This document shows, one piece after another, positions 1 to 64,000 of a stretch of DNA of 64,000 bases. The stretch is taken from positions 193,534-257,533 of IMG/VR virus record IMGVR_UViG_3300023296_000874. One strand, 5' to 3'. The first letter of the stretch is position 1; each line of letters begins with the position of its first letter. The notes under the pieces were generated by a model. The model saw only the letters and a list, made by a program, of their open reading frames with translations. It made no database searches and had not been told where the DNA came from. Both the position numbers and the translations under genes were made by a program.

Positions 1-1
1 C

Positions 2-217
2 CGTTACTCACTGCCCCACTACCAGGGCATCATCGTGATGAAGTACTGCCCCTGGTGCGCCGCTGACCGTGGCGACCGGATGGACCAGTGGTGGGCTCAG
101 ATTGAGAAGCTGCTCGGCGGCGACCCCGGTTTCGAGGAAGTGGCTGCCGCCAAGGCTGCTGGCAAGATCCCCGACAAGTTCCTCACTGACGAGTGGTGGC
201 GGAACCCAAGTGAGTAG
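2..217 (+). CDS. Hypothetical protein, 5' truncated, with CxxC (YCPWC)
   Basis: Frame is open from the window edge (RYSLPHYQGIIVMKYCPWC...). Confidence 0.6.
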   Translation, partial: RYSLPHYQGIIVMKYCPWCAADRGDRMDQWWAQIEKLLGGDPGFEEVAAAKAAGKIPDKFLTDEWWRNPSE

Positions 218-461
218 GCACAAGGTTCATTACCACTGCGGCGCTACGTCGGAGTGCGGTAAGAAGAGCTATCTGCTGTACACCTTCTACGCTCACAAGG
301 TGACCTGTAAGCCGTGCAAGGAAGGCGTGCGCGGACTCGAAGCCCGCAGCAGGCGTAGAGAGCGAGAAGATATTCACCGCCTCGAGCGTGAAATGGATCT
401 CAAGATGGGCATTGAAGAGCCCACCGTACCCCACGACTGGATGTACTGCCTCGCGGCTTAG
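210..461 (+). CDS. Small Cys/His-rich hypothetical protein
   Basis: GTG start overlapping the upstream gene end; HYHC...C...VTCKPC putative Zn ligands. Confidence 0.55.
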   Translation: MSRHKVHYHCGATSECGKKSYLLYTFYAHKVTCKPCKEGVRGLEARSRRREREDIHRLEREMDLKMGIEEPTVPHDWMYCLAA

Positions 462-469
462 GAAGAACC

Positions 470-718
470 ATGCGAATCAAAGACCTGAGCCCCACCGAAG
501 AGAATACAGGAGATGAGCGCACCTGCCGCAGGTACATCTGGTGGCCGATCAAGCTGGGAGATGAAACCCGGTGGCTTGAGTACGCCGAGGTGCTGCAGCG
601 TGTGGTCAAGTTTGATGTAGGCGGCTCCGGGCAGTGGGGTTGCTACGCCTACCGATGGGTAGATGTAGCTTGGCAGCCTGAGCCTGTGTCCCGTGCGGAG
701 ATCCTCTTCGAGGATTAG
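470..718 (+). CDS. Hypothetical phage protein (82 aa)
   Basis: RBS-like AGGAAG upstream; protein-like composition. Confidence 0.6.
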   Translation: MRIKDLSPTEENTGDERTCRRYIWWPIKLGDETRWLEYAEVLQRVVKFDVGGSGQWGCYAYRWVDVAWQPEPVSRAEILFED

Positions 719-724
719 GGCGTC

Positions 725-771
725 CAAGACCAACGAAGGCGGGACACAAGTTCCCGCCTTCGTTGGTCTTG
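725..771. terminator. Perfect 20-bp inverted repeat between convergent genes (probable bidirectional terminator)
   Basis: CAAGACCAACGAAGGCGGGA-cacaagt-TCCCGCCTTCGTTGGTCTTG. Confidence 0.8.
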
Positions 772-781
772 CTCAGAGGGT

Positions 782-1006
782 CTACTGAGCGCTGTCGTCG
801 TCATCCGCCGCAGCCGAATCGTCGTCGTCAGCCGAATCGTCGTCGTCCACGGCGTCGTCATCATCGGCAACCGCCGAATCGTCGTCGTCCGCAACAACGG
901 CGGAATCGTCGTCGTCGGTAACCGCGCTGTCGTCGTCATCGCCTGAGGGGCAACCAACGAGGGCGAGGGAAAGGATGGCGAGCAGCAAGAGAAGGGAACG
1001 TGTCAT
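782..1006 (-). CDS. Small lipoprotein consisting of Asp-rich DDDDS repeats
   Basis: Signal peptide with lipobox LVG|C, then 7 DDDD(S/A) units; AAGGAG RBS. Confidence 0.85.
   Translation of the reverse strand: MTRSLLLLLAILSLALVGCPSGDDDDSAVTDDDDSAVVADDDDSAVADDDDAVDDDDSADDDDSAAADDDDSAQ
791..940 (-). repeat. Coding tandem repeat (GACGACGACGAT-TCx-like) encoding DDDDS
   Basis: Seven near-identical GTCGTCGTC blocks on the + strand. Confidence 0.9.
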
Positions 1007-1087
1007 AGGAACTCCTTGGGGTAAGCTCGTAGGACACTCCCGTCAACGGATAGTTGGCTTTCGAATACCGCTATACACTATTCTGCC

Positions 1088-1672
1088 CTACGGATGCTCA
1101 GCGAGTTCTCCGGGTACCACGCCTGACGCCAGCACAATCTTGCAGATGTGCTCGACGCGCTCAATGTGCTCAAAGGCTTCCCACGGGTCAGCTCCAGTTG
1201 CTGTGACGCCGTGGTTCTTCTGACCCACGATGTCACACCTGCCCAAGAAGGACTCGTAGGTGGCGTCCCCAAGCGCGGCAGAGATGGCCGGTAGGAAGGG
1301 CACTGTCGCCCCAATGCGCGTGTAGCGGAACAGCTCAGGGAAGTGGTTCTGCAACACGCGGAGGTCAAAACCCCGGAACATTGCGGCCACTGTGTACGTC
1401 GGGTGTGCGTGGACAACCGCTGTAGCCCCGCCACGGTGTTGCAGGAGGAAGTGCATGTGCAACTCCCCTGAAGGCTTCCCGGTAGCGACAACGGGCGCGT
1501 CAGCTTCCACAAGCACCGGGACAAGGTCGCCCTCCAAGATGAACTGCTTCCGCACGCCTGATGGAGTGATCAGGAAGCCTTCATCGGACGTGATTGAGAC
1601 ATTCCCATCCCGTGTAGATATCCAACCGAGTCGGTATAGTTCGGCCATCACTTCGCAAGTAGCTGCCTTCAT
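1088..1672 (-). CDS. Class II aldolase/adducin family metalloenzyme
   Basis: DGNVS, ITPSGVRK, PSGELHMH, VVHAHP, NHG motifs; GGAGG RBS before ATG 1672. Confidence 0.9.
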   Translation of the reverse strand: MKAATCEVMAELYRLGWISTRDGNVSITSDEGFLITPSGVRKQFILEGDLVPVLVEADAPVVATGKPSGELHMHFLLQHRGGATAVVHAHPTYTVAAMFRGFDLRVLQNHFPELFRYTRIGATVPFLPAISAALGDATYESFLGRCDIVGQKNHGVTATGADPWEAFEHIERVEHICKIVLASGVVPGELAEHP

Positions 1673-1703
1673 TTCGGTTCCCTCCAGAATGCTATTCGAG
1701 ACG

Positions 1704-1719
1704 CACAAACGGATCATGA
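1704..1719 (-). promoter_or_regulatory. Putative late promoter motif (degenerate)
   Basis: TCATGATCCGTTTGTG, 32 nt upstream of ATG 1672. Confidence 0.55.
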
Positions 1720-1759
1720 AACGTGTTGAAGAGTGGGAACCCCTTACGCGAGGAGCTGA

Positions 1760-2056
1760 ATGCTTCCCACCCTACCGCTGACCGCCCAGCACTCCATCTT
1801 CAACTGGCGCAGGTACTCGTCCCCGGTCCGAACCCACAGGTGTCAGAAGTGTGGTCACGGCTACCCGCCCGGCCCCAACGAGAACTGGACGACCAACGAG
1901 CCCGGCGTGCTTCCTACCGGACTCATGACGCTTTGCAAGAAGTGTGGTCACCACGGCTTCAGCCACTACCTCGGAAGGAAGCTCCCTTGGTACCATGTGG
2001 CTCGGTGGTGGCACAACGACACATACGAGTGGTCAGACCAGCAATGGACTCCCTGA
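1760..2056 (+). CDS. Zinc-ribbon hypothetical protein
   Basis: CQKCGH...CKKCGH; GAGGAG RBS. Confidence 0.7.
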   Translation: MLPTLPLTAQHSIFNWRRYSSPVRTHRCQKCGHGYPPGPNENWTTNEPGVLPTGLMTLCKKCGHHGFSHYLGRKLPWYHVARWWHNDTYEWSDQQWTP

Positions 2057-2087
2057 GGAGCCCATCACATACCGCCGCAGTAGAGGT

Positions 2088-2510
2088 TCACTCTGCTGCG
2101 GAAGCGTCCTCACACACCTGCCACGAAGCAGTCACGGAGTAGAACTCCCAGGTGGCGGTCGCGGCACCAAGGTCGCAGAGCTCCGGGGTGAGGCAGAGCT
2201 CACCCGCGTCGGAACGCTCGAACAGGGAGGTCACGTCCTCGGTCACGAGGCCCTGAGGCTCGACGCAGGGCTCAGCGGTGTAGACGGAGGCATCGCCCTC
2301 GCCCTCAACGCAGCGGCTACGTGCAACGCTCCAGTCATCAGTCACGGCGAGCGTGAAGGACGTTGCGTCCTCGCCAGCGGGAGTCCAGGTGGACGTCTCG
2401 GTGGTGCATTCGACAGCCGGTGTGTCGGTGGCATCAGTGTCGCCGCTGTCGGCCTTGTCACCGTTGCAGGCCAAGAGAAAAGCGAGAGGAATCAGGATCA
2501 TGGTACGCAT
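2088..2510 (-). CDS. Cys-rich lipoprotein with an acidic D/T/S linker
   Basis: MRTMILIPLAFLLA|C lipobox; DSGDTDATDT linker; AAGGAG RBS. Confidence 0.8.
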   Translation of the reverse strand: MRTMILIPLAFLLACNGDKADSGDTDATDTPAVECTTETSTWTPAGEDATSFTLAVTDDWSVARSRCVEGEGDASVYTAEPCVEPQGLVTEDVTSLFERSDAGELCLTPELCDLGAATATWEFYSVTASWQVCEDASAAE

Positions 2511-2645
2511 AGTGTCGCGCTCCTTTGTTTGGTTAGGGGCTATTGAACACCCCCAATACGCAGGAGTTAGAATGCGAAGATGTGCAGTGTGCATTTTCTC
2601 TGACTTACTCGTGGTTCGGAGCGTTGTACCCATATGGAGACGAAC

Positions 2646-3074
2646 ATGCCCACCGTAGAAGCCGGACTCGAAGTGCTCGACGCTACCCCACTGCCTGACA
2701 GTGATGGTGGCGCTCAGGACTACGATGCCTTCGACATCGCGCTCAACGCTGCCATGGCTGCCGTTGGTTGGGTGACCGAGGACTTCTGGAAGGCCTTCTA
2801 CGCCTCCGACCTGTGGTTCACCCGCAGCACCGCCGAGTGGATCGACCAGCACTGCACGACCGAGATGGCCGTGAGCGCTGACCGCCTCGAGATCCTCAAG
2901 CCCTTGCTCAACGCTCAGAACCTCCTGCTCGCATCCCACGGTGCCCGCTGGATGGCTCAACACTGCGACACCTGCGTCGGACACACCGACGGAACCCGCC
3001 CGATCCACCTCAGCATCGAGCAGTACCACTGGGCACCCTACGACGCTGACCGTAGCTTCGACGTGCCCGCGTGA
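2646..3074 (+). CDS. Hypothetical protein
   Basis: GGAG RBS, high GC3 codon usage. Confidence 0.65.
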   Translation: MPTVEAGLEVLDATPLPDSDGGAQDYDAFDIALNAAMAAVGWVTEDFWKAFYASDLWFTRSTAEWIDQHCTTEMAVSADRLEILKPLLNAQNLLLASHGARWMAQHCDTCVGHTDGTRPIHLSIEQYHWAPYDADRSFDVPA

Positions 3075-3355
3075 AGTTCAGGGTACAGATACCCGAGGGC
3101 CACTTCCTCCGCATCACCGCCCTCTTCGGGGGCCGATCAAGGATAGAGGTGACGGACGGACAGTTCAATACCGACTTCTGGTGACTGCCTGACCATGAAA
3201 GCGCCGTGCGCGCTCTTGCAGTTATTGAAGAAACGGGCGAGGCTGATTTCCCCTGCATACGGTTCTACGAGTCCGGGTTCGGCTACCGATACGGTGTGCA
3301 GTACCCGCGCAATCCCCATTTCGACACTTGGAAGGTGGGTGACCGTCAGCAGTAG
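3071..3355 (+). pseudogene. 95-codon ORF interrupted by an in-frame TGA (3182-3184): pseudogene or readthrough
   Basis: GTGA overlap with the upstream stop; MKFRVQIPEGHF...NTDFW*LPDHESAVRALAVIEE...KVGDRQQ; coding-like codon usage on both sides of the TGA. Confidence 0.5.
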
Positions 3356-3425
3356 TTTTGGCTCGGTAGCCGTGAACGGGCGAAGACGCGAGTCTGATAG
3401 GGGAACCCCAAGTAGGGATGCCCTC

Positions 3426-4013
3426 ATGATTTTGACCCTCGAAAACATTGCTACCCACTCTGACTACCGTGCCTTGCACGGTATCAATGTCAGTCTCCGC
3501 TACAACAACGAGCCGCGCGGGTTCCACGCTACCCGCTGGGCAATGGTTCCGAACATTGCCATCTCCCATATGCACCAGTGGGGTCTGGATGATTTCTGGG
3601 ACCGCCGCCCCGCGTCTCCGCGCAAGCTCAAGCTGGACCCCAACGCACTCGGCGATGTGATGGTCTCACAGGACCCTACAGAGTTGGTCTCAAACTCAAG
3701 TGACACCAGGCAGCCCCTGCGCATTGTTCAATACCAGGAGAGCCCGTTGATGTACGCGAGTTCGGAGTCGAGCTTGGACTGGTTGATGCGCACACAGGGA
3801 ACAAATCCAGGTGGACACGCACGCAGCCTCTTTCGGATCTGCCTGAGGAACCGTGTGGAGATCTCGGTAGAGTTTGAGATGTTGCTCCCAACCTCCAAGC
3901 AAGATCCTCGGTCCAAGCGTCAGCGGGATGCCAAGGGAGATGATCGTCACCTCCACATGTTCGGTGAGCAGCCCAAGCTGTCTGAGGTTCCCACCATCCC
4001 CTCGCTATACTGA
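3426..4013 (+). CDS. Hypothetical protein (start probably ATG 3426 rather than 3195)
   Basis: Protein-like from MILTLENIATH; TGATG coupling to the next gene. Confidence 0.6.
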   Translation: MILTLENIATHSDYRALHGINVSLRYNNEPRGFHATRWAMVPNIAISHMHQWGLDDFWDRRPASPRKLKLDPNALGDVMVSQDPTELVSNSSDTRQPLRIVQYQESPLMYASSESSLDWLMRTQGTNPGGHARSLFRICLRNRVEISVEFEMLLPTSKQDPRSKRQRDAKGDDRHLHMFGEQPKLSEVPTIPSLY

Positions 4014-4336
4014 TGGAAATCACCTGTACCGCTGAGATCACCATCACTTCTGACGCGACGCACCTCAAAGCTCATGAGGCTTGGGACACCCTCCTGAATG
4101 TGTGGGTCATGTTGTGCGGCGAGGGACACGAGCCTACCGAGGTCATCATGCCCGTCACAGTGTTTGAGCTACTCAAACACTGTCCGACAGCCTTCGAGGC
4201 TGGGTGTGTTGGAGACTCCCTGTGGGGAGTGGATATCACCTTTGATTACCAAGGAACTGACACCCTCATTTACGTTTGCACGGATCCTGTCACCGGCACC
4301 ATGCTCACGGATGCGACCTTCGCTGTAGGAGTGTAG
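4013..4336 (+). CDS. Hypothetical protein
   Basis: Translationally coupled ORF, 107 aa. Confidence 0.65.
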   Translation: MEITCTAEITITSDATHLKAHEAWDTLLNVWVMLCGEGHEPTEVIMPVTVFELLKHCPTAFEAGCVGDSLWGVDITFDYQGTDTLIYVCTDPVTGTMLTDATFAVGV

Positions 4337-4356
4337 CTCGTACCGTTTTGTTGCTC

Positions 4357-4381
4357 GCCGCGCTGGGAATGCCAGCGCGGC
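4357..4381. terminator. Intergenic 10-bp GC-rich hairpin
   Basis: GCCGCGCTGG-gaatg-CCAGCGCGGC; no clear U-tract. Confidence 0.4.
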
Positions 4382-4406
4382 CATAATCGGAGCAGGAGGT
4401 GTCCTA

Positions 4407-4973
4407 ATGAATAGGCCCGAGCTGCTACCAATTCCAGAGAACCTGTCCATCATCGTCGTACCTGAGGAGGCAGAACCCGTCATCAAGGGTCTGTACCTTG
4501 CGCGCGTGGTGGTGCGCCTCTCTCGAACCCAGGCCCTGTCGCACCTTCGCTGGGACCGCGTCCATGTGCGCCTCAAGACCGAAGAGACGGAAGGTCGGAA
4601 GCTCGGTTGGGCAGTCGACAATGCAGACGGCGACAAGGACGGAGTGAAGCTACCAGGTGAGAAGTTGGTGGTGATTGCCAACCGCCCGCGTGCAACCAAG
4701 GCCAGCGTCTTCGGGACCACGATCCACGAGTTCGGACATCTCATCTCTAATGGGCACGGCAAGAAGCACGTCGACGCCTGCCTGACTATTGCGTGGCAGG
4801 CTGGCATCCTGACGAGCGAGGAGTACGAGCATGGCTTGGACACCATCACCGACTCTCAGGTTGGGGACGGGTACATCCAGCGCATTGCCCGTGACACCGG
4901 GCTGCTCGACCTACTGTCTACGCCACCCGGTGAGAAGCCTGACGCTCCCTACGTTGTGGACAACCGCCCGTAG
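4407..4973 (+). CDS. HEXXH zinc metallopeptidase-like protein (SprT/WLM-like)
   Basis: TTIHEFGH followed by NGHG; AGGAGG RBS. Confidence 0.7.
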   Translation: MNRPELLPIPENLSIIVVPEEAEPVIKGLYLARVVVRLSRTQALSHLRWDRVHVRLKTEETEGRKLGWAVDNADGDKDGVKLPGEKLVVIANRPRATKASVFGTTIHEFGHLISNGHGKKHVDACLTIAWQAGILTSEEYEHGLDTITDSQVGDGYIQRIARDTGLLDLLSTPPGEKPDAPYVVDNRP

Positions 4974-4975
4974 GA

Positions 4976-5860
4976 TCAGAACCGCGTGAAGTTCCGGACG
5001 CTCGATGTGCCGGAGCCCAGGTGGGGGCCAAAGGCGCTCCGCACACCCACTCCGAACCGGGGCTGCTGGAGCCCGCGCGTGAACTTGATGGTGAGGTGAG
5101 CGTTCTCGATCATCTGTTCCAACCTACTTTGTAGGCTTTCCATGAGTCCCTGGTACTTGCTTGACTTGTCAATACTCAGGCTAACTCCACCAATCGAATA
5201 ATCGAATTCTTCTCCCACCCAGTTTATTGAGAGTGCCGTGAGAGCGTGTACAGCGGCGGCTGTGAGCGTGATCGTTGTCCAGTTTCTCGGTAGCGTTCCG
5301 ATGGTGTATCCGGTCTGAGGCGGGAACAGGTTCACAACATCCAACCCACGTTCAATACTCTCCAACATTTCGGCATCTTCCCAGATGTAGCCGAACACTC
5401 TGGTCTGCTGGGAGAGAGCGTCCTGACTGCTGGGCGGTCGGAAGTGGTAGTTGCGATCTGGGTTGTTGTCCCGCAGCATCATGCGGAGCGAGTGCATCAG
5501 GCCCCACTGGTTCGTCGTGTAGGCAGAGGAGGCGGTAACCTGTGTGCCCTCGGGTACGACTCCAAACTCCTGCGCCACTTGATGATCAGGCCCGCCTGCA
5601 AACTGCTTGAACGTCCAACGCACGACGTAGTTGCCGTAGGGCGCGAAGTCAGGGATGCGGAAGTTGGCGTAGTACTCTCCGATCTCAGGGTTCTCAGGAA
5701 CCCGAGCGGCGGCACCAATCAGAAGCTCTGATCCCGACGTGTTGTCGAAGATGGCGTAGCTGATGGAGTAGGAATCCTGACGCTGCCCGTCCGAGTTGGT
5801 CAGGATGATGCTCAGTTCGTTCCGGCCCGTGGTTTGGCCGGGGCAGAATACAACAGACAC
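4976..5860 (-). CDS. Probable head-completion/neck protein with an N-terminal Ig-like domain
   Basis: Adaptor-like C-terminus (LRMMLRD...FDYSIGGVSLSIDKSSKY); last gene of the structural run. Confidence 0.55.
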   Translation of the reverse strand: MSVVFCPGQTTGRNELSIILTNSDGQRQDSYSISYAIFDNTSGSELLIGAAARVPENPEIGEYYANFRIPDFAPYGNYVVRWTFKQFAGGPDHQVAQEFGVVPEGTQVTASSAYTTNQWGLMHSLRMMLRDNNPDRNYHFRPPSSQDALSQQTRVFGYIWEDAEMLESIERGLDVVNLFPPQTGYTIGTLPRNWTTITLTAAAVHALTALSINWVGEEFDYSIGGVSLSIDKSSKYQGLMESLQSRLEQMIENAHLTIKFTRGLQQPRFGVGVRSAFGPHLGSGTSSVRNFTRF

Positions 5861-6043
5861 TCAGCCCTCCTTCGGTGCCTTGCCGGTGAAGAGCTTCTTG
5901 ATGGTGGGTAGCGTCTCACCGGGAGCGGGTAGCTCCAAGGGGGCCGCGACGTCATCAGTCGAAGTCTCACGAGGCTTGTGGTACCGGTTGACGTAGTCGT
6001 CGGCCAGCTTGATTGCCAACGAAGCGATGCGATCTGTATCCAT
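5861..6043 (-). CDS. Small hypothetical protein with a helical leader (MDTDRIASLAIKLA)
   Basis: GGAGG RBS; directly downstream of a promoter motif. Confidence 0.65.
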   Translation of the reverse strand: MDTDRIASLAIKLADDYVNRYHKPRETSTDDVAAPLELPAPGETLPTIKKLFTGKAPKEG

Positions 6044-6064
6044 TGTACCTCCGTCTGAGGGAGC

Positions 6065-6080
6065 TACAAAAGCATCATGA
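6065..6080 (-). promoter_or_regulatory. Putative late promoter motif (degenerate, overlaps the upstream stop codon)
   Basis: TCATGATGCTTTTGTA, 22 nt upstream of ATG 6043. Confidence 0.55.
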
Positions 6081-7277
6081 AAGCATCTTGCTCACTGCCA
6101 GGTCCAGCTTGCGAGCCGAGATGTCCGGCTCTTGCAGGATGAGCCCACGCGCGTACGTCACGGGGAGGGATCGGTCCCGCCCTTGGAGGCTGTTCTCGTT
6201 GATGTGGCGCATGTTGTCCACCGGGGGCTTCGTGAGCTTCTTGAGGAAGTCCTGTGCGTCATCCCTTTGCATCGGCGTGGTCAGCTCCCGCAGGCGCTTC
6301 TGCTGGTCACGGTCAAGGAAGGTGATGGGGCTCTTGACGCTCAGGCCCAAGTCCATCAGGTCGAGCAGTAGCGCAACATCGCGGTCCTTGAGCTGGCGGC
6401 TCAGGTACGTGGCGAAGGGGCGCTGCTCCTGAACCATCTCAGCGATCACGTCGAGCAGTCCGAGCTTCTTCATCAGCTTGAGCGCATCCCGCGCCGTTGC
6501 TTCGTTCAGCACGTTCTCAACCAGGATCGTAGCGATTGCCTCCCACGGAGCCCGCTTCATGGCGGGTGCGTTGCGCTTGATGCTGGCAGCGAGGTCCTTG
6601 GGGATCTTGAAGCCGTACTTCGCAACGAACTTGATGGCGCGGAGCAGTCGTGTGGGGTCGTCGCTGAAGACGACGTCAGGGTCACGGGGGCAAGCCATCG
6701 TGCGGCTCTCCAGGTCGCGGATGCCGCAACCCGTGAGGTCGATCACTTCAGCCTTCTCCGGTCCGTTCGTCAGGTCCATCAGCCGCCAGAGCAGCGTGTT
6801 GAACGTGAACTCGCGGCGGTAGATGTCCTCCTCAACCGTGGCGTCTTCAACCATGTGAGGCTTGTACCCCTGGCCTCCGGCTCCACCGTAGGATTCCTTT
6901 CGGGAGTTGGCGATCTCGATCACCTCCCCCTTCATCTCCACCCCGTCCAGAGTCCACTCACCCTTCACCGTGATGATGGCGACGTTGTACTGGTTGGTCG
7001 TCAGGTCGGTCTGAGTGGGGATCGCCCGCTCAACTTCCTTGGCGAACCACTCGGAGTTCTTCTTGCCGCCCAAGGCCACGGAGTCGACTACGACGTCGAT
7101 GTCCTTGATGGGCATGTCGATCAGGAAGTTCCGCACTGCACCACCGACAACGTACACGTGTCGGCCTACACCCAGCCGGGTGGACAGGCGGGCAAGGAAC
7201 TTCATCAATGCGTGAGAACGCTTGACAGCGTTTGCTGTCACGAGCTCTGCGGCGAGTTTGTCTGCGATGTCTGTCAT
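6075..7277 (-). CDS. tRNA nucleotidyltransferase (CCA-adding)/poly(A) polymerase family, class II
   Basis: VGGAVRN..DIDVVVD, RKESY, DIYRREFTFNTL, DDPTRLLRAIKF; no recognisable HD domain. Confidence 0.9.
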   Translation of the reverse strand: MTDIADKLAAELVTANAVKRSHALMKFLARLSTRLGVGRHVYVVGGAVRNFLIDMPIKDIDVVVDSVALGGKKNSEWFAKEVERAIPTQTDLTTNQYNVAIITVKGEWTLDGVEMKGEVIEIANSRKESYGGAGGQGYKPHMVEDATVEEDIYRREFTFNTLLWRLMDLTNGPEKAEVIDLTGCGIRDLESRTMACPRDPDVVFSDDPTRLLRAIKFVAKYGFKIPKDLAASIKRNAPAMKRAPWEAIATILVENVLNEATARDALKLMKKLGLLDVIAEMVQEQRPFATYLSRQLKDRDVALLLDLMDLGLSVKSPITFLDRDQQKRLRELTTPMQRDDAQDFLKKLTKPPVDNMRHINENSLQGRDRSLPVTYARGLILQEPDISARKLDLAVSKMLS

Positions 7278-7289
7278 GGTGTACCTCAC

Positions 7290-7682
7290 CTATGTCACGA
7301 TAACGATAGGAGTATCAGACAAGTCAGAGAGCAAAGCTGTGCGAACCGCAGTTGTAGGATACTTGACAATCTGGAAGTTGAGGCGTCGCTGGCCCCATGG
7401 ATCCGTAGCGGAAGCGCGGTAGTCCCACCGGATCTGATAGCATCCAGCGGGCTGTCCTCCGGGAATCACCCAGTCCACCCAGTACTTCCCAGCCGTGGAG
7501 CTTGCCTCGGGTGTCTGCCGGTTCAGCGTGGAGCCGAGAGACGTGAAGGTTCCGTCCCCGTTGACCAAGTAGATGGAGTACCTGATGGTGTAGGTGGTGA
7601 CTGGGGTTCCGGTGCGGTCAGTGAAGATCGCACGTAGGTCGCTCTCACCGAGCTCCTGCCCTTTCTGATATACTACGCCCAT
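7290..7682 (-). CDS. Ig-like virion protein, paralog of the N-terminal domain of 4976-5860
   Basis: MGVVYQKGQ..DL vs MSVVFCPGQ..EL; GKYWVDWVIP..PAGCYQIRW vs GEYYANFRIP..PYGNYVVRW. Confidence 0.6.
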   Translation of the reverse strand: MGVVYQKGQELGESDLRAIFTDRTGTPVTTYTIRYSIYLVNGDGTFTSLGSTLNRQTPEASSTAGKYWVDWVIPGGQPAGCYQIRWDYRASATDPWGQRRLNFQIVKYPTTAVRTALLSDLSDTPIVIVT

Positions 7683-7686
7683 TTGC

Positions 7687-8457
7687 TCACTCCGCTGTGT
7701 AGGGATCGTTCCAGTCGATGACGCCCTTTTCCATCAGCCCAACGGCCTTGGGGACGTTGCCTGGGTCGATCACTGGCATGTCGCGGCGGTCAGGAGCCCA
7801 GCTCGGAACCGTCTTGGTCACCAGCTTGGCGTTGCCTGAAATCTCCGCAATGCCGTCTTCCACGCTGCCAAAGGAGCTCTCGAGTACTTCTTTCACGTCG
7901 TCCGCGCTCCATGGGAACTCGCCACGGATGCCTGATACGGTCATCTCCAGCAGCATCTTCCGCACCTTGGTCTCAGTGAAGCTACCGAGGTTGCCCTTGC
8001 CGGGCTTGCCGTTCCTGATGTGGAACACTCCCACGGTGAGGAGGTTCAGAACCCTCAGTAGCTCTGCTCCTTTGAGGGCCGCTCCGTAGCCTCCAACCTT
8101 GCCGCTCTTGCCTGACGCCAGGATGGTTGCCGCCCAACGGTGGTGTCCATCCATGATGTGACGGTCCTTGGATACGAGCGCACCCAGATCACCGCCTACC
8201 TTGCCGGTCTTGAGCATGAACAGGGCCATGCCCACAGCCTTCTCAAGCACCATCGACGTCTGCGAAGGCTTCAGTGCGGCTGCCGCCCAGGAACCCTTGG
8301 ACACCTGGATCTTGTCGTCCCTCTTGTCCCCATCTTCCCAGCCGCTCTGGACGAGCAGTTTGGCGATGGAAGGGTCGATGGAACTCAGCTCGGAGGCATC
8401 TTCGTACTGCTGTTCGAAGCCGCGTGCCAAACGGGCGATCTCTTGGGATAGTCTCAT
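7687..8457 (-). CDS. ParB/Srx-like N-terminal-domain protein
   Basis: LKPSQ and LVSKDRHIMDGHHRWAA motifs. Confidence 0.75.
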   Translation of the reverse strand: MRLSQEIARLARGFEQQYEDASELSSIDPSIAKLLVQSGWEDGDKRDDKIQVSKGSWAAAALKPSQTSMVLEKAVGMALFMLKTGKVGGDLGALVSKDRHIMDGHHRWAATILASGKSGKVGGYGAALKGAELLRVLNLLTVGVFHIRNGKPGKGNLGSFTETKVRKMLLEMTVSGIRGEFPWSADDVKEVLESSFGSVEDGIAEISGNAKLVTKTVPSWAPDRRDMPVIDPGNVPKAVGLMEKGVIDWNDPYTAE

Positions 8458-8464
8458 TGAGCTC

Positions 8465-9028
8465 TCAGTCTACGAAGCTGACACTGATGCCGTCACCCTG
8501 TGCCGCCTCAATGTCATCGACGGTGCCCTGAACCGCGCCGAGCGTGTTGGTCAGGTCCGTCAAGGTGGATTGGATGGCGGTCAGGTCGACAGTGTTGTCG
8601 TCGAACCCGTCCGTGAGATCTGATTGTAGTGTGGTGACCTTGGTGTCGACGGCAGCAACGGCAACCGTGACGTCCGTGTCAGGAACAATGTCAACCTGTT
8701 GAGTCCACTGCACGAAGTCCTGGTCGTCAGGGTCTTCGGGGATCACTACCCAGGTGAAAGTCTCAGCGGTGTCCAACTCGTCGGCGCTGAACAGGACTGC
8801 GTAGACGCCGAAGCCTACCTCAGCGAAGTTCTCGCCCGCTTGGGGGTCAGCCGTGTCCGCCACATTGACGAGTGGTGTCAGCCGTGTGAATGTCAGAGCG
8901 CCGTGCTTCTTGTAGAAGACCCTGACCTGAGCTGCGGTGATCAGAGCGATCGGATCGCGTGTGGTAGCGTCGAGGACTTGTAGCTCAAGCCACGATGCGA
9001 CGCTCTGTTCGACCTGTACTGTAGCCAT
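8465..9028 (-). CDS. Virion protein: beta-sandwich domain plus C-terminal coiled coil
   Basis: GVYAVLFSADELDT motif; heptad repeat in the C-terminus. Confidence 0.55.
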   Translation of the reverse strand: MATVQVEQSVASWLELQVLDATTRDPIALITAAQVRVFYKKHGALTFTRLTPLVNVADTADPQAGENFAEVGFGVYAVLFSADELDTAETFTWVVIPEDPDDQDFVQWTQQVDIVPDTDVTVAVAAVDTKVTTLQSDLTDGFDDNTVDLTAIQSTLTDLTNTLGAVQGTVDDIEAAQGDGISVSFVD

Positions 9029-9057
9029 GTAGATACCTCACTCGTTGAGTCCACGGC

Positions 9058-9073
9058 TACAAAAGGATTAGGG
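9058..9073 (-). promoter_or_regulatory. Putative late promoter motif
   Basis: CCCTAATCCTTTTGTA, 30 nt upstream of ATG 9028. Confidence 0.7.
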
Positions 9074-9406
9074 CTACCTGTCCTTCTTGCCCTTGCCCTT
9101 GCCTTTACCGCCGTCGCCTTTGTCCTTGCCCGGTCGCGGCGTCTCAACCGGAGCGGGTGCCCAGCTCTTAGCCTCAATCGCGTCTGCGATTGTCGTAGCC
9201 CGAGCAGCGTGGTGCGCAGTCATTGGATCTGCACTCATTGTTAGAGCTCGTCCCCGAAGGTGTGCAACTGCCTCACCCTCGGTTCGTAGTGTCCCGTCTT
9301 CTGACCTTTTGGCCTCTACACACAGCGACGCCATCAAGTCGTCACCGTATGATTCGGCCTTGTTTCGAGCGTCTGAAATCCAGTCAACAAAGTCAGACAC
9401 AACCAT
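9074..9406 (-). CDS. Hypothetical protein with a GK-rich tail (possible fibre chaperone)
   Basis: TGATG coupling to the fibre gene. Confidence 0.6.
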   Translation of the reverse strand: MVVSDFVDWISDARNKAESYGDDLMASLCVEAKRSEDGTLRTEGEAVAHLRGRALTMSADPMTAHHAARATTIADAIEAKSWAPAPVETPRPGKDKGDGGKGKGKGKKDR

Positions 9407-10602
9407 CAACCCGCCTTCACGAGGCTAAACCATGAGCCCGTGTCCATTTTGCTATCAGATACACCCTGCGTCTGCTGCGACCACTTGAGTGAGAATCTAC
9501 CCGGCGTTGTCACCTGGATGAACCCTTGGAAGTGAATGGAGTTGAAGCTGCTCTCGCCCGTTGTGCTCGGCGTCTGGACGGTGCCGAGGTTGATGAACGC
9601 TCCCTGCTGCGAGTCCAAGTCCATCGTATAGTTCCCCGTGGCAACACCTCCGTCGTCCACAAGCCACTGCACCTTCTGGTCTGCCGCAGCGAGCCCTGCT
9701 CGAATCAGCCGGGCCTGGAAGATGTACGTCCCGTTCTCGACGTCATCCACAAACAGGTGAGGGTCAATCGCTGGGGTGTTGGTGTTGTTCCGTACCGTCT
9801 GCGAGGGCTTGATGGCATAGAACGCATCACTTCCGCCGCCGCCACCCAGATTGCCGAGCTTCACCTTCATCTTGGCGTTACCATTCGCCGAGTCCTCAAC
9901 GATGACGAGGTCGTCATGGTCGGGCGCAACCTTCTCGGAGAGCTGGTTGATTTCACCGCTGATTGTGCGGTGAATAGCGGTACCATCACCGCCAGCGGGG
10001 ATCCAACCAGCATCCAGCTCGTTACCGCCGCCACCGGACCGAGGGATGGAGTTGGTCGCGGGTACGTTGGTCGCTATGGAGTCTGAGCCGTTGTACTGAT
10101 GAGAGGCTTCGTGTCCGTGTGGGTTCCGATCGTCGGTGAAGCGGGCGTCACCCGTATCAACCAACGTGGCATCACTCACCTTCGCGTTGAGATTCGCAAG
10201 CGTGTCCGCAGTGTGGCTTCCGAGGGTGTGTGCCGTAGGTGTCCGAGCGTCAGAGAACCGAGAGTCCGTCGTGTCTACCAACGTGGCATCACTCACCAGC
10301 GTGTTCAGATTCGCCAAGGTGTCAGCGGAGTGACGCGCCCCGGCAAAGACGTGGGAAACCGCACCACGGTCGTTGGTGTTCCGAGAGTCGCTGTCGGTGA
10401 CGTACTTGTTGCCACCTGCCGGATTGCCGTCAGTGCCCGCCAGTGCAGCCTTCTCATCTGACGTCGGAGCGAGTGCGGCGATGTCAGCACCGCCAACGTC
10501 GATAGTTGCGGCAGTCATCTTCTTGACCGTGATGTCGTCGGCGGCTCCATCGACCATTGCCCACACACCGGCAACCAGCTTCAGGATTTTTACTTCAGCC
10601 AT
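9406..10602 (-). CDS. Fibre protein (head/tail fibre) with His-containing repeats
   Basis: HxADTLANLN..VSDATLVDT repeats, HEASH motif, C-terminal beta-sandwich. Confidence 0.7.
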   Translation of the reverse strand: MAEVKILKLVAGVWAMVDGAADDITVKKMTAATIDVGGADIAALAPTSDEKAALAGTDGNPAGGNKYVTDSDSRNTNDRGAVSHVFAGARHSADTLANLNTLVSDATLVDTTDSRFSDARTPTAHTLGSHTADTLANLNAKVSDATLVDTGDARFTDDRNPHGHEASHQYNGSDSIATNVPATNSIPRSGGGGNELDAGWIPAGGDGTAIHRTISGEINQLSEKVAPDHDDLVIVEDSANGNAKMKVKLGNLGGGGGSDAFYAIKPSQTVRNNTNTPAIDPHLFVDDVENGTYIFQARLIRAGLAAADQKVQWLVDDGGVATGNYTMDLDSQQGAFINLGTVQTPSTTGESSFNSIHFQGFIQVTTPGRFSLKWSQQTQGVSDSKMDTGSWFSLVKAG

Positions 10603-10614
10603 GATGGGCTCCTA

Positions 10615-13600
10615 TCAATCGTAGAACGTTGCATCGCCTTCAAGGTCGACGATGTAGATGCTGCCCGCAAAGGTGTCCGCTCCGTCCCCTCCGAGCCTGC
10701 GCAGAGCGAAGATCACCGTATCACCGGGGAGGTAGGAGCTGACATTGAGTTCTACGGATGTTTCCTGGATGGAGCTTACAGTCCCACTCACCGCCGCTGC
10801 GGGTACAGAGAGGATTTCTTCCGTCTGTCCGCCATTGAGAAGGGTTCCGATAGTAATCCTACCGAACCTGAAGTCAAAGCGAATGTCTCCGACACCCGCG
10901 TCAACCTGAGCCCACCGCCACCGAACATAGAGCGGGCGTGATGTGTCAGTTGCACTCGGGATGCGGAACTTCAGCCCGAATCCGTCGGTGACGGAGTTTT
11001 CGAACTTGTTCTTCTTGACGGCGAGGTTGATCACTTCGCCGTAGTCGATGTTTTGGTTCTTTCCGGCAGCGCCAGAAAGGTCAGTGGCGAGGGCCAGGGC
11101 GATCCCGTCAATCGATAGGATCCTTTCAGAACCCCCGAATCGGTTGGTGCCGGAGTCTTTCTCCTCAATGTAGGAGTGCCCACCCTTGATACGTTCGATG
11201 GTAGGTGCCGTGGTGATGGCACCCTTGTTCCTGAACCTGATGTAGTACAGATCGTCGCCGTCAGACGGTGGATCGTTTGCTGTCCAGTTGGCCCATGCGT
11301 CGCCGGAGATGTTCAGCCGAAGGTTCTCGTCACCGGCAGCTCGTTCGAACAGTTTCTGAGCGAACTGTTTCCCTGGGTCAGATGTAGCAGCCATGCAGTG
11401 AATGAACTCCCACTCGGCTCCTGTCCACACTTCAACGTCGAGCGCTCCGTCCAGCGCTCCTACGATCTCGGTGTCGAACATACAAGGCTTGTACGGGAAT
11501 CCGACGTAGAGCCCATCATCCGCATCCTTGTTCCAGGTGGCTGTGCTGCCTGCCTGAGAGCTAAGGGCGGCAGTCACCTCGGTGAACTGCGTCAAGGAGT
11601 CATCGTAGCCCCATGCCCGCATTCCAAGCACGCTCGAGTCTCCAGTACCCACCGACAGTGAGGAGGGGAATTGAATCGTGCCTGCATCTACGGCACCGAT
11701 GAACTTGATGCCGGGGTTGTCACCTCCCGAACCCTGGTCGATGAAGCTGACAAGCAGCAGATCAGGGTTCCATGTAGATGGGAACTTGCTCAGTGCCTTC
11801 TCAAAGGCGCAAGCATCCATCACGAGGCGGGATCCTGATCCGGTCAGAGCATCATCTACCAAGAAGTCCAAGGCTGAACCATGGAAGGAGGCATTGCTGA
11901 TGTCCAAGTCGACCGCATTTCCGCTGATGTGGAGCCCGTTGGTGCAGGGCGAGGAGGTGTGGGGAATTGTGATGTTCTGTGCAGTGAGTTCGCCACCACT
12001 CACGTTGACTGCGTCCGTGCATGAGTAGAGCGCCGAGTTCTGAAACTGCAGGTTCTGGAGTCGGAGGATGCCGCCTGAGACGTCAATGAAGGAGTCACAC
12101 ACGCCCACGTTCGCAATCCAGTCCAATCCAATGCACACGCCTCCCGTGCATTCGAAGAAGTTGCCGCTTGTGGTCCCGCCATTGTGGTAGAGCCCCTGAA
12201 TGGCGGCAAGGATGCCGGATCCAGCGCCACGCACCAAAGGTCCCGTGTGTCCCGCACCACCGCCCTGCACAATGCAGTTGAACATAACTGCCAGATTGCC
12301 GCCTGGCAGTCCGCTGCAATCGATGGCCGGGTTCGTACCCGAACTCGGGCCAACTACGGTGAGCTCGCGAAGGGTTCCTGTCTTGTTGAGGATCACACGA
12401 GAGCTTGTAGTATCGGCACCCGCGATGATGACGTTCTGTCCGTTCGGGGTGCCGGTCACACGTACCGAAGATTCCACGGCGGTAAAGTCCAAGCTCTCTG
12501 CATAGGTTCCGGGGTACACGAGTACGGTCTGCCCCGCTACGGCGGCGTCCATAGCCGTCTGGATACTGGTGTAGTCTGCTCCCGTGGCACCTACTGTGAC
12601 GACGCCCACCGGAGATACGAGCATGTTGGCGAGCTTGACGCGCTTCTTGGCGAAGCTGGCGGCTGAGTCCTCAATGAGGAGGAAGTCATCGCTGACCGGG
12701 TTCGTCTTCTCCGTAACGCCGCTGATCTCGCCGGTCTGGTCGGTGTGGAAAGCCGTACCGTCCGCACCGTCATCTACGGTCGGGTTGGGGTAGGATCCTC
12801 CGAGATCGCCGCCAGCCGTCCCCGAAGGTGCTCGAGAGTCTGATAGTCTGGAGTCACCTGTGTCAATCAAGGTGGCGTCACTGATCTTCGAGTTCAGGTT
12901 CGCCAGGGAGTCTGCATTGTGAGATGCACCGCCCAGGTCGTGAGCGGTAGGCGCTACACCGGGCAGGTTCCCGATTTGAATCTTCTTCTTGATCTTCGCG
13001 GCTGCGGAGTCTTCGATGATCAGGTAGTCACCGCTGACGGGTGTTGCCTTCTCTGGAACCGTGTCCAGCTCAGCCGCTACGTTCCGGTGAATGGCTGAGC
13101 CATCCGCACCGTCGTTCACCGTTGGGCTTGGGTAGCTACCGCCGAGGTCTCCACTCGCTGAACCGTTGGGGGGCCTGGAGTCGGTGAAGCGTGCATCACC
13201 CTCGTCAACGAGCGTGGCGTCATCGATCTTCGTGTTGAGCTGAGAGAGCGTAGTGGTGCCGTGTGTTGACCCACCCAGATCGTGCGTCAGCGCCTTCCTA
13301 TCATCCGAAAGCCTGGCATCTGTAGTGTCGATGAGCGTTGCATCGCTCACCTTCGAGTTCAGGTTGGCGAGCGTATCCGCAAGGTGGTCTCCACCGCCCA
13401 GGAGGTGATTCGCTCCGACCTCGCCACCCACGGCAGAGAAGGACATGTTGGAGTTGGTACCGGATGCAACTTCGAAGTTGCCCGCTGCGGCGCTTCTCAA
13501 GGCTGACACGCGCGTCTTGTAGACGGTGCCCACGGCACCAAGGCCGTGAGCTGAAGTGCGGCAGAAGGCGTGACGTGGCGCGGTGAGCCCGCACTTCAGG

Positions 13601-14037
13601 ACGATGTCGTCCTGGCTGGCGGACAGTACCTCGTACAGCCCGTCGTTGAGGCCCGTACCCTTCACCATCGCGTAGTCACCAGCGGCCCAGGGATCTTTCC
13701 CGCCGAGGTCGATGTTGAGCGAAGCGTCGGTGAAGCCCTTGGTGGAGCCACCCCAGCCCTCAATCGCGTAGCCCGGAGATACGGGATCATCTACGACAGC
13801 CAGACCGCCGTACCGCCCGGCGTCTTCCGAGTAGAGATTGTTGAGCAACAGATAGGCTTCGCTTGAGTAGAAGCCCTCCTTGCGGCCCGACTGCGCCCCG
13901 GTCTGATCGCCAATGACAATCTGACCGCTGGCTACGGTGTGGCTACCGTAGGAGGTGACGGCTTTGATCTCTCCAGAGACAGTATCTTGGAGAATCCACG
14001 TACCGTCCTCGAGCTGTAGTAGTCGAATCTGAGACAT
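10615..14037 (-). CDS. Large fibre/spike protein with a repeat stalk and pectate-lyase-like beta-helix
   Basis: Repeats shared with 9406-10602; GDLGGSYPxPTV repeats; VTVGATGADYTSIQTAMDAA..VLVYPGTY beta-helix cap. Confidence 0.75.
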   Translation of the reverse strand: MSQIRLLQLEDGTWILQDTVSGEIKAVTSYGSHTVASGQIVIGDQTGAQSGRKEGFYSSEAYLLLNNLYSEDAGRYGGLAVVDDPVSPGYAIEGWGGSTKGFTDASLNIDLGGKDPWAAGDYAMVKGTGLNDGLYEVLSASQDDIVLKCGLTAPRHAFCRTSAHGLGAVGTVYKTRVSALRSAAAGNFEVASGTNSNMSFSAVGGEVGANHLLGGGDHLADTLANLNSKVSDATLIDTTDARLSDDRKALTHDLGGSTHGTTTLSQLNTKIDDATLVDEGDARFTDSRPPNGSASGDLGGSYPSPTVNDGADGSAIHRNVAAELDTVPEKATPVSGDYLIIEDSAAAKIKKKIQIGNLPGVAPTAHDLGGASHNADSLANLNSKISDATLIDTGDSRLSDSRAPSGTAGGDLGGSYPNPTVDDGADGTAFHTDQTGEISGVTEKTNPVSDDFLLIEDSAASFAKKRVKLANMLVSPVGVVTVGATGADYTSIQTAMDAAVAGQTVLVYPGTYAESLDFTAVESSVRVTGTPNGQNVIIAGADTTSSRVILNKTGTLRELTVVGPSSGTNPAIDCSGLPGGNLAVMFNCIVQGGGAGHTGPLVRGAGSGILAAIQGLYHNGGTTSGNFFECTGGVCIGLDWIANVGVCDSFIDVSGGILRLQNLQFQNSALYSCTDAVNVSGGELTAQNITIPHTSSPCTNGLHISGNAVDLDISNASFHGSALDFLVDDALTGSGSRLVMDACAFEKALSKFPSTWNPDLLLVSFIDQGSGGDNPGIKFIGAVDAGTIQFPSSLSVGTGDSSVLGMRAWGYDDSLTQFTEVTAALSSQAGSTATWNKDADDGLYVGFPYKPCMFDTEIVGALDGALDVEVWTGAEWEFIHCMAATSDPGKQFAQKLFERAAGDENLRLNISGDAWANWTANDPPSDGDDLYYIRFRNKGAITTAPTIERIKGGHSYIEEKDSGTNRFGGSERILSIDGIALALATDLSGAAGKNQNIDYGEVINLAVKKNKFENSVTDGFGLKFRIPSATDTSRPLYVRWRWAQVDAGVGDIRFDFRFGRITIGTLLNGGQTEEILSVPAAAVSGTVSSIQETSVELNVSSYLPGDTVIFALRRLGGDGADTFAGSIYIVDLEGDATFYD

Positions 14038-14044
14038 TGGTCCC

Positions 14045-14266
14045 TCAGTAGGTAAGGCTCTTCATCCGGTTCAGGCGGTCAACGAAGGCCGCTTCAGGGC
14101 TGTTGTTCCACTCGCACCGAACCTCGTTGAGCTGGTCGGCTGAGATGTCGAAGTAGAACTCGCCCTTGCCGGGACGCTCTACCTTGAGGGATGCGAGCTT
14201 GTAGCCTCGCTGCTCGAGGTATGCGGCGAAGGAGACGTTGGTACACTTGTAGGGCTTGTTTTCCAT
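14045..14266 (-). CDS. Small DUF5659-like protein
   Basis: FAAYL..G...FYF...KSL pattern; paralog of 16365-16622. Confidence 0.6.
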   Translation of the reverse strand: MENKPYKCTNVSFAAYLEQRGYKLASLKVERPGKGEFYFDISADQLNEVRCEWNNSPEAAFVDRLNRMKSLTY

Positions 14267-14276
14267 GATTGTTTTC

Positions 14277-16298
14277 CTATGTGATTTCGATCTCAGGGAA
14301 TACCTGGATCACTACTGAGCCGTCCCCGACACCTATGCCGAGCGGTGCAACTACCTCACCCGTGCTTGATGGGGCAGTGTTTGTGATGTTTCCCGCTGCG
14401 GAGGCTGAAAGATAAGCTCTATCCCCCGCACCTACGGAGCCTGAGAAGGGGGCGTTACCGCTCAACTGAACGAAACAGGTTGTGTCACCTTTCTTCTCTT
14501 TCACGAAGCCGATGACACGCGATGTAGCCATAGAGGTAGCGATGGCTTGCTGGATCTTGCCCGTACCGTCCAGGTAGCAAGCATCCGCGACTGCAACTCC
14601 GGAGTCACAGGTAAACTCGCGGTAGGTCCCTGACGGTCGGATGAGATCGTGGTGATCACCCGATGTCTGCGTCCAGTAGGCATGTCCATCCCACCAATCG
14701 CCGCCACCATCCGACGTCCAGATCTCGTACTCATTTCCGGGCGCACTACTTAGTCGCCCAATCATCGCACCCTTCTTGAGTGTGATGTCCTGTTGGACGT
14801 CCGTATCAGATTCCAGGGCGATTTTGGTGCCCCGAATCTCAACATCCCCCTCAACACCACCGCCGTCGGGCTGGCCTCCTCTCAGATAGAGAGTGCCGCC
14901 ATCACCTGTACCCGCTGATTTGCCTCCCATTACCTTCAGGGAGCCGCCGTCGGCGTCTCCTGACGGCTGTCTACCCTCAATGCCGCTGACACTGATTACC
15001 TGTCCATCCTCGCCAACGTGACCGGAGGTCAGAACGCTTGACAGAGGCGGTACCACATCGAACTCATCGTCGATGGATTGGAGCACCTCTTGGATGTTGT
15101 CGCCATCGATGTTGTTGAAAGAGTCGCGTTGGACGCTGATTTTCTCAGCCGGTACTATGGGTCCAATACCGTTCGGGGCGTCCCCCAAGAATCGTGGCAG
15201 GTCACCCGCTTGTGGGTCTGCAATTCCCGAGGTTGCGTCGTAGTTGCCTCCGAAGGTTGAACCCGCCTCGGAAGCGAGGCTGTTAGGTGCGATTTCTGTG
15301 CCCGATCGCATAGCGATCGTCAGGTTGGCAGGGCTCCGAATCATGATGGGCTCAAGCCCCGTCAAACCCTTGATGGTAGAGCCAATCATCAATACGGCTA
15401 CGTCAGAGTCCGCACCACTCACTTCGAAGAGTTCAGGAGCGCCACTTACTACGCTGTAGACGTACACCTCACGGATGACGGCGAGTTGACGGCCACCGGG
15501 GTTCCACTGAATCGGTGCATCGCCGCTTACCGGAGGGAGCAGAGTCAGACCCTCAATGCTGTAGAGGTTGGTGATCGTCACCCCGGCCTCAAAGGTCAAG
15601 GGCGTGGTCGAGCCACCGTAGATCTTCCCCAGGCCTTCGATCTCCAAAGCGGCCTGGGTGTAAACCCTCGCACCCCCGTCGGATAGCTTGGCGTTCTTGA
15701 AGTCGTACTCGCCCGCTGGGATGGTCGGGTGCTCGAACTCATCGAGCCCCGACGCATCGATGATCACTTCACGGAAGACGTCCGAGCCGATCTCGTCGAA
15801 GTCAGCGTAGAGGTTAGCCCAATCGCTGTATACGTTACCGCTCGGCTCGGATTCGTTGGGGTCGAACACGAACTTGGGTGGGTCGACGGCAGTATCATCG
15901 AGGCTCTCGAGCGCCTTGTGCAGGTGGTCGCCCCAATCTCGCTGTCCAACGGCAGGAATTATCATGCCCTTGTTCGCGGTAGGGACAGACACATTGCTGA
16001 AGGCGCTGCTTGGGGCCTTGCCTTGAGTGGTCTCCGAGGTCTTGTTTCCGGTAGCCGTGACCACCAGGAAGAACCTGTACGTGCCTACGACGTCCGGGGT
16101 GAACTTCGCGCTGACGGAGTTGGGGGTCGTGAGGGCGGCAGAGCTACCGGGTGGCTTGGCTGCGAGCGTCCATGCGTAGGACGTAATCGTACCGCCATCC
16201 GGGTCGTTGCTCTCACTACCGTCAAGCGTCCACTCAACACCACTGACGGCATTGACGGCATCACCGGCTGTAACTGCAATGGGAAGGACTACTGGCAC
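14277..16298 (-). CDS. Virion fibre/decoration protein: PKD domain, Gly-rich segment and capsid-cement-like C-terminus
   Basis: TLDGSESNDPDGGTITSYAWT (PKD); VIGFV...GDRAYLSASAAG.IT.TAP. Confidence 0.7.
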   Translation of the reverse strand: MPVVLPIAVTAGDAVNAVSGVEWTLDGSESNDPDGGTITSYAWTLAAKPPGSSAALTTPNSVSAKFTPDVVGTYRFFLVVTATGNKTSETTQGKAPSSAFSNVSVPTANKGMIIPAVGQRDWGDHLHKALESLDDTAVDPPKFVFDPNESEPSGNVYSDWANLYADFDEIGSDVFREVIIDASGLDEFEHPTIPAGEYDFKNAKLSDGGARVYTQAALEIEGLGKIYGGSTTPLTFEAGVTITNLYSIEGLTLLPPVSGDAPIQWNPGGRQLAVIREVYVYSVVSGAPELFEVSGADSDVAVLMIGSTIKGLTGLEPIMIRSPANLTIAMRSGTEIAPNSLASEAGSTFGGNYDATSGIADPQAGDLPRFLGDAPNGIGPIVPAEKISVQRDSFNNIDGDNIQEVLQSIDDEFDVVPPLSSVLTSGHVGEDGQVISVSGIEGRQPSGDADGGSLKVMGGKSAGTGDGGTLYLRGGQPDGGGVEGDVEIRGTKIALESDTDVQQDITLKKGAMIGRLSSAPGNEYEIWTSDGGGDWWDGHAYWTQTSGDHHDLIRPSGTYREFTCDSGVAVADACYLDGTGKIQQAIATSMATSRVIGFVKEKKGDTTCFVQLSGNAPFSGSVGAGDRAYLSASAAGNITNTAPSSTGEVVAPLGIGVGDGSVVIQVFPEIEIT

Positions 16299-16340
16299 TG
16301 CGAATCCTCAAGTCTGGATTTGATCTCTGTCGACCCGTCG

Positions 16341-16356
16341 TACAAACGGATTATGT
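16341..16356 (-). promoter_or_regulatory. Putative late promoter motif
   Basis: ACATAATCCGTTTGTA, 43 nt upstream of the start at 16298. Confidence 0.75.
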
Positions 16357-16364
16357 CGCCGCGA

Positions 16365-16622
16365 TCAAATGTGGCAGAGGCTCTTGAGGGCCTTGATGGT
16401 GTCCGCATAGCACCGAGCGGCGATCTTGGCATCGTCGTTGATGTATTCGAGCTGTAGTCGCGCAATGGTACCGGAGCCATCGTCAATGAAGACGAAGTTG
16501 CAGCGTCGGCGGCGCTCATCAAGCCAGCGAGGAGGCTTCATCGTGATCCGAGCAGCCTTGAGGAAGGCCGCGAAGTACAGATCAGGAGTCTCGAAATCGC
16601 GCTTGGTAGGTAGGGTCGGCAT
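16365..16622 (-). CDS. Small DUF5659-like protein
   Basis: FETPDLYFAAFL...FVF...LKSL. Confidence 0.65.
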   Translation of the reverse strand: MPTLPTKRDFETPDLYFAAFLKAARITMKPPRWLDERRRRCNFVFIDDGSGTIARLQLEYINDDAKIAARCYADTIKALKSLCHI

Positions 16623-16637
16623 CTGTATGTTCCTTGT

Positions 16638-17129
16638 TTAGTCCAGCAGGTTCACTGGGTTCTGTTTTTGTGTTTTCTTCGGTGGTAGGGACCGAACGAT
16701 TTGGCCCGTGAGGGTCAACCGTCGTAGTCTCTCAAAGATGGTTCGCGATCCCACCAGAACCGCGTTCGCAGAATCCAGAAACCGCATGTGGTCTTTTACC
16801 TGCCATCTCTCACAGAGACGTAGGTCCAACCACATGCGGTATCGCGCTTTGATGAGCTGTGCTTCGCCGGGCAAGCCCGTGAAGTCTACCGACTCAAAGT
16901 CCGCATAGAGCGTCTTGAGGCGGTTCAGGATGTGTACAATCCGCTTTCGCTGAAAGAAGTTCGCTGGCATCCAGTCGGCACCAGCGAACTCTTTCTTATG
17001 CGAATCGAGCAGTTGGTACACCGCGTCAGAAGTGATGGAAGCCCTCAGCAGTCGGCCCGAAACACCCATCACGTACCTCGCAGTGATACCTCCAGTCCTC
17101 GTTATCACGTGGTAGTCAAGCAGGATCAA
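16638..17129 (-). CDS. Hypothetical protein
   Basis: Co-oriented ORF filling the gap. Confidence 0.55.
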   Translation of the reverse strand: MILLDYHVITRTGGITARYVMGVSGRLLRASITSDAVYQLLDSHKKEFAGADWMPANFFQRKRIVHILNRLKTLYADFESVDFTGLPGEAQLIKARYRMWLDLRLCERWQVKDHMRFLDSANAVLVGSRTIFERLRRLTLTGQIVRSLPPKKTQKQNPVNLLD

Positions 17130-17141
17130 CCTGCTCGGCTA

Positions 17142-17816
17142 TCAGGCGAAGACGGGGAGGATCTCGAGGTGTACGTTGAACTTGCCAGCGGTCAGCGTGG
17201 CGGCAGCCAGCGTGAACACCATCGTCTCGAGGGTGGCGTTCTTGGTGGAAGCCTGCGCCAACTGGGTCGTAACGGCCACATCGATGAGGCCGTTGCTCAC
17301 CTCTGCACCGTCAAACGCGATGACGTCGCCTGCGCTCCAGCCCGTGATGTCGGCCACAACCAGCTTCATGCCGTTGGTGTCCGCAGAGCGTCCGAGCATA
17401 CCGGTCGGGGTACCACCGGAGGTAGGGGCGACGATCACTTCAATCCAGCCACGGAGCATCAGGCATACCGGAAGCTCCTTGGTTGCGGCGTCAAGGCCGG
17501 TGAGCTCGTAAGCTCCGGCAGTCGCGCCGTCCACGGAGAAGTCGTACTGCCAGGTGTGTACCTGGATAGCACCACCAATCTGGGAGACGGTGAGGTTGCC
17601 TGCATCCACCTGCTTGCGGATTGCGCCAACTTCGTAGCTGAGAAGCACGTCAGAGCTGAGCGCGAGCTCAACGGAACTGGATGCTGGGACGTAAACCGGG
17701 CCAGGCCGACGCGCACGGTAGGCTCCCTCGCGACCAAGACCGAAGTCAACATCGTCGAGAAGAATGGAGCCTGTGGTGGCGTTGGTCACCCGGATGTAGA
17801 GACTTTCGAGGGCCAT
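17142..17816 (-). CDS. Putative virion structural protein (beta-rich)
   Basis: AGGAG RBS; two promoter motifs upstream; Ala/Thr/Gly-rich, TAGKFNVHLE C-terminal strand. Confidence 0.6.
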   Translation of the reverse strand: MALESLYIRVTNATTGSILLDDVDFGLGREGAYRARRPGPVYVPASSSVELALSSDVLLSYEVGAIRKQVDAGNLTVSQIGGAIQVHTWQYDFSVDGATAGAYELTGLDAATKELPVCLMLRGWIEVIVAPTSGGTPTGMLGRSADTNGMKLVVADITGWSAGDVIAFDGAEVSNGLIDVAVTTQLAQASTKNATLETMVFTLAAATLTAGKFNVHLEILPVFA

Positions 17817-17862
17817 GGTATTCTACTCCTGCGAGGGGGGTTGAGTTTCTTTGAGCGCGATC

Positions 17863-17878
17863 TACAAAAGGATTATGA
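17863..17878 (-). promoter_or_regulatory. Putative late promoter motif (consensus copy)
   Basis: TCATAATCCTTTTGTA. Confidence 0.8.
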
Positions 17879-17939
17879 GCAGTGCTCTCAAGAGTGATCA
17901 CGACACAGGGAAAGCCCGTTTCGCTCGTCTTGACTGCGC

Positions 17940-17955
17940 TACAAATGGATTATGA
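17940..17955 (-). promoter_or_regulatory. Putative late promoter motif (tandem second copy)
   Basis: TCATAATCCATTTGTA. Confidence 0.75.
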
Positions 17956-17957
17956 AC

Positions 17958-18542
17958 TCAGTATTGAGCTGAGATCCGAAGTTCAAAGTCGGTCGCACCG
18001 CCGACACCGCGCAGCCAGATCTTCTGGACGCGTCCTTCAATGCCGAGCTCGGCACCTGCGGCGAGGCTCTTCTCTGGTCCGTTCTCGCTGAACGCTACCA
18101 TCAGTGCCTCAGTGCTGTCCACGTTCTGAACAGCAAACTCGGTGGATGCGGGAATGTTGACGGCGATGGAGTTCGCCAAGGCGGCTCCTTGAGGCACCGT
18201 GCCGGTCATCATCCAGAAGTGGTATGATCCGCGCGCCGATTCCATCAGGAGGTGAACGTCGGACGTGGTGACGGCTACGGTAGCGTCAATGTCCTGGAAC
18301 CTCACGTACAGAGGTACGGTCAGCGAGTACTCGCTGAGCACGAGCTTGTGGAACACCTTCCCGCGCCAGTTCTGTCCGAGCCCGTTGCTCGGAGGCGACT
18401 GCTTCGCGGGAATGTCCACAAGGGTGCTCCATGTGGTGAGATCCGGGCTGGTTTGCACTCGAATTGACTGCGTGGAGCTGCCCCTCTGGTCGAGGAGTAG
18501 CTCCATGATGTCGTCAGTGCGCCTAATGAGTCCATCGGCCAT
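17958..18542 (-). CDS. Putative virion structural protein
   Basis: Two beta-sandwich-like halves; AGGAG RBS. Confidence 0.6.
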   Translation of the reverse strand: MADGLIRRTDDIMELLLDQRGSSTQSIRVQTSPDLTTWSTLVDIPAKQSPPSNGLGQNWRGKVFHKLVLSEYSLTVPLYVRFQDIDATVAVTTSDVHLLMESARGSYHFWMMTGTVPQGAALANSIAVNIPASTEFAVQNVDSTEALMVAFSENGPEKSLAAGAELGIEGRVQKIWLRGVGGATDFELRISAQY

Positions 18543-18551
18543 GAGTAGCTC

Positions 18552-18950
18552 CTACAGGTTCTTCTTGCCGGAGAGGTTGTTCACCTTCCGGTCAAAGTCG
18601 GTAACGTCCCCACCGCGCTCCTTTACGATCTTCTTGGCGTCTCCCCACGTCTCAACCTGCTCACCGCCCACGTTGGGTGCCAGGGTGGGTAGGGTGTGAG
18701 CGTAGCGCTCGCGCTGACGTCGATCCATCACAGCGGTTCTATTCGCACGGTACCTCTTCTCCTTGAGAGTCTTCCCAGGCCACTCACCCTTCATCTGAAC
18801 CTGCCCCCGCCAGTTGGCAGCGATGAAGGTCTTGCTCATTGAGCCGTCACACTCCGTACACGGAGGTTGAACGGTCTTGGCATCAGAAACTGAGTAGGTG
18901 AGCTCGGTGGTGTAGTCACACGAGGAGCATCGGTAGCTGTACTGGGGCAT
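18552..18950 (-). CDS. FmdB-family zinc-ribbon protein
   Basis: MPQYSYRCSSC...CTECDG. Confidence 0.8.
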   Translation of the reverse strand: MPQYSYRCSSCDYTTELTYSVSDAKTVQPPCTECDGSMSKTFIAANWRGQVQMKGEWPGKTLKEKRYRANRTAVMDRRQRERYAHTLPTLAPNVGGEQVETWGDAKKIVKERGGDVTDFDRKVNNLSGKKNL

Positions 18951-18953
18951 TGC

Positions 18954-20045
18954 TTATCCTGTATGTGTAAGTGCTTCGGCAATCGCGAAGATCTCATCTA
19001 CGAGTCCTACGTGGTTGTCGAGCTGTAGTCCCATGGCCTTGAGGCGGCGGGACGGTCCATCTCTCTTCACAATCTGAGCACCCGCACTTGCCGCACGGTT
19101 GTAGAACGTGTCTGAGGATGCTTTCTTGCGCTGAAGAGCGTAGTTCAGAAACAGGTCAGAGCAGGCGTATACATGCTTGCAGACACGGTTCTGATTGCCA
19201 GGGTCCTTCACGGTAGGAGCAGCTCCGTTGGAGCGCGGCTTCCTGTCGAGGTACCCATGTCGTGCGGCGTGGTGGTCAGGTCCCTGCCACTTCCAGAAGT
19301 TGCACGAGCAGCCCATCTTGAGATCGAGCTTCGGAACGTACTGAGCAGAGCTACCCTTGGGCTTCGCAGCCTTGAGGTGAACCGTGTGGGAGTCACTGGA
19401 CCCGGAGCTCTGTACCTTGAAGGTCCAGCGCCCCTGAGCCGGGTTGGCCTTTATGAGCCGAACCTTACAGTCACGAGAGGATTGTACGATGGTGCTCTTG
19501 AGTCCCGCGATGATCCCGTCCCACCGCATCGCTACCTTTCCAGCCCGGCGAGCTTGGTAACTCATCAGAACTGGGTCGTAGTCTGCCATGAGCATCGCGG
19601 CACGAGCATCGCGTCGGTTCGATTGGTTGGCGAGGTCCCGCTCGTATTCGTCACTGGTCAAGGGCACACGCAACCGGGGCTGGTGTTCGATGGGGTCGTC
19701 TTGGTAGTTCTTCTGAGTGATCTCAGTCTCATCCTTACCTGACATACCCTGGTCTTTCCCAATGTCGTTCGCGTTGTCAATCCGCCAGATGGACTCGTCC
19801 TCGTTGTGAGGCTCCTCCTTCTGGTTTGGGTGCGTGAATGTTTGTGTCTCGGGCGACATGAACAGATGTGCGTCGCTTGCAAGAGGCCGGAACCCCTCCA
19901 CCTGCGAAGCGATCTCCGCAGGCAGGAGGTGAACCGAACGTGTTGCAGGCGGCATGGCCTCCATGAACTCGTCCATTGTCCCGAAGACGTCTTGTCTTTG
20001 GAACTCGGTCCATGCGGACTCAGAGATGTGAAGGTCGTCTGCCAT
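18954..20045 (-). CDS. SWIM zinc-finger-like protein
   Basis: GCSCNFWKWQG...DP...VCKH. Confidence 0.7.
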   Translation of the reverse strand: MADDLHISESAWTEFQRQDVFGTMDEFMEAMPPATRSVHLLPAEIASQVEGFRPLASDAHLFMSPETQTFTHPNQKEEPHNEDESIWRIDNANDIGKDQGMSGKDETEITQKNYQDDPIEHQPRLRVPLTSDEYERDLANQSNRRDARAAMLMADYDPVLMSYQARRAGKVAMRWDGIIAGLKSTIVQSSRDCKVRLIKANPAQGRWTFKVQSSGSSDSHTVHLKAAKPKGSSAQYVPKLDLKMGCSCNFWKWQGPDHHAARHGYLDRKPRSNGAAPTVKDPGNQNRVCKHVYACSDLFLNYALQRKKASSDTFYNRAASAGAQIVKRDGPSRRLKAMGLQLDNHVGLVDEIFAIAEALTHTG

Positions 20046-20060
20046 GCTCTCTACCCCAAC

Positions 20061-20228
20061 TCAGTCGGTGCTGATCTTCTTCTCGGGGCGACCCTTGTCC
20101 TTGGTGTTCGCTGCCGTGTCGGAGTTGGGGGTGACGAAGCGTCCAGCGGTGTGACCGTTCTGAACGCGAACAGGCTTGGCCTGGCCGGGCGTGTTGCTTG
20201 CCAGTCCCATGCAGTTTGTACGTGCCAT
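20061..20228 (-). CDS. 55-aa ORF missed by the ORF track
   Basis: GAGG RBS; MARTNCMGLASNTPGQAKPVRVQNGHTAGRFVTPNSDTAANTKDKGRPEKKISTD; fills the intergenic gap. Confidence 0.6.
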   Translation of the reverse strand: MARTNCMGLASNTPGQAKPVRVQNGHTAGRFVTPNSDTAANTKDKGRPEKKISTD

Positions 20229-20267
20229 GATAGTATCCTCTCAGGTGGTGTTGAAGCTACTGGTGTA

Positions 20268-20867
20268 TCAGCTTGTTGTTGCGGTCATGGAGGGGAACCC
20301 GTTGGTGTCTTCAGCGAACAAGCCGCCTTCAAGCACGGTGCGTCCACCCCAGTTTCCATTGGCGATTGTAGTTGAGATCGCGTAGGAGTTTGCATCCGAA
20401 CCCTTGAGGTCACCCTCAACGAGCATGGTGTCCCCCGCTCCCGCAGTAGCAATCACCTCGCCGGGTGTGGTCGTCAGAGCTGCATACACAGCACCCGCGC
20501 CAGCACCCAACCGAATCGCAGCGATCAGGTTGTCCAAAGAGTCCGAAGCAGAAGCTCCGATCAGGACGTTGCCGTCTACGTTCGTGAGTGACGTCTGGAA
20601 GGTCCACGTCTTCGAAGCCACGGTGATGGTCTGCGTGTCAGCAGGCTGTCCCGTGAGTGTGAAGGTCGCGGCGGCATCTACCACAACAGAGCCAGCAGTC
20701 TCACGGGCAGTCACCGCATCTGATGCGGAATCCCCCGATAGCTCCTGGCTGATGCTCCCCGTCTGAGTAGGCACGCCATTGGAGGAGTTGAACTCCTTCC
20801 GCTGACTGACATAGACCGACCCAGAGAAGGTCAGAAGCTGTACTCTCTGTCCAGTTGGCTGGCCCAT
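20268..20867 (-). CDS. Putative virion structural protein
   Basis: Thr/Ala/Gly-rich; ATFTLTGQPAD.TITV...VLIGA...NLIAAI. Confidence 0.6.
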   Translation of the reverse strand: MGQPTGQRVQLLTFSGSVYVSQRKEFNSSNGVPTQTGSISQELSGDSASDAVTARETAGSVVVDAAATFTLTGQPADTQTITVASKTWTFQTSLTNVDGNVLIGASASDSLDNLIAAIRLGAGAGAVYAALTTTPGEVIATAGAGDTMLVEGDLKGSDANSYAISTTIANGNWGGRTVLEGGLFAEDTNGFPSMTATTS

Positions 20868-20876
20868 GTCTCACTC

Positions 20877-21902
20877 CTACTTGAAGGTCACATCCGGAAA
20901 GTTCTTCTCGAGCTGAGTCTGGAAGCTCTCCGTGCTCTTGGCGTACACGGCAGTCAGGCGGGTCGGGTTGGTGCTGTTTGCCTTGCACCAATCGAGCCGC
21001 TTGCGCCAGTGCGCCTCATGCGGGAAGCCGTCAGGGTATCCGAACTCGTTCAAACCATCGGAATCAGGTTCACCTTCCGTGGCTACGGAAGCTGTGCGCG
21101 CCTTGGAAGCCGCAGTAGGAGCTTGGCCTGCTCTCTTGGCGAGAGCAAGACGGATGTCATCAGCAAGTGCTGCGGCATCCTCCTCAGTGTGCTCTTCGTT
21201 GACGCGGCTGTCCGCAATCGCCCTACGCTCCTCAACTGCCGCCGTCTTGAGACGTGCCTTGCGGTCATCCAGGCTCTCGATCTTCGCCACAACCACGCCT
21301 TCGCTCTGGTCGCTGATGATCGCCATGCCACCACCGGTCACCTTGGGGCCAAAGCCCTCAGCCTTCATGGCTTGGTCGATGGCGGTCTTCATCTTGTCAC
21401 CCGCAACGGCTACCTTCTCGGTCTCCTGCTGCGCCTTCAGTGCCTCGGCCTCTTCGGCGGCTACTACTGAGCGTCGTACCGGGATCGTGCGGATGTTGGC
21501 CTTGCCTACAACCCTCTGCTCCTCGGTGATGATGCGGGGCTTGGTGGTTGCTGCCGTCGTCTTGGCAGTCTCTTCAGTGCTCTTGCGGTTGCGGCCATTC
21601 ACCTTCTCGGGGAGGCGGATGGTGGCTACGATCATGTCGTCGTGGTCTTCTACGATCACGGGCATGGTCGGCTGCTGGGGTGCCTTGGGGGCCGAGGCAG
21701 CGGGTACGAAGTCCTGCGTGCCGTCATCCTCAACGATGAGCCCTGCGCGGTTGAGCATCGAGAAGCCGGACACCTGATGGGTGGTTCCGTCCTTGAGTCG
21801 CGTCATGGACCCACCGTCGAAGGTGAGTCGCTCGCCCGCTGTGAGGTTCTGGACGATCTCGCCCATGTGGAAGTTCCTCATTACCACGTATTCATTCTGC
21901 AT
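20877..21902 (-). CDS. Hypothetical low-complexity protein
   Basis: AGGAG RBS before ATG 21902. Confidence 0.7.
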   Translation of the reverse strand: MQNEYVVMRNFHMGEIVQNLTAGERLTFDGGSMTRLKDGTTHQVSGFSMLNRAGLIVEDDGTQDFVPAASAPKAPQQPTMPVIVEDHDDMIVATIRLPEKVNGRNRKSTEETAKTTAATTKPRIITEEQRVVGKANIRTIPVRRSVVAAEEAEALKAQQETEKVAVAGDKMKTAIDQAMKAEGFGPKVTGGGMAIISDQSEGVVVAKIESLDDRKARLKTAAVEERRAIADSRVNEEHTEEDAAALADDIRLALAKRAGQAPTAASKARTASVATEGEPDSDGLNEFGYPDGFPHEAHWRKRLDWCKANSTNPTRLTAVYAKSTESFQTQLEKNFPDVTFK

Positions 21903-21960
21903 GTGTGTCTCCTGGTTGGTTGGGAGGACCGGTGCGTACACCTTCTCTCTCCAGGAGAGC

Positions 21961-21976
21961 TACAAGTGGATTATGA
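21961..21976 (-). promoter_or_regulatory. Putative late promoter motif (its TAA is the stop codon of the upstream gene)
   Basis: TCATAATCCACTTGTA. Confidence 0.7.
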
Positions 21977-22195
21977 GTCCCTCTGCTCGGACGGCAGGAG
22001 TTTCAGCGGAGAATGCGCAAAAACTGGAGTCTCGGCGGTTCTATCCGCTCTGACTTGCCGGAGCTGATCTGGCGTCAAGTGGCTGTCTTCGGTCACCAGA
22101 AAGAGCGGTGCCGGTGTGGTGTCGTAGGCTGAACAGATGCTCAAAACCTCATCCACGTCAGCGTCACTGAGCACTACAAGTTCAAAACGGTCCAT
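21971..22195 (-). CDS. Hypothetical protein
   Basis: AAGGAGG RBS. Confidence 0.6.
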   Translation of the reverse strand: MDRFELVVLSDADVDEVLSICSAYDTTPAPLFLVTEDSHLTPDQLRQVRADRTAETPVFAHSPLKLLPSEQRDS

Positions 22196-22221
22196 GCAGG
22201 CCTCCTTCCCTTGAAGTACCC

Positions 22222-22237
22222 TACAAACAGACCATGA
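22222..22237 (-). promoter_or_regulatory. Putative late promoter motif (weak)
   Basis: TCATGGTCTGTTTGTA, 27 nt upstream of ATG 22195. Confidence 0.4.
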
Positions 22238-22240
22238 GAA

Positions 22241-22687
22241 CTACTCGACGGTCATGGGGACCATGTCTTCCACAGCCTCAAGTCCGAAGTTCGGGCTGGG
22301 GATGGTGCCGATCATGCGCAGGAAGTCGTCGTCCACGTTCATGAGCACAACCATCGCAATCCCGTTGGCCGGGTCGTAGGAAGCCTGGATGCATGGTACG
22401 AACCCTACGCCCTGAGCCTCTACCTGTCCGCTCTCGTGAATGGCAGCGAAGAGCTTGTCAGCCTCCGCGATCATCAGAGAAGGATCCTCTACACGGATTG
22501 CAACATTGGGGAAGGGTAGGGCACAGCCATCGTCCTCATCCAAGTCAGGGAGCTCAGGGGCCAGGAAGTTGTTCGGGTCGTCATCGAACTTCGTCGCTCC
22601 GTCTCCCGAGTCGCAGGTGGTGAAACCCAGGCTGGTCAGCCAGCGGACAGTCTCACGGATTCCGGGGTCAAGTTCGTCGTAGTTCAT
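22241..22687 (-). CDS. Hypothetical protein (LDPGIR..V..L...GF.TCDSGDG family)
   Basis: ATGA overlap with the Nudix stop codon. Confidence 0.65.
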   Translation of the reverse strand: MNYDELDPGIRETVRWLTSLGFTTCDSGDGATKFDDDPNNFLAPELPDLDEDDGCALPFPNVAIRVEDPSLMIAEADKLFAAIHESGQVEAQGVGFVPCIQASYDPANGIAMVVLMNVDDDFLRMIGTIPSPNFGLEAVEDMVPMTVE

Positions 22688-23079
22688 AGCAGTTCCTTCA
22701 GGCGCGGCAGTTGTAGAGAGGGCATACGAGTCAGGCACCCAAGCGCACGCGGGTACATCCATCGGTATTGCTTGTGAACGCTAAGGACGGGCGTGACAGG
22801 CGTTGAGACCTCCACCCTGTAGGTGCGTGCAAGGAAGGGAATGCCGTCCTCCTCGAGAGTGAACTCGTCCTCCCACAACAGCTCGTGAACCGTTGGTGTG
22901 AGTTCGAGTTCTTCTTGCCACTCGCGGATGAGAGCGTCTTGGTCTGTTTCACCACGCTCAACCTTTCCGCCTGGGAACTCCCATTTGCCAGCATGAACCC
23001 CATAGCCGCGCTCGGCTACAAAGAACTTGCCGGAACGGTCCCACATGGCTCCGATGACGACTACGATTGGATCACTCAT
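22684..23079 (-). CDS. Nudix hydrolase, MutT/NudG-like
   Basis: WEFPGGKVERGETDQDALIREWQEEL Nudix box. Confidence 0.9.
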   Translation of the reverse strand: MSDPIVVVIGAMWDRSGKFFVAERGYGVHAGKWEFPGGKVERGETDQDALIREWQEELELTPTVHELLWEDEFTLEEDGIPFLARTYRVEVSTPVTPVLSVHKQYRWMYPRALGCLTRMPSLQLPRLKELL

Positions 23080-23130
23080 GTGTCCTGTAACGTGTAGGTC
23101 CCTTGAATAAGGGCTTTCACCCTTCTCGAG

Positions 23131-23793
23131 CTACCTGACGTCGGCAGCCCGGCTGATCACCTTGACGATGGCAGCAGCGTCGAGCCAGCGGGAGCTGCGG
23201 TCAGAGGGACGCCGTGCGCGCAATCCGTGGTAGTAGCTCATGAGATCGGCAGTCTCCTTCCGAGCTTCGATGCGGTCGAGGTACTGCTGCTTCCCACGCT
23301 CGTTACCCTTGAAGCGGTCGATGCCTACCTTGCCTGTCCTGTAGTTGGTACCCGTCACGATTTCGTGGGCGGTAGTGCTGCGGTAGCGGTAGGCAATCAC
23401 GTCCCCAACCTTGATGTCGAAGTGGTCGAGTGCGGCTACACCGTCAGCCACACGCTCCGCAGCCTTCTCTTCGCGAGCAAGCTCACGGGCCTTGGATTCG
23501 TCCTGCTTCTTCTTGGTGCCCTTGCCGCCCCGGCCTCGGCTTACCAGCTCAAGGAAGCGGAGCTCGCTGTACTTGCCCTTCTTGAAGCTCCCAGAGTAGT
23601 CTCCTCCATCATCGGTGGTCATCTTGATGATGTGGGGCTTGGTACGAGCGCGGTAGCTGAACTCGTAGGAGACAATGACGCCCGGCTTCCAACCCTTGCG
23701 CGTCTGGATCTTGACCTTGTCGCCTGGCTTGATGGTTTCAACGTCGCGTGCGGACGTCTTGCTCAGGTCCTTGATCTCGTTGGAGACGGGCAT
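23131..23793 (-). CDS. Basic hypothetical protein with two SH3/KOW-like segments
   Basis: IKPGDKVKI and IKVGDVIAY; GAGG RBS; leader ending KTSA. Confidence 0.65.
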   Translation of the reverse strand: MPVSNEIKDLSKTSARDVETIKPGDKVKIQTRKGWKPGVIVSYEFSYRARTKPHIIKMTTDDGGDYSGSFKKGKYSELRFLELVSRGRGGKGTKKKQDESKARELAREEKAAERVADGVAALDHFDIKVGDVIAYRYRSTTAHEIVTGTNYRTGKVGIDRFKGNERGKQQYLDRIEARKETADLMSYYHGLRARRPSDRSSRWLDAAAIVKVISRAADVR

Positions 23794-23849
23794 GTGTACC
23801 TCGAATGGGGAGTGCGCTGGAGTGAGTTCCGTGTTCCAACAACGCATCT

Positions 23850-23865
23850 TACAAACGGATTATTA
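23850..23865 (-). promoter_or_regulatory. Putative late promoter motif
   Basis: TAATAATCCGTTTGTA. Confidence 0.7.
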
Positions 23866-23956
23866 GATACGAAATCGCACGAATTGACGCTCGGACACGT
23901 TACAAGACTTGTAGCTGTGCTCTTTGACATACACGCAGGGATCAGGAACAACTCAA

Positions 23957-24028
23957 CCCGGCCATGTTGCCATAGCCGGGCGAAGTGTCGAGCAGCCCGC
24001 AGGCTACCCACTGCCGCCCCGAAGGGCG
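23957..24028 (-). terminator. Two tetraloop hairpins downstream of the major capsid gene
   Basis: CGCCC-TTCG-GGGCG (24015-24028) and CCCGGCTATG-GCAA-CATGGCCGGG followed by TTGAGTTGTT (23957-23980). Confidence 0.65.
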
Positions 24029-24033
24029 CTTGA

Positions 24034-24927
24034 TCAGCGGGTGATGCTCAGGCGGGTGAGGCCACGGGGGTTGAAAGCACCGATGCCGAGGTTCTCGAAG
24101 ACGCTGAACCCGATGGTCCGGTTCTTCGGGTCGTCAGCACTGAGCACCGTGAGCTCGGTACGCACCGGGATGCGTCCGAAGTACTCAGGCTCGCAACACA
24201 CGTACACGGTACCTGCGCTCACGAGTCGAGTCACGATGATCTGGGCTCCCCAGAGGTTCGCCTGGAGTCCGGTGCGCAGCAGTGCTGCCTGGCTCTCCAT
24301 GTCGAGTACATCTCGGCCCCACTTACGGATGTCCGTGAAGTCGCGGGCGTTGATGAACACTCGAGCAACGCGAAGGTCGTGTGCTTCGATCAGCGAGAAG
24401 GCGTCAGCCATCACGCTTGGAGTGATCGGAGCGGTGACGGTCACGTCAGCGTTCGTCTGGCCAGCCAGGTCGTCGAAGCCGGATACCGCAATGGCATCGA
24501 GCACCTGGAAGACGCGGGTGTCTTCCTCAACCTGAATGGCAACCTTCGCCAGGTCCTGGGCGCGTTCGATCAGATCGAAACGACGCTCCTTGATCTGGGT
24601 CAGGGGGATCTCGGGGTTGGTGGCGATCTCAAAGAGGGGGAAGATCACACGGCGCGGCTTGGTGATCGCGAGAATGTTCTCGCCTTCCTCACCAATGACG
24701 TACGCGGTCACGTCCGGGTCCTTGTCGTAGATCGGCAGTGCGCCGTCGGGGAGCTGCTCCACCAGGAAGGTCTTGCGGCCTACCGAGGTGTAGTCGCGCC
24801 GAGTACGGAGCGGCTGGATCATGGAAGCTGCCAGACGCTGCCTTCCGGCAGCAGTCTTGAGAAGCTCCGAGATCACCTGCTGCTTGGTAGCGTTGCTGAT
24901 CTCTGGGTTCTGGGTGTTCACAGGCAT
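24034..24927 (-). CDS. Major capsid protein (HK97 fold)
   Basis: Follows protease, scaffold and decoration genes; strongly biased codons; EEDTRVF, FINARDFTDIR, LWGAQIIV, GTVYV, ENLGIG..NP motifs. Confidence 0.85.
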   Translation of the reverse strand: MPVNTQNPEISNATKQQVISELLKTAAGRQRLAASMIQPLRTRRDYTSVGRKTFLVEQLPDGALPIYDKDPDVTAYVIGEEGENILAITKPRRVIFPLFEIATNPEIPLTQIKERRFDLIERAQDLAKVAIQVEEDTRVFQVLDAIAVSGFDDLAGQTNADVTVTAPITPSVMADAFSLIEAHDLRVARVFINARDFTDIRKWGRDVLDMESQAALLRTGLQANLWGAQIIVTRLVSAGTVYVCCEPEYFGRIPVRTELTVLSADDPKNRTIGFSVFENLGIGAFNPRGLTRLSITR

Positions 24928-24936
24928 GTCATCTCC

Positions 24937-25557
24937 TCAGATGCGAAGGTCGATCACCATGAAGGCGTCGGCCGAAGAAGGGGCCTGGAGCACAACGCCA
25001 ATGACGGTGGCTTCGAGCACGGAGAATCCACCACTTACGTTCTCGTAAGTGTCTTCTGGAATTCCGGTCAGGATGCCGTTGTCAGATGCGTAGAGCCTCA
25101 TGCCAGCGGTGTAGGTGATGGTGGCGTCGATCGCGACGGCAGTACCGTCGCTCAAAGTTCCACCGAGGGTCGAGACGTCCTCGTAGAGGTCCACCTTGTA
25201 GGTGCCTCCGCTGCAGACGTATGGTCCCTTCCCGCTGGCAATACCTGGAGTGTTCTCGTAGGCGTTGCCGACCGCGTCATTGATGAACAGTCCGAGCGGT
25301 ACGTTTGCACCTGCCTCAGTCACAGCGGCACCTGCGGATGTGTATCCGGGTCCTCCGATGTAGTTCGATCCGACGTCGGGTCGCGTGAAGGCTACAGATC
25401 CCCCGAGAACGCCGCTTGTGTTCACCTGGTTGGCCCAGGTAGTAGCGGTGTTCGCGGTATCAGCAGTAGGGCTCGAAGGGTTACTCTGAGTAAACGAATC
25501 CTCAGTAAGTACGCCCCAGGAGTTCCGGTGACCTGGGTATCTAATGTCCAGTGCCAT
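24937..25557 (-). CDS. Capsid decoration/cement-like protein
   Basis: Immediately upstream of the MCP; PLGLFINDA, Y..G..LYASDNG.LT, IGVVLQAP motifs. Confidence 0.65.
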   Translation of the reverse strand: MALDIRYPGHRNSWGVLTEDSFTQSNPSSPTADTANTATTWANQVNTSGVLGGSVAFTRPDVGSNYIGGPGYTSAGAAVTEAGANVPLGLFINDAVGNAYENTPGIASGKGPYVCSGGTYKVDLYEDVSTLGGTLSDGTAVAIDATITYTAGMRLYASDNGILTGIPEDTYENVSGGFSVLEATVIGVVLQAPSSADAFMVIDLRI

Positions 25558-25655
25558 GTTATTGCTCCGAATGGGTTGAAAGCCTTTATAGGTTTTACGA
25601 AAACACTTATGTGTCGTGCCCTGCTTGCGCGGGGCAAAGTCTGATCAGCTCAGGA

Positions 25656-26882
25656 TCAGCGGAAGTCCCCACTCACGTCGGGATCGCTCTTCCAGAGCTT
25701 GCTGAGGTCGCCAAGTCCGTTCTCGGATGCTGTCTTGGAAACGCCACCCAGCTTGGCTACGCCGCGCTTGGGTGCGGAAGCAGTCTTGCCTGCCTCAGCG
25801 GATGCGAAGATGTCGTTCAGCATGTCGCCCTCGGGGAGGGTGTCCATTGCCGGAGGAGTCAGCTCAATCTCGAGGCCGGAGTCCAGAAGCGGGGTGGCAA
25901 CCACCTCGGCGGCGAGGGCGTCGGCAGTGGCGTCGGCAGCTACGGAAGCTTCCTTGTCCTCACCCTTGTCCTCTTCCTTCTCGTCCTTGTCGTCGTCCTT
26001 GTCATCCTTGTCGTCGTCCTCGTCATCGGAGGCAACGGTCAGGGTGTCAAGTCCAGCGGTCAGGGCGGCAAGGCGGTCCTCTACGGATGCCTCCTTGCTC
26101 TCTTCCTCTTCCTTCTCGTCCTCGTCGTCGCCAGCACCCTTCTCGAGGGTCGCAAGGCGAGCCTCAAGAGCGGCAATCACGTCGCCGTGTGCAGAGGCGT
26201 CAGAGGCGCTCTTGATGGAGTCGAGCTCGGTACGGAGGGTGTTCAGGGCGGAAGCTTCCTTGCCGTCCTCTTCCTTCTCGTCCTTCTCGTCGTCGGTGGC
26301 TACAACGGCAGAAGCTTCCTTCTTGTCGTCGCCCTCGTCCTCATCCTTCTTGCCCTTCTGGTGCTTCTTGAAGGCATCGGGCACTTCACCCGCACCAACG
26401 ATGCGAGCAATGGTAGCGTCGAGGCTACCGGGTCCCATGTTCATGAAGTCGCGAGCCTGGTTCTGGATGAACCCTTCGTCGCCTTCGGGGAACATGGCGT
26501 GTGCCAGGTGGAGAGCCTTGTGGGCCAGCTTGCGGGCACCCTCAAAAGCTGCCTGCCGGTCGGCAGAAGCCTGCTTGAGCGCCTCGTCTGCTGCAGCCTT
26601 GTCATAGGAGGGCGGGATCTGCTCCCGGTCCTTCCATGTGCTGTCCAGGAAGTTGCCAAGGCCAACCTCGTTCCGTCCCTTCTCGTACTCCTGCTTCCAG
26701 GTGTCGACGGGCTGAACATCTTCTGCCCAGGAACTCGGGTTGCCATTCTCGTAGTGCGTCACAGAGGGCTCAGATCCAGGGCGTCGCTCCTGATTCATGA
26801 GGTAAGGGTCAGCCGACTTCCCAAAAGAGCCGGTCTTGGGGTTGTAGCCCCGCTCCGTGAGCCGCGTGCGTGTGTCGGCCAT
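25656..26882 (-). CDS. Capsid scaffolding protein (acidic, coiled coil)
   Basis: D/E/K-rich; repeated KEAS/KTAS/KQAS/KSAS; lies between the protease and MCP. Confidence 0.7.
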   Translation of the reverse strand: MADTRTRLTERGYNPKTGSFGKSADPYLMNQERRPGSEPSVTHYENGNPSSWAEDVQPVDTWKQEYEKGRNEVGLGNFLDSTWKDREQIPPSYDKAAADEALKQASADRQAAFEGARKLAHKALHLAHAMFPEGDEGFIQNQARDFMNMGPGSLDATIARIVGAGEVPDAFKKHQKGKKDEDEGDDKKEASAVVATDDEKDEKEEDGKEASALNTLRTELDSIKSASDASAHGDVIAALEARLATLEKGAGDDEDEKEEEESKEASVEDRLAALTAGLDTLTVASDDEDDDKDDKDDDKDEKEEDKGEDKEASVAADATADALAAEVVATPLLDSGLEIELTPPAMDTLPEGDMLNDIFASAEAGKTASAPKRGVAKLGGVSKTASENGLGDLSKLWKSDPDVSGDFR

Positions 26883-26925
26883 GATATTTGCCTCCGAAAG
26901 GTTGTCCAACTCGGACGATAGGGGC

Positions 26926-26941
26926 TACAAAAGGATTATGA
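26926..26941 (-). promoter_or_regulatory. Putative late promoter motif (consensus copy) for the scaffold-decoration-MCP transcript
   Basis: TCATAATCCTTTTGTA, 44 nt upstream of ATG 26882. Confidence 0.8.
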
Positions 26942-26976
26942 GAGTCTCGAGAGGAGATGGAGTGCAGCCCAGTACT

Positions 26977-27306
26977 TCATCTCTTCTTCATCCACGGGTA
27001 CTTTCTATGTACCCCTCTGCTGCGCTGTCGCTTTCTGTATCTCTTAGTCGAAGGCTTGCGCTCAATACGCTCCCGCCTACGCTTGTACTTCTTGCCCGCT
27101 GGTGTACGCGTCCATCGCCTGCGCTTTCTGCGCTCGTTCGACGGCTTGCGACGCCAGCGTGTCTTCCTCCGAATGCCACGGCGCTTGCCTGCATCGGATC
27201 GAGGTTTCTTTGCCGTCACATCGCTCGCCAACTCCATCATTTCCGTGCCCAGCTCGATGCTGTGCATGGCAAGACGGATGGCGAGGCTGGTCAGGCATAC
27301 TTTCAC
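26977..27306 (-). CDS. Protamine-like Arg/Lys-rich protein
   Basis: GTGA coupling to the protease; 41 of the last 77 residues are R/K. Confidence 0.65.
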   Translation of the reverse strand: MKVCLTSLAIRLAMHSIELGTEMMELASDVTAKKPRSDAGKRRGIRRKTRWRRKPSNERRKRRRWTRTPAGKKYKRRRERIERKPSTKRYRKRQRSRGVHRKYPWMKKR

Positions 27307-28790
27307 TCAGGGGAGCCGTAGCTGAAGAGGTTTCCCTTGTAGATGAGCTGTCGGGCTACATCCATGGGGATCTTCCGGATTCCCGCTGCCTTGCCAATGG
27401 CATTGAGGTAGTCGAGTGGTGATTCAAAAGGTCCGGTGCCGCCTACCTTCGAGATGGCCTCGTTGGCTCTACGGCTAAGGGTCTCACCGCCGCGCTCGGC
27501 GTCAATGAAGTGGCTCAGGGCCAGGATCTCACGTCCGGAGAAGCCCTTGTCGGAAAGGCTCTTCCAACCGGCAGTCTTGACACTCACCAACCCCTCGTAG
27601 AGGCGGTAGAGCATCAGGTCGCCACCGTAGCCAGCGTATCGGCTCTTGAAAGCGGAGAAGGCAAAGGTGCTGCGCACCAAGTTCTCGTTTCCGTTTTCCT
27701 TGCCGGTGTCTTGCTTGCCCTTCTCAACTCCACGCATCTCGTCACGGAGCTGGTTCCGTACCTGATCGCGGATCACCTGCTTCATGTCGTCGGTGATGTC
27801 GTCAATGGGGCTCTTGTCCGGTGTCGCGGGCGCTGCGGGCTTGTCCTCGCCGCCTTCCCCGTCTCCACCATCGCCGCCCGCATCGTCGAAGTTAAAGCCA
27901 CCCTGGCGGTGTACGAAGCTCTCAACCTTGTTGAGCGCTGCCTGTACCTCCGTGAGGTCAGAAGCGGCACGCTGCATAGCGTCTGCGTCCACAACGTTCA
28001 CGGTCTCGAACGCAGCCTTGATGGTCTCAGCACTCACATCAGCGGCTTCCAGGATGTTCCGCATGACGGCACCCTTGAAGGCTGGGTTGCCTACCCACGA
28101 GGCCTCAATGAATGTGACGCTGTCCTCATCATCCTTGTGGCCGCAGAGCTCGGCAATCTTGCGACGCTTACCCTTCTTGTCGAAGAAGTGGTTGCCCTTC
28201 ATGTACTTGATGTGCTCGCACATCTGAGTATCGTCTTCAGCTACGTTTCCACACTTCGTGCAGACGGTGTAGTCAACCGTGCAACCCATGGAGAGGGTCG
28301 TGATCTCGCCACTCTTGATGTCCCGTACCAGGTCCTTGTGCTTGCGGTCCGTGGCTACGAGGATGTCAACGTAGACGGTCTCGCCAAGGTCGCGGGCTAC
28401 TGCGTCAACAATCTTGCCCTTGCTCAGCTCGGGAATTTGAATGTGCTCAACGTAGTTCTCTGCACCACGGAAGGTTCCGTAGGTGGCGAGGAGCAGGTCA
28501 CGCTCCCAGGCATCTTCGTTGTTGTTGACGTACTTCTCAGTCTTCGCGGTGATCACGAAGGGCCAACCACGGTCGTTGACGGGAGAAGCTTCTACGTCAA
28601 CAGAGGCGATGATCGTGCAGTGCGTGAGAAGGAACTTCTCTGGGTTGTACTTGCTGGCGATCATGTCCGCGCCAGCCTGTCGGCTCATCTTGGAGCTGCC
28701 CGTCATGCCGTCCTTGCGAACAGCGGTCCAGTCATCAGCCTCGAGAGAGTGCCGAACAATCTTCGCCTTTGCGTATCGAAGCATTGACAT
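27303..28790 (-). CDS. Prohead (capsid maturation) protease with a Zn-finger insertion
   Basis: NNNED, NYVEH, KGKIVDA, TLSMGC, CTKCG..CEH, FIEASWVGNPA; HK97/herpes-like serine protease layout. Confidence 0.75.
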   Translation of the reverse strand: MSMLRYAKAKIVRHSLEADDWTAVRKDGMTGSSKMSRQAGADMIASKYNPEKFLLTHCTIIASVDVEASPVNDRGWPFVITAKTEKYVNNNEDAWERDLLLATYGTFRGAENYVEHIQIPELSKGKIVDAVARDLGETVYVDILVATDRKHKDLVRDIKSGEITTLSMGCTVDYTVCTKCGNVAEDDTQMCEHIKYMKGNHFFDKKGKRRKIAELCGHKDDEDSVTFIEASWVGNPAFKGAVMRNILEAADVSAETIKAAFETVNVVDADAMQRAASDLTEVQAALNKVESFVHRQGGFNFDDAGGDGGDGEGGEDKPAAPATPDKSPIDDITDDMKQVIRDQVRNQLRDEMRGVEKGKQDTGKENGNENLVRSTFAFSAFKSRYAGYGGDLMLYRLYEGLVSVKTAGWKSLSDKGFSGREILALSHFIDAERGGETLSRRANEAISKVGGTGPFESPLDYLNAIGKAAGIRKIPMDVARQLIYKGNLFSYGSPE

Positions 28791-30292
28791 TAGCTACTCC
28801 TCGGAGTGCGGAGGTGGTCAAGTACATCCACGAGGCGGTTGTACGCTTCGCGGTTGAAGAGCCCGTCAGCGGTGTTGGCGCTGAGCAGGAAGAGTGCATC
28901 CCCGAAACCGTGGGTCTCAAGGTCATGGTGGAACTGGTCTGCCAAAACAGGCGAGGCGGTTCCGTCACGTACCTCTTCATATAGAAGGTTCATGCCATCT
29001 GAACCGAGTACCTCTCGAAGCTCAATGGCTGAGGGGTTCATGCTGGCAACTACGCGCTGGAAGCCTACTGCGTAGCGGGCATGTCGGTCAGCGTCGATGT
29101 CCTTCTGTACGCCAATCAGCCGTCCAATCTCCCTATCATCCACATCGAGCAGCTCACTTACCGAAAGGTCGGCAACGTAGGAGTAGATGCCCTCAATGGC
29201 TTCATCCGTGTAGTGGAACTGGTCTGCCTCGTCCATCACAGCCTTTCGGATGCGGACGCCAAGGCTTCCCTTGTGGCGGTTGAAGACGGAGCCATGTCCA
29301 ACCAAGGAGTCGCGGAGCAGCTCGTAGAGCTCTTCGTCCGCTTCCTTCTTGAGCTGTCGCGTGGGTAGCTCATCCTCGTGAACGTGCATGTCACCCGAGT
29401 GGAGTCCCACTACGCCGGTTGCAGCGTCATTGTGGTAGATCTCGTGGTCCGGATGGTTCTTCTTCAGGTACGCAAGCACCTGGTTCTTCAGCGCGTCCCA
29501 CTTCGAGTTCTTCTGAGTCGCAGCCGCAGTCTTCAGCGCCGCAAGGAGCATGTCGTCTTCGGCACCCGGAGGCACTCCGAACCCACTCTCCTCCACGTAC
29601 CCAGGAAGCCCCTCGATGTCTGAGGGCTTGATACAGAACAGGCATTCGGGACACACGAAGAGGCGGGTGTGCTTCTTGTAGTTGGTCTTCTGGAGGTTCG
29701 CCCCACACTTGGGGCAGTCGGGCAGGCCGTCATCGAGCTCCCGCCGATTCATGCGGTACCTGCGTCCGGGGGCTGTCCAGTAGATTGCTTGGCGTACACT
29801 GTGGTCCGGGGCCTTGCACACGGAGGTGATGGCTCGGAAGCTGTCGACGCGGCTCAGGCCCTTGAAGGCACACTGCTGGGCCATTACCTGGAGCTTGGCT
29901 TGGGCGTCGAAGTAGTGAGCAGCGAGATGCTCTGCGCGGTCTACAAAAGGAGCCGCTGAGGCTCTCTTGGGCCAGGCGTAGCTGTATCCAACGGCGGTGC
30001 CGTCTTCAATGTGGCTCTGCGCAATGTCGTAGCTGCTGTAGGAGGTGTCGTACTGCGGCGGGATCGTGCGAACGTAGTTCGGGTTCGCGATCACCAGCTC
30101 ATCCGCACTCACACGCTCATTGCCCCATGGGAACTCAGCGTCAACGAATCCGATTCCGGGGTGTACGGCGGTCACCGTCCCACTCACATCGGAAGCCCCC
30201 CCGTCGAGGCTGTTCCTTCGGTAAACGACGTCGCCTCTTGCGAAGTTCTTCGCCAAGAGCCAGTAGTCAACGAATGCTTTCTTGTCAGCCAT
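28790..30292 (-). CDS. Multidomain head-associated protein with a Zn ribbon
   Basis: N-terminal SH3-like segment; CPKCG...CPEC. Confidence 0.65.
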   Translation of the reverse strand: MADKKAFVDYWLLAKNFARGDVVYRRNSLDGGASDVSGTVTAVHPGIGFVDAEFPWGNERVSADELVIANPNYVRTIPPQYDTSYSSYDIAQSHIEDGTAVGYSYAWPKRASAAPFVDRAEHLAAHYFDAQAKLQVMAQQCAFKGLSRVDSFRAITSVCKAPDHSVRQAIYWTAPGRRYRMNRRELDDGLPDCPKCGANLQKTNYKKHTRLFVCPECLFCIKPSDIEGLPGYVEESGFGVPPGAEDDMLLAALKTAAATQKNSKWDALKNQVLAYLKKNHPDHEIYHNDAATGVVGLHSGDMHVHEDELPTRQLKKEADEELYELLRDSLVGHGSVFNRHKGSLGVRIRKAVMDEADQFHYTDEAIEGIYSYVADLSVSELLDVDDREIGRLIGVQKDIDADRHARYAVGFQRVVASMNPSAIELREVLGSDGMNLLYEEVRDGTASPVLADQFHHDLETHGFGDALFLLSANTADGLFNREAYNRLVDVLDHLRTPRSS

Positions 30293-31068
30293 CAGGAGGC
30301 CCCTCCGTCTGAGTCCGCATCAGTAATGGCAGCCGCGAGGCTCCACTTCAAAATGCGAAGGGTGCTGGTGGAGGAGTCTTCTACGAAGCCCTTGCCCACC
30401 TGTGCTTTCGCCTTGCTTTGAGCAAAGGCTTCTGCCCGCTGGTAGCTGTCGAAGAGGTGTCCGGTTTCCCAGTAGCGTGGGTAGATGCGGCCAAAGTTGC
30501 GGAGCACGCCGTAGTCGATCTTCACAACCCAGTTGAAGTCGTCAGCGAATACGGCACATGCCCAGAACTTGTCCTTGGCTCCACCCTTGTCGAGCTTGTA
30601 GGCTTTCGCCCACGGCTCGTGAGATCCAACGGTTGAGCTCCGAATGCGGTCCAGGCTTGCAACAGCCTTCTTGCCTTCGGCTTCCGCCTTGTCTACCAAC
30701 CCTTCGTAGTCATCGAAGGAGTACCAAGTGTCCCGGTAGCCGGAACCCTTCATATCCACCTTCATCGCGTCATAGTCCTTGGCAGGATCCATACACGCGA
30801 GAAACCACGACCACTTCTTGTGCGTTACCCGGCGTACGTCACGATTCCAGAAGTCTCTGGCTGAGCAACGGGCGGAAACCACCCGAAGCTCAATCATGTC
30901 GTAGTCATCCCGGCTCCCGAGGGAGCCTTCGGGCTCGTCATGTGTTTGGTACACAATCACCGTGAATCCATTGTCAGCATGACGCCAAAGCGTCGTACCA
31001 CCACGCCCCAACTCGTCACGAGCTGCGGTGTGGATCACTGATGATGGTTCCGGTGTTGCGTACCTCAT
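30292..31068 (-). CDS. WGR-like domain protein
   Basis: KDKFW...YG...F.S...A...K..Q..KGF pattern. Confidence 0.55.
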   Translation of the reverse strand: MRYATPEPSSVIHTAARDELGRGGTTLWRHADNGFTVIVYQTHDEPEGSLGSRDDYDMIELRVVSARCSARDFWNRDVRRVTHKKWSWFLACMDPAKDYDAMKVDMKGSGYRDTWYSFDDYEGLVDKAEAEGKKAVASLDRIRSSTVGSHEPWAKAYKLDKGGAKDKFWACAVFADDFNWVVKIDYGVLRNFGRIYPRYWETGHLFDSYQRAEAFAQSKAKAQVGKGFVEDSSTSTLRILKWSLAAAITDADSDGGAS

Positions 31069-31087
31069 ACTGACAGGCCCTCATCGC

Positions 31088-31609
31088 TCAGGAGCGCTTG
31101 GGAGCCTGACGGACGTACCGAGCGCCAGTGGAAGCCTTGCGGCCAACCTCAGCGTGCGGGCTGCCACCAACGTAGGGCTGCGAAGGCTGCTTCTTGAATC
31201 CGTCAGAGTACTGGCTGAGCTCCTGAATGGGGCTCTCAGTACGCTCCGTCACTACAGAACCGGAGCCCTGGGTGGGGTGTACGCCACCGCCCTGGTACTC
31301 GAAGGTCTGCATGTACGTCTCGTCGGGGTTCGTCTTCTGGCCTTCGATGTAGCCGGGGCTGTCACCGAAGTTGTCCGCCATGTACTTCTCGGGGTCCTGG
31401 GGATCACCCTGAAGCAGCTTGGCCTGCTTCTGAGCAGTAGCGATGGAGGTACGCTCGATCTCGTCGCAGATGGAGTCCACCTCAAAGGCGAAGTCCAGAG
31501 CCTGCTTCTGAGAAAGACCGAGGCCTTCGTAGTTGGCTTCGAGGGTCTTGGCGATGCTGGAAAGACGGCCAACGTAGCGTCCGGCCTCGCGTGCAGTAAG
31601 AGTTCTCAT
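31088..31609 (-). CDS. Hypothetical head-region protein
   Basis: AAGGAG RBS; internal (P/D)E.YM duplication; KQA and RKAS sites. Confidence 0.7.
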   Translation of the reverse strand: MRTLTAREAGRYVGRLSSIAKTLEANYEGLGLSQKQALDFAFEVDSICDEIERTSIATAQKQAKLLQGDPQDPEKYMADNFGDSPGYIEGQKTNPDETYMQTFEYQGGGVHPTQGSGSVVTERTESPIQELSQYSDGFKKQPSQPYVGGSPHAEVGRKASTGARYVRQAPKRS

Positions 31610-31628
31610 GGTTGAGCTCCTTGGGGGA

Positions 31629-32549
31629 TCAAATGGTCGGGTTGCGGAAGTTGTCGAGGTAGTCGTCGTCAGGATCTCGCTGAATGACGCCACCGTCTTC
31701 AAACAGCTTGCGCCACCGTTCATCCTTAGTCACACCGGGGTCGATGTGGGAGTCGGCAGGCCTGCCGTAGTACTGTGACGGGTCAAAAAACTGGTCTTTC
31801 TTGTCGGCCCGCTTCTGCTCATTCACTTCGGACGGAACATAAACCTCATGGTGAAGGTCGTAGTCCAAGCCGCCGAGCCTGTTCAGAAGAGTCAGATAGG
31901 TAGGCGCGTCGATTTTGCCCGCGTACTTCCCACCATCAAGGCTCCAGATTGTTTCATCCAGGGCCTTCCGGAACGCCGCGTCCCGGTTATCAGCGAGGAC
32001 GCGAGCGTCCACTGAAGTCTTTGCAGTCGTCACGAGCCTGTCGTGGTCGTCTGCTGTGATCATTGAAGGGTTGAAAGGCTCCACTCGGTTCCACACCGGC
32101 CACGTTGCCGTGTTGGTCTGGCGCTCAGGTAGAGGCTCACCCTGAATGAACTTGGTGCCGCAAGGAGAGCGTGTGACGCGGGTGTACCGTGCCTGCTTGT
32201 ACCGGCTATCCAGCCGGGCAAAGGTAGCGGCAGCCAGAGTCGGCCACGAGCGGGGATCGTTGATGTCAACGTCCACACTGGCGTGAATCGCGCGTACGTC
32301 GCCAAGGTCCGGGTTTACACCTCGGAACTGCAAAGCAAGCCGGATGGCTGCTTCCTCAATGGCTACATGGCTCTTCATGCTCAAGTCCTTCTTCTCCTTC
32401 TTCCTCTGCAAGTCACTATCGTCCTCGCGGTAGCGTTCCTTCCGCTTGTCGTAGCGGGGCGGCTTCTCTTTAGGGGCAGGCTTAATCTGCCCCTTGGAGT
32501 ACTCGTCCTGCTTCTCAGCTTCGGATTTTGTCGCTACGCGATGACCCAT
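31629..32549 (-). CDS. Hypothetical head-region protein
   Basis: MGHRVA leader; KPPRYD.R motif; downstream of a promoter motif. Confidence 0.7.
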   Translation of the reverse strand: MGHRVATKSEAEKQDEYSKGQIKPAPKEKPPRYDKRKERYREDDSDLQRKKEKKDLSMKSHVAIEEAAIRLALQFRGVNPDLGDVRAIHASVDVDINDPRSWPTLAAATFARLDSRYKQARYTRVTRSPCGTKFIQGEPLPERQTNTATWPVWNRVEPFNPSMITADDHDRLVTTAKTSVDARVLADNRDAAFRKALDETIWSLDGGKYAGKIDAPTYLTLLNRLGGLDYDLHHEVYVPSEVNEQKRADKKDQFFDPSQYYGRPADSHIDPGVTKDERWRKLFEDGGVIQRDPDDDYLDNFRNPTI

Positions 32550-32590
32550 TGATGTGTGACCCGGTAGAGGTGAGCTCGGGACCCCCCGTC

Positions 32591-32606
32591 TACAAAAGGA
32601 TTATGA
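32591..32606 (-). promoter_or_regulatory. Putative late promoter motif (consensus copy)
   Basis: TCATAATCCTTTTGTA. Confidence 0.8.
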
Positions 32607-32614
32607 GCCGAAGA

Positions 32615-34219
32615 TCAGAAGCGCTCTTCCCCCGCGCTCTCCTTGATTTTCAGTCCAAGGTGCTCAACGACGATATCCAGAAGGTTGGATTTCTCCGCGA
32701 GCTGTCCGCCAATGTCACCCAAGGCGTTTCGAATCGCCTCGTTGAAGTTGGCGTCATTGAGCGTGAATGCATCGCGCTGGAGCTTCTCTTCCACGTCAGC
32801 AGCGTCGATGTTGAAGAGGTCGAGGATGAAGCTCACGGGCAAGCTTCCCTTCTGGTACAGGTCGAACAGGGCGCTGAAGACGTCCTGGTTGTCGGCCAGT
32901 GCCATACGGTTGAAGCTCAGGCGCGGGTAGATGGGCTTGTCGTATCCCCACGCATCCTTCTCCACGAATCCCATCTTGATTGCTACGGGCTTGAAGAGGA
33001 AGTCCTCAACGTACTCCTGAACCATCATGCGGTAGTTCATGAAGCGCTCGTTCATGACGTGCAGGCTCAACCGGTTGCCGGTGAACGTACCTTCGCCAGT
33101 GAGCAGCTCGAGCGTCACGCCAAGGCCAACCATGAGCTGACGGTCCGTGATGTCGTACTCGTTGCTCAGGTCAAGCAGGCGGTCGTTGCTACCGTACTCT
33201 TCCCAGTTCACCTGGTAGTTGGCAACAATGGAGAAGTCAGGGTCCATCAGGGCAAGGTCCACCATCTCGCGGAGCTCATCAACCTGCATTTCGTCAAGCC
33301 CCTCTCCCCACACGACGCGCTTCGGGGTCATGTTGCGGCTTGCGATACTTGTCTGAGCCTGACGTAGCTTGTCGCGGTACAGCAACACGCGCAGGCACCG
33401 TTCCAAAATGGAGGAGCCAAACTTGCTGCGAGGCCTACGCCTACGAGCAAGGTGGTAGCAGAAAGAGCCCTGCATGGGATCGGAGTCCAGGGGGAGGTTC
33501 TCTCCCATCTGGATGTACTCCACGATCTCGGGCGGCATCTTCTCAACCTTGCGCATGGCAAGGGGGTCAACCTGGGCGTCACGCACGGCGCGACGGTCTT
33601 CTTCCGAGGGTACGAACTCGATGTCTACTTCGTCGGAGAAGCTGTAGCCCTTGACGTCAACCTGATCGGTCTCAAGGATGGTGAGCTTGCGCCACCCACG
33701 GTAGTCTTCGCCTTCCTTGTCATCGTCCTCAGCGAAGATGAAGACGTTGCCGTCCAACCAGTAGAGGTGCGTGATCTCGTGCAGGCGTCGTGTGAGCCTG
33801 AGATCATCCACCATCTTCTGAAAGTAGGCCATCACCTTGTCAGCGGTCTCCTTGTCCTCACATTTCGGCTTGGAGAGGCGGACCTTGCTCAAGGGGATCT
33901 CGGTCAGGATGTCGAGTGCCTGCCCAACCATGGGGTCAGTCTCGTAGTAGTGCCTGAACCACTCGTGCTTCTCACGGTCACTCTGAGGCAGCTCGAGGAA
34001 GTCCGTGCTGAGCTGAGGGCTGAAGAAGTTGAATCCAGAGCTCTGGATTACACCACCACCCGGAGCACCAACACGAGTGTTGAACTGTACGCCATTGGTG
34101 GAGCGGGCAACACGCTTCAGACGTCGAGCGATGACTTGATCATTGCCACGTCGGGAGATTGTGGGTCCGGGTGCCGGAGCACCAGATCCACTACTTTCGT
34201 TGTTGTTGTCGTCAGGCAT
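32615..34219 (-). CDS. Portal protein
   Basis: 534 aa near TerL; YYETDPMVGQALD, DGNVF, HLARR...GSSIL, GLGVT.ELL.GEG. Confidence 0.85.
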   Translation of the reverse strand: MPDDNNNESSGSGAPAPGPTISRRGNDQVIARRLKRVARSTNGVQFNTRVGAPGGGVIQSSGFNFFSPQLSTDFLELPQSDREKHEWFRHYYETDPMVGQALDILTEIPLSKVRLSKPKCEDKETADKVMAYFQKMVDDLRLTRRLHEITHLYWLDGNVFIFAEDDDKEGEDYRGWRKLTILETDQVDVKGYSFSDEVDIEFVPSEEDRRAVRDAQVDPLAMRKVEKMPPEIVEYIQMGENLPLDSDPMQGSFCYHLARRRRPRSKFGSSILERCLRVLLYRDKLRQAQTSIASRNMTPKRVVWGEGLDEMQVDELREMVDLALMDPDFSIVANYQVNWEEYGSNDRLLDLSNEYDITDRQLMVGLGVTLELLTGEGTFTGNRLSLHVMNERFMNYRMMVQEYVEDFLFKPVAIKMGFVEKDAWGYDKPIYPRLSFNRMALADNQDVFSALFDLYQKGSLPVSFILDLFNIDAADVEEKLQRDAFTLNDANFNEAIRNALGDIGGQLAEKSNLLDIVVEHLGLKIKESAGEERF

Positions 34220-34592
34220 TCATATTCTCCTGCTGGGCGGCGATTGCGGCGCGTCGAGCAGCTTGCTGCTCTCTGCGTGCGGCGACCCGTTCTATTTCTT
34301 TGTTTCGTGCGGCTATCTGATCTTCGGGCCTTGTGTAGTCAGGGACCGAAACAGATTGCAGAGCTCCCAAGGCAGAGCTCACAGCCCGCTTGGTTCTCCG
34401 CAACCTAATGATGAAGCCGCTGTGGGCGGTGGTCATCTTCCTGTATAGAGGGTCCTGCCGTGCGGCCCTGTCGTCAGCTACTGCCAACTGCTCAATCTGA
34501 GCGTGAATCTCAGAGAGCCTGGATGCTGCCGCCACCGCGTCTGCGCGTGCGGATGCCTCTTGAGCAATCAGTTCCAGAACACCATCGGCCAT
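34212..34592 (-). CDS. Coiled-coil hypothetical protein
   Basis: Overlap-coupled ORF. Confidence 0.6.
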   Translation of the reverse strand: MADGVLELIAQEASARADAVAAASRLSEIHAQIEQLAVADDRAARQDPLYRKMTTAHSGFIIRLRRTKRAVSSALGALQSVSVPDYTRPEDQIAARNKEIERVAARREQQAARRAAIAAQQENMNA

Positions 34593-35185
34593 CAGAACAA
34601 CCGGATATCGACACCGAGCGTATTGTCGTTGTCAGTAGAGGGAATCATCCACACCGTTCCAACCTGGATCGGTGTGCCAATCCCTGCCGCTGTAGCATCG
34701 GCAAGGGTGGTTAGGTATCCCCTGTCACTGACGTAAACCGCGTCATTCAGTGAATAGGAAAGTGCGATTCCTGAGGAGGTCCGATCTCCAAAGGTGTACT
34801 TCTCGAACATCTTGAAGACGAAGGTCCCATCGAACATCATGGTAACGACGCGCGTGCTCGACGGCTTGTAGGAAGAGTAGTTGTACTCCGTGCTCCGGAG
34901 GTCAAAACTGCCCGGCGTCTGAACTTGAGGGTGAAAGTCAGATCCACGAATGAGGAACCCAGTGGCGGCAGTGCCATCACTCTGTCCCACCACTCGGATG
35001 TTCTTGACGTTGTTGGCCGGTCCGAAGGAGTTGGAGGTGTACATCACCCACTGCCCTCCGCGCCAGCCATCAGCACCATCACCACCACTCGACGCAAGCG
35101 TGTCATTCACGTACACGGGGACGTTCATCCCCTTGTACTGAATTACAACGTCATGATTCTGCTGATGGTTGTCTCTTACTCCCAC
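34592..35185 (-). CDS. Second decoration/cement-like protein (paralog of 24937-25557)
   Basis: YSLNDAVYVSDRGYLT and VGTVWMIPS...LGVDIR align with YTAGMRLYASDNGILT and IGVVLQAPS...MVIDLR. Confidence 0.6.
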   Translation of the reverse strand: MGVRDNHQQNHDVVIQYKGMNVPVYVNDTLASSGGDGADGWRGGQWVMYTSNSFGPANNVKNIRVVGQSDGTAATGFLIRGSDFHPQVQTPGSFDLRSTEYNYSSYKPSSTRVVTMMFDGTFVFKMFEKYTFGDRTSSGIALSYSLNDAVYVSDRGYLTTLADATAAGIGTPIQVGTVWMIPSTDNDNTLGVDIRLF

Positions 35186-35211
35186 GGTAGCTCCTCGTCA
35201 GCCAGTTGGGT

Positions 35212-36051
35212 CTACTCGCCCTCTTCTTCTGTCGCTGCAGCCATCACCCACTCATCGTACTCCTTCTCCCAACCGGAGGGGCGCTTGCGCAGACGTCCGA
35301 GGTAGAGCACCTGGCCCGTAGTCGGGTTCATGGAGCGTGGGTAGGTTGCACGCTGCTGCGGGAAGAGGCTGAAGTACCAGTCCTTCACCGCGCCACTCTT
35401 GGCGTCCTGGGTCTTGAGTACGAGTCCGGTGTAGTAGATGCGCGAGCGCTCTTCGCCCTTGTCGGAACCACGGTCCACGTAGTCCTGCACCAGCTTGAGG
35501 TTGTCTGCACTCGGAGGAGGTCCGCCCTTCTTCGAGAAGTACACCACTTCGAAGATCTTGGAAGCGCGGCTTCGGTCTCCGTCCTCACCGGGCTCGCCGT
35601 TGCTTGTAGCTGCGGCTGCGGGCGTGTGGCGGTAGAGGCCAACCTTGGAGCCCTTGGTACCACCCTCAACCCGAAGGATGTTGGGCAGGCGGGGATCCTC
35701 GAAGTTCAGGATCACGTCCTCACCATCAACCTCGTCGATAGTGGCAACAGCGTCGTGAAGAGGGCCGAGGAGGTCCTGAAGGTGTCCGGGCACCTTGCGC
35801 TTGTCGATGCGAACCATCTCACCGCGCGCCAGTGGCTGTCCACGCTTCGAGGGCTTGTACTCCTTGTGGGGCACACCCTGACGCTCAAGGAATGTGGCGC
35901 ACTCACGCTGAGATACGCGGTCGTTCTTCATGATGCACCATTCCACGAACTTCTCAGTCTCGGGCTTGATGGCGACCTTGTCGTGGGCTTCTACGTCGGT
36001 AGAACCCAGCACTTCCAGTGCAAGGCTCTGGGCGAGCTTATCATAGTTCAT
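35212..36051 (-). CDS. Hypothetical protein with a helical leader (MNYDKLAQSLA...DKVA)
   Basis: GGGAG RBS; promoter motif directly upstream. Confidence 0.7.
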   Translation of the reverse strand: MNYDKLAQSLALEVLGSTDVEAHDKVAIKPETEKFVEWCIMKNDRVSQRECATFLERQGVPHKEYKPSKRGQPLARGEMVRIDKRKVPGHLQDLLGPLHDAVATIDEVDGEDVILNFEDPRLPNILRVEGGTKGSKVGLYRHTPAAAATSNGEPGEDGDRSRASKIFEVVYFSKKGGPPPSADNLKLVQDYVDRGSDKGEERSRIYYTGLVLKTQDAKSGAVKDWYFSLFPQQRATYPRSMNPTTGQVLYLGRLRKRPSGWEKEYDEWVMAAATEEEGE

Positions 36052-36098
36052 GTTGGGATCTCCCGAAAGGGGGTAGTAGGTGTCTCATCTCAGCCCGG

Positions 36099-36114
36099 TA
36101 CAAAAGGAATATGT
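36099..36114 (-). promoter_or_regulatory. Putative late promoter motif
   Basis: ACATATTCCTTTTGTA. Confidence 0.7.
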
Positions 36115-36125
36115 CCGGTCTGGGA

Positions 36126-37937
36126 TCAAAAGAACTTGCGCTTGCGCACGTACATGTTCTTGCGTGCTTTCTTGAGCTGGTGCGAACGGTGTGTGGAGTA
36201 GCCCTTGCCGTTCCCACGTAGTCCGGGGTTCCGGTTGCTCATGCCGTGAACCACTCGAGCGAACTTCTTGTCGCCAATGCGTTCCTGAGCGAGCCAAATG
36301 GCGCGGGCCAGGGCGTCAGCCTGATCGTCGAACCTGCCAGGCAGGTTGGGAGCAGCCACCTCAATCTGGTACTTGCTGAGGCGCTTCTCCTGAAGGCTGA
36401 GCAGCTCTTTGATGTAGTCGCAGTGCTCGTCCCCCTCTTCAATGGGCCAATCGAACAGGCGGATCTTCTTGTCGAGCATCAGGAGCTTGAAGGCTTGGTA
36501 CTTCTTGGAGTTCTTGTCGCGGCTGGCGTACTCCATCTCAAACTGCTGGAGTCCGCGCTTGCGGAGTGCCTGCTCAAGAGGAAGGCCTTCTCGCTGGTCA
36601 AAGGAGCCGCGCCAGATGTAGAACTTCTTGCTCAGATCGAAGATCCACTGCGCAATACTCTCGAAGTCAAGCTGGTCCATGTCCTTGTAGGGGCCAACGC
36701 CAGCGTACCGAACGTCCATGTAGTCGAGTACGATCTGGTCGCCCTCAAGATGTACGATGGAGATCGCCGTACCGTTGTTGACAAGCCCGATGTCAACGCC
36801 CATGAAGTGAGGTACGCGAGTAGCGCCGCCACCACGGGGTCGGAGGTCAGGGTCGATGCACTGGAGCAGGTCGTCTTCCCTGCGGATCCAACCGTGGAGT
36901 CGGTCGGAGAACTCAGCTCCGAACTCAACGAGGAAGTTGGCGGGGTCTTCCTTGTACTTCTTGCGGAGGTACTTACCTGCAATCGTGGGGTTGATCTCCC
37001 ACGAAGGTGCCTGGATGCAGAGGCGTCCTTCAGAGCGGCCCTCCATTCCCTGCGTGAACAGCTTGTAGAACTTCCCGGCCTTGTTGAGCGGCGAGGAGAT
37101 GCAGATCACCTTTCCCTCAGGCTCGCCCGTTTTGGGGTCCTTGAAGGTAGCCGTCGAAGGCGTTGCGGCCTCGTAGCACTCTTCAGCGGAGCTCTGGCCC
37201 TCTGCCACGAAGTGAGCAAACTCGTCGAACACGCATACGATGTTGGCGGGTCCACGGAGGCCTCGTCCAATAGCCGGACGGAACAGGAGCTCGATGGATC
37301 CCTTGGCGTCCGGGCCGTAGCGGTCAATGTCGGCCTGGGTACGGAACACCATGCCTTCAGCGGTGTCACTGGCAATGAACGGCTCGAAATAGCGGCACTT
37401 CGTCAGGTAGCCGCGCGCCACGTTGTAGAGCATGGAAGCCTGGCGGGCGCTGGTTGCTACAGCACTGATGCTGATGCGGCCCACTTCGAGCATCTTGTAG
37501 TGGTCGTGCGGATTCACGCGGGCAAGGAGCTTGTAGATCTCGTAGGCGCAGATCATCGAGGTCATTGCTGACTTAGAGCCACGGCGTCCAACCGACAGGA
37601 GGAGGTCGGTGTAGATCTCGCCCTGCTCCTTGACGTTGCAGCGCCCCTCGTTGTGAAGGTAGCGGAGGAACTCCTTCTCGCTGAGCTCGTACTTCAGTTC
37701 CATCATGAACTGGTCGTGTACGGGAATGCCGTGGAAGAGCTTTCCGTCGAGCATCACCTCAGGCTTCTCAATGCTGAGAGGTACGCCGTAGAACAGCTTG
37801 AGTAGCCAACGCTGAGCGGGCCAGAGTCGAGTGTTGAGTCCCCAGGTTGACTCGCAGAACGTGACGATGTCAACGAAGTCCTCGTTGTCCTTGTCAGGCT
37901 TGCTGAACTCCTGGAGGATGGAGGTAACTGTGTTCAT
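36126..37937 (-). CDS. terL: Terminase large subunit
   Basis: Walker A GRRGSKS, Walker B VFDEFAH, ISSP coupling motif, RNase H-like GVDIG and DDQADA. Confidence 0.92.
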   Translation of the reverse strand: MNTVTSILQEFSKPDKDNEDFVDIVTFCESTWGLNTRLWPAQRWLLKLFYGVPLSIEKPEVMLDGKLFHGIPVHDQFMMELKYELSEKEFLRYLHNEGRCNVKEQGEIYTDLLLSVGRRGSKSAMTSMICAYEIYKLLARVNPHDHYKMLEVGRISISAVATSARQASMLYNVARGYLTKCRYFEPFIASDTAEGMVFRTQADIDRYGPDAKGSIELLFRPAIGRGLRGPANIVCVFDEFAHFVAEGQSSAEECYEAATPSTATFKDPKTGEPEGKVICISSPLNKAGKFYKLFTQGMEGRSEGRLCIQAPSWEINPTIAGKYLRKKYKEDPANFLVEFGAEFSDRLHGWIRREDDLLQCIDPDLRPRGGGATRVPHFMGVDIGLVNNGTAISIVHLEGDQIVLDYMDVRYAGVGPYKDMDQLDFESIAQWIFDLSKKFYIWRGSFDQREGLPLEQALRKRGLQQFEMEYASRDKNSKKYQAFKLLMLDKKIRLFDWPIEEGDEHCDYIKELLSLQEKRLSKYQIEVAAPNLPGRFDDQADALARAIWLAQERIGDKKFARVVHGMSNRNPGLRGNGKGYSTHRSHQLKKARKNMYVRKRKFF

Positions 37938-38659
37938 CAGAACCCCTGTGCGCGATCTTCTGCCTCACTCACGGCGTCCACGAAAACCTGAGTAGGTCCC
38001 GAGAGGTCGTCGAGCTCTGCGTGCTCGAGGTGAGAAGAAACGAGCTTGTCAACGGCACGCTCAAAGGCACGCTCGTCCACGGAGAGCTTCTCGCTGCTCT
38101 TCTTGCGGCCCTTGCCCTTCACCCAGCCGCCCTTGACGTCGCCAAAGAAGGCTGCGAGTGCTTCGGGGCTACCGCCTGCGATGCTCTTCAGTCCGTGCTG
38201 CTCCATGAGCTCGCGGAAGTAGGTCTGGTACTCCTCTTGTAGCGGGCTGAGTGCCAGCTTGTCAGCGCGAGCCATGCGAACGATGTCAAGCACTTCAGAG
38301 CTGAGGCGGTCACCGGAGTTTCCGGCCTCGTGGAGGCTGGCTACGATGGGCATCAGAGTGGAGAACAAGTCAAAGTTGAGCAGGTTCGATTCGAGCTTGA
38401 GGTCCATGTTCCACTTCCTCTTGAATGTCAGGGAGAGCACCTTGTCGTAGAAGCCGTCTTCAGCCGGGTGCTTAGGGGCTGGGGAGCGCAGTGCTTGCAG
38501 CACGTCTCGCCAGAGGCGGTCAGGGATTTCAACTCCCGCCGTGTCACCCAAGGTGGTCCGGATGGTTGCCTCGTTGCGGAGGAAATGCCGGAACACCACC
38601 TTGTTCCGGAAGTCGGCAAGGGTGTCATCTTCCTTGCTGATGTAGTAAGTCAGTGGCAT
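37937..38659 (-). CDS. Hypothetical protein
   Basis: TGATG coupling to terL. Confidence 0.65.
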   Translation of the reverse strand: MPLTYYISKEDDTLADFRNKVVFRHFLRNEATIRTTLGDTAGVEIPDRLWRDVLQALRSPAPKHPAEDGFYDKVLSLTFKRKWNMDLKLESNLLNFDLFSTLMPIVASLHEAGNSGDRLSSEVLDIVRMARADKLALSPLQEEYQTYFRELMEQHGLKSIAGGSPEALAAFFGDVKGGWVKGKGRKKSSEKLSVDERAFERAVDKLVSSHLEHAELDDLSGPTQVFVDAVSEAEDRAQGF

Positions 38660-38660
38660 G

Positions 38661-39296
38661 TCAGCTCCGGTGCAGTTCTTGGTCGATTGTGCGCTGAGCC
38701 TCTACCTGGAAGGTCTCCATGTTCGCTTGGAACACTTGGAAGAAGGCTTGGATGTCGTTCTTCTTGTACCCAGCGGTGTCAAGGCTCTCGCGGATCTTGC
38801 CGAACAGGAGCCGCATGATCACCTGCATCTGGGTCGAGTTGAAGTCCACCGGCTCTTCAGCGGTGAGCTCCTTGAGCTTCAGTGCGGTGTCAATCAGAGC
38901 CTTCAGTGCCGTCACGCGCCGCCCGGAGGCGTTCGTGATGTCGCGGCCAGCAGTCTCAAGACGCTCACGCTCAAACTTGAGAGCGTAGATCTCCTCAGCC
39001 AGCTCCTCAGCGGCGGTGCTGAGTACGTGAGGATCGCCCACGTTGCCCTGCATGGTGCGGAGCAGCTTGTCGTCCACCCGGCCACTCTCCTTCTCCATAC
39101 GGCGACGGGTCTCGTCATCAATGGGGATGGCCTCAGTGTCAACCGCGCGTACACGGCTTGGGCTCTTGGTAGCTGCGGCGCGAACCACTACAAGCTCACT
39201 TCCGCGATCCTCGATCTCGTCTTCGGCATCCATGTCCAAAGTCTCGATGATGGAGTCAAGCTCCTCGTCGGAAAGGTCGTTCTTGTTGGTCGGCAT
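38661..39296 (-). CDS. Helical protein, candidate terminase small subunit
   Basis: Position upstream of terL and helical composition only. Confidence 0.35.
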   Translation of the reverse strand: MPTNKNDLSDEELDSIIETLDMDAEDEIEDRGSELVVVRAAATKSPSRVRAVDTEAIPIDDETRRRMEKESGRVDDKLLRTMQGNVGDPHVLSTAAEELAEEIYALKFERERLETAGRDITNASGRRVTALKALIDTALKLKELTAEEPVDFNSTQMQVIMRLLFGKIRESLDTAGYKKNDIQAFFQVFQANMETFQVEAQRTIDQELHRS

Positions 39297-39305
39297 GGCA
39301 GTCTC

Positions 39306-39641
39306 CTACTGAGTGGGTTCTACGCCGCCCGTTGATTGCTCAGCGGAGGGTCCGGGGGGAGGTGTACCTGTCTGGTACTCGCTCGGGATGTTGTATCGGG
39401 CAAGGTTGGAGATGTCATCGTAGAGGGGATGGTCTTCAATCTCACTGAGGCGCTTGTCCTCGTGATCCTCCCCCTCAATACCGTCCCGAGAGTCCTCAAG
39501 CATCTTCTGTACTTGCTTGCCTTCCGATTGGAACAGCTCACGCTCATGCTGGGGAATGTCAGAATCGTCGACGAGTCCGTCGCCGTACTCGGGCGCGGCC
39601 TGAATCAAACGGGCGAGGCGGTGTAGGCGGTCAGAGATCAA
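39306..39641 (-). CDS. Small acidic protein with a leader (ISDRLHRLARLIQAA)
   Basis: TTGA overlap with the upstream stop. Confidence 0.6.
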   Translation of the reverse strand: MISDRLHRLARLIQAAPEYGDGLVDDSDIPQHERELFQSEGKQVQKMLEDSRDGIEGEDHEDKRLSEIEDHPLYDDISNLARYNIPSEYQTGTPPPGPSAEQSTGGVEPTQ

Positions 39642-42277
39642 AAGAGCTCTCCCATGGGATCGTCGAACCCAACGTCAAGGTCAACGGCTTCCGCTTCAGC
39701 GTTGTAGTCCACGTCGAGGTAGCCTCCGAGGCCGTACTCCAACGAGGGGTCAATACCTACGGGAGTAGGGTTGCTGAGCTCCTGTGTCACGGTAGGCATC
39801 TCAGGTACCTCTGCCACAACCTGTCGGTCGTACACCTGGCACCTGTTGTTCGCGCTCTTGAACACACATCCGCTGCACTTACCCATCGCCTTCACGTAGG
39901 GAGCGGGGCTGTCTGCAACCTGCTTGGCACCCTGGTCACATGCGTTGTAGGGGCGGGGGTCGATGTAGTGCGCGCCAATGCCTCGGCCATCATCAACCAG
40001 CGCCTGCCGGAGGAAGTTGGCCTCGCTGTTGTAGAGCTCGGGGCTGAAGCTGTTCCGAATCCAGCTCTGAAGTCCGGAGCCCGTAACGCCACGGTTCATC
40101 GCCATCACAACACGCTTCCTGAAGGAAGTACGCTGGGTGGAGCTGATGCGGGCGGGGCGACTCTTCCGAACCACGCTGGCATCCACGGTGGGTACATCAA
40201 CGTCGCCGGGTGCGCGTACATTCACCTTCAGGTCAGCCATGGAGGCCACGAACTTGCGGTCGGCTTCAGCCTTCTTGTACCGAGCGTAGCGCTCCTGCTC
40301 CTGAGCGAGGTCACGGAGTACCTGCTGGCGAGTGCTTGTGCGCTCCTCAACCTGCTGCTTCGCTTCCGCAGCCTTCTCGGTGGAGATCGTGTCGGCCTCT
40401 ACCTCACGGTCGATCAGAGCCATCAACGCGGAAGCGATGCGGGCTTCCTCTCTCTGCGCGGCGGTGCGGAACTGGTCCTGTACCTGCTTCTTGGTCACCT
40501 GCGGGGTGGATACACGGGCAACACGCTCAGGTCCTGCAATAGCAGCCGGGCGCGGGCTCATGTAGGCAGCCTGAACGATGTCCCAGGAGTTGGTCGATCC
40601 AACCAAAGTACGCAGTTCGAGTGCGCGTTCCGAGCTGATTCGCTCATTCATCTCGAGCTTGTCAACCGCCTCACTCGCCTCAATCTCAAACTGGCCGATG
40701 CTGCCGTAGTTGATGAGGGTCAGTGCCGGGAAGTCGCGTGCGGGGTCGGGAGCAGAGCTCGGCCCGCCACATGCGCCGCCACAGCCTTCCTTGAGGAGGA
40801 ACTGAGGGTGGAGCCGGTTGTCGGTGAGGAAGTTCTTGGCCTCGCTGGCGCTACGGAACCCACGCACATCGAGCACCACGTTTCCGAGCAGTCCGGCCAT
40901 CCGAACAATCGGTCGGATGTGGCTACCCGCTGCAACCACAGCAGGGGCACCGAAGCGCTCTACCAAGTGGTTCTGGAGTGCGCTGCCGTGAACACCCTTG
41001 TACGCCGCCTGGTAGGCAGAGCGCACGACGCTGGCGTGCTTCTGAGGGATGGCATGTGAGATGGTCGCAGCCTTGGCATCTACTACCTGCTGCTGGGTCT
41101 GCATCTGCTGAGCGTCATACTTCGGCTGGTAGTCAGCTACCTCAACCGGAGCAAGTACGCCGTGAGCCTCTGCGAGGAGGTCCCGAACATCCACAGAGCC
41201 AATGCGGCTCAGGATACCTTCGGCTGTTTTGGCGTCGAGCGTCCCTGCGTCACGGAGCTGAGCCACCTCAGCGGCGAGCACCTCTTCGGTGTAGGGAATG
41301 TCCTTCACCACCTGCTTCCCAATGAGGGAGCAGCCGCCTTCGCGGTTGAAGTGGCAGCCACTGCACTTGTCCATCTCAAGGATGAACTCAGCGGCGTTGT
41401 GGTGACGGCGGAAGAAGTCGTTGGCGTCGTGGCATGTGCGGAACTGGTCCGGGCGCACGTAGACGCTACCCAGGAGGTTCTGCTCAGAAGCGAGGGTAGT
41501 GATGGCATCGCTGTCCGCGCGGGCAAACCGACGCTCAAGGGAGGCACTCAGACGTCCCTTCGCAGCCATCATCTTCTGGCTGAGGTCCCTGTAGAGGGAA
41601 CGCTCAACGGCGCTCTGGAAGTCAGCGCTCGGCGGCTCGTACTTGCCGGAGGCACGTCGGTCACGCGCTACCTGGGCATTCGCATCTTCCGTCACGTGCG
41701 TGCGGAGGTCACTCGAGTTGTAGTCGCGGTGCGTGCGGATGGGCTGAGCGAGGAAGGCATTGAGTTGGTCGTTCTCTTCCGGCACGGCAGGCAGGTCAAG
41801 GCGAGCGTGATACTCGTCAATCGCACTACCGTCCTGCACCTCGAAAGTCACGTCGCGCTGCATCTGTCCGAGCATGGCGTGCTCGTTGGCAACGCTCTGT
41901 AGCGTCGGTACCAGCATAGCAATGTGGTCTGGGTGAACGTTCTCACGTACCCACGCGGCAAGCTTCGGTGCGTCCCAACCGGCGTGAAGGCGGTCCTTCA
42001 CAGCGCTCGATACGAGGTTGCGTAGCTCAGCATCCTCCATGTGCTCTGTCGATGCCCACTTGTGCTCGCGCACGGTGTCGGGATCAAGAGCAGGAACACG
42101 GTGGACCGTGCCCATGTCGTGATGCGTCCAGGCATCTACGAGGTCAGGGACAGCGTCAAGGTTCTGCCGGGGCAGTCTCTCAACATGGCGGTAAGCCTCT
42201 TCATCTACGTCAAGCCAGTCCAGGTTCGGGACGGGGTTTTCGAAGATGTGGGAGAGATCTCCGGGCTGCTTGGGCAT
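39638..42277 (-). CDS. Large (879 aa) repeat-domain protein with Cys clusters, probably virion internal
   Basis: GAGGAG RBS before ATG 42277; duplicated KCSGC.F....C...QVV motifs. Confidence 0.75.
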   Translation of the reverse strand: MPKQPGDLSHIFENPVPNLDWLDVDEEAYRHVERLPRQNLDAVPDLVDAWTHHDMGTVHRVPALDPDTVREHKWASTEHMEDAELRNLVSSAVKDRLHAGWDAPKLAAWVRENVHPDHIAMLVPTLQSVANEHAMLGQMQRDVTFEVQDGSAIDEYHARLDLPAVPEENDQLNAFLAQPIRTHRDYNSSDLRTHVTEDANAQVARDRRASGKYEPPSADFQSAVERSLYRDLSQKMMAAKGRLSASLERRFARADSDAITTLASEQNLLGSVYVRPDQFRTCHDANDFFRRHHNAAEFILEMDKCSGCHFNREGGCSLIGKQVVKDIPYTEEVLAAEVAQLRDAGTLDAKTAEGILSRIGSVDVRDLLAEAHGVLAPVEVADYQPKYDAQQMQTQQQVVDAKAATISHAIPQKHASVVRSAYQAAYKGVHGSALQNHLVERFGAPAVVAAGSHIRPIVRMAGLLGNVVLDVRGFRSASEAKNFLTDNRLHPQFLLKEGCGGACGGPSSAPDPARDFPALTLINYGSIGQFEIEASEAVDKLEMNERISSERALELRTLVGSTNSWDIVQAAYMSPRPAAIAGPERVARVSTPQVTKKQVQDQFRTAAQREEARIASALMALIDREVEADTISTEKAAEAKQQVEERTSTRQQVLRDLAQEQERYARYKKAEADRKFVASMADLKVNVRAPGDVDVPTVDASVVRKSRPARISSTQRTSFRKRVVMAMNRGVTGSGLQSWIRNSFSPELYNSEANFLRQALVDDGRGIGAHYIDPRPYNACDQGAKQVADSPAPYVKAMGKCSGCVFKSANNRCQVYDRQVVAEVPEMPTVTQELSNPTPVGIDPSLEYGLGGYLDVDYNAEAEAVDLDVGFDDPMGELF

Positions 42278-42278
42278 T

Positions 42279-42470
42279 TCAGTCTCCTCGGATGGCGGAA
42301 GCCAGCACACGGATGCGGTTTGAAGTTGACTTGTAGATGAAGTCTGCGCTGGGGGTTGTAGGCCACACGACGCGGGCTTGGGATTTGTCTTCGAACACCT
42401 TCGTGTTGAGCGGATTTCCGTGCCCAACCTCGGAGGTTTCCTCTACACGTCTCTTGTCTTTGCGCTTCAT
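42279..42470 (-). CDS. Small hypothetical protein
   Basis: TGATG coupling; fills the gap. Confidence 0.5.
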   Translation of the reverse strand: MKRKDKRRVEETSEVGHGNPLNTKVFEDKSQARVVWPTTPSADFIYKSTSNRIRVLASAIRGD

Positions 42471-43015
42471 CAGAGCTCACCATCACGTGCTTCGAGGTAC
42501 TCGTTGTACCCTTCGATGAGCCTTCGTGCTGTCCCATCCACAAGGGATTCGGTACCGGTCAGAAGGTGGTCCATCAGCTTGGTCAAACCGCGTGGCGATA
42601 GCGCCCCTGTACCAAGGATACTGAGTTCAAGTGCGGATGCGTGAACTGCGTCTTCTACTACCTCAAGCGCCAGTGCTGGTGCATGTACGGCGAAGAAGTC
42701 TCTACTCTGATTCTTTCGGATGGTCTGTGTGAGCGCTCTATTGAGGTGCGCGTTCAATCTTGAAGTTGCAAGTACGAGCACGCTGCTTCTGAGCTCTGCG
42801 TCGAACAGAGTATCGAACTGGTCATCAGCACCCGTGAGGTTGCGCTTCAGGATTGCTCCCTCGTCGTCCTCGATGTCACCCCGACCCTCGTCCTCGTTCC
42901 AGGAGCCGTAGGGGCCTGGGCCGTAGCCACGCTCACGAACGGCGGGTCCGGACTGCGGCTGTGTGCCGAAGCTCCGTTCCGAAACCATTCCGCCCCATGC
43001 CTTACGATCCTTCAT
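42470..43015 (-). CDS. Hypothetical protein
   Basis: GAGGAG RBS before ATG 43015. Confidence 0.65.
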   Translation of the reverse strand: MKDRKAWGGMVSERSFGTQPQSGPAVRERGYGPGPYGSWNEDEGRGDIEDDEGAILKRNLTGADDQFDTLFDAELRSSVLVLATSRLNAHLNRALTQTIRKNQSRDFFAVHAPALALEVVEDAVHASALELSILGTGALSPRGLTKLMDHLLTGTESLVDGTARRLIEGYNEYLEARDGEL

Positions 43016-43550
43016 TGACGATCTCCTCAATGAACTCGTCTTCGGCGTAGCCCTCGGGGTCTTCCTTGATCTCCTCTACGTCCTCGATGATCTCCTCAAC
43101 CTGCTCCTTCTGCTTCTTGGGTAGGTTGTCCTTGATCTCACGCCAGTGCGGGGCGTTCACCTCGTCGAACAGGGTGTCCTGCACTCCGCTCAAGGTGTTC
43201 AATGCGTTGGTCAGCTCCGCACGCATGTCGGTGACGCTCTTGTTGTAGCCCATGCCCCCGAGCTTGCCGTCAGGGGAGAGGTTGAAGCTCTTGATCCGGC
43301 TGAAGGTGTCAACCACGGAGCTTGTGTGGCCGAGTGCAACTGATACCTGCCAGAGCAGCTTGGTCAAGGTGACATAGTCTTCCTTGCGGAAGTTGTGGTT
43401 CTCAAGGAAGTCTCGGCCTGCGCTGAGGTTGTCCTTGATGTGGCGAATTTCACCTGCGGTTCGCATCAGCGAAGCACTGCGCTCCAGCGGAGTCTCAATG
43501 AACTCTGCTGCCAACTTCTCTGCCGCCGCGATGTCGTCGAAATCAGACAC
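43002..43550 (-). CDS. Hypothetical head-region protein
   Basis: GAGGT RBS + GTG; leader EKLAAEF...RSAS.MRTAG; SPDGKLGG.GY motif. Confidence 0.7.
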   Translation of the reverse strand: MSDFDDIAAAEKLAAEFIETPLERSASLMRTAGEIRHIKDNLSAGRDFLENHNFRKEDYVTLTKLLWQVSVALGHTSSVVDTFSRIKSFNLSPDGKLGGMGYNKSVTDMRAELTNALNTLSGVQDTLFDEVNAPHWREIKDNLPKKQKEQVEEIIEDVEEIKEDPEGYAEDEFIEEIVNEGS

Positions 43551-43557
43551 ATCCACC

Positions 43558-44382
43558 TCAGTAGTTGAGTACGTCGCCCTCGTAGAGGCGCTCAATGACG
43601 TCCTGGCCGTCTGCATCCTTGGTGAGCTTCCAGAGGTCCCGGTCGCACTTGTGGATCAGCATGTCGTTCCCTACGCGAAGGAACTGAGTCAGATCGCCGA
43701 AGGCCACCTTGCGCATCGAGCCGGTCCGTACCTTGCTGCTCGCCTGCTTCTTGATCTCAACCGCGCGCCGCCCAATGTTGCTCTCCTTGAACTCAAGCTT
43801 CTGCTGGAGCAGGTACGTGTGGGAGTCGTGGCTGTTGGCAAGAGCCTGGATGAAGTCGTCCAGTCCGAGAGGCATCACGCCGGAGGTCTTCAGGCTGTCG
43901 TACACCGTCTGAGCGGCCTTCTGGAAGTCCTCTTCGGCCTGTAGGGCGCGGCGGAAGGGGCATTCGATCTGCTCCCAACGGGAAACCCAATCCATAGCCA
44001 CTCGGAGCAGAAGCACCGGCTCGAGTACTTGTGCGCCAAGGTAGCCAGCAGTCTTCTCGGCAAGGCCATCAATCTCAAGCGTTGTGTTCTCGTAGAGGCG
44101 CTGGAACATCAGATGGTCGCCGTAGAAGCCATCCGATCCAACCTGCCAGTGTGCGTGGCGGTAGATCCAGTCCTGGGCACGTAGTAGGCCCAAAAGTCCA
44201 ATCATGCTGGAGCCGAGTACACGGAGCTGATCCTCCGAGCCGCTGATGTAGGCAGTCTTCCCCTCGGTCTTGCCGCCAAGGAAGGTGTCGAATGCGGGAT
44301 TGGAGAATGCGTCGTGGATACCCGTGGCGTCCGTCTTCATCTCAGCAATCGCCGCCTGTAGGTCGCGATAGATGTCGTTCAT
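43558..44382 (-). CDS. dps: Dps/ferritin-like domain fused between extra N- and C-terminal segments
   Basis: HAHWQVGSDGFYGDHLMFQRLYE...IDGLAEK ferroxidase signature. Confidence 0.85.
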   Translation of the reverse strand: MNDIYRDLQAAIAEMKTDATGIHDAFSNPAFDTFLGGKTEGKTAYISGSEDQLRVLGSSMIGLLGLLRAQDWIYRHAHWQVGSDGFYGDHLMFQRLYENTTLEIDGLAEKTAGYLGAQVLEPVLLLRVAMDWVSRWEQIECPFRRALQAEEDFQKAAQTVYDSLKTSGVMPLGLDDFIQALANSHDSHTYLLQQKLEFKESNIGRRAVEIKKQASSKVRTGSMRKVAFGDLTQFLRVGNDMLIHKCDRDLWKLTKDADGQDVIERLYEGDVLNY

Positions 44383-44422
44383 GAATGGCTCCACGAGAGG
44401 TGATACGTCAGAGGTGCAGGTC

Positions 44423-44438
44423 TACAAATGGAATATGA
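44423..44438 (-). promoter_or_regulatory. Putative late promoter motif heading the long minus-strand structural run
   Basis: TCATATTCCATTTGTA, 41 nt upstream of ATG 44382. Confidence 0.75.
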
Positions 44439-44489
44439 CGGCTTGACTTCTCTGAGTATCTGGTTGTTTGAGGCGTTAGGGAGAGCAGA

Positions 44490-45113
44490 ATGTACGACCT
44501 TGTATTCGCCATGCTGTTCGAGGAGGAGCCCACGCTCGAGTGGAAGAGCGGACCGGATTTCGTGAATGGATGGTGGTTCCAAGGCTGGCCTCCTACAGAG
44601 AGCCCGGCCATACGACGTCACGGCTGGCACTTCGCAGACCCCGTACAGGGACATGCTGCTTGTGGCAGTAGCGGAGGGGTGAGGCACAGCGCACCCTTCC
44701 CCGGCGTAGAGCACAGCTCAGGGCTCTTCGGCTTTGGGGTACGCGAGCGACACCTCGCGTTATGCGACATGTGTGAGGCATCTGCTAAAGGATGGATGTC
44801 AGAAATCCCCATCATGGACATGCCGGACCAAGCGAAGCTCCTGAAGCCTTCAAGGGCTTACTGGATGGTGCAATCAAACCTGTGTCGTGCCGCCTACATC
44901 CTCAACCGGATAGAGGTAACTGACATCTGGTACCCTTCGGTGCGTGATCATCTGCGAGCCGTCCTCGAGCCGATTTCGGAAGACCTTTTCAGAGACGCCT
45001 CCTCCGATAGAAAGGCGTCTAACGGGTATCACGGATACGACAGCGAGATGAAAATAGACCGCGACCATCAGCGCCTGTGGAACCTCATCACCCAGCGCCT
45101 GGAGAACTCATGA
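44490..45113 (+). CDS. Hypothetical protein
   Basis: AGGGAG RBS; ATGA coupling to nadD. Confidence 0.6.
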   Translation: MYDLVFAMLFEEEPTLEWKSGPDFVNGWWFQGWPPTESPAIRRHGWHFADPVQGHAACGSSGGVRHSAPFPGVEHSSGLFGFGVRERHLALCDMCEASAKGWMSEIPIMDMPDQAKLLKPSRAYWMVQSNLCRAAYILNRIEVTDIWYPSVRDHLRAVLEPISEDLFRDASSDRKASNGYHGYDSEMKIDRDHQRLWNLITQRLENS

Positions 45114-45745
45114 GTACCGCCCTTGACGCCCGCACCGATCCAGCTACCAAGAAGCGCGTAGCTCTGATTGGGGGCTCCTTCCACCCGCCCACTCTGGACC
45201 ACGGCAACGTCGGACAGGAGCTGCTGCGGTTGGGCCTCGTGGATGAGGTGTGGTACGTCCCTTCAGCCAACCACCCCTTCGCCGCTACTCAGGACAAGAA
45301 GAAGAACATGCTGCCGATTGAGGATCGCGGTGAGATGTTGTGGAGTATGATCTCCAAGTTCCCTGAGAAGGACCAGATGAGCGTCACGTTCATCGAGCAG
45401 ACGGCAGACCTCAGCGGCTACACCTGGGAAACCGTCGCGGCCTTGAAGGCGCAGTACGGACATGACTTCTACTGGGTGATGGGTACCGACTGCGTAGATG
45501 ACTTGTCCAAGTGGAGCAAGGTGCCCTGGTTGCTTGAGAACGTGACCTTCATCGTGTACCCGCGTGGTGGCTACCCTGATGGCATCGGCGGGTACTGGAC
45601 CCCGCTCAGGGCCGAGCATGTGGTGATTGCACGCGAAGACGTGAAGGAGACCTCCGGCAGCAGCTCGGAGGCTCGCGAGAACCCTGATGGTGGACTGCTT
45701 GACGTTGACGTCGCTACCTTCTGGAAGGGGAAGCACTCCGTTTAG
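45110..45745 (+). CDS. nadD: Nicotinate/nicotinamide mononucleotide adenylyltransferase-like
   Basis: GGSFHPPTLDH, YTWET, WVMGTD..L.KW, SSSEAR. Confidence 0.85.
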   Translation: MSTALDARTDPATKKRVALIGGSFHPPTLDHGNVGQELLRLGLVDEVWYVPSANHPFAATQDKKKNMLPIEDRGEMLWSMISKFPEKDQMSVTFIEQTADLSGYTWETVAALKAQYGHDFYWVMGTDCVDDLSKWSKVPWLLENVTFIVYPRGGYPDGIGGYWTPLRAEHVVIAREDVKETSGSSSEARENPDGGLLDVDVATFWKGKHSV

Positions 45746-45790
45746 CCCTCGCTGCCAAATTCCGGTGTCCATCGAGGCATCGGAGGCAGC

Positions 45791-46438
45791 ATGGATTACT
45801 TGGCAATCGACCACCCCACACGCGAGCTCATCTGCGGGTTGTGTAGGCAGTTCTACACGTTGGGTTGGGCATCGGGTACGGGCGGCGGCATTGCCATCAA
45901 GCACCCGACCCTCGACCAGATTCTTGTAGCTCCGTCCGGAGTTCAGAAGGAGCGGCTCCACCGCTCTGACCTGTTCGTGGTCAACCTTGAGGGCGAGGTT
46001 CTTCAATCTCCCCTGAACCCTACGCTGACGTTGAGCCAGTGCTGGCCCCTGTTCCAGCACGCCTTCGTGAAGCGCGGTGCGGGTGCCATCATCCACTCGC
46101 ACCAGCAGAGTGCCGTACTGGCAAGCCTCTACACGGGCGTCGGGCGGTTTGAGCTCCGGGGTGATTTCTGTGAGATGGTGAAGGGCTTGCGTGGCAAAGG
46201 CTACCATGACTCCGTCGTCATCCCGGTCATCAACAACACGGCCCACGAATGTGACCTTGCAGACAGCCTCGGTGACGCCATGGATAGGCACCCGGACGTG
46301 GATGCGGTCCTTGTGCGGAGCCACGGCATCTATGTCTGGGGTTCTTCTTGGCAACAGGCAAAAACGCAGGCAGAGTGCTTTGACTACCTCTTCAAACTTT
46401 ACGACAGGCTGAACAGCCGCGATTGGAATGGAATATGA
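45791..46438 (+). CDS. mtnB: Methylthioribulose-1-phosphate dehydratase (APIP/Mde1-type)
   Basis: LCRQFY.LGW.SGTGGG, APSGVQKERL, IHSH, EMVKG, NT..E.DL, HGIYVWG.SW..AKTQAEC.DYLF. Confidence 0.92.
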   Translation: MDYLAIDHPTRELICGLCRQFYTLGWASGTGGGIAIKHPTLDQILVAPSGVQKERLHRSDLFVVNLEGEVLQSPLNPTLTLSQCWPLFQHAFVKRGAGAIIHSHQQSAVLASLYTGVGRFELRGDFCEMVKGLRGKGYHDSVVIPVINNTAHECDLADSLGDAMDRHPDVDAVLVRSHGIYVWGSSWQQAKTQAECFDYLFKLYDRLNSRDWNGI

Positions 46439-46899
46439 GAGACCTACAGTGGATTGAATGCAACCGAGGCGAGCTGACTGCTGGCGTGGTTGTGGCGAAC
46501 GGAATCGGATACCAGTACGTTGAGGACGAGTTCGACTCGGCCTTGGACAAGGTGGCGTCCGACAACGGGTACATCCAGCGTGACATGGTGGCACTGAACT
46601 CCAGCACCGACGGGCTTGACCCCTTGCTGCAGAAGTTCTTCGAAGAGCATCGCCATGACGAGGACGAGGTACGCTTCGTGGTGGAAGGTGAGGGCACCTT
46701 TGACATCCGAGATGCAGACAACAGTACTGACGGATGGATGCGAGTCACCGTAGAGAAGGGTGACCTGGTTGTGGTTCCTGCTGGGCGCTACCACCGCTTC
46801 GCACTGACGGAGAGTCAGGACATCAAGGCAGTCCGCTTGTTCAAGCGTGCTGAGGGCTGGAAGGCTGAGTTTCGTCAAGTCGAACTGCCCTTCTCGTAA
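46435..46899 (+). CDS. mtnD: Acireductone dioxygenase (cupin)
   Basis: FFEEHRHDEDEVRF..EG.G.FD.RD...W.R....GDL..VPAG.YHRF. Confidence 0.92.
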   Translation: MRDLQWIECNRGELTAGVVVANGIGYQYVEDEFDSALDKVASDNGYIQRDMVALNSSTDGLDPLLQKFFEEHRHDEDEVRFVVEGEGTFDIRDADNSTDGWMRVTVEKGDLVVVPAGRYHRFALTESQDIKAVRLFKRAEGWKAEFRQVELPFS

Positions 46900-46935
46900 G
46901 TTCAGAGTGTCTCTCTTCCCAAAGGGAGCCACGTC

Positions 46936-47274
46936 ATGAGTTTGAGCATCAGTACCGAAGTCCGCACCACCCACTCCATTGACGAAGAGGAAATGGAGAG
47001 AGTGCTCAAGGAGTACTTCGGCAAGGACGTGTCCTACGACTCTTCGGACGTTGGCGGCGACGAAAGCGGCGGCACCCTTGAGGTTGACCTCAACGAGGAC
47101 ACCCTCTCCAAGAGCTACGCCGCCTCGCTCGAGAGCGTCAAGCGTGACCTCGAGGCGCACCGAGAGTCCAAATGGGGCATCCAGTTCAGCGCGATTGATG
47201 AGTACCTCCAGGTGGAGGTGCAAGAGGGGCGTTTGCCCTACGGCTACTACCGGATCGAATTCTGCTGGGGATAG
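46936..47274 (+). CDS. Acidic hypothetical protein
   Basis: GGGAG RBS. Confidence 0.65.
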   Translation: MSLSISTEVRTTHSIDEEEMERVLKEYFGKDVSYDSSDVGGDESGGTLEVDLNEDTLSKSYAASLESVKRDLEAHRESKWGIQFSAIDEYLQVEVQEGRLPYGYYRIEFCWG

Positions 47275-47332
47275 CCTCTGAGTCTGTGCCGCCCTCACCG
47301 CGTTGAGGTAGTACAGCAAGGAGGCTCAGACA

Positions 47333-47518
47333 GTGACCAAACGACCCGATCCAGACCTAACCGTTGAAGTTGACGCGCGGGAACCCGCACCACGAGAAGA
47401 CATCGAAGTCAACATGGCGGGAAGCCTGATTGATGAGTTGGTGAGGAACCCGCCGCCCAAGACTCCCTCTGAGGATCCGGGTGATGATCTCGTTGTACTC
47501 CTGAAGCCCAAGGAGTAG
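47333..47518 (+). CDS. Small acidic hypothetical protein
   Basis: AAGGAGG RBS + GTG. Confidence 0.55.
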   Translation: MTKRPDPDLTVEVDAREPAPREDIEVNMAGSLIDELVRNPPPKTPSEDPGDDLVVLLKPKE

Positions 47519-47522
47519 CATC

Positions 47523-48767
47523 ATGGCAAAAACCGGCAGAACCCGTGGAGCACGCAGCGGACGCACCGTCAAGGTGGTTGGCGTCTGGGAATGCGACTCG
47601 TGCGGCAACAAGTACCCAGGCACAACTCGCGAGTGTCCCCGTGGTTGCGGGAGCCCCCGTGAGTTGGAGGAGCTCCAGAAGCTCGCTCTGCCTGATGGAC
47701 CTCTCAAGGCGGCTTCAGCAGCAGACACAGCGGACTTGAGCCACGGACAGGACAAGCACTGCCCCTACTGCGGACGCGGAATGCGTGCCGACAACACCAA
47801 CTGCGGTTCATGTGTGGGTAGCCTCGAGGAGGCTTCAACCTCACGGCCCGAGAGCGCGCCTGTGCGTAGCGCCTCTCCTCCACCCCCACGCCGGGCCACT
47901 ACTCCTCCCCCCGTACCGACTCCGCGCCACAGCGCACCGAGAGCCGGTGGTGGCAAGCGCCACCTCTCCTACATCCAGCGCCCCGGTGGACCTGATCCGA
48001 GCAGTGGTGGAGGTGATGACGGAGGCTTCGGACGCATCTTCGCGGGCCTCGGAATTGTGATGGCGATCATCGCCTTCATTGGCCTGCTTGTGTGGGGCTT
48101 CACGGCTCACGAGGTGGACGGACAGGTTGCATCTTTGACCGGCACCTCCACGGCTCAGGAGTACAACTGGACGCAACGTAGCGACTCGGATTGGGCGCGC
48201 AACCTCCGTGACTCGAGCAGCTACTCCCCTTCCAACGGGAAGAACTCCGGCGAGCGTGCGGGTGAGGACGTCGGCTACTGCCGCATGAAGGAAGACCCGA
48301 GCGACACCTACGTGTGTGGCACGACCACTCAAACGGTGCCCGACGTGTGCGTGTGGGTAGACACCACGAGCATCGACCAGAGCTCCTGTACAGATGACGG
48401 TGCTGGGGGGTTCAACTGCGGCTACATCCAAGCGGAGGATTGCACGGCTCAGCCTGACATCATCGTGGATGTGATGTGCAACCGAGAGCATCGGTACTGC
48501 GACTACACGTACTACGCCTGGGCAAGCGGGACCAACCACAGAGTGACCTTCACCGGCCACACCATCAACGATCCGACCGCCCGGACCAGCGGCACGCGCC
48601 ATGTGGACTCCCCGCGCCGGATTTACACGGTGGGCGTGAGCTACATGGATGGTGCCGAGGTTGGATCAGGCTCCATCAACGTAGAACGCGCCGACTACCT
48701 GAACAGGAACGTTGGAGACACCGTACCTGTGATGCTCAACAACTTCGGCAGCGTTAGCTTCCAGTAG
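47523..48767 (+). CDS. Membrane protein: double Zn ribbon, Pro-rich linker, TM helix and Cys-rich exported domain
   Basis: WECDSCG..CPRGCG, HCPYCG..CGSC; IFAGLGIVMAIIAFIGLLVWGF. Confidence 0.75.
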   Translation: MAKTGRTRGARSGRTVKVVGVWECDSCGNKYPGTTRECPRGCGSPRELEELQKLALPDGPLKAASAADTADLSHGQDKHCPYCGRGMRADNTNCGSCVGSLEEASTSRPESAPVRSASPPPPRRATTPPPVPTPRHSAPRAGGGKRHLSYIQRPGGPDPSSGGGDDGGFGRIFAGLGIVMAIIAFIGLLVWGFTAHEVDGQVASLTGTSTAQEYNWTQRSDSDWARNLRDSSSYSPSNGKNSGERAGEDVGYCRMKEDPSDTYVCGTTTQTVPDVCVWVDTTSIDQSSCTDDGAGGFNCGYIQAEDCTAQPDIIVDVMCNREHRYCDYTYYAWASGTNHRVTFTGHTINDPTARTSGTRHVDSPRRIYTVGVSYMDGAEVGSGSINVERADYLNRNVGDTVPVMLNNFGSVSFQ

Positions 48768-48774
48768 GACAGAC

Positions 48775-49902
48775 ATGGAACCCGTAACGATCATCCTTCT
48801 CACCATCGGCGGCATCGGCTCCCTCCTCGCGGCGGGAGCGGGTGGTGTAGCGGTGGGCGTAGCTGGGGCAAAAGCCTCAATGCCCGAGCCCGAGCCCGTG
48901 GACTCTGACCCGGTTGGGGCCATCCGTCTTCAGGAAGACCTCGACTACGCCCAGCGTCGGTTGGCGGATGCTCATGAAGACCTGGCGCGTGCCGGGGGTG
49001 ACCGGGACCGCTACAGGACGATGGCTGAATCTCACGACATTCACATGCCGGAGGTAGCCGAGACTCAGATGGTGGAACGGAGCGTGTGGAAAGACCGCCG
49101 CTACCGTGCCCACCCACGAGACATCCTCACCAACCTCGCAACGGACCTGGAGGAGTACGCAGGATCTGACCTCACGCTCACCATCTCCATCTCAGGCAAG
49201 GGTGGCTGGGCAGACCATCTCAAGGAGCGATGGTTCAAGACCGAGAGCCAGCGTGATCGCTACGGGCACTACAAGGAAGTGAAGGTGCCCATCAAGGAGA
49301 TCAAGGGATTCACCTTCGAGGGACCGCCAGACCGAGTGATCGACCACCTCCGCACCCTCCTCACGGATGACGACACGGGCCTCGTGACCGTTGCGGCGGT
49401 TGACTGTATGGACACTGCGTCAGGCTCCGACCGATTCGTAGGCCCGACCGACAAGATTGCCCTCGCGGGCAAGCCTTCCGCCAGGAAGGCGACCGTGGTG
49501 CCTCAGGCGAAGTTCTGGAGGGACTCCGACTCCCCGCTCCTCGTGAAGGCGAAGCTCACCGTGCGCGAAGAGGTGAAATCCCCACCCGCGCCGGAGGTGC
49601 AGATCGTTGAGGTGCTGGTGGTTCAGGAGCGCATTGTGGAGCGCATCGTTGAGAAGCCGGTGATTGTGGCCGTGCCCTCCGGTACGGAGCAGGACTTGTG
49701 CGGCCACACCCGCGAGGAGATCTCAGACCTCATCTCCGTAGAGCTTGAGCTTGCTCAGCTTGAGGGCGGACTCAAGCGAGTAGCGACGGCCTCACTCGCA
49801 AGAGCGGAGGCCGAAGTAGAGGCGGCACGCCCGGCTGATGATGTAGACGAGAGGCTCAGGAGGGCTCGGGCAGCGTCCCTTGCTCGGCAGCCTGGATCCT
49901 GA
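48775..49902 (+). CDS. Membrane-anchored coiled-coil protein with ERIVE repeats
   Basis: N-terminal TM; VQERIVERIVEKPVIV. Confidence 0.7.
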   Translation: MEPVTIILLTIGGIGSLLAAGAGGVAVGVAGAKASMPEPEPVDSDPVGAIRLQEDLDYAQRRLADAHEDLARAGGDRDRYRTMAESHDIHMPEVAETQMVERSVWKDRRYRAHPRDILTNLATDLEEYAGSDLTLTISISGKGGWADHLKERWFKTESQRDRYGHYKEVKVPIKEIKGFTFEGPPDRVIDHLRTLLTDDDTGLVTVAAVDCMDTASGSDRFVGPTDKIALAGKPSARKATVVPQAKFWRDSDSPLLVKAKLTVREEVKSPPAPEVQIVEVLVVQERIVERIVEKPVIVAVPSGTEQDLCGHTREEISDLISVELELAQLEGGLKRVATASLARAEAEVEAARPADDVDERLRRARAASLARQPGS

Positions 49903-50482
49903 TGAGTAGATCCGGCGTGTAGCGATCCGCCAACAGCAAGGAGGCGGAAGGCAACGCGCGGGTTTCAGCCTGGAGCTGCTCCTCATCATCCATGAGGATC
50001 GCGGCACGGCTGTGAACCGTAGGCCCGGATTCCACAACTGGGGGCTCGAGGTACGGCTCCGGGTTCGTGTTGGCGAGGCTCTGCCAGTGCGCCATGACTC
50101 CGGGGTGTACGCCGCTACGGGACTCGTCGATGAGTTCCTGAGCGCGCTCCTTCATCCACGGTGCCCACGAGGCCTCGTACTCAGTCACCTTCTCCGCAGC
50201 AGTTCCGTACTGCGGATACATGAACTGGTCAGCGGAGAGGATGGCGAAAGGTCCCTTCAGGGAGCGGACGCCACGCATGAAGCTCAGCCCGGCCCAACCC
50301 GCCTGGAAGCCGCTGTTACCCATCTGGCCCGCGCCGTAGTTGAACGCTGCCTGGGCAATGAGACCCAAGGCCGCTGCCGAGGTGTTGTAGTCGTGAGGGT
50401 GCTCGATGGCGCTCTTGACGTAGGCGAGGAATTCAGCCTCCGTCTCGGGCCACGGTGCAGGAGCTTCTGGGTCAAACGGCAT
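49856..50482 (-). CDS. Hypothetical phage protein (HDYNT...G.SGFQAG..YPQY...VHPGVMAHW)
   Basis: GGAG RBS; conserved-looking motifs. Confidence 0.65.
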   Translation of the reverse strand: MPFDPEAPAPWPETEAEFLAYVKSAIEHPHDYNTSAAALGLIAQAAFNYGAGQMGNSGFQAGWAGLSFMRGVRSLKGPFAILSADQFMYPQYGTAAEKVTEYEASWAPWMKERAQELIDESRSGVHPGVMAHWQSLANTNPEPYLEPPVVESGPTVHSRAAILMDDEEQLQAETRALPSASLLLADRYTPDLLIRIQAAEQGTLPEPS

Positions 50483-50532
50483 CAAGGTTCTCCGGGTAGG
50501 AAGGTACCCATCAAACACCAAGAACCATCAAG

Positions 50533-51099
50533 TCACCTTTCGAGAGCTACCTTCTTGCCGTGGTTGCGCTCATCCTTCACCCAACGCCAGAAGCGTCCGA
50601 TGGGGAACGCTTTGTGCTCACCCTCGCGGTAGAAGCCCGGTCGAGGGTAGTGCTTCTTGTAGGCCCCGATGGCTTCCTCTACAGAGTCGAAGCCGATCAT
50701 CACCTTGTCCTCATCGAACCCGCCGTCAGGCATGTGCTGGTGAATGACAAGCACGAGTGAGCTGTCGTGGTTGGGGCCAACGTACACGTCAAGCAGGTCG
50801 CCGTCTGTGGCCTCTGTCCCCCTGATCTCGCCGTAGTGGTGGTGCATGTAGCGCCTCCACTTCTTGCCTTCAGGGTTGGTCTTCTCGCGGTACTGTCCGG
50901 CCTTGACCTCAATGTCAATCTCAAGCCCTTGGAAGTCCACGTAGCCAACGAACGGCTTCTTCTTGGCTGGCTCGACCTTCACCTTGTGGAACGAGTGCGG
51001 CACCTCAACGATGCCATCGTCAGAGGCTACACGCGCGGGACTCAGACGCATCCGAGCCGCCACGTTCGCAAGGTGGTTGATTGTGTCCTGGGTTACCAT
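50533..51099 (-). CDS. Inorganic pyrophosphatase-like domain (phage/polyvalent-protein InPase type)
   Basis: IEVKAG..R, M...YGEIRGT...DGD.LDVYVGP, FDEDKVMIGF...A...Y..HY. Confidence 0.85.
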   Translation of the reverse strand: MVTQDTINHLANVAARMRLSPARVASDDGIVEVPHSFHKVKVEPAKKKPFVGYVDFQGLEIDIEVKAGQYREKTNPEGKKWRRYMHHHYGEIRGTEATDGDLLDVYVGPNHDSSLVLVIHQHMPDGGFDEDKVMIGFDSVEEAIGAYKKHYPRPGFYREGEHKAFPIGRFWRWVKDERNHGKKVALER

Positions 51100-53474
51100 T
51101 CGTCCACCTCGATCTCATCCTCATCGTCAAATTCATCATCCTCATCGTCGTAGCCGTCGTCATTGACGTGGTACTCAACGCGGTAGGCGCTCTCTGCTGA
51201 GGCGCTCCAATGCGCAATGCTGTTGCCAGCCTCTTGTGAGGACTCACGGTAGGCGAGTTCATTGTGTCGCTCGCTCCGCACGTCAGGGAACACCATGTCT
51301 GCCATGTGCCGGTCCCTTTCACTGTCGACGCCATGTACCTGGCCGTAGGTCGGTGGAGCCTTCTTGGGGAGTGCGGCTTGTACCTCGCGCCAGTTGTCCT
51401 TCACCCACTGCATGATCATGCTGCCGGGGATTTCCTTCTTGGTCCGCTTGCGGAGTTGAAGGTTGATGCGTGAGCTGAAGCTCTTGCCGTCAACATACTC
51501 GTACTCCACGGTAGCGCTCAACACCTTGCGGATCACATCGTCGGGGCTGATCTTCCCGAGCATCAGCTCCTTGACGTAGGGGTCAAGAGCGCGCAAGCCC
51601 TTGTTCATCATCCGTCGCAGGTACTTGTCCAGCAGGCTCACCATCCCGCGCGGGGTCTTGGCAAAGTCGTCCTGGCCGAGGGTGCTCACGGTGTACTTCT
51701 TGTCCTCGAAGCTCACCTTCACCTCAAGCATCTTCAGGGCCTTCCACGAGTCCTCGCCACCGTCAGGGTCAAACTCGCCCTGGAGAGTGTACTCACCGCT
51801 GGCAATGGACCCCCACTCATTCCAGGTGATGTCAGCGCCGGGCAGGATGTTGATCACGGAGTGCTTCGCAGCTTTCACAGCCACCGCAATCGCGGCCATA
51901 TGCGCCGGGTCAGGCTTGCCCCGTGATCCAGAAATAGTCGCAATGCCCTCCGGAGTAAGTAGTGCGAGAACCTGCTTGAACACCTTGCGGCCATCAGGCA
52001 TGTCCTTCTGTCTCCGGAACAGGTCCTTCATTCCGCGTGTTCCAGCAACGTTCGGGTACACAAGGCAGTCTCGAGTCTTGCTCGCGTTTGACCACCCGCC
52101 CACTTCCATCTTCACGATGGTGTACTTGCCTACCTTGAGCCGGTGGTCCACTACGGACCCCATGGAGATGCTGCTGTCAATGTGGATGTTCGCCCGCCTC
52201 CACTTCTTCTGGAACAGGTTCTCCAGCTCAATCATCCAAGGCTCTGGAGTGGTGGATACCTGACTCCCGTAGTACGTGGCGAGCTTGGCAATCTTGGCAG
52301 AGGCAACGCGGGGATTCTTGAACCGGAAGGGACGTCCCTTCCACTTGGCAGCCATGAGGCGGCGGATGGCGACGTAGTTGGGTCCGAGGAACGCCCGGAT
52401 CTCAGCCTTCACCTGGCCGAAGTTGCGCTGCACGTACCGGATGTTGCCCCATGTCCTCTTCTTGCGGAGGATCTCCTTGATCAGCTTCTTCCCGTCCTTG
52501 GGGCCAGTGCTCTCAAGGAGCTTCACGCCGATGTTGTTCGGGAACCAGTCCGGGTGGCCGTAGGTCTCGCCGTTCACGGTCACTGAGTAGAGGCCAGGGT
52601 TTTTGGCCCAGGCGCGGTAGCCCTCGGTGCGTCCCTTCATGAACTCGGAGAAGCGCCGTCCAAGCACCTCCATTCCCTTGACGATGTCCTTCGGGCTGCT
52701 TGGATCGTAGAGGAAGTCGAACGGCATGGTCACGCCGCGCAACGAGCCTATGCCCTTCTGGTAGAGCTCAGGGGCGTCCTTCTCGAGGTTGAAGCCCGTG
52801 GGAGGCTTCTTGATCTCGTTCATCCAGACGGTGTCGTCCTTGCCCCGTCCCTTCTCATCACGCTGACGCTTGGTGGGGAGATCAACGAGGTAGGAGCTCA
52901 GGTTCGAGGCGTCCACAATGGGAGGCTGTCCGTCGAACCTCATGTCGCCGTGGTGTAGCCCGCGCTGGATGCTGTAGTCGATTGGGTGTGTGGGAGCAAG
53001 CTGCTTGAGGACGGCCTTGTTCCGGATGCCCTTTCCCTGCCATACACCACGCCCGGAGATGCACTGCTCAAGCTTCCGCTTCACATGCCGTCCAGATACC
53101 CTTCCACCTCGAGCAACGAAGACGTGCTGCTCAGCCAGGTCAACGGCGGTGAATTGAGCCAGGGTCCACTTCCCCATCTCTGCGAACAGCTTGAGCCAGT
53201 CGAGTACCACCATGACGTCAACGTCCGAGGTGTCGTTCCACTGGTAGGAGGCCGCACCGCCCTGAATGCCCATTGCAAGCACCCAATCACTGACTGGTCC
53301 GGGCCATCCCTGCTGCTCAAGGTACTCGTAGAACTCGCCCTCAAGGCGGTCAAGGACTTCCTCTTTGACGTAGGCGAGCTTCCGACGATCGTCCCAAGCC
53401 CACAGCCAATCCATGCGGTTGTCCAATACCGGGTCAAACACTCCGGCAGTACGGAACAGGTGGTCAATGCTCAT
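51093..53474 (-). CDS. Multidomain protein with an N-terminal Pol-beta-type nucleotidyltransferase
   Basis: GGAASYQWNDTSDVDV and HPIDY motifs; internal RVASAKIAKLA. Confidence 0.65.
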   Translation of the reverse strand: MSIDHLFRTAGVFDPVLDNRMDWLWAWDDRRKLAYVKEEVLDRLEGEFYEYLEQQGWPGPVSDWVLAMGIQGGAASYQWNDTSDVDVMVVLDWLKLFAEMGKWTLAQFTAVDLAEQHVFVARGGRVSGRHVKRKLEQCISGRGVWQGKGIRNKAVLKQLAPTHPIDYSIQRGLHHGDMRFDGQPPIVDASNLSSYLVDLPTKRQRDEKGRGKDDTVWMNEIKKPPTGFNLEKDAPELYQKGIGSLRGVTMPFDFLYDPSSPKDIVKGMEVLGRRFSEFMKGRTEGYRAWAKNPGLYSVTVNGETYGHPDWFPNNIGVKLLESTGPKDGKKLIKEILRKKRTWGNIRYVQRNFGQVKAEIRAFLGPNYVAIRRLMAAKWKGRPFRFKNPRVASAKIAKLATYYGSQVSTTPEPWMIELENLFQKKWRRANIHIDSSISMGSVVDHRLKVGKYTIVKMEVGGWSNASKTRDCLVYPNVAGTRGMKDLFRRQKDMPDGRKVFKQVLALLTPEGIATISGSRGKPDPAHMAAIAVAVKAAKHSVINILPGADITWNEWGSIASGEYTLQGEFDPDGGEDSWKALKMLEVKVSFEDKKYTVSTLGQDDFAKTPRGMVSLLDKYLRRMMNKGLRALDPYVKELMLGKISPDDVIRKVLSATVEYEYVDGKSFSSRINLQLRKRTKKEIPGSMIMQWVKDNWREVQAALPKKAPPTYGQVHGVDSERDRHMADMVFPDVRSERHNELAYRESSQEAGNSIAHWSASAESAYRVEYHVNDDGYDDEDDEFDDEDEIEVDEW

Positions 53475-53911
53475 CGGTTCTCTCCGAAGTGTGCGCCGCC
53501 GAGGGTCTGCTGTAGGAGCCGCTCGATGGCGTCAAGCTGTCGGCTCAGATGGAGCGCGGCAGGCTCCATCCTCTCATCGCGTGCGTGAATGCCCAAGGCC
53601 AGTACGTGCTTGCACGGTCCAACACGGCGTCCATTCCTCTGCCAATCTTCACAGGTGCAGAGGTGTCCGCGTCGGGGGCGTAGGGTGATGTGAGGAGTGT
53701 AGATGTCGCCCTGGGAGCCTACGATGTCTCCCCAGATGCGGTCGTCATCGTACTGTAGGTTCCGGATGCGGATCTGATCCACCCGGCCCAACCGACGCTT
53801 CTCTCCAACCTCAATGAGGCGGTCGAGGGTCTCACGATGAACGCTAACGAGTCCTGCCCACTCTCGTACTTGCTCGAGTAGCTGCGGGATGGTGTCCTGA
53901 AGCTCTGGCAT
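53471..53911 (-). CDS. SWIM zinc-finger protein
   Basis: CTCEDW...PCKHVLAL. Confidence 0.8.
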   Translation of the reverse strand: MPELQDTIPQLLEQVREWAGLVSVHRETLDRLIEVGEKRRLGRVDQIRIRNLQYDDDRIWGDIVGSQGDIYTPHITLRPRRGHLCTCEDWQRNGRRVGPCKHVLALGIHARDERMEPAALHLSRQLDAIERLLQQTLGGAHFGENR

Positions 53912-53937
53912 GGGACCTCCTTACGAGGGACAGCCCC

Positions 53938-53953
53938 CACAAAAGGATTATGT
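53938..53953 (-). promoter_or_regulatory. Putative late promoter motif (its TAA is the asnB stop codon)
   Basis: ACATAATCCTTTTGTG. Confidence 0.7.
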
Positions 53954-55711
53954 CTGGTTTTCAAGCCACGCGGCGAACACAAACAGTGTCCAACAGAAGA
54001 GCGTGAGGTCCTTGTTGCCAGCGTAGTATTGATTGATGATGAGGTCGATGCGCCTCATGTCCAGGAACGCCCCGAGGTTGCGAAATCTCTGAGAGTGAAT
54101 CGCTCTTTTGAACCCTTCCTTGAAGGGTCCTCGGAGCAGTGCGTCAGTAGGTACGGTGAACCCCATCTTTGGGCGTCGGGTGATGTCGGATGACACTCCG
54201 AAGCTCTCTGCCACGTCCTTGAGGATGCGCTTGGTGGTGCCGTTGTACTTGAACTCGTCGGGAAGTCGAACCACGTACTCCATCAGATCACGGTCCAAGA
54301 ACGGCACCCGAGCCTCCACTGACGCTCCCATGGTCATCTTGTCCACCTTCATGAGCAGATCATCAGGAAGCCAGGTGAGCGTGTCCATTCGAGTGATCCT
54401 CGACTGGAGGGTCGTGTTCGCGTAGTCGTTCCAGATGGTCGGCATACGAGTCAGCGGGTTGTGATGGCGCGTCACGTCTGAGGTCACAATTCCCTTGCGG
54501 TCCAGGAAGTAGTTGGAGCGCTCCAAATGGTCAAGCATCGCGGGCATACCCACGTCGTTGACGTCCCGAGCCTTCAAGATGCTGTCGTACTGCCAGTAGC
54601 CCGCGAAGATCTCGTCAGCTCCCTCACCGCTGAGCATCACCGTGCATCCACGCTTCGCGATCCGGCTGAGGTGGAGCGTGGGGAAACAGGCCGCGTCTGA
54701 AAGCGGCTGGTCCATGTGATTGAGCACGTCAGGTAGGATGTTGACCATGTCGTCAAACGTCATGCCGCACTGGAAGTAGTTGAGGCCAAGCTCTCGGGCG
54801 ACTCCACCCGCGTAGCCGTACTCGTTGGCGTTGGGGTAGCCCACGTTGTAGACGTTGATGTCAGTGCCCAGCTCTTTGGCAGCAACGGCGCAGATTACAG
54901 AGCTGTCGACCCCACCACTCAGGAAGGCTCCGAGAGGTACCTCGCTCTGGAGGCGTCTACGCACTGCTTGAATGAGGAGCTCGCGCGTCCGGCCCACAGC
55001 GTTCTCGTAGGTGTCAGGGTGGACGGTCTGGTCCATGGTCCACCACCGGTCAATCTTGAGCTCGCGGGTCCGGAGGTCATAGACCATGTGGTGCCCTGGC
55101 GGGAGGGCGTGGATTCCTCTCCAGATGGTGTCAGGTCCGGGGATGTACCGGAAGGTGAAGTAGTCCGCAATCGCGTTGGGGTTGATGCCAAAGCCTGGGT
55201 AGGCGGACGTGATGGCCTTGATCTCAGAGCCGAAGGCGAAGCGGTTGCCGTCCAACGTGTAGTAGAGAGGCTTGATGCCAACGTGGTCCCTGGCCAGGAA
55301 CAGAAGCTTCGCCCTCTTGTCGAAGATGCTGAAAGCGAACATGCCTCGGAGCCTGTGAAGGAATCCGAAGCCGTGCTGTTCGTAGAGGTGGACCAGTACC
55401 TCGGTGTCGCTATTGGTCTTGAAGACGTGGCCCTGGCTCTCCAACTCAACCTTCAGACTGCCGTAGTTGTAGATCTCGCCGTTGAACACCACTTCAACGT
55501 TCCCGTCCTCGCTGGAGATGGGCTGCTTTCCTCCACTACGGTCGATGATCGCCAGCCGGTCAATGCCGTAGCCGATGGTCTGACCGAGGGACCTCCGGGT
55601 GACCCAGTTCTGATCATCAGGTCCACGGTGTGAGATGGACGTTGCCATCTTCGCGAGTTTGCCGTCGAGGGAGACGTTTCCGTTCTCGACCATTCCGAAA
55701 ATACCACACAT
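53948..55711 (-). CDS. asnB: Asparagine-synthase-family glutamine amidotransferase
   Basis: MCGIFG, HRGPD, FNGEIYN, LSGGVDSS, SGEGADEIFAGY, EARVPFLD. Confidence 0.93.
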   Translation of the reverse strand: MCGIFGMVENGNVSLDGKLAKMATSISHRGPDDQNWVTRRSLGQTIGYGIDRLAIIDRSGGKQPISSEDGNVEVVFNGEIYNYGSLKVELESQGHVFKTNSDTEVLVHLYEQHGFGFLHRLRGMFAFSIFDKRAKLLFLARDHVGIKPLYYTLDGNRFAFGSEIKAITSAYPGFGINPNAIADYFTFRYIPGPDTIWRGIHALPPGHHMVYDLRTRELKIDRWWTMDQTVHPDTYENAVGRTRELLIQAVRRRLQSEVPLGAFLSGGVDSSVICAVAAKELGTDINVYNVGYPNANEYGYAGGVARELGLNYFQCGMTFDDMVNILPDVLNHMDQPLSDAACFPTLHLSRIAKRGCTVMLSGEGADEIFAGYWQYDSILKARDVNDVGMPAMLDHLERSNYFLDRKGIVTSDVTRHHNPLTRMPTIWNDYANTTLQSRITRMDTLTWLPDDLLMKVDKMTMGASVEARVPFLDRDLMEYVVRLPDEFKYNGTTKRILKDVAESFGVSSDITRRPKMGFTVPTDALLRGPFKEGFKRAIHSQRFRNLGAFLDMRRIDLIINQYYAGNKDLTLFCWTLFVFAAWLENQT

Positions 55712-55716
55712 GGATT

Positions 55717-56508
55717 TCAGCTCTCCAAGTAGCGTTCATAGATGGATCCCTCAAGCACCTTTGCGACCGCATCGTAGTTGCGGATGGCGTCCTTCAGCGG
55801 CAGTCCAATCTTCTGGTACGCCGGTCGAGCCACGAATTCGCGCGGTACGTCAAGATGGTCAGCAAAGCTCTGGAGGGTGCTCTCAGGCACCTCACCATCT
55901 ACAAACAGGGTCTCGTAATGCACGGTCAAGGCGATGGGTTCAAGCACCGCCTCCCAGTGCTTCTGCTCGCGCCGTAGCTTACCGAGCTTGTCCAGCAGAT
56001 TGCCCAGAGGCAATTCCACTGTCCGGTCCTTCATCTTGTCCGGGTTGGGTGTCGCCCACACCTTCGTCCGGGTAGAAAGCTCCGCTGATACCAGCATCGC
56101 CAACACGTTGTCTCGCACCAGGTGGATGATCTTGAAATCGTGCCGGATCAGGAGGTCAAGCAGTGGGGAATGCTCCATGCGTACTGCGCCGGGCGTCATG
56201 GCTCCCCTCAGGAAGTCGTACTTGCAGTCGAACAGGATGAGATCTACGTCCCCGCTCAACCTACGCAGGTAGTTGAGGTACCCACCGAACAGTCCGGAGA
56301 CGTTGGCGAGGGTTGGAATGCACAGGCTCGGATTCTTCCGAACGCGCCCATGGAGATACTTGTAGTAGCCTCCGAGCTGCTCGTAGTCCTTGGGAATGAA
56401 TACCTCTCCGAAGGTCTGGATCTCTGGGTTGGTTGACATGACGGACCTCAGGACGGTTGTACCGCTCCTTTGCGTACCGACGATGACTGCGAATCGGGGC
56501 AAACCCAT
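55717..56508 (-). CDS. Sulfotransferase (Stf0-like)
   Basis: GTQRSGTT 5'-PAPS loop; IHLVRDN.L...VS. Confidence 0.85.
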   Translation of the reverse strand: MGLPRFAVIVGTQRSGTTVLRSVMSTNPEIQTFGEVFIPKDYEQLGGYYKYLHGRVRKNPSLCIPTLANVSGLFGGYLNYLRRLSGDVDLILFDCKYDFLRGAMTPGAVRMEHSPLLDLLIRHDFKIIHLVRDNVLAMLVSAELSTRTKVWATPNPDKMKDRTVELPLGNLLDKLGKLRREQKHWEAVLEPIALTVHYETLFVDGEVPESTLQSFADHLDVPREFVARPAYQKIGLPLKDAIRNYDAVAKVLEGSIYERYLES

Positions 56509-56518
56509 TGACGATCTC

Positions 56519-57055
56519 CTACTTTCGTACACTGAACTGGATGCGCATTTCCTTGACGGAGTTCATGTAGTGCCTGCGTGCGAAGTCCTTGTCCTTCTGC
56601 GGCAGATCCTTGAACTCGTCCTCATACGTGTAGTCGATGCTGATGGTCTTGAACAGGTCCTGGAACATGCCCCCTGAGAAGATGCGCTCGTTGAGCATGG
56701 TCACATGCCCCGGCACAATGGAGGTCTCGTGGGTCCAGTAGGGGAACCACCAATCCAGCTTCGTACCCGGAGCACACACGCGCCAAATCTCCCTGTAGAG
56801 CCCGCCGTAGGCTCCTTGAGGGATGTGTTCGATGGTGTGGTAGCTGTACACCTGAGTCACGGAGTTGTCCGGTAGAGGGATCAGCTTCGTAGCGTCGCAG
56901 ATGATGTCGACGTCCGGGTAGTCTCGAATGTCGATGCCGACGGAGCCCTTGTAGTGCTTGCGGTTGCCCACGCCCAGGTCCAGAAGGATGCCCTCTGTCC
57001 CGAACTCCGTGGTGATCTTGTCTCTGTACTTGGGGTTGGTCTTATCCGGTAGCAT
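56519..57055 (-). CDS. SAM-dependent methyltransferase (type 11-like)
   Basis: LDLGVG, GIDI, LPDNSV..VYSYHTIEH, EIWRVC.PG. Confidence 0.85.
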   Translation of the reverse strand: MLPDKTNPKYRDKITTEFGTEGILLDLGVGNRKHYKGSVGIDIRDYPDVDIICDATKLIPLPDNSVTQVYSYHTIEHIPQGAYGGLYREIWRVCAPGTKLDWWFPYWTHETSIVPGHVTMLNERIFSGGMFQDLFKTISIDYTYEDEFKDLPQKDKDFARRHYMNSVKEMRIQFSVRK

Positions 57056-57056
57056 C

Positions 57057-59381
57057 TCAGCCTCCTACAAGGTCGAATAGGGTTTCCTGCCACTCTTTGA
57101 GGTATCGTTGGTGCGTGAACAGGCGGCAGATGGTCTCCCGCCCTCGCATTCCCATACGCCGAGCAGCGTTCATGTTCTTCTGGCACCAAAGGAGATGCTC
57201 CGCGAGCTCCTCCTTGGTCTTGCCCGTGAATCCGTTGAGCCCGTTGGTGATGAACATGCTCTCATCGTGGTAGTCCATCGACACCAAACACGCGCCCTTG
57301 AGCATTGCCTCAGCTCTCGTCCTGGGCATGGGGCTACGGAGGGTAGTGTTGACGAACACGCTGTACCTGCCGAGCAGCTCTTGGTAGAGCCTGAACTGCT
57401 CCTTGGCTCGAGCCTGGGGAGGCAGCCTTGACGCGGCTTTCTGTACTTCGACCCTACTGAACTCACCGCCATCATCCCGTCCCAGATAGTCAATCTTGAA
57501 CAGGTCGTTGAGGTACTTGAACTCGTAGTAGCCACGATACCAGGGACGGTGACGGATGCTGTTTGCGGCGTAGATGAAGTCCCGGTCCCGGCGTCCGGGC
57601 GTGTACTCAGAGCTATCAAAACCCTGCCAGATGGTCCGGCTGTTCGGGAACTTCCACTGGCTCCATGCGTTGTAGGAGTTGCAGACGATGGGCATGTTGC
57701 CGACAAGGTTGCGGATACGATTCACCTCAACGTCCCACTCCTTCATGAGGTCGGGGCCGCGATAGTCAACGTCGAACATCCCGTGGAAGGGTGGCGTGCC
57801 GTGGCAGATCGCCACCCGAGGCATTCCCTTGGTCTCCTTGAGGAACCTGCGGAAGATTGCGCCCCACCCCTTCCCGAGTACGTCGTTGGATACACCCAGA
57901 GGGTTGGCGACGTTCTCATCGAAGTGGAGCAGTGCGAGGTCATAGTCCCGAGGGTCAATCTCGTCCATCTTCACGAACTGAGCGTTCTTGGGGAACGGTC
58001 GGTAGCTGTAGTCCCACGCCATCGTAGTGTCGTCCTCTGCGACGTAGAAGTCGTGAGGGAGCTTCCAGAGCTCGTACTGGTGTCCTACGTGCCAGCGGTA
58101 GGTGAGGATCTTGAGCCGCCGCTTGACGGTGCGGTTGGTATGGGAGAGTCGGGGCCGTAGGTCCTTGTGATAGAACGCTGTCGGGCTCTGGAACCCTCCG
58201 ATTTTCGGTCGCACGTCAATCCGAGAGAGGGTCTTGGAAGGCTGTGCTGGGGAGTACCTGTCCATCCTGCCGCGAGGGAGGATCATGTCGTCCGGAAGCA
58301 GGATGGTCACCTTTCGTGCGTGAGCGGTGTCAGGTACGCGGTCAACCGCCTTCACGTAGGAGTGCAGCGTTGCATAGTACCGAGCGAGTTGCCCGCCGCC
58401 TACAAGGTAGATCTCTACGCCAGTGCGCCACTGAGCGAGTGCCGACTCAATCACGAAGGGGTGCTGAGCCTCGTTGAAGGAAGTCAGCTCAATCGACACA
58501 ACGCCCCAAGGTCGTCCGGTGTGGCCGTCGGTGAACACCTCTTGCGTGGGGTTCGTGTTCTTGAACCACGAGTAGATCTTCCCGTAGGTCTCAACGATCC
58601 AGGGCAACGCCTCTGTGTAGACCACCGCTGGGTTGTGCATGAGGAACCGGCTGAAGTTCCTCATGGATCTCAAAGGCTTGATCATCGGGTCGGTCGTGGA
58701 CGGGTGGCTGAGGTGGACCGTGAACGCTTCGTTGGTGTAGCTGAAGTGCAGTCCGCTCTTGAACAGGTTCCACCCGGCCTCAACGTCCTCCCATCCGAAG
58801 CCTGAGTTCGGGTCGGTGCCCACGTAGGCGTAGTCCTCGTTGAACATCCCACCGGGCGGAACAGCGCCACGCTTGAACGACACGTTGCGGGTGATGAAGT
58901 TCAGGAAGTAGCCTGGGTTCGCGGGGTACTGAAGAGAGGTCTCTGCGTCCCTCTTGGCGGGGTTCCTCTGTAGCTGGTCAATAAGCCCCCAGATCTCCCT
59001 GCCGTTAGACTCGATGTTGTAGGCCCCGATGAGCACGTCCTTCACTTCGTGGTGTGTGAGCTCATGGATGTGAACCTCAGCGAACCGTGCGTTAGGGATG
59101 CAGTCCGAGTCCACGATGCAAATGAACTCGGCAGAGCTCTCACGCACGCCGATGTTCCGAGCCTTGCACTGGCCGCTGTTACGTCCCAGGCGGATGTACT
59201 CAATGCGGAAGTCCTTGCCGTACCGTTGGATGACACCTTGATAGTCCACATCGGAACAGTCGTCGACGAGGATCAGCTCAAACTCCTTGCTCGTCTGCCT
59301 CTTCAAGCCCTCAAAGAAGGTGGTCAAGGACTTGACGTCCTTGTTGTAGACGGTGGCTACGATGGAGAGTTTCGGGGTCAC
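57057..59381 (-). CDS. Bifunctional glycosyltransferase (GT2 GT-A plus GT-B domain)
   Basis: LSIVATVYN, LILVDDCS, ARNIG, VDSD, GWEDVE; C-terminal EAMLKG...NGLNGF. Confidence 0.88.
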   Translation of the reverse strand: MTPKLSIVATVYNKDVKSLTTFFEGLKRQTSKEFELILVDDCSDVDYQGVIQRYGKDFRIEYIRLGRNSGQCKARNIGVRESSAEFICIVDSDCIPNARFAEVHIHELTHHEVKDVLIGAYNIESNGREIWGLIDQLQRNPAKRDAETSLQYPANPGYFLNFITRNVSFKRGAVPPGGMFNEDYAYVGTDPNSGFGWEDVEAGWNLFKSGLHFSYTNEAFTVHLSHPSTTDPMIKPLRSMRNFSRFLMHNPAVVYTEALPWIVETYGKIYSWFKNTNPTQEVFTDGHTGRPWGVVSIELTSFNEAQHPFVIESALAQWRTGVEIYLVGGGQLARYYATLHSYVKAVDRVPDTAHARKVTILLPDDMILPRGRMDRYSPAQPSKTLSRIDVRPKIGGFQSPTAFYHKDLRPRLSHTNRTVKRRLKILTYRWHVGHQYELWKLPHDFYVAEDDTTMAWDYSYRPFPKNAQFVKMDEIDPRDYDLALLHFDENVANPLGVSNDVLGKGWGAIFRRFLKETKGMPRVAICHGTPPFHGMFDVDYRGPDLMKEWDVEVNRIRNLVGNMPIVCNSYNAWSQWKFPNSRTIWQGFDSSEYTPGRRDRDFIYAANSIRHRPWYRGYYEFKYLNDLFKIDYLGRDDGGEFSRVEVQKAASRLPPQARAKEQFRLYQELLGRYSVFVNTTLRSPMPRTRAEAMLKGACLVSMDYHDESMFITNGLNGFTGKTKEELAEHLLWCQKNMNAARRMGMRGRETICRLFTHQRYLKEWQETLFDLVGG

Positions 59382-60415
59382 AGGAGCCCTCCCAGGTCAG
59401 GCGGCATCAGAACGGAGTGATGGTCGAGGACGTACTTCTGGAGGCTGTCCCCGTAGGATCGGCGCTCCTGAGGACGGTCAATGAGCCTCTGGATGTAGTG
59501 GTCCCATTCCTCCGGCGTCCGCGCCTTGTGAACCACTGAGGATGGAATGTCTCCGAGTGCGCCGGTTGGTGACACCACGCTCGGGATGCCAAACACTCCG
59601 GATTCGATCACCTTGACGATGCTCTTGCAGCGGTTGAACCTCGTGTCCTCAAGGGGTACAAGGTTGATGTCGAACAGGGAGTTCAGAGTCAGCGGTAGGA
59701 GCTGTGGGCGCACATGCTGCCACTTCCAAAGCCGGTACTTCGGGTACCACTTCTGCTCAAACTCCGGCGCAAGAGGCAGCTCGCCAATGATGTGCAGGTC
59801 CACGTAGTCCCTGCTCTCCATGATGCGGTCCAACACTGGAACGATCAGAGCGAAGTCCTTGCGGTGCGTCCGGGTGCCGGAGGCGTATCCGATGTTCACG
59901 CGGCTTGGGTCACGTAGAGCTCTTCCGGTCTGCGCCAGGCGGGCTACGTGCTGCTCAATCTTGTTCCGAACCACGTAGACGGTCTTCTCCGGCCAGCGTA
60001 GACGCACCTCCTCAGCGAGCCGGTCGGTAGACACGGTCACAAACTGAGCCCATTCAACAGCCGCCGCTACACCCTCACTCTTCTCCTGGTCGTAGACTGC
60101 CCCCTCAGGAACAGCGTCAACGTCCCACACCAGGTCGTCAAGGTCGTACCCGTAATGAGCAGCCTCTTCGGCCACCCTATCGAAGTGGTGTGCGTTGGCC
60201 TGAGTCAGCGGGATGCGCTGTACGATGGTGGTACTACCCGGAATGTCCGTCCAAGGCGTTGTCGGGGGCGACGTCACCCACCAGTGCGCTGGATCAAAGC
60301 CGATCCAGCAGACAGCTTGGTGCCCGTGGCTGATGAGGTGGCGATGCACGGTGAACGCGCGGTACCTCGAGCAGCCAACGAACTCATCATCTTCTGCAAC
60401 CCAAACGAACTTCAT
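59378..60415 (-). CDS. GT-B (GT4-like) glycosyltransferase
   Basis: DLDDL, IGYASGTRTH..D, DINLVPL...FN.CKS..K..E. Confidence 0.85.
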   Translation of the reverse strand: MKFVWVAEDDEFVGCSRYRAFTVHRHLISHGHQAVCWIGFDPAHWWVTSPPTTPWTDIPGSTTIVQRIPLTQANAHHFDRVAEEAAHYGYDLDDLVWDVDAVPEGAVYDQEKSEGVAAAVEWAQFVTVSTDRLAEEVRLRWPEKTVYVVRNKIEQHVARLAQTGRALRDPSRVNIGYASGTRTHRKDFALIVPVLDRIMESRDYVDLHIIGELPLAPEFEQKWYPKYRLWKWQHVRPQLLPLTLNSLFDINLVPLEDTRFNRCKSIVKVIESGVFGIPSVVSPTGALGDIPSSVVHKARTPEEWDHYIQRLIDRPQERRSYGDSLQKYVLDHHSVLMPPDLGGLL

Positions 60416-61395
60416 CGGTTCTCCTTCATCCACTCAACGGTGCGTGTGAGGCCTCGTAGCAGGTGGAATTTCGGCGCGTAGCCGAAGTAGAACTGTGCTC
60501 TTGCGATGTCTGCGAGCGTGCCGGGCACATCTCCCTCTTGGTCACCGATGTGCTCGATGATGGGCTTCTTGCCTACAAGCTCGCCAATGAGCTCCACCGT
60601 GTAGCTGAGAGTGTTCGGCGTACCGAACCCCAGGTTGTAGATGTGGTGTCCCTTACGGGGCGTACCAGCGGCAGCCAGGATACCGTCAACGATGTCATCG
60701 ACGTAGGTGTAGTCCCTGAACGAGCTGCCGTCTCCGTAGAGCGTTATGGTCTCTCCGCGCTCTACCTTGCCGATAGTGTCACGAATGAACATGTCAGGTC
60801 GTCCGTGAGGTCCGTACACCGTGAAGAAGCGGAGGGATGCTCTGATCCGGTCGGTGCTCTGCGCGTAGTAGTCCATGAGCAGCTCGCACTGTCTCTTGGT
60901 CACGGCGTAGGGGCTGATCATCGCGGTGGGGCGGTCACTCTCTTTGAAGGGAGAGCGGAGGGTGCCGTAGATGGATGAGCTGCTGGCGAACACCACATCA
61001 GCGTCGTGGTTCTTGGCGAACTCCAGAACGGCCACGGTCCCTTCCACGTTGGTACGGGAGTAGCGCAGAGGATCAACCAGGCTGGGTCGCACGCCAGCAA
61101 GCCCCGCGAGGTGGAACACCGTGTCGACACCCTTGCGAGCCCAGATGGCAGCCGAGCTCTGAGCGCTGCTCAGGTTGCACACGTCTTCATCGACCCACCC
61201 CAGATCGTCGACGACATGGAAGTCAGCCGTCACGGGTCCTCCGAAAATGCGTGCGAGGTTTTTCCGCTTCACGTCCTCACCGTAGAGGGTCTCGTCGAGA
61301 CAGTCTACGATCAGAACGCTGTGGCCGAGCTCTCGCAGCCTGAGTACGAGGTTGGTGCCAATGAACCCGGCACCTCCGGTGACCAGAACTCTCAT
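60412..61395 (-). CDS. NAD-dependent nucleotide-sugar epimerase (UDP-glucuronate 4-epimerase-like)
   Basis: TGGAGFIG, AGVRPS, ASSSS, SPYAVTK, LRFFTVYGP.GRPDM. Confidence 0.9.
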   Translation of the reverse strand: MRVLVTGGAGFIGTNLVLRLRELGHSVLIVDCLDETLYGEDVKRKNLARIFGGPVTADFHVVDDLGWVDEDVCNLSSAQSSAAIWARKGVDTVFHLAGLAGVRPSLVDPLRYSRTNVEGTVAVLEFAKNHDADVVFASSSSIYGTLRSPFKESDRPTAMISPYAVTKRQCELLMDYYAQSTDRIRASLRFFTVYGPHGRPDMFIRDTIGKVERGETITLYGDGSSFRDYTYVDDIVDGILAAAGTPRKGHHIYNLGFGTPNTLSYTVELIGELVGKKPIIEHIGDQEGDVPGTLADIARAQFYFGYAPKFHLLRGLTRTVEWMKENR

Positions 61396-61396
61396 C

Positions 61397-62461
61397 CTAT
61401 CCTCCATGTACGGTCTTGAATACGCCCGCCCAGGTGCCTACGACCTGGGCGATGTCGAACCGGGCTCGCACGTAACGAGCTCCGTTCTGCTTCACGTTCC
61501 CACGCAGCTCAGGATTGTCAACCAGCTTGCGCACGGTCTGAATCCATTCGGCAGGGTTGCGGCAGAGGAATCCATTGTCCCCGTCTCGGATGGTGGCGTT
61601 GTAGGTGATTAGGTTTGAGGCCACGGGCACGAAACCACACGCCATGTACTCGATGACCTTGAGATTGCTCTTCGAGTAGTTGAAGAGGTGGTCCGCTACG
61701 GGAGCCAGGCCAATGTCGATAGGTAGAGATGCCAGGTACCGGAGGTAGGTCCTCGGCGGCACCATCTCCAGGAACATGATCTGGTCGTGGGACGTAGCCT
61801 CAACGGTCTCCTTGTGAGCCGCCCCACCCATGACGATCATCACCTTGTTCCCGTACTGACGGGTGATGCGCTTCAGGCACGGGACAATGAGCTGGAGGTC
61901 CTTCTTGTGGGTAGGCGATCCGAGCCAGCCAATCACGGTGCGACCCTCGCACCTGGTGAAGAACTCGTCGGTGGAGATCTTGTTGCAGTTGCGGTCCAAC
62001 GCCGAGATCATCTGGGGGGCTGTGCCCATCCGGTCCAACTCTCCGAAGTCGAGCGAGTTGGGGCAGACGTAGACCGTCGGGTTGTGCTTGCGCATCTGCT
62101 GCGCCAAGAACGGAGTGGAACAGATCACAGCGTCCGCAGCCTTCAGGTAGCGGATGACGTTCTGTCGGATGCGCATGTAGAAAGCGTGCGCGGGGTTCCA
62201 AGAGGGTAGGCTGAAGACGTCATCGTCAAGCTCGTAGATGACCTTCTTGCCGCGCTTCTTGAAGCTCTCAACTCGCCGTAGGAAGGAGAGCTCATACTGC
62301 TTCTGAACCACAATCACATCGGCCCAGAGGATCTCTGCGTCGGTGCTTCCGATGTGGCCCAGGCGGGCTTCAATACCGTGTGTCGGCAGGTAGCGGATCG
62401 GGATCTCGGCCCGGTAAAGGCCACACCCGTTCGGCCCCTCAGAGACGAAGAAAACTTTCAT
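61397..62461 (-). CDS. GT-B (GT4-like) glycosyltransferase
   Basis: YELDDD, IGWLGSPTH..DL, DIGLAP...FN.SKSNLK..EY.ACG. Confidence 0.88.
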   Translation of the reverse strand: MKVFFVSEGPNGCGLYRAEIPIRYLPTHGIEARLGHIGSTDAEILWADVIVVQKQYELSFLRRVESFKKRGKKVIYELDDDVFSLPSWNPAHAFYMRIRQNVIRYLKAADAVICSTPFLAQQMRKHNPTVYVCPNSLDFGELDRMGTAPQMISALDRNCNKISTDEFFTRCEGRTVIGWLGSPTHKKDLQLIVPCLKRITRQYGNKVMIVMGGAAHKETVEATSHDQIMFLEMVPPRTYLRYLASLPIDIGLAPVADHLFNYSKSNLKVIEYMACGFVPVASNLITYNATIRDGDNGFLCRNPAEWIQTVRKLVDNPELRGNVKQNGARYVRARFDIAQVVGTWAGVFKTVHGG

Positions 62462-62490
62462 GTGTATAGATCTGCTTTGTGTTTATTCTA

Positions 62491-62727
62491 TCAGGTGGTT
62501 CCGGTAGAGCCCGATGAGATCCCTCCAGAAGACTGAAGGGCGTCAACGGAGTTGCTGAAATCGTCCACGACGCTCTCGGGGATGTCCAGTGCGGCAGCAG
62601 TCCCGAGAGGGGTGCTGATGATCCGCATGGAGATCGCACCGGTCGCTGAGATGAGAACCTTGTAGACCCACTGGTCAGCTCCAGAGCCGGAGGTGTAGGT
62701 GTACTCCTGCTGGAATAGTGTGGGCAT
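62491..62727 (-). CDS. Small hypothetical protein
   Basis: TGATG coupling. Confidence 0.6.
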   Translation of the reverse strand: MPTLFQQEYTYTSGSGADQWVYKVLISATGAISMRIISTPLGTAAALDIPESVVDDFSNSVDALQSSGGISSGSTGTT

Positions 62728-63014
62728 CAGTCAAGGTCCCGGTTCTGACGTAGAAGCTGCTTGGTACGCTTGCGGTCACGTCGGCTGTGTCCCTTCTCGT
62801 ACTGGTCAGAGTGCGGGCCACCCTTGTTCCGTAGAGGTCCACCGGGGCGACGGTTGCGCTCGTTCCAATCCTTCTTCTTCTCGATGGCTCGCAGGTCCTC
62901 GGGAGTGAGGACCATGACGCCTTTCTCATTGGTGCGGGGCTTCTTGACCTTCCGCTTGGCAGACTTGCGAAGGTCTGACGCCACCGCGCTCAGCCGATTG
63001 CTTACATCACTCAT
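62727..63014 (-). CDS. Small basic protein with a leader (MSDVSNRLSAVASDLRKSA)
   Basis: GGAGG RBS; R/K-rich; GGPH.D...SRR.RK. Confidence 0.65.
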   Translation of the reverse strand: MSDVSNRLSAVASDLRKSAKRKVKKPRTNEKGVMVLTPEDLRAIEKKKDWNERNRRPGGPLRNKGGPHSDQYEKGHSRRDRKRTKQLLRQNRDLD

Positions 63015-64000
63015 GACATCCTCCAAATGGTGCCCAGGAAACCTACTGTCACCTTGTCACCGCCCATCACCCTCTGGTTCACGGCGCAGACAATGGGCAG
63101 GGACAGTCGGTCAAAGGTAGCTTCAATCTGTACGCCGAGGCTATGAACCGCACGTTCGATCTCAGGTCGGGTGGAGCGCGAGATTCCCTCCACCACCTCA
63201 TCGAAACGGAACTCAACCTCAACGTGCCGCCCCGCCTCAACCTGAGAGGCAATACCACTCAGGTCACCTCCCAAGCTGATGCGGGTTTGTGCCAGTTGAT
63301 GCACGACAAGCTCAAGCACTTCCAGCGTACTCAAGCCAGTCAGAATCCTATTCTGCAAGCTCTTCAAGGTGTCCAAAGTGGCCCTGAAAACCTCCGAATA
63401 GGTAGCATCTTCCGAGAGGTGTTCCATCTCACCGAGCGTTTTGATACTCTGGTAGATCACCTGCAAATCCTTGTCCACCCGTTCGGAGCTTACACGCTCC
63501 CACAGGTGGTGATCACCCTGGAACACCTCGCGGCCATCGCGAATGAGGTGGGTGATCAAGCCAAGCTCATCGAGCTCAGCCAGGTTTCGCTTGTTGTCGT
63601 CGTACACATGGACTTCAGCCCAGTTGCCTACGACGGTGTCCTGTACCCACTTCTTCTTCCGTGCCGCAGTGTCCTTGTGTCGGAACGGGCCACCGGAGGT
63701 GCTGTGGATGCGAGAGATCTTTCGAATGACGGGGCCGAGGTCTGGGTGTTGACGCCAGAGGTTCATCCACTCTTGAATGGCGCTCTTGTTCCGGCCTGAC
63801 AGAACCCAGTGCGTGCCGGGCGTCTTGTTCAGACGTGCCCACATCTCGAGCACGGGCATCGTCTCGAGCACTGCTTGAGTGCTCCAGTCGGCATCGTGCC
63901 ACCACCGGAAGCTTTCAACCTCCGGGTAGCGTCGTTTGAACTCCTCAACAGCCCTCACGCTCCACGCGAGGGTGTCATCAAAGTCCCAGATGTTGAGGCG
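63011..64000 (-). CDS. HAD phosphatase (Swiss-army-knife RNA-repair type) plus a helical C-terminal domain; 5' truncated
   Basis: Frame is open to the window edge: RLNIWDFDDTL, then WW, VLSGR, VYDDN. Confidence 0.7.
   Translation of the reverse strand, partial: RLNIWDFDDTLAWSVRAVEEFKRRYPEVESFRWWHDADWSTQAVLETMPVLEMWARLNKTPGTHWVLSGRNKSAIQEWMNLWRQHPDLGPVIRKISRIHSTSGGPFRHKDTAARKKKWVQDTVVGNWAEVHVYDDNKRNLAELDELGLITHLIRDGREVFQGDHHLWERVSSERVDKDLQVIYQSIKTLGEMEHLSEDATYSEVFRATLDTLKSLQNRILTGLSTLEVLELVVHQLAQTRISLGGDLSGIASQVEAGRHVEVEFRFDEVVEGISRSTRPEIERAVHSLGVQIEATFDRLSLPIVCAVNQRVMGGDKVTVGFLGTIWRMS

What the first reader, a model, noticed from the sequence alone, without database searches (positions are those of the whole stretch)
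43558..44382. Dps domain embedded in a late protein and flanked by putative cleavage sites
Seen: an intact Dps ferroxidase signature, preceded by about 45 aa ending GKTA and followed by KKQAS...RKVA plus a separate domain of about 45 aa (FLRVGNDMLIHKCDRDLWKL...VIERL). It is the first gene after a late promoter. Known: Dps forms 12-mers that sequester iron and protect DNA. Inference: Dps has been inserted into a small virion protein so that it is packaged and released by the protease, protecting packaged or injected DNA from Fenton chemistry or delivering iron.
Basis: partly seen in the sequence, partly recalled or inferred. Interest (0 to 1): 0.65.

Follow-up and report, generated by a model that had tools for sequence, protein, structure and literature searches.

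The report
Dps mini-ferritin inserted into phage protein
A huge uncultured phage carries a Dps-type iron-oxidising, DNA-protecting domain spliced into the middle of a small, clade-specific late protein that heads the DNA-packaging operon; the splice is real, but packaging into the virion and release by a protease remain untested.

Summary
Window 43558-44382 (- strand) encodes a 274-aa protein. Its middle (about residues 41-205) folds as a Dps four-helix bundle with all four ferroxidase ligands (H78, H90, D105, E109).

The insertion idea is supported. The N-terminal 40 residues and the C-terminal beta domain together form a small protein that exists without Dps (98-102 aa). One such protein sits at the orthologous locus of a related phage.

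- The C-terminal domain is an uncharacterised module. It has 298 relatives, lies at the extreme C-terminus in every hit inspected, and occurs in at least 134 viral contigs of up to 620 kb.
- Its gene is followed by a homologue of the next gene (w204) in 77 of 80 loci.
- In more distant relatives a free Dps-like gene lies two genes further down the same TerL-proximal operon. Here that slot is empty.
- A promoter-like motif shared with the capsid-protein operon lies 40 nt upstream.

Virion packaging is plausible, because phage G packages a Dps-like protein, but it is untested. Protease release has no support: RKVA lies inside the conserved C-domain and GKTA is the first residues of the insert. 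Three fused lineages have lost the iron ligands, so a structural role may matter as much as catalysis.

Verdict: a new variant of a known kind, of moderate interest.

The parts
44422..44437 (-). Promoter-like motif (CATATTCCATTTGTAG), 40 nt upstream of the start codon
   Evidence: 12 matches with up to 2 mismatches in the window, all on the - strand, against 0.05 expected. The same motif precedes the MCP operon at 26925-26940. It also precedes the orthologous genes in L011, L008 and L009.
44389..44392 (-). Shine-Dalgarno-like GGAG, 6 nt before the ATG
   Evidence: Read from the sequence.
43558..44382 (-). Coding sequence of the 274-aa fusion protein (P0001), stop codon included
   Evidence: Full-length homologues P0002-P0005 are 47-59% identical.
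44263..44382 (-). Recipient N-terminal part, residues 1-40: helix 2-17, a disordered stretch, and the short motif AFDTFL at residues 30-35 (44278-44295)
   Evidence: Model. The same helix and motif occur in the Dps-less proteins P0028, P0029 and P0034. The motif class is found in 80 of 149 C-domain proteins, against 14 in shuffled sequences.
43768..44262 (-). Inserted Dps-like core, residues about 41-205. Ferroxidase ligand codons: H78 44149-44151, H90 44113-44115, D105 44068-44070, E109 44056-44058
   Evidence: Dps fold. Ligands aligned to Dps and invariant in the family. 44-50% identical to free-standing phage Dps-like proteins.
43705..43770 (-). Basic linker, residues 205-226, net charge +7
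   Evidence: Lower model confidence, pLDDT 62-76.
43561..43716 (-). C-terminal beta domain ('C-domain'), residues 223-274
   Evidence: A profile search gave 298 relatives at E <= 1e-3; the domain lies at the extreme C-terminus in every hit inspected and ends its ORF in all 80 IMG/VR loci. 134 IMG/VR contigs carry it. Five short strands in the models. No known fold was matched.
43002..43556 (-). Downstream partner gene 'w204'. A GTG start lies 1-7 nt after the stop of the fusion gene, so translation is probably coupled
   Evidence: Sequence. A homologue follows the C-domain gene in 77 of 80 IMG/VR loci and in all nine loci where downstream sequence was available to check. No family match.
39638..42277 (-). 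Conserved large (about 879 aa) Cys-rich repeat protein of the same operon
   Evidence: Homologues at the syntenic place in L002, L004-L007, L010 and L011.
36126..37937 (-). Large terminase, last gene of the transcription unit headed by the fusion gene
   Evidence: PHROG terminase hits. Homologues carry PF27249. The next promoter-like motif lies at 36098-36113.

Best explanation
The gene encodes a Dps-type mini-ferritin core spliced between the two conserved elements of a small late protein found in this clade of huge phages. Those elements are an N-terminal helix plus a short FD.FL-type motif, and a C-terminal beta domain.

**Shown**
- The Dps fold and intact ferroxidase ligands.
- The mosaic architecture and the existence of the Dps-less form.
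- The constant pairing of the C-domain gene with the next gene (w204).
- The position as first gene of the unit that ends with the large terminase, behind a promoter-like motif shared with the capsid operon.
- More distant relatives keep a free Dps-like gene two genes further down that same operon, and that slot is empty here.

**Inferred**
- The core still assembles into a 12-subunit cage. Both its ends emerge on the outside, as in known Dps, so the cage would display twelve copies of the N-motif, the basic linker and the C-domain.
- The C-domain acts as a docking module that takes the cage wherever the small protein normally goes. This is most likely the head-assembly or DNA-packaging machinery, and so next to the DNA being packaged or inside the head.
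- There the cage would oxidise and store Fe(II) and coat DNA, limiting Fenton damage.
- No proteolytic release is needed for this.
For: **Fold and ligands**
- establish the Dps fold and the conserved ligands.

**Mosaic architecture**
- The C-domain profile finds 298 proteins of 58-1249 aa, and the domain is C-terminal in every hit inspected.
- P0028, P0029 and P0034 equal the N part plus the C part without Dps.
- P0029 is followed by a w204 homologue.
- Ten 50%-identity cluster representatives from independent samples share the fused form.

**Relocation within one operon**
- In L004-L007 the order is C-domain protein, w204, w879, free Dps-like gene, w211, TerL.
- In the window, L002 and L011 the order is fusion gene, w204, w879, w211, TerL.
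- The own genome has a single Dps-like copy and a single C-domain copy.

**Gene pair**
- w204 follows the C-domain gene in 77 of 80 loci, and the two genes are 1-7 nt apart here.

**Expression context**
- document the shared promoter-like motif.

**A tag-like C-terminus is general**
- 14 of the 19 free relatives from the first search (P0006-P0024) carry a short Trp motif within about 10 residues of the C-terminus, on tails of 12-225 aa. In IMG/VR loci, 29 of 80 have a Trp in the last 10 residues.

**Precedent**
- Phage G gp346, a structural match, was detected in particles by proteomics (PMC12484599).
Against: - No cultured relative carries either module. Tunturi_5 lacks the C-domain and did not appear among the hits of a tblastn search with the whole fusion protein, so no virion proteome bears on this protein.
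- The function of the C-domain protein and of w204 is unknown.
- The C-domain matches no known fold.
- The one complex prediction gave no verdict.
- Only 20 of 80 IMG/VR loci of the wider Dps-like family have TerL within 5 kb downstream. Linkage to packaging genes is therefore a subclade feature.
- Three fused lineages have replaced the ferroxidase ligands, so iron chemistry is not essential to the fused form.
- Dodecamer formation was not tested.
Confidence: 0.45

Rival explanations
1. One reading: the fusion protein is packaged in the head, and the prohead protease then cuts at GKTA and RKVA to free a Dps cage inside the capsid.
For: - Both flanks of the core are flexible in the model, with pLDDT 44-65 and 62-76.
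- A prohead-protease-like gene lies at 27303-28790.
- BFVD lists entries named 'Prohead protease' among matches to the model.
- T4 internal proteins set a precedent for a targeting segment that is removed (established knowledge).
Against: - RKVA is part of the most conserved stretch of the C-domain profile and adjoins its first strand.
- GKTAY aligns with the N-termini of free Dps-like proteins.
- Neither tetrapeptide is conserved across the ten fused proteins.
- The protease family, and hence its specificity, is unknown.
Confidence: 0.1
2. The protein is not a virion component. It acts in the infected cell late in infection, sequestering iron and shielding replicating and packaging DNA. The fusion only couples its amount or location to the C-domain/w204 pair, whose role may lie in transcription or replication.
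For: - Phage Dps-like genes are usually read as oxidative-stress helpers (PMC8008677).
- In relatives the C-domain gene lies just after a sigma-like factor and clamp-loader genes.
- In LR745208.1 the Dps-like gene is about 70 kb from the TerL module.
- The wider family is mostly not next to TerL.
Against: - The promoter-like motif is shared with the capsid operon.
- The fusion gene is the first gene of the TerL unit.
- Phage G packages its Dps-like protein.
- Loss of the catalytic residues in three fused lineages fits poorly with a purely enzymatic helper.
Confidence: 0.3
3. The Dps core serves mainly as a self-assembling 12-mer hub that makes the small C-domain protein multivalent. Iron oxidation is a leftover.
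For: - P0027, P0030 and P0031 keep the fold and the fused architecture but have lost H90, D105 and E109. P0030 has lost H78 as well.
- These three have very long branches in the core tree.
Against: - In P0001 and six other fused representatives all ligands and W79 are intact.
- They are invariant in all 19 free relatives examined, which points to selection on the metal site in this lineage.
Confidence: 0.15
4. The fused ORF is an assembly chimera or a frameshift artefact.
For: None found.
Against: The same architecture occurs in ten 50%-identity clusters from JGI, ENA and Logan assemblies, on contigs of up to 71 kb with conserved neighbours.
Confidence: 0.01

Closest known systems
[quoted passage not shown] PDB 1DPS, 8FF9, 2C41)
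   Same: - Four-helix bundle with a short BC helix.
- His, His, Asp and Glu ligands, spaced 12, 15 and 4 residues apart (positions 78, 90, 105, 109; counted), plus the neighbouring Trp. They align to the ligand positions of Dps structures; that E. coli Dps has the same spacing is from memory.
- TM 0.70-0.80 to solved Dps.
- A basic flexible tail next to the core.
   Different: - Sequence similarity is below the Pfam and NCBIfam cut-offs.
- The core is embedded between foreign N- and C-terminal modules.
- It is encoded in a phage late operon.
- Oligomeric state and activity are untested.
Phage Dps-like proteins (phrog_3636, Pfam DUF5856-like; Lactobacillus phages LP65 and Semele; Bacillus phage G gp346)
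   Same: - The same core family: phrog_3636 scores E = 3.6e-5 for P0001 and 5.8e-15 for the fused relative P0026.
- BFVD structural matches.
- gp346 is particle-associated in phage G.
   Different: - Those proteins are free-standing or carry simple tails.
- Here the core is an internal insertion in another conserved protein.
- Among the 80 best of 134 C-domain contigs and the 80 best of 292 Dps-like contigs in IMG/VR, none has this fused form.
Encapsulin cargo: ferritin-like proteins with a C-terminal loading peptide
   Same: - A ferritin-superfamily oxidase carries a C-terminal address element.
- It is encoded next to genes for an HK97-fold shell.
- Free relatives here carry short C-terminal Trp motifs on variable tails.
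   Different: - The address here is a folded domain of about 50 aa, not a short peptide.
- Binding to the capsid is not shown.
- The resemblance is functional analogy only.
T4 internal proteins (IPI-III) with a capsid-targeting sequence removed by gp21
   Same: A late protein with a short N-terminal helix ahead of the functional part, encoded in a phage that has a prohead-protease-like gene.
   Different: - No sequence similarity.
- No conserved cleavage motif was found.
- The conserved module here is C-terminal.

Membership tests
Dps / mini-ferritin (Pfam PF00210 Ferritin-like domain, Dps subgroup) | Four-helix bundle with a short BC helix | tested here: met
   Model pLDDT is above 90 over residues 50-200. 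The top 50 PDB matches are all Dps, with TM by target 0.67-0.80.
Dps / mini-ferritin (Pfam PF00210 Ferritin-like domain, Dps subgroup) | Inter-subunit ferroxidase ligands: two His on helix A, and Asp plus Glu on helix B, with the conserved Trp | tested here: met
   H78, W79, H90, D105 and E109 align to the ligands of Dps chains 2d5k, 1n1q and 3iq1. They are invariant in 24 relatives.
Dps / mini-ferritin (Pfam PF00210 Ferritin-like domain, Dps subgroup) | Score above the curated family threshold | tested here: not met
   PF00210 gives 12.9 bits against a cut-off of 24.5. NF006975 gives 13.3 bits against 114. By sequence models the protein is a distant relative, not a scored member.
Dps / mini-ferritin (Pfam PF00210 Ferritin-like domain, Dps subgroup) | Dodecameric cage, Fe(II) oxidation, DNA binding | not testable with these tools
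   Needs expression and biophysics.
Phage Dps-like family (phrog_3636; near Pfam DUF5856) | Profile match over the core | tested here: met
   - phrog_3636 scores E = 3.6e-5 for P0001 (partial match) and 5.8e-15 over 4-147 of 149 positions for the fused relative P0026.
- DUF5856 is hit weakly by 21 of 24 family members, below its cut-off.
Unnamed huge-phage 'C-domain' protein family (defined here) | C-domain profile match at the extreme C-terminus | tested here: met
   E = 3e-24 over residues 219-272 of 274. The domain is terminal in every hit inspected and in all 80 IMG/VR loci.
Unnamed huge-phage 'C-domain' protein family (defined here) | Gene immediately followed by a w204 homologue | tested here: met
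   The window genes are 1-7 nt apart. A w204 homologue follows in 77 of 80 IMG/VR loci.
Unnamed huge-phage 'C-domain' protein family (defined here) | N-terminal short hydrophobic-Asp-x-aromatic-hydrophobic motif | tested here: met
   AFDTFL at residues 30-35. The motif class occurs in 80 of 149 members against 14 in shuffled sequences.
Substrates of a prohead protease (T4 internal-protein type) | Conserved cleavage motif matching the protease's specificity, flanking the cargo | tested here: inconclusive
   The proposed tetrapeptides are not conserved among the fused proteins. The protease type is unknown.
Virion (head-internal) proteins | Detected in purified particles | not testable with these tools
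   No cultured relative carries the gene. The only precedent is phage G gp346.

The most novel reading that the evidence does not exclude
Huge phages of this clade load a mini-ferritin cage into, or onto, their HK97-type capsids through dedicated C-terminal address modules. Free Dps-like proteins would use short Trp peptides; this lineage uses the folded C-domain. This would be a phage counterpart of encapsulin cargo loading. The C-domain/w204 pair would then be a general adaptor that brings variable cargo domains to the head or packaging motor.
Probability: 0.2. Interest if true: 0.75.

Novelty: new variant of a known kind. Interest (0 to 1): 0.55.

Why it matters
- Dps-like genes in phages are usually filed as stress-helper genes. 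Here one has been moved within a late operon into the reading frame of a conserved, uncharacterised protein that always travels with a partner gene next to the terminase. A fusion of this kind suggests that the two products work at the same place.
- The fusion therefore gives a functional handle on two widespread huge-phage gene families with no annotation: the C-domain protein and w204, found in at least 134 viral contigs.
- It also gives a concrete, testable case of a DNA-protecting iron cage being delivered to the packaging or head machinery.
- If confirmed, it would link phage capsids to the cargo-loading logic of encapsulins.
- The loss of metal ligands in some fused lineages offers a natural experiment on catalytic versus structural roles.

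Tried and rejected
- **Complex prediction.** The C-domain (A5) was tested against w204 (A6). Score 0.02, 'no answer'. This is no evidence either way.
- **Word search with residues 197-274.** No small relatives were found. The exhaustive profile search then found 298, so the blank was a sensitivity limit.
- **Fold of the C-domain alone.** pLDDT 70.
  - Foldseek against the PDB gave E > 1.
  - VIA-align wide gave Z <= 3.5.
  - The Atlas shape search gave nothing coherent, and the Atlas feature search gave no hit.
  - PDB profile searches with A5 and A6 found nothing.
- **Cultured phages.**
  - No near-DNA match.
  - The only protein hits are in the uncultured 485-kb record LR745208.1.
  - The nearest cultured TerL relative, Tunturi_5, lacks the C-domain.
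- **Protease typing.** Pfam, NCBIfam and PDB all failed.
- **Sigma-70 promoter and terminator scan.** Nothing useful.
- **Paralogues of the N or C parts in the own genome.** None.
- **Is the FD.FL motif a T4-type sliding-clamp-binding motif?**
  - The papers read confirm hydrophobic-acidic C-terminal clamp motifs but give no sequences.
  - The clade's sigma-like proteins do not end in such a motif.
  - This is left as an unverified lead.
- **Partners of large proteins ending in the Dps-like core.** Pfam and PHROGs gave no annotation.
- **Trees.**
  - The C-domain tree has too few columns to decide whether the Dps-less small proteins are ancestral or secondary deletions.
  - The core tree puts nine of ten fused cores on one side of a branch. 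P0104 sits apart on a long branch, and a single origin is not excluded.

Full report
**What the window is**

The window is the last 64 kb of a 257.5-kb IMG/VR virus record that CheckV rates 81% complete. That makes it a huge phage. No phage in GenBank is close at the DNA level.

The - strand carries a head module:
- large terminase at 36126-37937 and portal at 32615-34219;
- a prohead-protease-like protein at 27303-28790;
- the major capsid protein at 24034-24927 (phrog_2522, E = 2e-55).

**The observation**

The ORF at 43558-44382 (- strand) gives 274 aa, stored as P0001. Homologues start at the same Met.

Family libraries barely see a Dps:
- Pfam Ferritin scores 12.9 bits against a cut-off of 24.5.
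- NCBIfam Dps scores 13.3 bits against 114.
- phrog_3636 'DNA binding protein' scores E = 3.6e-5.

Other evidence is clear:
- The only PDB sequence hits of note are Dps proteins, and they align H78, W79, H90, D105 and E109 with the ferroxidase residues.
- An AlphaFold model built on 24 relatives has pLDDT above 90 over residues 50-200.
- That model matches only Dps structures, with TM by target 0.67-0.80 and E down to 1e-4.
- It also matches phage proteins annotated as Dps in BFVD.
- The five residues are invariant in the 24 sequences.

The Dps signature is therefore real, intact and under constraint, although the family is a divergent phage branch near phrog_3636 and DUF5856.

**The flanks are another protein**

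A profile of the last 63 residues from five full-length homologues was run against 1.84 billion representatives. It found 298 proteins at E <= 1e-3 and 85 at E <= 1e-10. They range from 58 to 1249 aa, and the domain lies at the extreme C-terminus in every hit inspected.

Sixty-six of the 149 listed are at most 140 aa long. Three of these, P0028 (98 aa), P0029 (102 aa) and P0034 (101 aa), have:
- the same N-terminal helix beginning M-D-D/N-I-Y;
- the same short FD.FL-type motif;
- a basic linker and the C-domain;
- nothing in between.

P0029 is followed on its contig by a protein 52% identical to the product of the gene just downstream of ours.

The N-side junction residues, GKTAY, align with the N-termini of free Dps-like proteins. 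The insert therefore runs from about residue 41 to about residue 205.

**The recipient family and its partner**

In IMG/VR the C-domain occurs in 134 viral contigs, many of 200-620 kb. In the 80 loci fetched:
- the domain always ends its ORF;
- a homologue of the downstream gene (here called w204, window 43002-43556) lies after it in 77;
- in at least 66 of those it lies directly after.

In the window the two genes are 1-7 nt apart, with a GAGG just before the GTG.

Eighty of 149 C-domain proteins carry the N-terminal hydrophobic-Asp-x-aromatic-hydrophobic motif, against 14 in shuffled sequences. The own genome has one copy each of the C-domain and the Dps-like core.

Neither the C-domain nor w204 matches any Pfam, PHROG, NCBIfam or PDB family. 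The C-domain model, five short strands at pLDDT 70, matches no known fold.

**Where the Dps came from**

| Loci | Gene order |
|---|---|
| L004-L007 (TerL 42-45% identical) | C-domain protein, w204, 700-840-aa homologue of the 879-aa protein, free Dps-like gene (174-293 aa), a ~190-aa gene, w211 homologue, TerL, ..., portal |
| L010 | Same order, but an 88-aa C-domain protein and no Dps-like gene |
| Window, L002, L011 (TerL 64-80% identical) | Fusion gene, w204, 879-aa protein, w211, TerL |

These orders come (L004-L007, L010) and (window, L002, L011). The old Dps slot between the 879-aa gene and w211 is empty in the window.

The Dps-like gene thus seems to have moved about two genes upstream, into the reading frame of the C-domain protein.

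Ten cluster representatives from independent samples have the fused form. In a tree of the cores, nine of the ten lie on one side of a branch (support 86/99). P0104 sits apart on a long branch, and one origin is not excluded.

In a tree of the C-domains, the fused proteins and the three Dps-less small proteins form one clade and are interleaved. The 60 columns cannot say whether the small ones are ancestral or secondary deletions. Either way the fused form is derived: about 144 of 154 C-domain proteins, and all 80 IMG/VR loci, lack Dps.

**Expression context**

The motif CATAATCCNTTTGTAG has 12 matches with up to 2 mismatches in the window. All are on the - strand, against 0.05 expected. Most lie about 20-55 nt upstream of start codons.
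- One lies at 44422-44437, 40 nt before the ATG.
- The next on this strand is at 36098-36113, just after TerL. The fusion gene therefore heads a unit that ends with the terminase.
- The same motif precedes the operon containing the capsid protein.
- It also precedes the orthologous genes in L011, L008 and L009.

'Late' is an inference from this association.

**How it probably works**

*Shown:* the fold, the ligands, the mosaic architecture, the relocation within one operon, the fixed gene pair and the shared promoter-like motif.

*Inferred from established knowledge of Dps:*
- The first and last bundle helices end at the same pole, and both termini lie on the outside of the dodecamer. An insertion is therefore sterically easy.
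- A cage would display twelve N-motifs, twelve basic linkers (+7 net charge over residues 205-226) and twelve C-domains.

I take the C-domain to be a docking module, for three reasons:
- It is a constant C-terminal end on very variable N-terminal parts.
- Its gene is tied to w204.
- 14 of the 19 free Dps-like relatives from the first search (P0006-P0024) carry a short Trp-containing motif within about 10 residues of the C-terminus, on tails of 12-225 aa. In IMG/VR loci, 29 of 80 have a Trp in the last 10 residues. That looks like an address peptide.

A fusion of two products of one operon suggests that they act at the same site. The site I consider most likely is the head-assembly or DNA-packaging machinery. 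There the cage could sequester Fe(II) and coat DNA.

Bacillus phage G sets a precedent. Its ferritin-like gp346, a structural match to our model, was found in particles by proteomics (PMC12484599).

My confidence is about 0.9 for the structural and evolutionary part, and about 0.45 for the whole mechanism.

**What weakens it**

- No cultured phage carries either module, so nothing shows the protein in virions.
- In the wider Dps-like family (292 IMG/VR contigs), only 20 of 80 loci have TerL within 5 kb downstream.
- That family also shows many other fusions, including ORFs of 350-1040 aa that end in the core.
- Three fused representatives (P0027, P0030, P0031) have replaced H90, D105 and E109, and P0030 also H78. 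All three sit on very long branches. In some lineages the fused core is therefore kept for something other than iron oxidation, perhaps oligomerisation.
- The one complex prediction, C-domain with w204, gave no verdict.

**The cleavage claim**

RKVA belongs to the most conserved stretch at the start of the C-domain profile, whose consensus there reads RIRVASLGDL. It adjoins the first modelled strand. GKTA is the start of the insert. Neither tetrapeptide is conserved among the ten fused proteins.

The protease-like protein hits only PHROG families and could not be typed, so no cleavage rule can be applied. Both flanks are flexible in the model. That permits cleavage but does not indicate it.

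**Comparison with what is known**

- Phage Dps-like genes have been noted in Lactobacillus phages and in gut phages, where they were read as oxidative-stress helpers (PMC8008677).
- One is particle-associated in phage G.
- What is new here is the internal insertion into a conserved, unannotated huge-phage protein, with relocation inside the terminase operon.
- Also new is the definition of that protein family and its fixed partner.
- The closest functional analogy is encapsulin cargo: ferritin-like proteins with a C-terminal loading element and an HK97-fold shell. That is an analogy only.

**Verdict**

| Item | Assessment |
|---|---|
| Observation | Confirmed |
| Insertion | Supported |
| Virion location | Plausible, untested |
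| Protease release | Unsupported |
| Novelty | New variant of a known kind |
| Interest | 0.55 |

Noticed in passing
window 6064-6079, 9057-9072, 16340-16355, 17862-17877, 17939-17954, 21960-21975, 23849-23864, 26925-26940, 32590-32605, 36098-36113, 44422-44437, 53937-53952 (all - strand): A 16-nt promoter-like motif, CATAATCCNTTTGTAG, has 12 sites against 0.05 expected. Most sites lie about 20-55 nt before start codons that carry GGAG-type ribosome sites. It is probably the promoter class of the phage's own sigma-like factor.
   Followed up: partly
window 45077-45745, 45791-46438, 46423-46899 (+ strand), divergent from the fusion gene: A cytidylyltransferase-like (NMNAT-type) gene, a class II aldolase (MtnB-like) and an acireductone dioxygenase (ARD) form a methionine-salvage-like set. 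It is conserved beside the fusion gene in L011, and partly in L002.
   Followed up: no
window 39638-42277 (-): An 879-aa protein with internal repeats and Cys-x2-Cys motifs. It is conserved in the operon across the clade. Its L002 homologue shows 36% identity over about 100 residues to the window's portal protein. No family match.
   Followed up: no
P0027, P0030, P0031 (fused relatives; not in the window): The ferroxidase ligands are replaced (H90 to Q, K or R; D105 to E, E or V; E109 to D, S or Q) while the fold and the fused architecture are kept. Branches are very long.
   Followed up: yes
P0006-P0023; L093-L111: 14 of the 19 free Dps-like relatives from the first search carry a short Trp motif near the C-terminus (types GWTL, WTPL..D). 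A further type, MAAWLxEL, appears in IMG/VR loci, where 29 of 80 have a Trp in the last 10 residues. Tails are 12-390 aa long. This may be a docking peptide.
   Followed up: partly
L128, L149-L153, L157-L159 and others: The Dps-like core also occurs at the extreme C-terminus of ORFs of 350-1040 aa that have no annotated partner domains. Once it occurs in a 1387-aa ORF together with an inorganic pyrophosphatase domain.
   Followed up: partly
P0006; L005 4754-5551; L006 15911-16705; the contig carrying P0063: The DUF5661 module (PF18905) is fused in turn to a Dps-like protein, a w204 homologue and an RNA-ligase-like protein. It also sits in a 1712-aa multidomain protein that carries PolyA polymerase, PAP2 and topoisomerase I domains. 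A similar 1745-aa protein in L011 has no DUF5661 hit on record.
   Followed up: no
L008 1274-1567: An encapsulated-ferritin-like gene (PF22277) lies two genes upstream of the Dps-less small protein P0028.
   Followed up: no
own genome outside the window: C1 174844-175752 (+), 184547-185092 (+), 176817-177266 (+), 89840-90106 (-), 13274-13993 (-): Five ORFs end in similar Arg-hydrophobic-Asp-hydrophobic(x3)-acidic tails. From memory, these resemble the C-terminal sliding-clamp-binding tails of T4 gp43, gp33 and gp55.
   Followed up: no
window 50533-51099, 55717-56532, 57057-59381, 60412-61407, 61397-62461 (- strand): An inorganic pyrophosphatase, a sulfotransferase, a GtrB-like glycosyltransferase, an NAD-dependent epimerase/dehydratase and a group 1 glycosyltransferase. 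Together they look like a glycan-modification cluster.
   Followed up: no
L004 12569-15865, L005 9878-12982, L011 17214 to the locus end: Inteins or homing-endonuclease domains interrupt the large terminase (L004, L005) and the portal-like gene (L011) in relatives.
   Followed up: no

What the first reader, a model, noticed from the sequence alone, without database searches (positions are those of the whole stretch)
53948..62461. Phage-encoded glycan operon with sulfation, amidation and methylation
Seen: seven tightly coupled genes (GT-B, UDP-glucuronate-4-epimerase-like, GT-B, GT-A/GT-B fusion, methyltransferase, Stf0-like sulfotransferase, AsnB-type amidotransferase), co-oriented with late genes, with no flippase, polymerase or priming transferase. 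Known: AsnB-like enzymes amidate uronic acids in bacterial polysaccharides, and some mycobacteriophages glycosylate capsid and tail proteins with their own glycosyltransferases. Inference: a cytoplasmic pathway builds a sulfated, methylated, uronamide-containing glycan on virion proteins, or alternatively on DNA or the host surface. A sulfated virion glycan would be unusual.
Basis: partly seen in the sequence, partly recalled or inferred. Interest (0 to 1): 0.75.

Follow-up and report, generated by a model that had tools for sequence, protein, structure and literature searches.

The report
Jumbo-phage sulfated uronamide glycan cassette
A giant salt-lake bacteriophage carries an intact, conserved set of seven cytoplasmic enzymes, copied from bacterial O-antigen machinery and apparently switched on with the virion genes, that should build a sulfated, methylated, amidated uronic-acid glycan whose target (most likely the virus particle) sequence alone cannot settle.

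Summary
Seven tightly packed minus-strand genes (62461-53948) encode a GT-B, a MoeE5-like UDP-glucuronate 4-epimerase, a second GT-B, a GT-A/GT-B fusion, a small methyltransferase, a sulfotransferase and an AsnB amidotransferase. All have intact catalytic motifs.

The window is the end of a 257.5-kb phage contig from salt-lake metagenomes. A second assembly and four sequencing runs show the same junctions, so it is not a mis-assembly.

New findings:
1. The same cassette, in the same order, occurs in two other related phage lineages (36-80% aa identity). More distant relatives lack it.
2. Its core (GT-B, fusion GT, AsnB) comes from bacterial ABC-transporter (Wzm/Wzt) O-polysaccharide loci. The fusion GT looks like a polymerase.
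3. The held contig has no exporter, priming enzyme, PAPS or UDP-GlcA supply genes, and no known route to a DNA sugar acceptor.
4. A phage promoter-like motif that precedes the capsid, portal, terminase, sheath and endolysin units also precedes the cassette's unit and marks its 3' end.

Best reading: a late, cytoplasmic glycan pathway, most likely decorating virions (about 0.45). Remodelling of the host O-antigen is the main rival (about 0.3). The acceptor is not shown.

The parts
63011..64000 (-). 332-aa HAD-family phosphatase ORF (T5 dNMPase / PNKP-phosphatase-like). It is the first gene of the inferred transcription unit. Its GTG start lies 9 nt beyond the window end.
   Evidence: The sister contig L094 gives the full ORF (L094 4527-5525). 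Atlas feature score is 0.93 to PF26880 and PF25109 clusters, with a weak phrog_415 match. A promoter-like motif (score 17.5) lies at L094 4479-4501, which is 35-57 nt beyond the window end and 25 nt before the GTG, with a GGAGG between them.
62491..62929 (-). Two small overlapping ORFs (84 aa at 62929-62675 and 78 aa at 62727-62491) between the HAD gene and GT1. Function unknown.
   Evidence: ORF list; no Pfam match. Whether they are real genes was not tested.
61397..62461 (-). GT1: GT-B (GT4-like) glycosyltransferase, 354 aa.
   Evidence: PF13692 1.5e-12, PF00534 3.1e-10; phrog_7162 1.4e-43. It is a distant paralogue of GT3 (26% id, 5e-15). The nearest cultured-phage homologue is Streptomyces phage Zuko gp5, which lies next to a UDP-glucose dehydrogenase gene.
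60412..61407 (-). NAD-dependent SDR nucleotide-sugar 4-epimerase, most like UDP-glucuronate 4-epimerases, 331 aa.
   Evidence: PF01370 2.9e-50. Best solved relatives are MoeE5 at 8.2e-51 and the chain 6zl6 at 3e-32 (which I recall, unchecked, as a Bacillus UDP-GlcA epimerase); GalE scores about 1e-28. GGAGFIG and YAVTK are present.
59378..60433 (-). GT3: second GT-B glycosyltransferase, 351 aa.
   Evidence: phrog_7162 1e-28; PF13524 is weak. Homologues lie directly upstream of the fusion-GT homologue, or are fused to it, in about 12 bacterial loci.
57057..59381 (-). Bifunctional GT-A (GT2) / GT-B fusion, 774 aa, polymerase-like.
   Evidence: PF00535 2.5e-23 at aa 6-136. The AF2 model has pLDDT 83.6 with two well-folded domains (1-280, 420-774). 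Best PDB match for the N-domain is E. coli K4 chondroitin polymerase (5e-16); the C-domain matches GT4 enzymes PglA, BshA and MshA. It is homologous over its full length to the C-terminal ~770 aa of 1000-1500-aa bacterial multi-GT proteins.
56519..57055 (-). Small class-I SAM-dependent methyltransferase, 178 aa.
   Evidence: PF08241 8.4e-6; phrog_6636 2.4e-9; LDLGVG motif. Homologues sit next to stand-alone GT-B homologues in unrelated low-GC phage contigs.
55717..56532 (-). PAPS-type sulfotransferase (Sulfotransfer_3). The ORF is 271 aa; the likely product is 263 aa starting at 56508.
   Evidence: PF13469 at 40.2 bits against a cut-off of 27. An invariant QRSGTT loop and R140...S149 are conserved across the family. 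The AF2 model has pLDDT 88.5, and its best folds are HS 3-O-sulfotransferase-3, TPST2 and Stf0. There is no tblastn match in 50,697 phage records.
53948..55711 (-). AsnB-type glutamine-dependent amidotransferase, 587 aa.
   Evidence: PF00733 5.4e-81, PF13537 6.5e-45; TIGR01536 at 467 bits against a cut-off of 267. N-terminal MCGI and the PP-loop SGGVDS are present. A homologue lies within 10 kb of the fusion-GT homologue in 42 of 66 bacterial loci, often directly downstream.
53937..53959 (-). Late-type promoter-like motif (~CATAATCCnTTTGTAG class) inside the last codons of asnB. It marks the 3' boundary of the cassette and the start of the next unit (SWIM ORF, 793-aa ORF, pyrophosphatase).
   Evidence: PWM score 24.0, 25 nt before the SWIM ORF start. 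The same motif is at the same place in the diverged relative L019/L095, with score 26.9.

Best explanation
This is a self-contained, cytoplasmic glycan-assembly cassette carried by a jumbo phage. It was captured from bacterial ABC-transporter-type O-polysaccharide loci and is expressed from the phage's late-type promoter class.

Inferred chemistry:
1. The host supplies UDP-glucuronate, PAPS, SAM, glutamine and ATP.
2. The MoeE5-like epimerase makes UDP-galacturonate.
3. The two single-domain GT-B enzymes start or adapt the chain on the acceptor.
4. The GT-A/GT-B fusion adds two sugars alternately and probably polymerises a disaccharide repeat that contains a uronic acid.
5. AsnB converts uronate carboxyls to carboxamides.
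6. The methyltransferase and sulfotransferase decorate or cap the chain.

Because the cassette is soluble, has no exporter of its own and seems to be co-regulated with head, tail, packaging and lysis genes, the most likely acceptor is one or more virion proteins. That would give a charged glycan coat.

Shown here: gene content, intact motifs, conservation of the cassette, its bacterial origin, the absence of transport and supply genes in the held contig, and the distribution of the promoter motif. Inferred: sugar identities, the order of steps, late timing and the acceptor.
For: - Genes and motifs.
- Selection: all seven genes are kept in order in L004-6 (65-80% aa id) and in L019/L095 (36-58%), next to the same phage genes. 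Of 35 population SNPs across 52000-57900 in four runs, 28 are synonymous (8 of 13 in the cassette genes), and there are no indels or joints.
- Composition: GC equals that of the genome.
- Origin: the 66 bacterial loci found with the fusion-GT alignment (62 match its C-terminal GT-B domain, 47 its full length) have AsnB nearby in 42 of 66, a GT3-like gene adjacent in about 12, and Wzt (with Wzt_C) or Wzm in at least 17 of 58. There is a published precedent for a uronamide O-PS made by the ABC route with glutamine amidotransferases (PMC2615507).
- Soluble pathway: none of the seven proteins has a TM-like segment, and the phage has no Wzm/Wzt.
- Late class: 24 motif sites score >=17 on the minus strand against 0.05 expected. 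They precede the units of the major head protein, protease, portal, terminase and connector-like gene, plus tail sheath and endolysin. The motif is absent before DNA polymerase and before the clamp-loader/FEN/NusG block. One site lies 25 nt before the HAD gene that opens the cassette's unit, and one lies at the cassette's 3' end; the latter is conserved in L019.
- Precedent: virion glycosylation by phage glycosyltransferases in mycobacteriophages, as summarised in PMC12619734.
Against: - No acceptor is identified.
- The major head protein is 64-80% identical, end to end, to that of relatives that lack the cassette, and it has no extra C-terminal tail.
- All three GT components have homologues inside bacterial O-PS loci. 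Their ancestral acceptor was therefore a lipid-linked glycan, not a protein.
- 'Late' is inferred from a motif, not from expression data; no RNA run was listed. The motif also precedes non-structural genes (NUDIX hydrolases, pyrophosphatase, CCA-adding enzyme).
- The site before the cassette's unit is the weakest of its class (17.5) and lies outside the window.
- The complex prediction for GT1 with the head protein gave no answer.
- About 19% of the genome is not in the contig.
Confidence: 0.45

Rival explanations
1. Host envelope remodelling. The phage enzymes extend a lipid-linked primer made by the host (Und-PP-GlcNAc type) into a new, capped O-polysaccharide or exopolysaccharide. The host's own Wzm/Wzt and ligase then export it and attach it. 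This would change the surface of the infected cell, for example to exclude other phages or to stop progeny adsorbing to debris.
For: The nearest cellular homologues of GT3, the fusion GT and AsnB are neighbours in Wzm/Wzt O-PS loci that also hold methyltransferases of the chain-terminator kind. This pathway polymerises in the cytoplasm without Wzx or Wzy, so the missing genes are exactly those a host could supply. The fusion GT resembles a polymerase (K4 chondroitin polymerase fold). The phage appears to infect a peptidoglycan-bearing, probably diderm, bacterium (OmpA-domain protein).
Against: No exporter, ligase or priming gene is present in 257 kb. The cassette would depend on a compatible host exporter, although Wzt proteins with a C-terminal domain are specific for the chain cap. 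The unit carries the late-type motif, and surface remodelling just before lysis has little obvious value. The phage versions lack the 330-600-aa N-terminal extensions of the bacterial proteins.
Confidence: 0.3
2. The glycan is put on another soluble acceptor: a non-virion phage protein (for example the conserved neighbouring 793-aa protein), a host protein, a lipid or a small molecule. The sulfotransferase might even act on protein tyrosine rather than on sugar.
For: The sulfotransferase fold is as close to tyrosylprotein sulfotransferases as to carbohydrate ones. The 793-aa ORF follows the cassette in all three cassette-bearing lineages and is absent from cassette-less relatives. The MoeE5/AsnB pairing also occurs in a small-molecule pathway (moenomycin; my own knowledge, and for the MoeE5 match).
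Against: A polymerase-like bifunctional GT plus two further GTs points to a sizeable glycan rather than a decoration on a metabolite. In bacteria the sulfotransferase homologues sit in polysaccharide clusters. The 793-aa ORF starts a separate unit behind its own motif.
Confidence: 0.12
3. DNA hypermodification. The enzymes build a sugar chain on a modified base of the phage genome to escape restriction.
For: Phage gene clusters with GT-A and GT-B enzymes that glycosylate 5hmC with mono- to trisaccharides are known (10.1101/2023.12.21.572611). The genes upstream of the unit are replication genes (clamp loader, FEN). A nucleotide-phosphatase-like HAD gene opens the unit.
Against: The 257-kb contig has no thymidylate-synthase-family hydroxymethylase and no C5-cytosine methyltransferase. 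A Tet/JBP search also found nothing, but its control rang in no genome, so that result shows little. Hence no known route to a hydroxymethyl-pyrimidine acceptor was found. The homologues are O-PS enzymes, not the DNA-GT families. No sulfated or amidated DNA sugar is known to me.
Confidence: 0.05
4. A passenger: host-derived genes with no function in the phage, or an assembly chimera.
For: The cassette is absent from the more distant relatives, including one 315-kb genome rated 100% complete.
Against: Independent assemblies and four runs agree. All seven ORFs are intact in three lineages that have diverged to 36-58% identity. Catalytic motifs are intact. Synonymous SNPs predominate. GC equals that of the genome.
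Confidence: 0.03

Closest known systems
Virion glycosylation by phage-encoded glycosyltransferases in mycobacteriophages (Freeman et al. 2023, as summarised in PMC12619734)
   Same: Phage-borne soluble glycosyltransferases act in the cytoplasm with no flippase or oligosaccharyltransferase. Expression with virion genes is inferred here.
   Different: Those systems use one to a few glycosyltransferases and put glycans on C-terminal tails of capsid and tail-tube subunits. Here there are seven enzymes, including a nucleotide-sugar epimerase, a polymerase-like bifunctional GT, an amidotransferase, a methyltransferase and a sulfotransferase. The head protein has no extra tail. Modification of virions is not shown.
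Bacterial ABC-transporter-dependent O-polysaccharide loci (for example the Bordetella bronchiseptica wbm locus with uronamide sugars, PMC2615507; E. coli O9a WbdA/WbdD, from my own knowledge)
   Same: Multi-domain polymerising GTs, a glutamine-dependent amidotransferase next to them, and methyltransferases. Assembly is entirely cytoplasmic. This is direct homology (34-46% id) with conserved adjacency of GT3, fusion GT and AsnB.
   Different: The phage has no Wzm/Wzt, no priming transferase and no ligase. Its fusion GT lacks the N-terminal extension of the bacterial proteins and carries a phage-specific linker insert of about 110-130 aa. A sulfotransferase is only rarely linked in bacteria (1 of 66 loci).
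Glycan gene clusters of giant eukaryotic viruses (chlorovirus A064R multi-domain GT/methyltransferase; Mimivirus fibril glycan clusters; from my own knowledge)
   Same: Virus-encoded, host-independent cytoplasmic synthesis of complex, methylated glycans on virion proteins by bacterial-like enzymes, including multi-domain GTs.
   Different: The viral realm and host domain are different. No homology was tested here, and sulfation and uronate amidation are not, to my knowledge, features of those glycans.
MoeE5/MoeF5 steps of moenomycin biosynthesis (my own knowledge; MoeE5 match)
   Same: A UDP-GlcA 4-epimerase paired with an AsnB-type amidotransferase, giving a galacturonamide unit.
   Different: That is a lipid-linked antibiotic pathway in Streptomyces. 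Only the epimerase similarity was measured here (8e-51). The AsnB protein's best solved relative is a hydroxyamidotransferase (7ylz).
Phage DNA sugar-hypermodification clusters (Pyle et al., 10.1101/2023.12.21.572611)
   Same: Phage clusters of GT-A and GT-B enzymes recruited from LPS and teichoic-acid biosynthesis.
   Different: Those clusters are defined by an accompanying cytosine methyltransferase and 5mC dioxygenase (or a hydroxymethylase). None was found here.
E. coli K4 chondroitin polymerase KfoC
   Same: It is the best structural match of the fusion's GT-A domain (Foldseek 5e-16). It is a bifunctional enzyme that alternates a uronic acid with a second sugar.
   Different: KfoC has two GT-A domains, whereas this protein is GT-A plus GT-B. 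TM-scores are low (0.25-0.33), and sequence identity is 17-20%.

Membership tests
PAPS-dependent sulfotransferase, Sulfotransfer_3 (PF13469) | Score above the Pfam gathering cut-off | tested here: met
   40.2 bits against a cut-off of 27, although the aligned stretch covers only aa 16-52.
PAPS-dependent sulfotransferase, Sulfotransfer_3 (PF13469) | 5'-phosphosulfate-binding loop and 3'-phosphate-binding Arg...Ser motif; P-loop-kinase-like fold | tested here: met
   Q21-R22-S-G24-T25-T26 and R140...S149 are invariant in 11 family members. The motif definitions come from my own knowledge. The AF2 model (pLDDT 88.5) best matches solved sulfotransferases.
Stf0 trehalose 2-sulfotransferase family (PF09037 / NF047724) | Score above the family cut-off | tested here: not met
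   PF09037 scores 16.5 bits against a cut-off of 22. NF047724 scores 16.3 against 400. The Stf0 fold match is no better than those of HS 3-OST and TPST.
AsnB-type (class II, Ntn) glutamine amidotransferase / asparagine-synthase family | N-terminal Cys nucleophile, PP-loop ATP site, and score above the family cut-off | tested here: met
   MCGI and SGGVDS are present. TIGR01536 scores 467 bits against a cut-off of 267. PF00733 5.4e-81.
AsnB-type uronate amidotransferase (WbpS/MoeF5-like role) | The substrate is a uronic-acid carboxyl (nucleotide sugar or polymer) | not testable with these tools
   The only support is context: adjacency to a UDP-GlcA-epimerase-like gene and to GTs, and the same adjacency in 42 of 66 bacterial loci.
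UDP-glucuronate 4-epimerase (MoeE5 / BcUGAepi type SDR) | Extended-SDR motifs GxxGxxG and YxxxK | tested here: met
   GGAGFIG and YAVTK are present.
UDP-glucuronate 4-epimerase (MoeE5 / BcUGAepi type SDR) | Closer to characterised UDP-GlcA epimerases than to GalE, dehydratases or decarboxylases | tested here: inconclusive
   MoeE5 is the best match at 8e-51, against about 1e-28 for GalE. However, chains named dTDP-glucose dehydratase and GalE rank second and third. No tree was built and the residues that bind the carboxylate were not checked.
ABC-transporter-dependent O-polysaccharide system | Multi-domain cytoplasmic polymerising glycosyltransferase | tested here: met
   Full-length homology to bacterial multi-GT proteins in Wzm/Wzt loci, plus a two-domain model.
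ABC-transporter-dependent O-polysaccharide system | Wzm permease and Wzt ATPase | tested here: not met
   tblastn with 25 bacterial Wzt and Wzm sequences found only the ATPase of an importer, at genome 174 kb. The contig is rated 81% complete.
ABC-transporter-dependent O-polysaccharide system | Priming phosphoglycosyltransferase and O-antigen ligase (polytopic membrane proteins) | tested here: not met
   A hydropathy scan found no credible polytopic protein other than the importer permease. No family-specific search for WecA, WbaP or WaaL was run.
Phage virion-glycosylation system (mycobacteriophage type) | Phage-encoded soluble glycosyltransferases expressed with virion genes | tested here: inconclusive
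   The GTs are soluble. The late-type motif lies before the unit, but there are no expression data.
Phage virion-glycosylation system (mycobacteriophage type) | Glycan on capsid or tail proteins (C-terminal acceptor tails) | tested here: inconclusive
   The head protein has no extra C-terminal tail compared with cassette-less relatives. The complex prediction gave no answer. Modification itself cannot be tested by sequence.
Phage DNA sugar hypermodification | An enzyme that makes a hydroxymethyl-pyrimidine acceptor (TS-family hydroxymethylase, or C5-methyltransferase plus TET/JBP) | tested here: not met
   PF00303 and PF00145 are absent from the 257-kb contig, with positive controls. PF12851 is also absent, but its control rang in no genome.
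Temperate-phage O-antigen conversion (GtrABC) | GtrA flippase, a membrane-anchored GtrB and GtrC | tested here: not met
   The GT2 domain has only a generic match to phrog_22739 (3e-9). None of the seven proteins has a TM-like segment.

The most novel reading that the evidence does not exclude
A tailed bacteriophage coats its own particle with a glycosaminoglycan-like polymer that is sulfated, O-methylated and rich in uronamide. The polymer is made entirely in the cytoplasm by an O-antigen-polymerase-type machine that was detached from its membrane primer and exporter and placed under the phage's late promoter. This would be the first sulfated virion glycan, and the first functional sulfotransferase, described for a phage.
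Probability: 0.35. Interest if true: 0.8.

Novelty: new variant of a known kind. Interest (0 to 1): 0.62.

Why it matters
Glycosyltransferases carried by viruses are known, but experimental work on phages covers only DNA glucosylation, O-antigen conversion by prophages, and short glycans on actinophage virions.

This is a seven-enzyme pathway that adds amidation, methylation and sulfation. It is kept intact in at least three diverged jumbo-phage lineages from saline waters. It extends the chemistry that phages are predicted to control.

I found no paper describing a phage sulfotransferase, and there is no homologue in 50,697 deposited phage records.

The cassette also shows how a cytoplasmic O-polysaccharide polymerase module can be moved into a virus without its membrane parts. 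It offers a compact, expressible gene set (about 8.5 kb) for testing whether such modules can be retargeted to proteins.

If the glycan is on virions, it bears on particle stability, adsorption and grazing or immune evasion in high-salt, sulfate-rich waters. If it is on the host envelope, it would be a lytic-phage form of seroconversion.

Tried and rejected
- DNA similarity of the whole cassette to 50,697 phage records: no match.
- tblastn of the sulfotransferase against the same records: no match.
- Search of viral contigs with the fusion GT as a single sequence: only distant GT2 hits.
- Five jumbo relatives found through the portal protein (40-47% id): they lack AsnB, the fusion GT and the 793-aa ORF, so they give no comparison of the insertion site.
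- Supply genes: APS kinase and UDP-glucose dehydrogenase are absent from the contig. ATP sulfurylase was not searched.
- Sigma-70 promoter and intrinsic-terminator scan of 49000-64000: fewer hits than in shuffles, so uninformative.
- tRNA scan of the window: none found.
- Ser/Thr-rich acceptor tails: only an 11-triplet G-X-T run in a 1154-aa ORF outside the window. The head protein has no added tail.
- Complex prediction of GT1 with the head protein: no answer.
- RNA runs: none was listed, so expression could not be examined.
- First call to the look-up of sequencing runs failed and was repeated.
- Freeman et al. 2023 could not be read. It is cited only through another paper's summary.
- The 793-aa neighbour has no Pfam or PHROG family and only weak Atlas leads.
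- Haloarchaeal host, considered because of the salt lake, 59% GC and sulfated archaeal glycans: I reject it. The phage encodes an OmpA-domain protein, and none of the organism names among the homologues of the fusion GT or the importer permease is archaeal.
- Membership of the 'moraphage' lineage (PMC12619734): not pursued. I found nothing that links it to this phage.

Full report
**What the window is.** The window is the last 64 kb of a 257,533-bp IMG/VR virus record that CheckV rates 81% complete and that has no terminal repeats. It is a tailed phage.
- Inside the window, all on the minus strand, are a terminase large subunit (36126-37937), portal (32615-34219), head-maturation protease (27303-28790) and major head protein (24034-24927; phrog_2522, 2e-55).
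- Elsewhere on the contig are a tail sheath, an endolysin and a family-A-type DNA polymerase.
- GC is flat at 0.58-0.62 across the window, cassette included.
- The cassette DNA is found in at least 22 public runs, all labelled 'salt lake metagenome'.

**Checking the observation.**
- The two GT-B proteins are distant paralogues (26% identity), both in phrog_7162.
- The SDR protein has the Rossmann and YxxxK motifs. Its best solved relative is MoeE5, which I know to be the moenomycin-pathway UDP-GlcA 4-epimerase, at 8e-51. GalE scores about 1e-28.
- The 774-aa protein models with confidence as a GT-A domain (aa 1-280) and a GT-B domain (aa 420-774), joined by a poorly ordered linker. The GT-A domain is closest to E. 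coli K4 chondroitin polymerase, and the GT-B domain is closest to GT4 enzymes.
- The methyltransferase is a short class-I enzyme.
- The sulfotransferase passes the Sulfotransfer_3 cut-off but not the Stf0 cut-offs. It keeps an invariant QRSGTT loop and an Arg...Ser pair. Its model folds like solved sulfotransferases, with carbohydrate-specific and tyrosine-specific ones ranking alike.
- AsnB has Cys2 and the SGGVDS PP-loop, and passes TIGR01536.
- None of the seven has a TM-like segment.

**It is not an artefact.** A contig from a sister sample (Ga0222634_1000108, L094) is 99.98% identical over 15.9 kb. It spans both junctions of the cassette and continues 4.5 kb past the window end into phage replication genes. 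Logan contigs of four runs cover 52000-57900 with no joints or indels. Of the 35 SNPs they show, 28 are synonymous.

**Conservation in related phages.** Metagenome contigs L004-L006 carry the end of the fusion GT, then MT, ST and AsnB, and then the homologue of the 793-aa ORF, at 65-80% amino-acid identity. L019, and the near-identical L095, carry all seven genes in the same order at 36-58% identity. The same downstream phage genes follow them. Five relatives that share a portal at 40-47% identity, including a 315-kb genome rated complete, have neither AsnB nor the fusion GT. The cassette is therefore an accessory module of one sub-lineage, kept intact over substantial divergence.

**Where it came from.**
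- Homologues of the sulfotransferase (40-47% identity) lie in bacterial polysaccharide clusters beside AsnB and very large multi-domain GTs.
- A search of one genome per prokaryote species with an alignment of the fusion GT returned 66 loci at 31-50% best-segment identity. They come from Proteobacteria, Nitrospirota, Myxococcota and Bdellovibrionota.
- In these loci an AsnB homologue lies within 10 kb in 42 of 66, often directly downstream. A GT3-like gene lies directly upstream, or is fused to the GT, in about 12.
- After AsnB and the epimerases, the most recurrent neighbours are Wzt (ABC_tran plus the Wzt_C domain), Wzm (ABC2_membrane) and methyltransferases. At least 17 of 58 loci hold Wzt or Wzm within the stretch I held.
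- These are ABC-transporter-dependent O-polysaccharide loci. The Bordetella wbm locus is a published example that makes a uronamide O-chain by this route with glutamine amidotransferases (PMC2615507).
- Compared with the bacterial proteins, the phage fusion GT lacks the 330-600-aa N-terminal extension and has a phage-specific insert in its linker.

**What the phage does not encode.** The 257-kb contig has none of the following:
- APS kinase or UDP-glucose dehydrogenase;
- a second GT2;
- Wzm or Wzt;
- a convincing polytopic membrane protein, apart from the permease of a nitrate/sulfonate/bicarbonate-type importer;
- a thymidylate-synthase-family enzyme or a C5-cytosine methyltransferase. A Tet/JBP search was also negative, but its control rang in no genome.

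The phage must therefore draw UDP-GlcA, PAPS and SAM from the host. In the sequence held, I found no known way for it to create a DNA sugar acceptor.

**Regulation.** K-mer enrichment in intergenic DNA revealed a motif, roughly TCATAATCCnTTTGTAG. It is followed by about 16 nt, a GGAGG, about 6 nt and then a start codon.
- A weight matrix built from 14 sites finds 24 sites scoring at least 17 on the minus strand. The expectation is 0.05 per shuffled strand, and the plus strand has one site.
- The sites open the units that contain the head protein, the protease, the portal, the terminase and a connector-like gene, and they precede the tail sheath and the endolysin.
- There is none before the DNA polymerase, and none in the clamp-loader/NusG-like/FEN/sigma-like block just upstream of the cassette.
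- I read this as the phage's late promoter class. That is an inference.
- One site that was not used to build the matrix (score 17.5) lies 25 nt before the GTG of a HAD-phosphatase gene, just beyond the window end. No further site occurs until the last codons of asnB (score 24.0). That 3' site is conserved in L019, with score 26.9.
- The unit is therefore the HAD gene, two small ORFs and the seven glycan genes.

**Mechanism.** The chemistry follows from the families named above:
1. UDP-GlcA is epimerised to UDP-GalA.
2. The two GT-B enzymes and the bifunctional GT build a chain containing a uronic acid, probably a repeating one.
3. AsnB amidates the uronate.
4. Methylation and sulfation decorate or cap the chain.

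The acceptor is the open question.
- For virion proteins: the pathway is soluble and has no exporter, it carries the late-type motif, and there is precedent in mycobacteriophages and, from my own knowledge, in giant viruses.
- Against that, and for a host lipid-linked acceptor: every GT component has a counterpart in O-PS loci, and the pathway's missing parts are exactly what a Gram-negative host supplies.
- The head protein shows no cassette-linked extension, and a complex prediction was uninformative.
- My estimates: virion proteins 0.45, host envelope 0.30, another soluble acceptor 0.12, DNA 0.05, no function 0.03.

**Novelty.** Virus-encoded glycan clusters are a known kind. This combination of enzymes has no counterpart in deposited phage genomes or in the literature I could search. 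The distinctive features are the nucleotide-sugar epimerase, the polymerase-type GT, uronate amidation, O-methylation and sulfation, together with the apparent late control and the conservation across lineages. The sulfotransferase subfamily itself is not rare in cellular metagenomes: 432 representative clusters match at E<=1e-30. I rate the finding a new variant of a known kind, with interest 0.62.

Noticed in passing
window sites (5' end on the minus strand): 1725, 6086, 9079, 16362, 17884, 17961, 21982, 22243, 23871, 26947, 32612, 36120, 44444, 53959; also 13 sites elsewhere in G000:C1: A strongly over-represented promoter-like motif (~TCATAATCCnTTTGTAG, then ~16 nt, GGAGG, ~6 nt, start codon) precedes nearly every minus-strand unit of the structural region, as well as the endolysin and tail sheath. 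There are 24 sites against 0.05 expected. It is probably the phage's late promoter, and a sigma-region-4 protein is encoded just upstream of the cassette's unit (L094 3237-3845).
   Followed up: partly
G000:C1:171385-174796 (L096 385-3796), outside the window: The phage encodes a complete ABC importer of the nitrate/sulfonate/taurine/bicarbonate type. It consists of an NMT1-like binding protein fused to an OmpA domain (560 aa), a BPD_transp_1 permease and an ATPase. The nearest named cellular permeases (55-61% id) are from Deltaproteobacteria and Myxococcota MAGs. A link to sulfur supply for sulfation is possible but untested.
   Followed up: partly
window 63011-64000 (ORF continues to 64009 in L094): The first gene of the cassette's unit is a HAD phosphatase resembling T5 5'-deoxynucleotidase and the PNKP 3'-phosphatase. 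It could remove PAP, the inhibitory by-product of sulfotransfer. This is speculation only.
   Followed up: partly
window 53471-53911: The 146-aa SWIM-finger ORF matches only the C-terminal 138 aa of a 485-aa topoisomerase-IB/SWIM protein at the same position in relative L019 (45% id). It is missing altogether from relative L004. It is still under purifying selection here (6 synonymous SNPs to 1 non-synonymous).
   Followed up: partly
window 51093-53474: A 793-aa ORF with no family assignment follows the cassette in all three cassette-bearing lineages (80% and 41% id). It is absent from cassette-less relatives. The L019 counterpart carries a cREC_REC domain.
   Followed up: partly
window 50533-51099: An InPase-family inorganic pyrophosphatase (PF18823, 2.4e-36) lies in the unit just downstream of the cassette. 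It could pull PPi-releasing reactions forward (AsnB, nucleotide-sugar synthesis).
   Followed up: no
G000:C1:122742-126206 (minus strand), outside the window: A 1154-aa putative fibre protein has 11 consecutive G-X-T collagen-like triplets (aa 64-96). From my own knowledge, Thr-rich collagen-like repeats are O-glycosylated in Bacillus BclA. It is a candidate acceptor to test.
   Followed up: no
L094 1-4535 (beyond the window end): The contig is incomplete at this end. The sister contig Ga0222634_1000108 continues into a clamp loader, a NusG-like protein, a 5'-3' exonuclease and a sigma-region-4 protein, and it does not join the other end of G000. The genome is therefore at least about 262 kb and probably around 300 kb.
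   Followed up: partly
L022-L026 (IMG/VR contigs, 33-37% GC): Unrelated low-GC phage contigs carry stand-alone homologues of the fusion's C-terminal GT-B domain (27-31% id), sometimes in two copies. In three of the five contigs a homologue of the small methyltransferase lies within about 2 kb upstream. This GT-B and methyltransferase pair seems to recur in phages.
   Followed up: no
L098 (Streptomyces phage Zuko 1319-3384) and L097 (Escherichia phage tuntematon): The closest cultured-phage homologue of GT1 sits next to a UDP-glucose dehydrogenase gene, just before the terminase and portal, in Zuko. Phapecoctaviruses carry four consecutive GT genes beside their primase/helicase. Neither system has a known acceptor, as far as I could see.
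   Followed up: no
window 24034-24927 versus 32615-34219: The major head protein is 64-80% identical to that of relatives whose portal is only 40-47% identical. This means either very unequal rates or exchange of modules.
   Followed up: no
window 6075-7289: A CCA-adding tRNA nucleotidyltransferase (phrog_2244, 7e-30) lies inside a unit of the structural region, yet no tRNA gene is present in the window.
   Followed up: no
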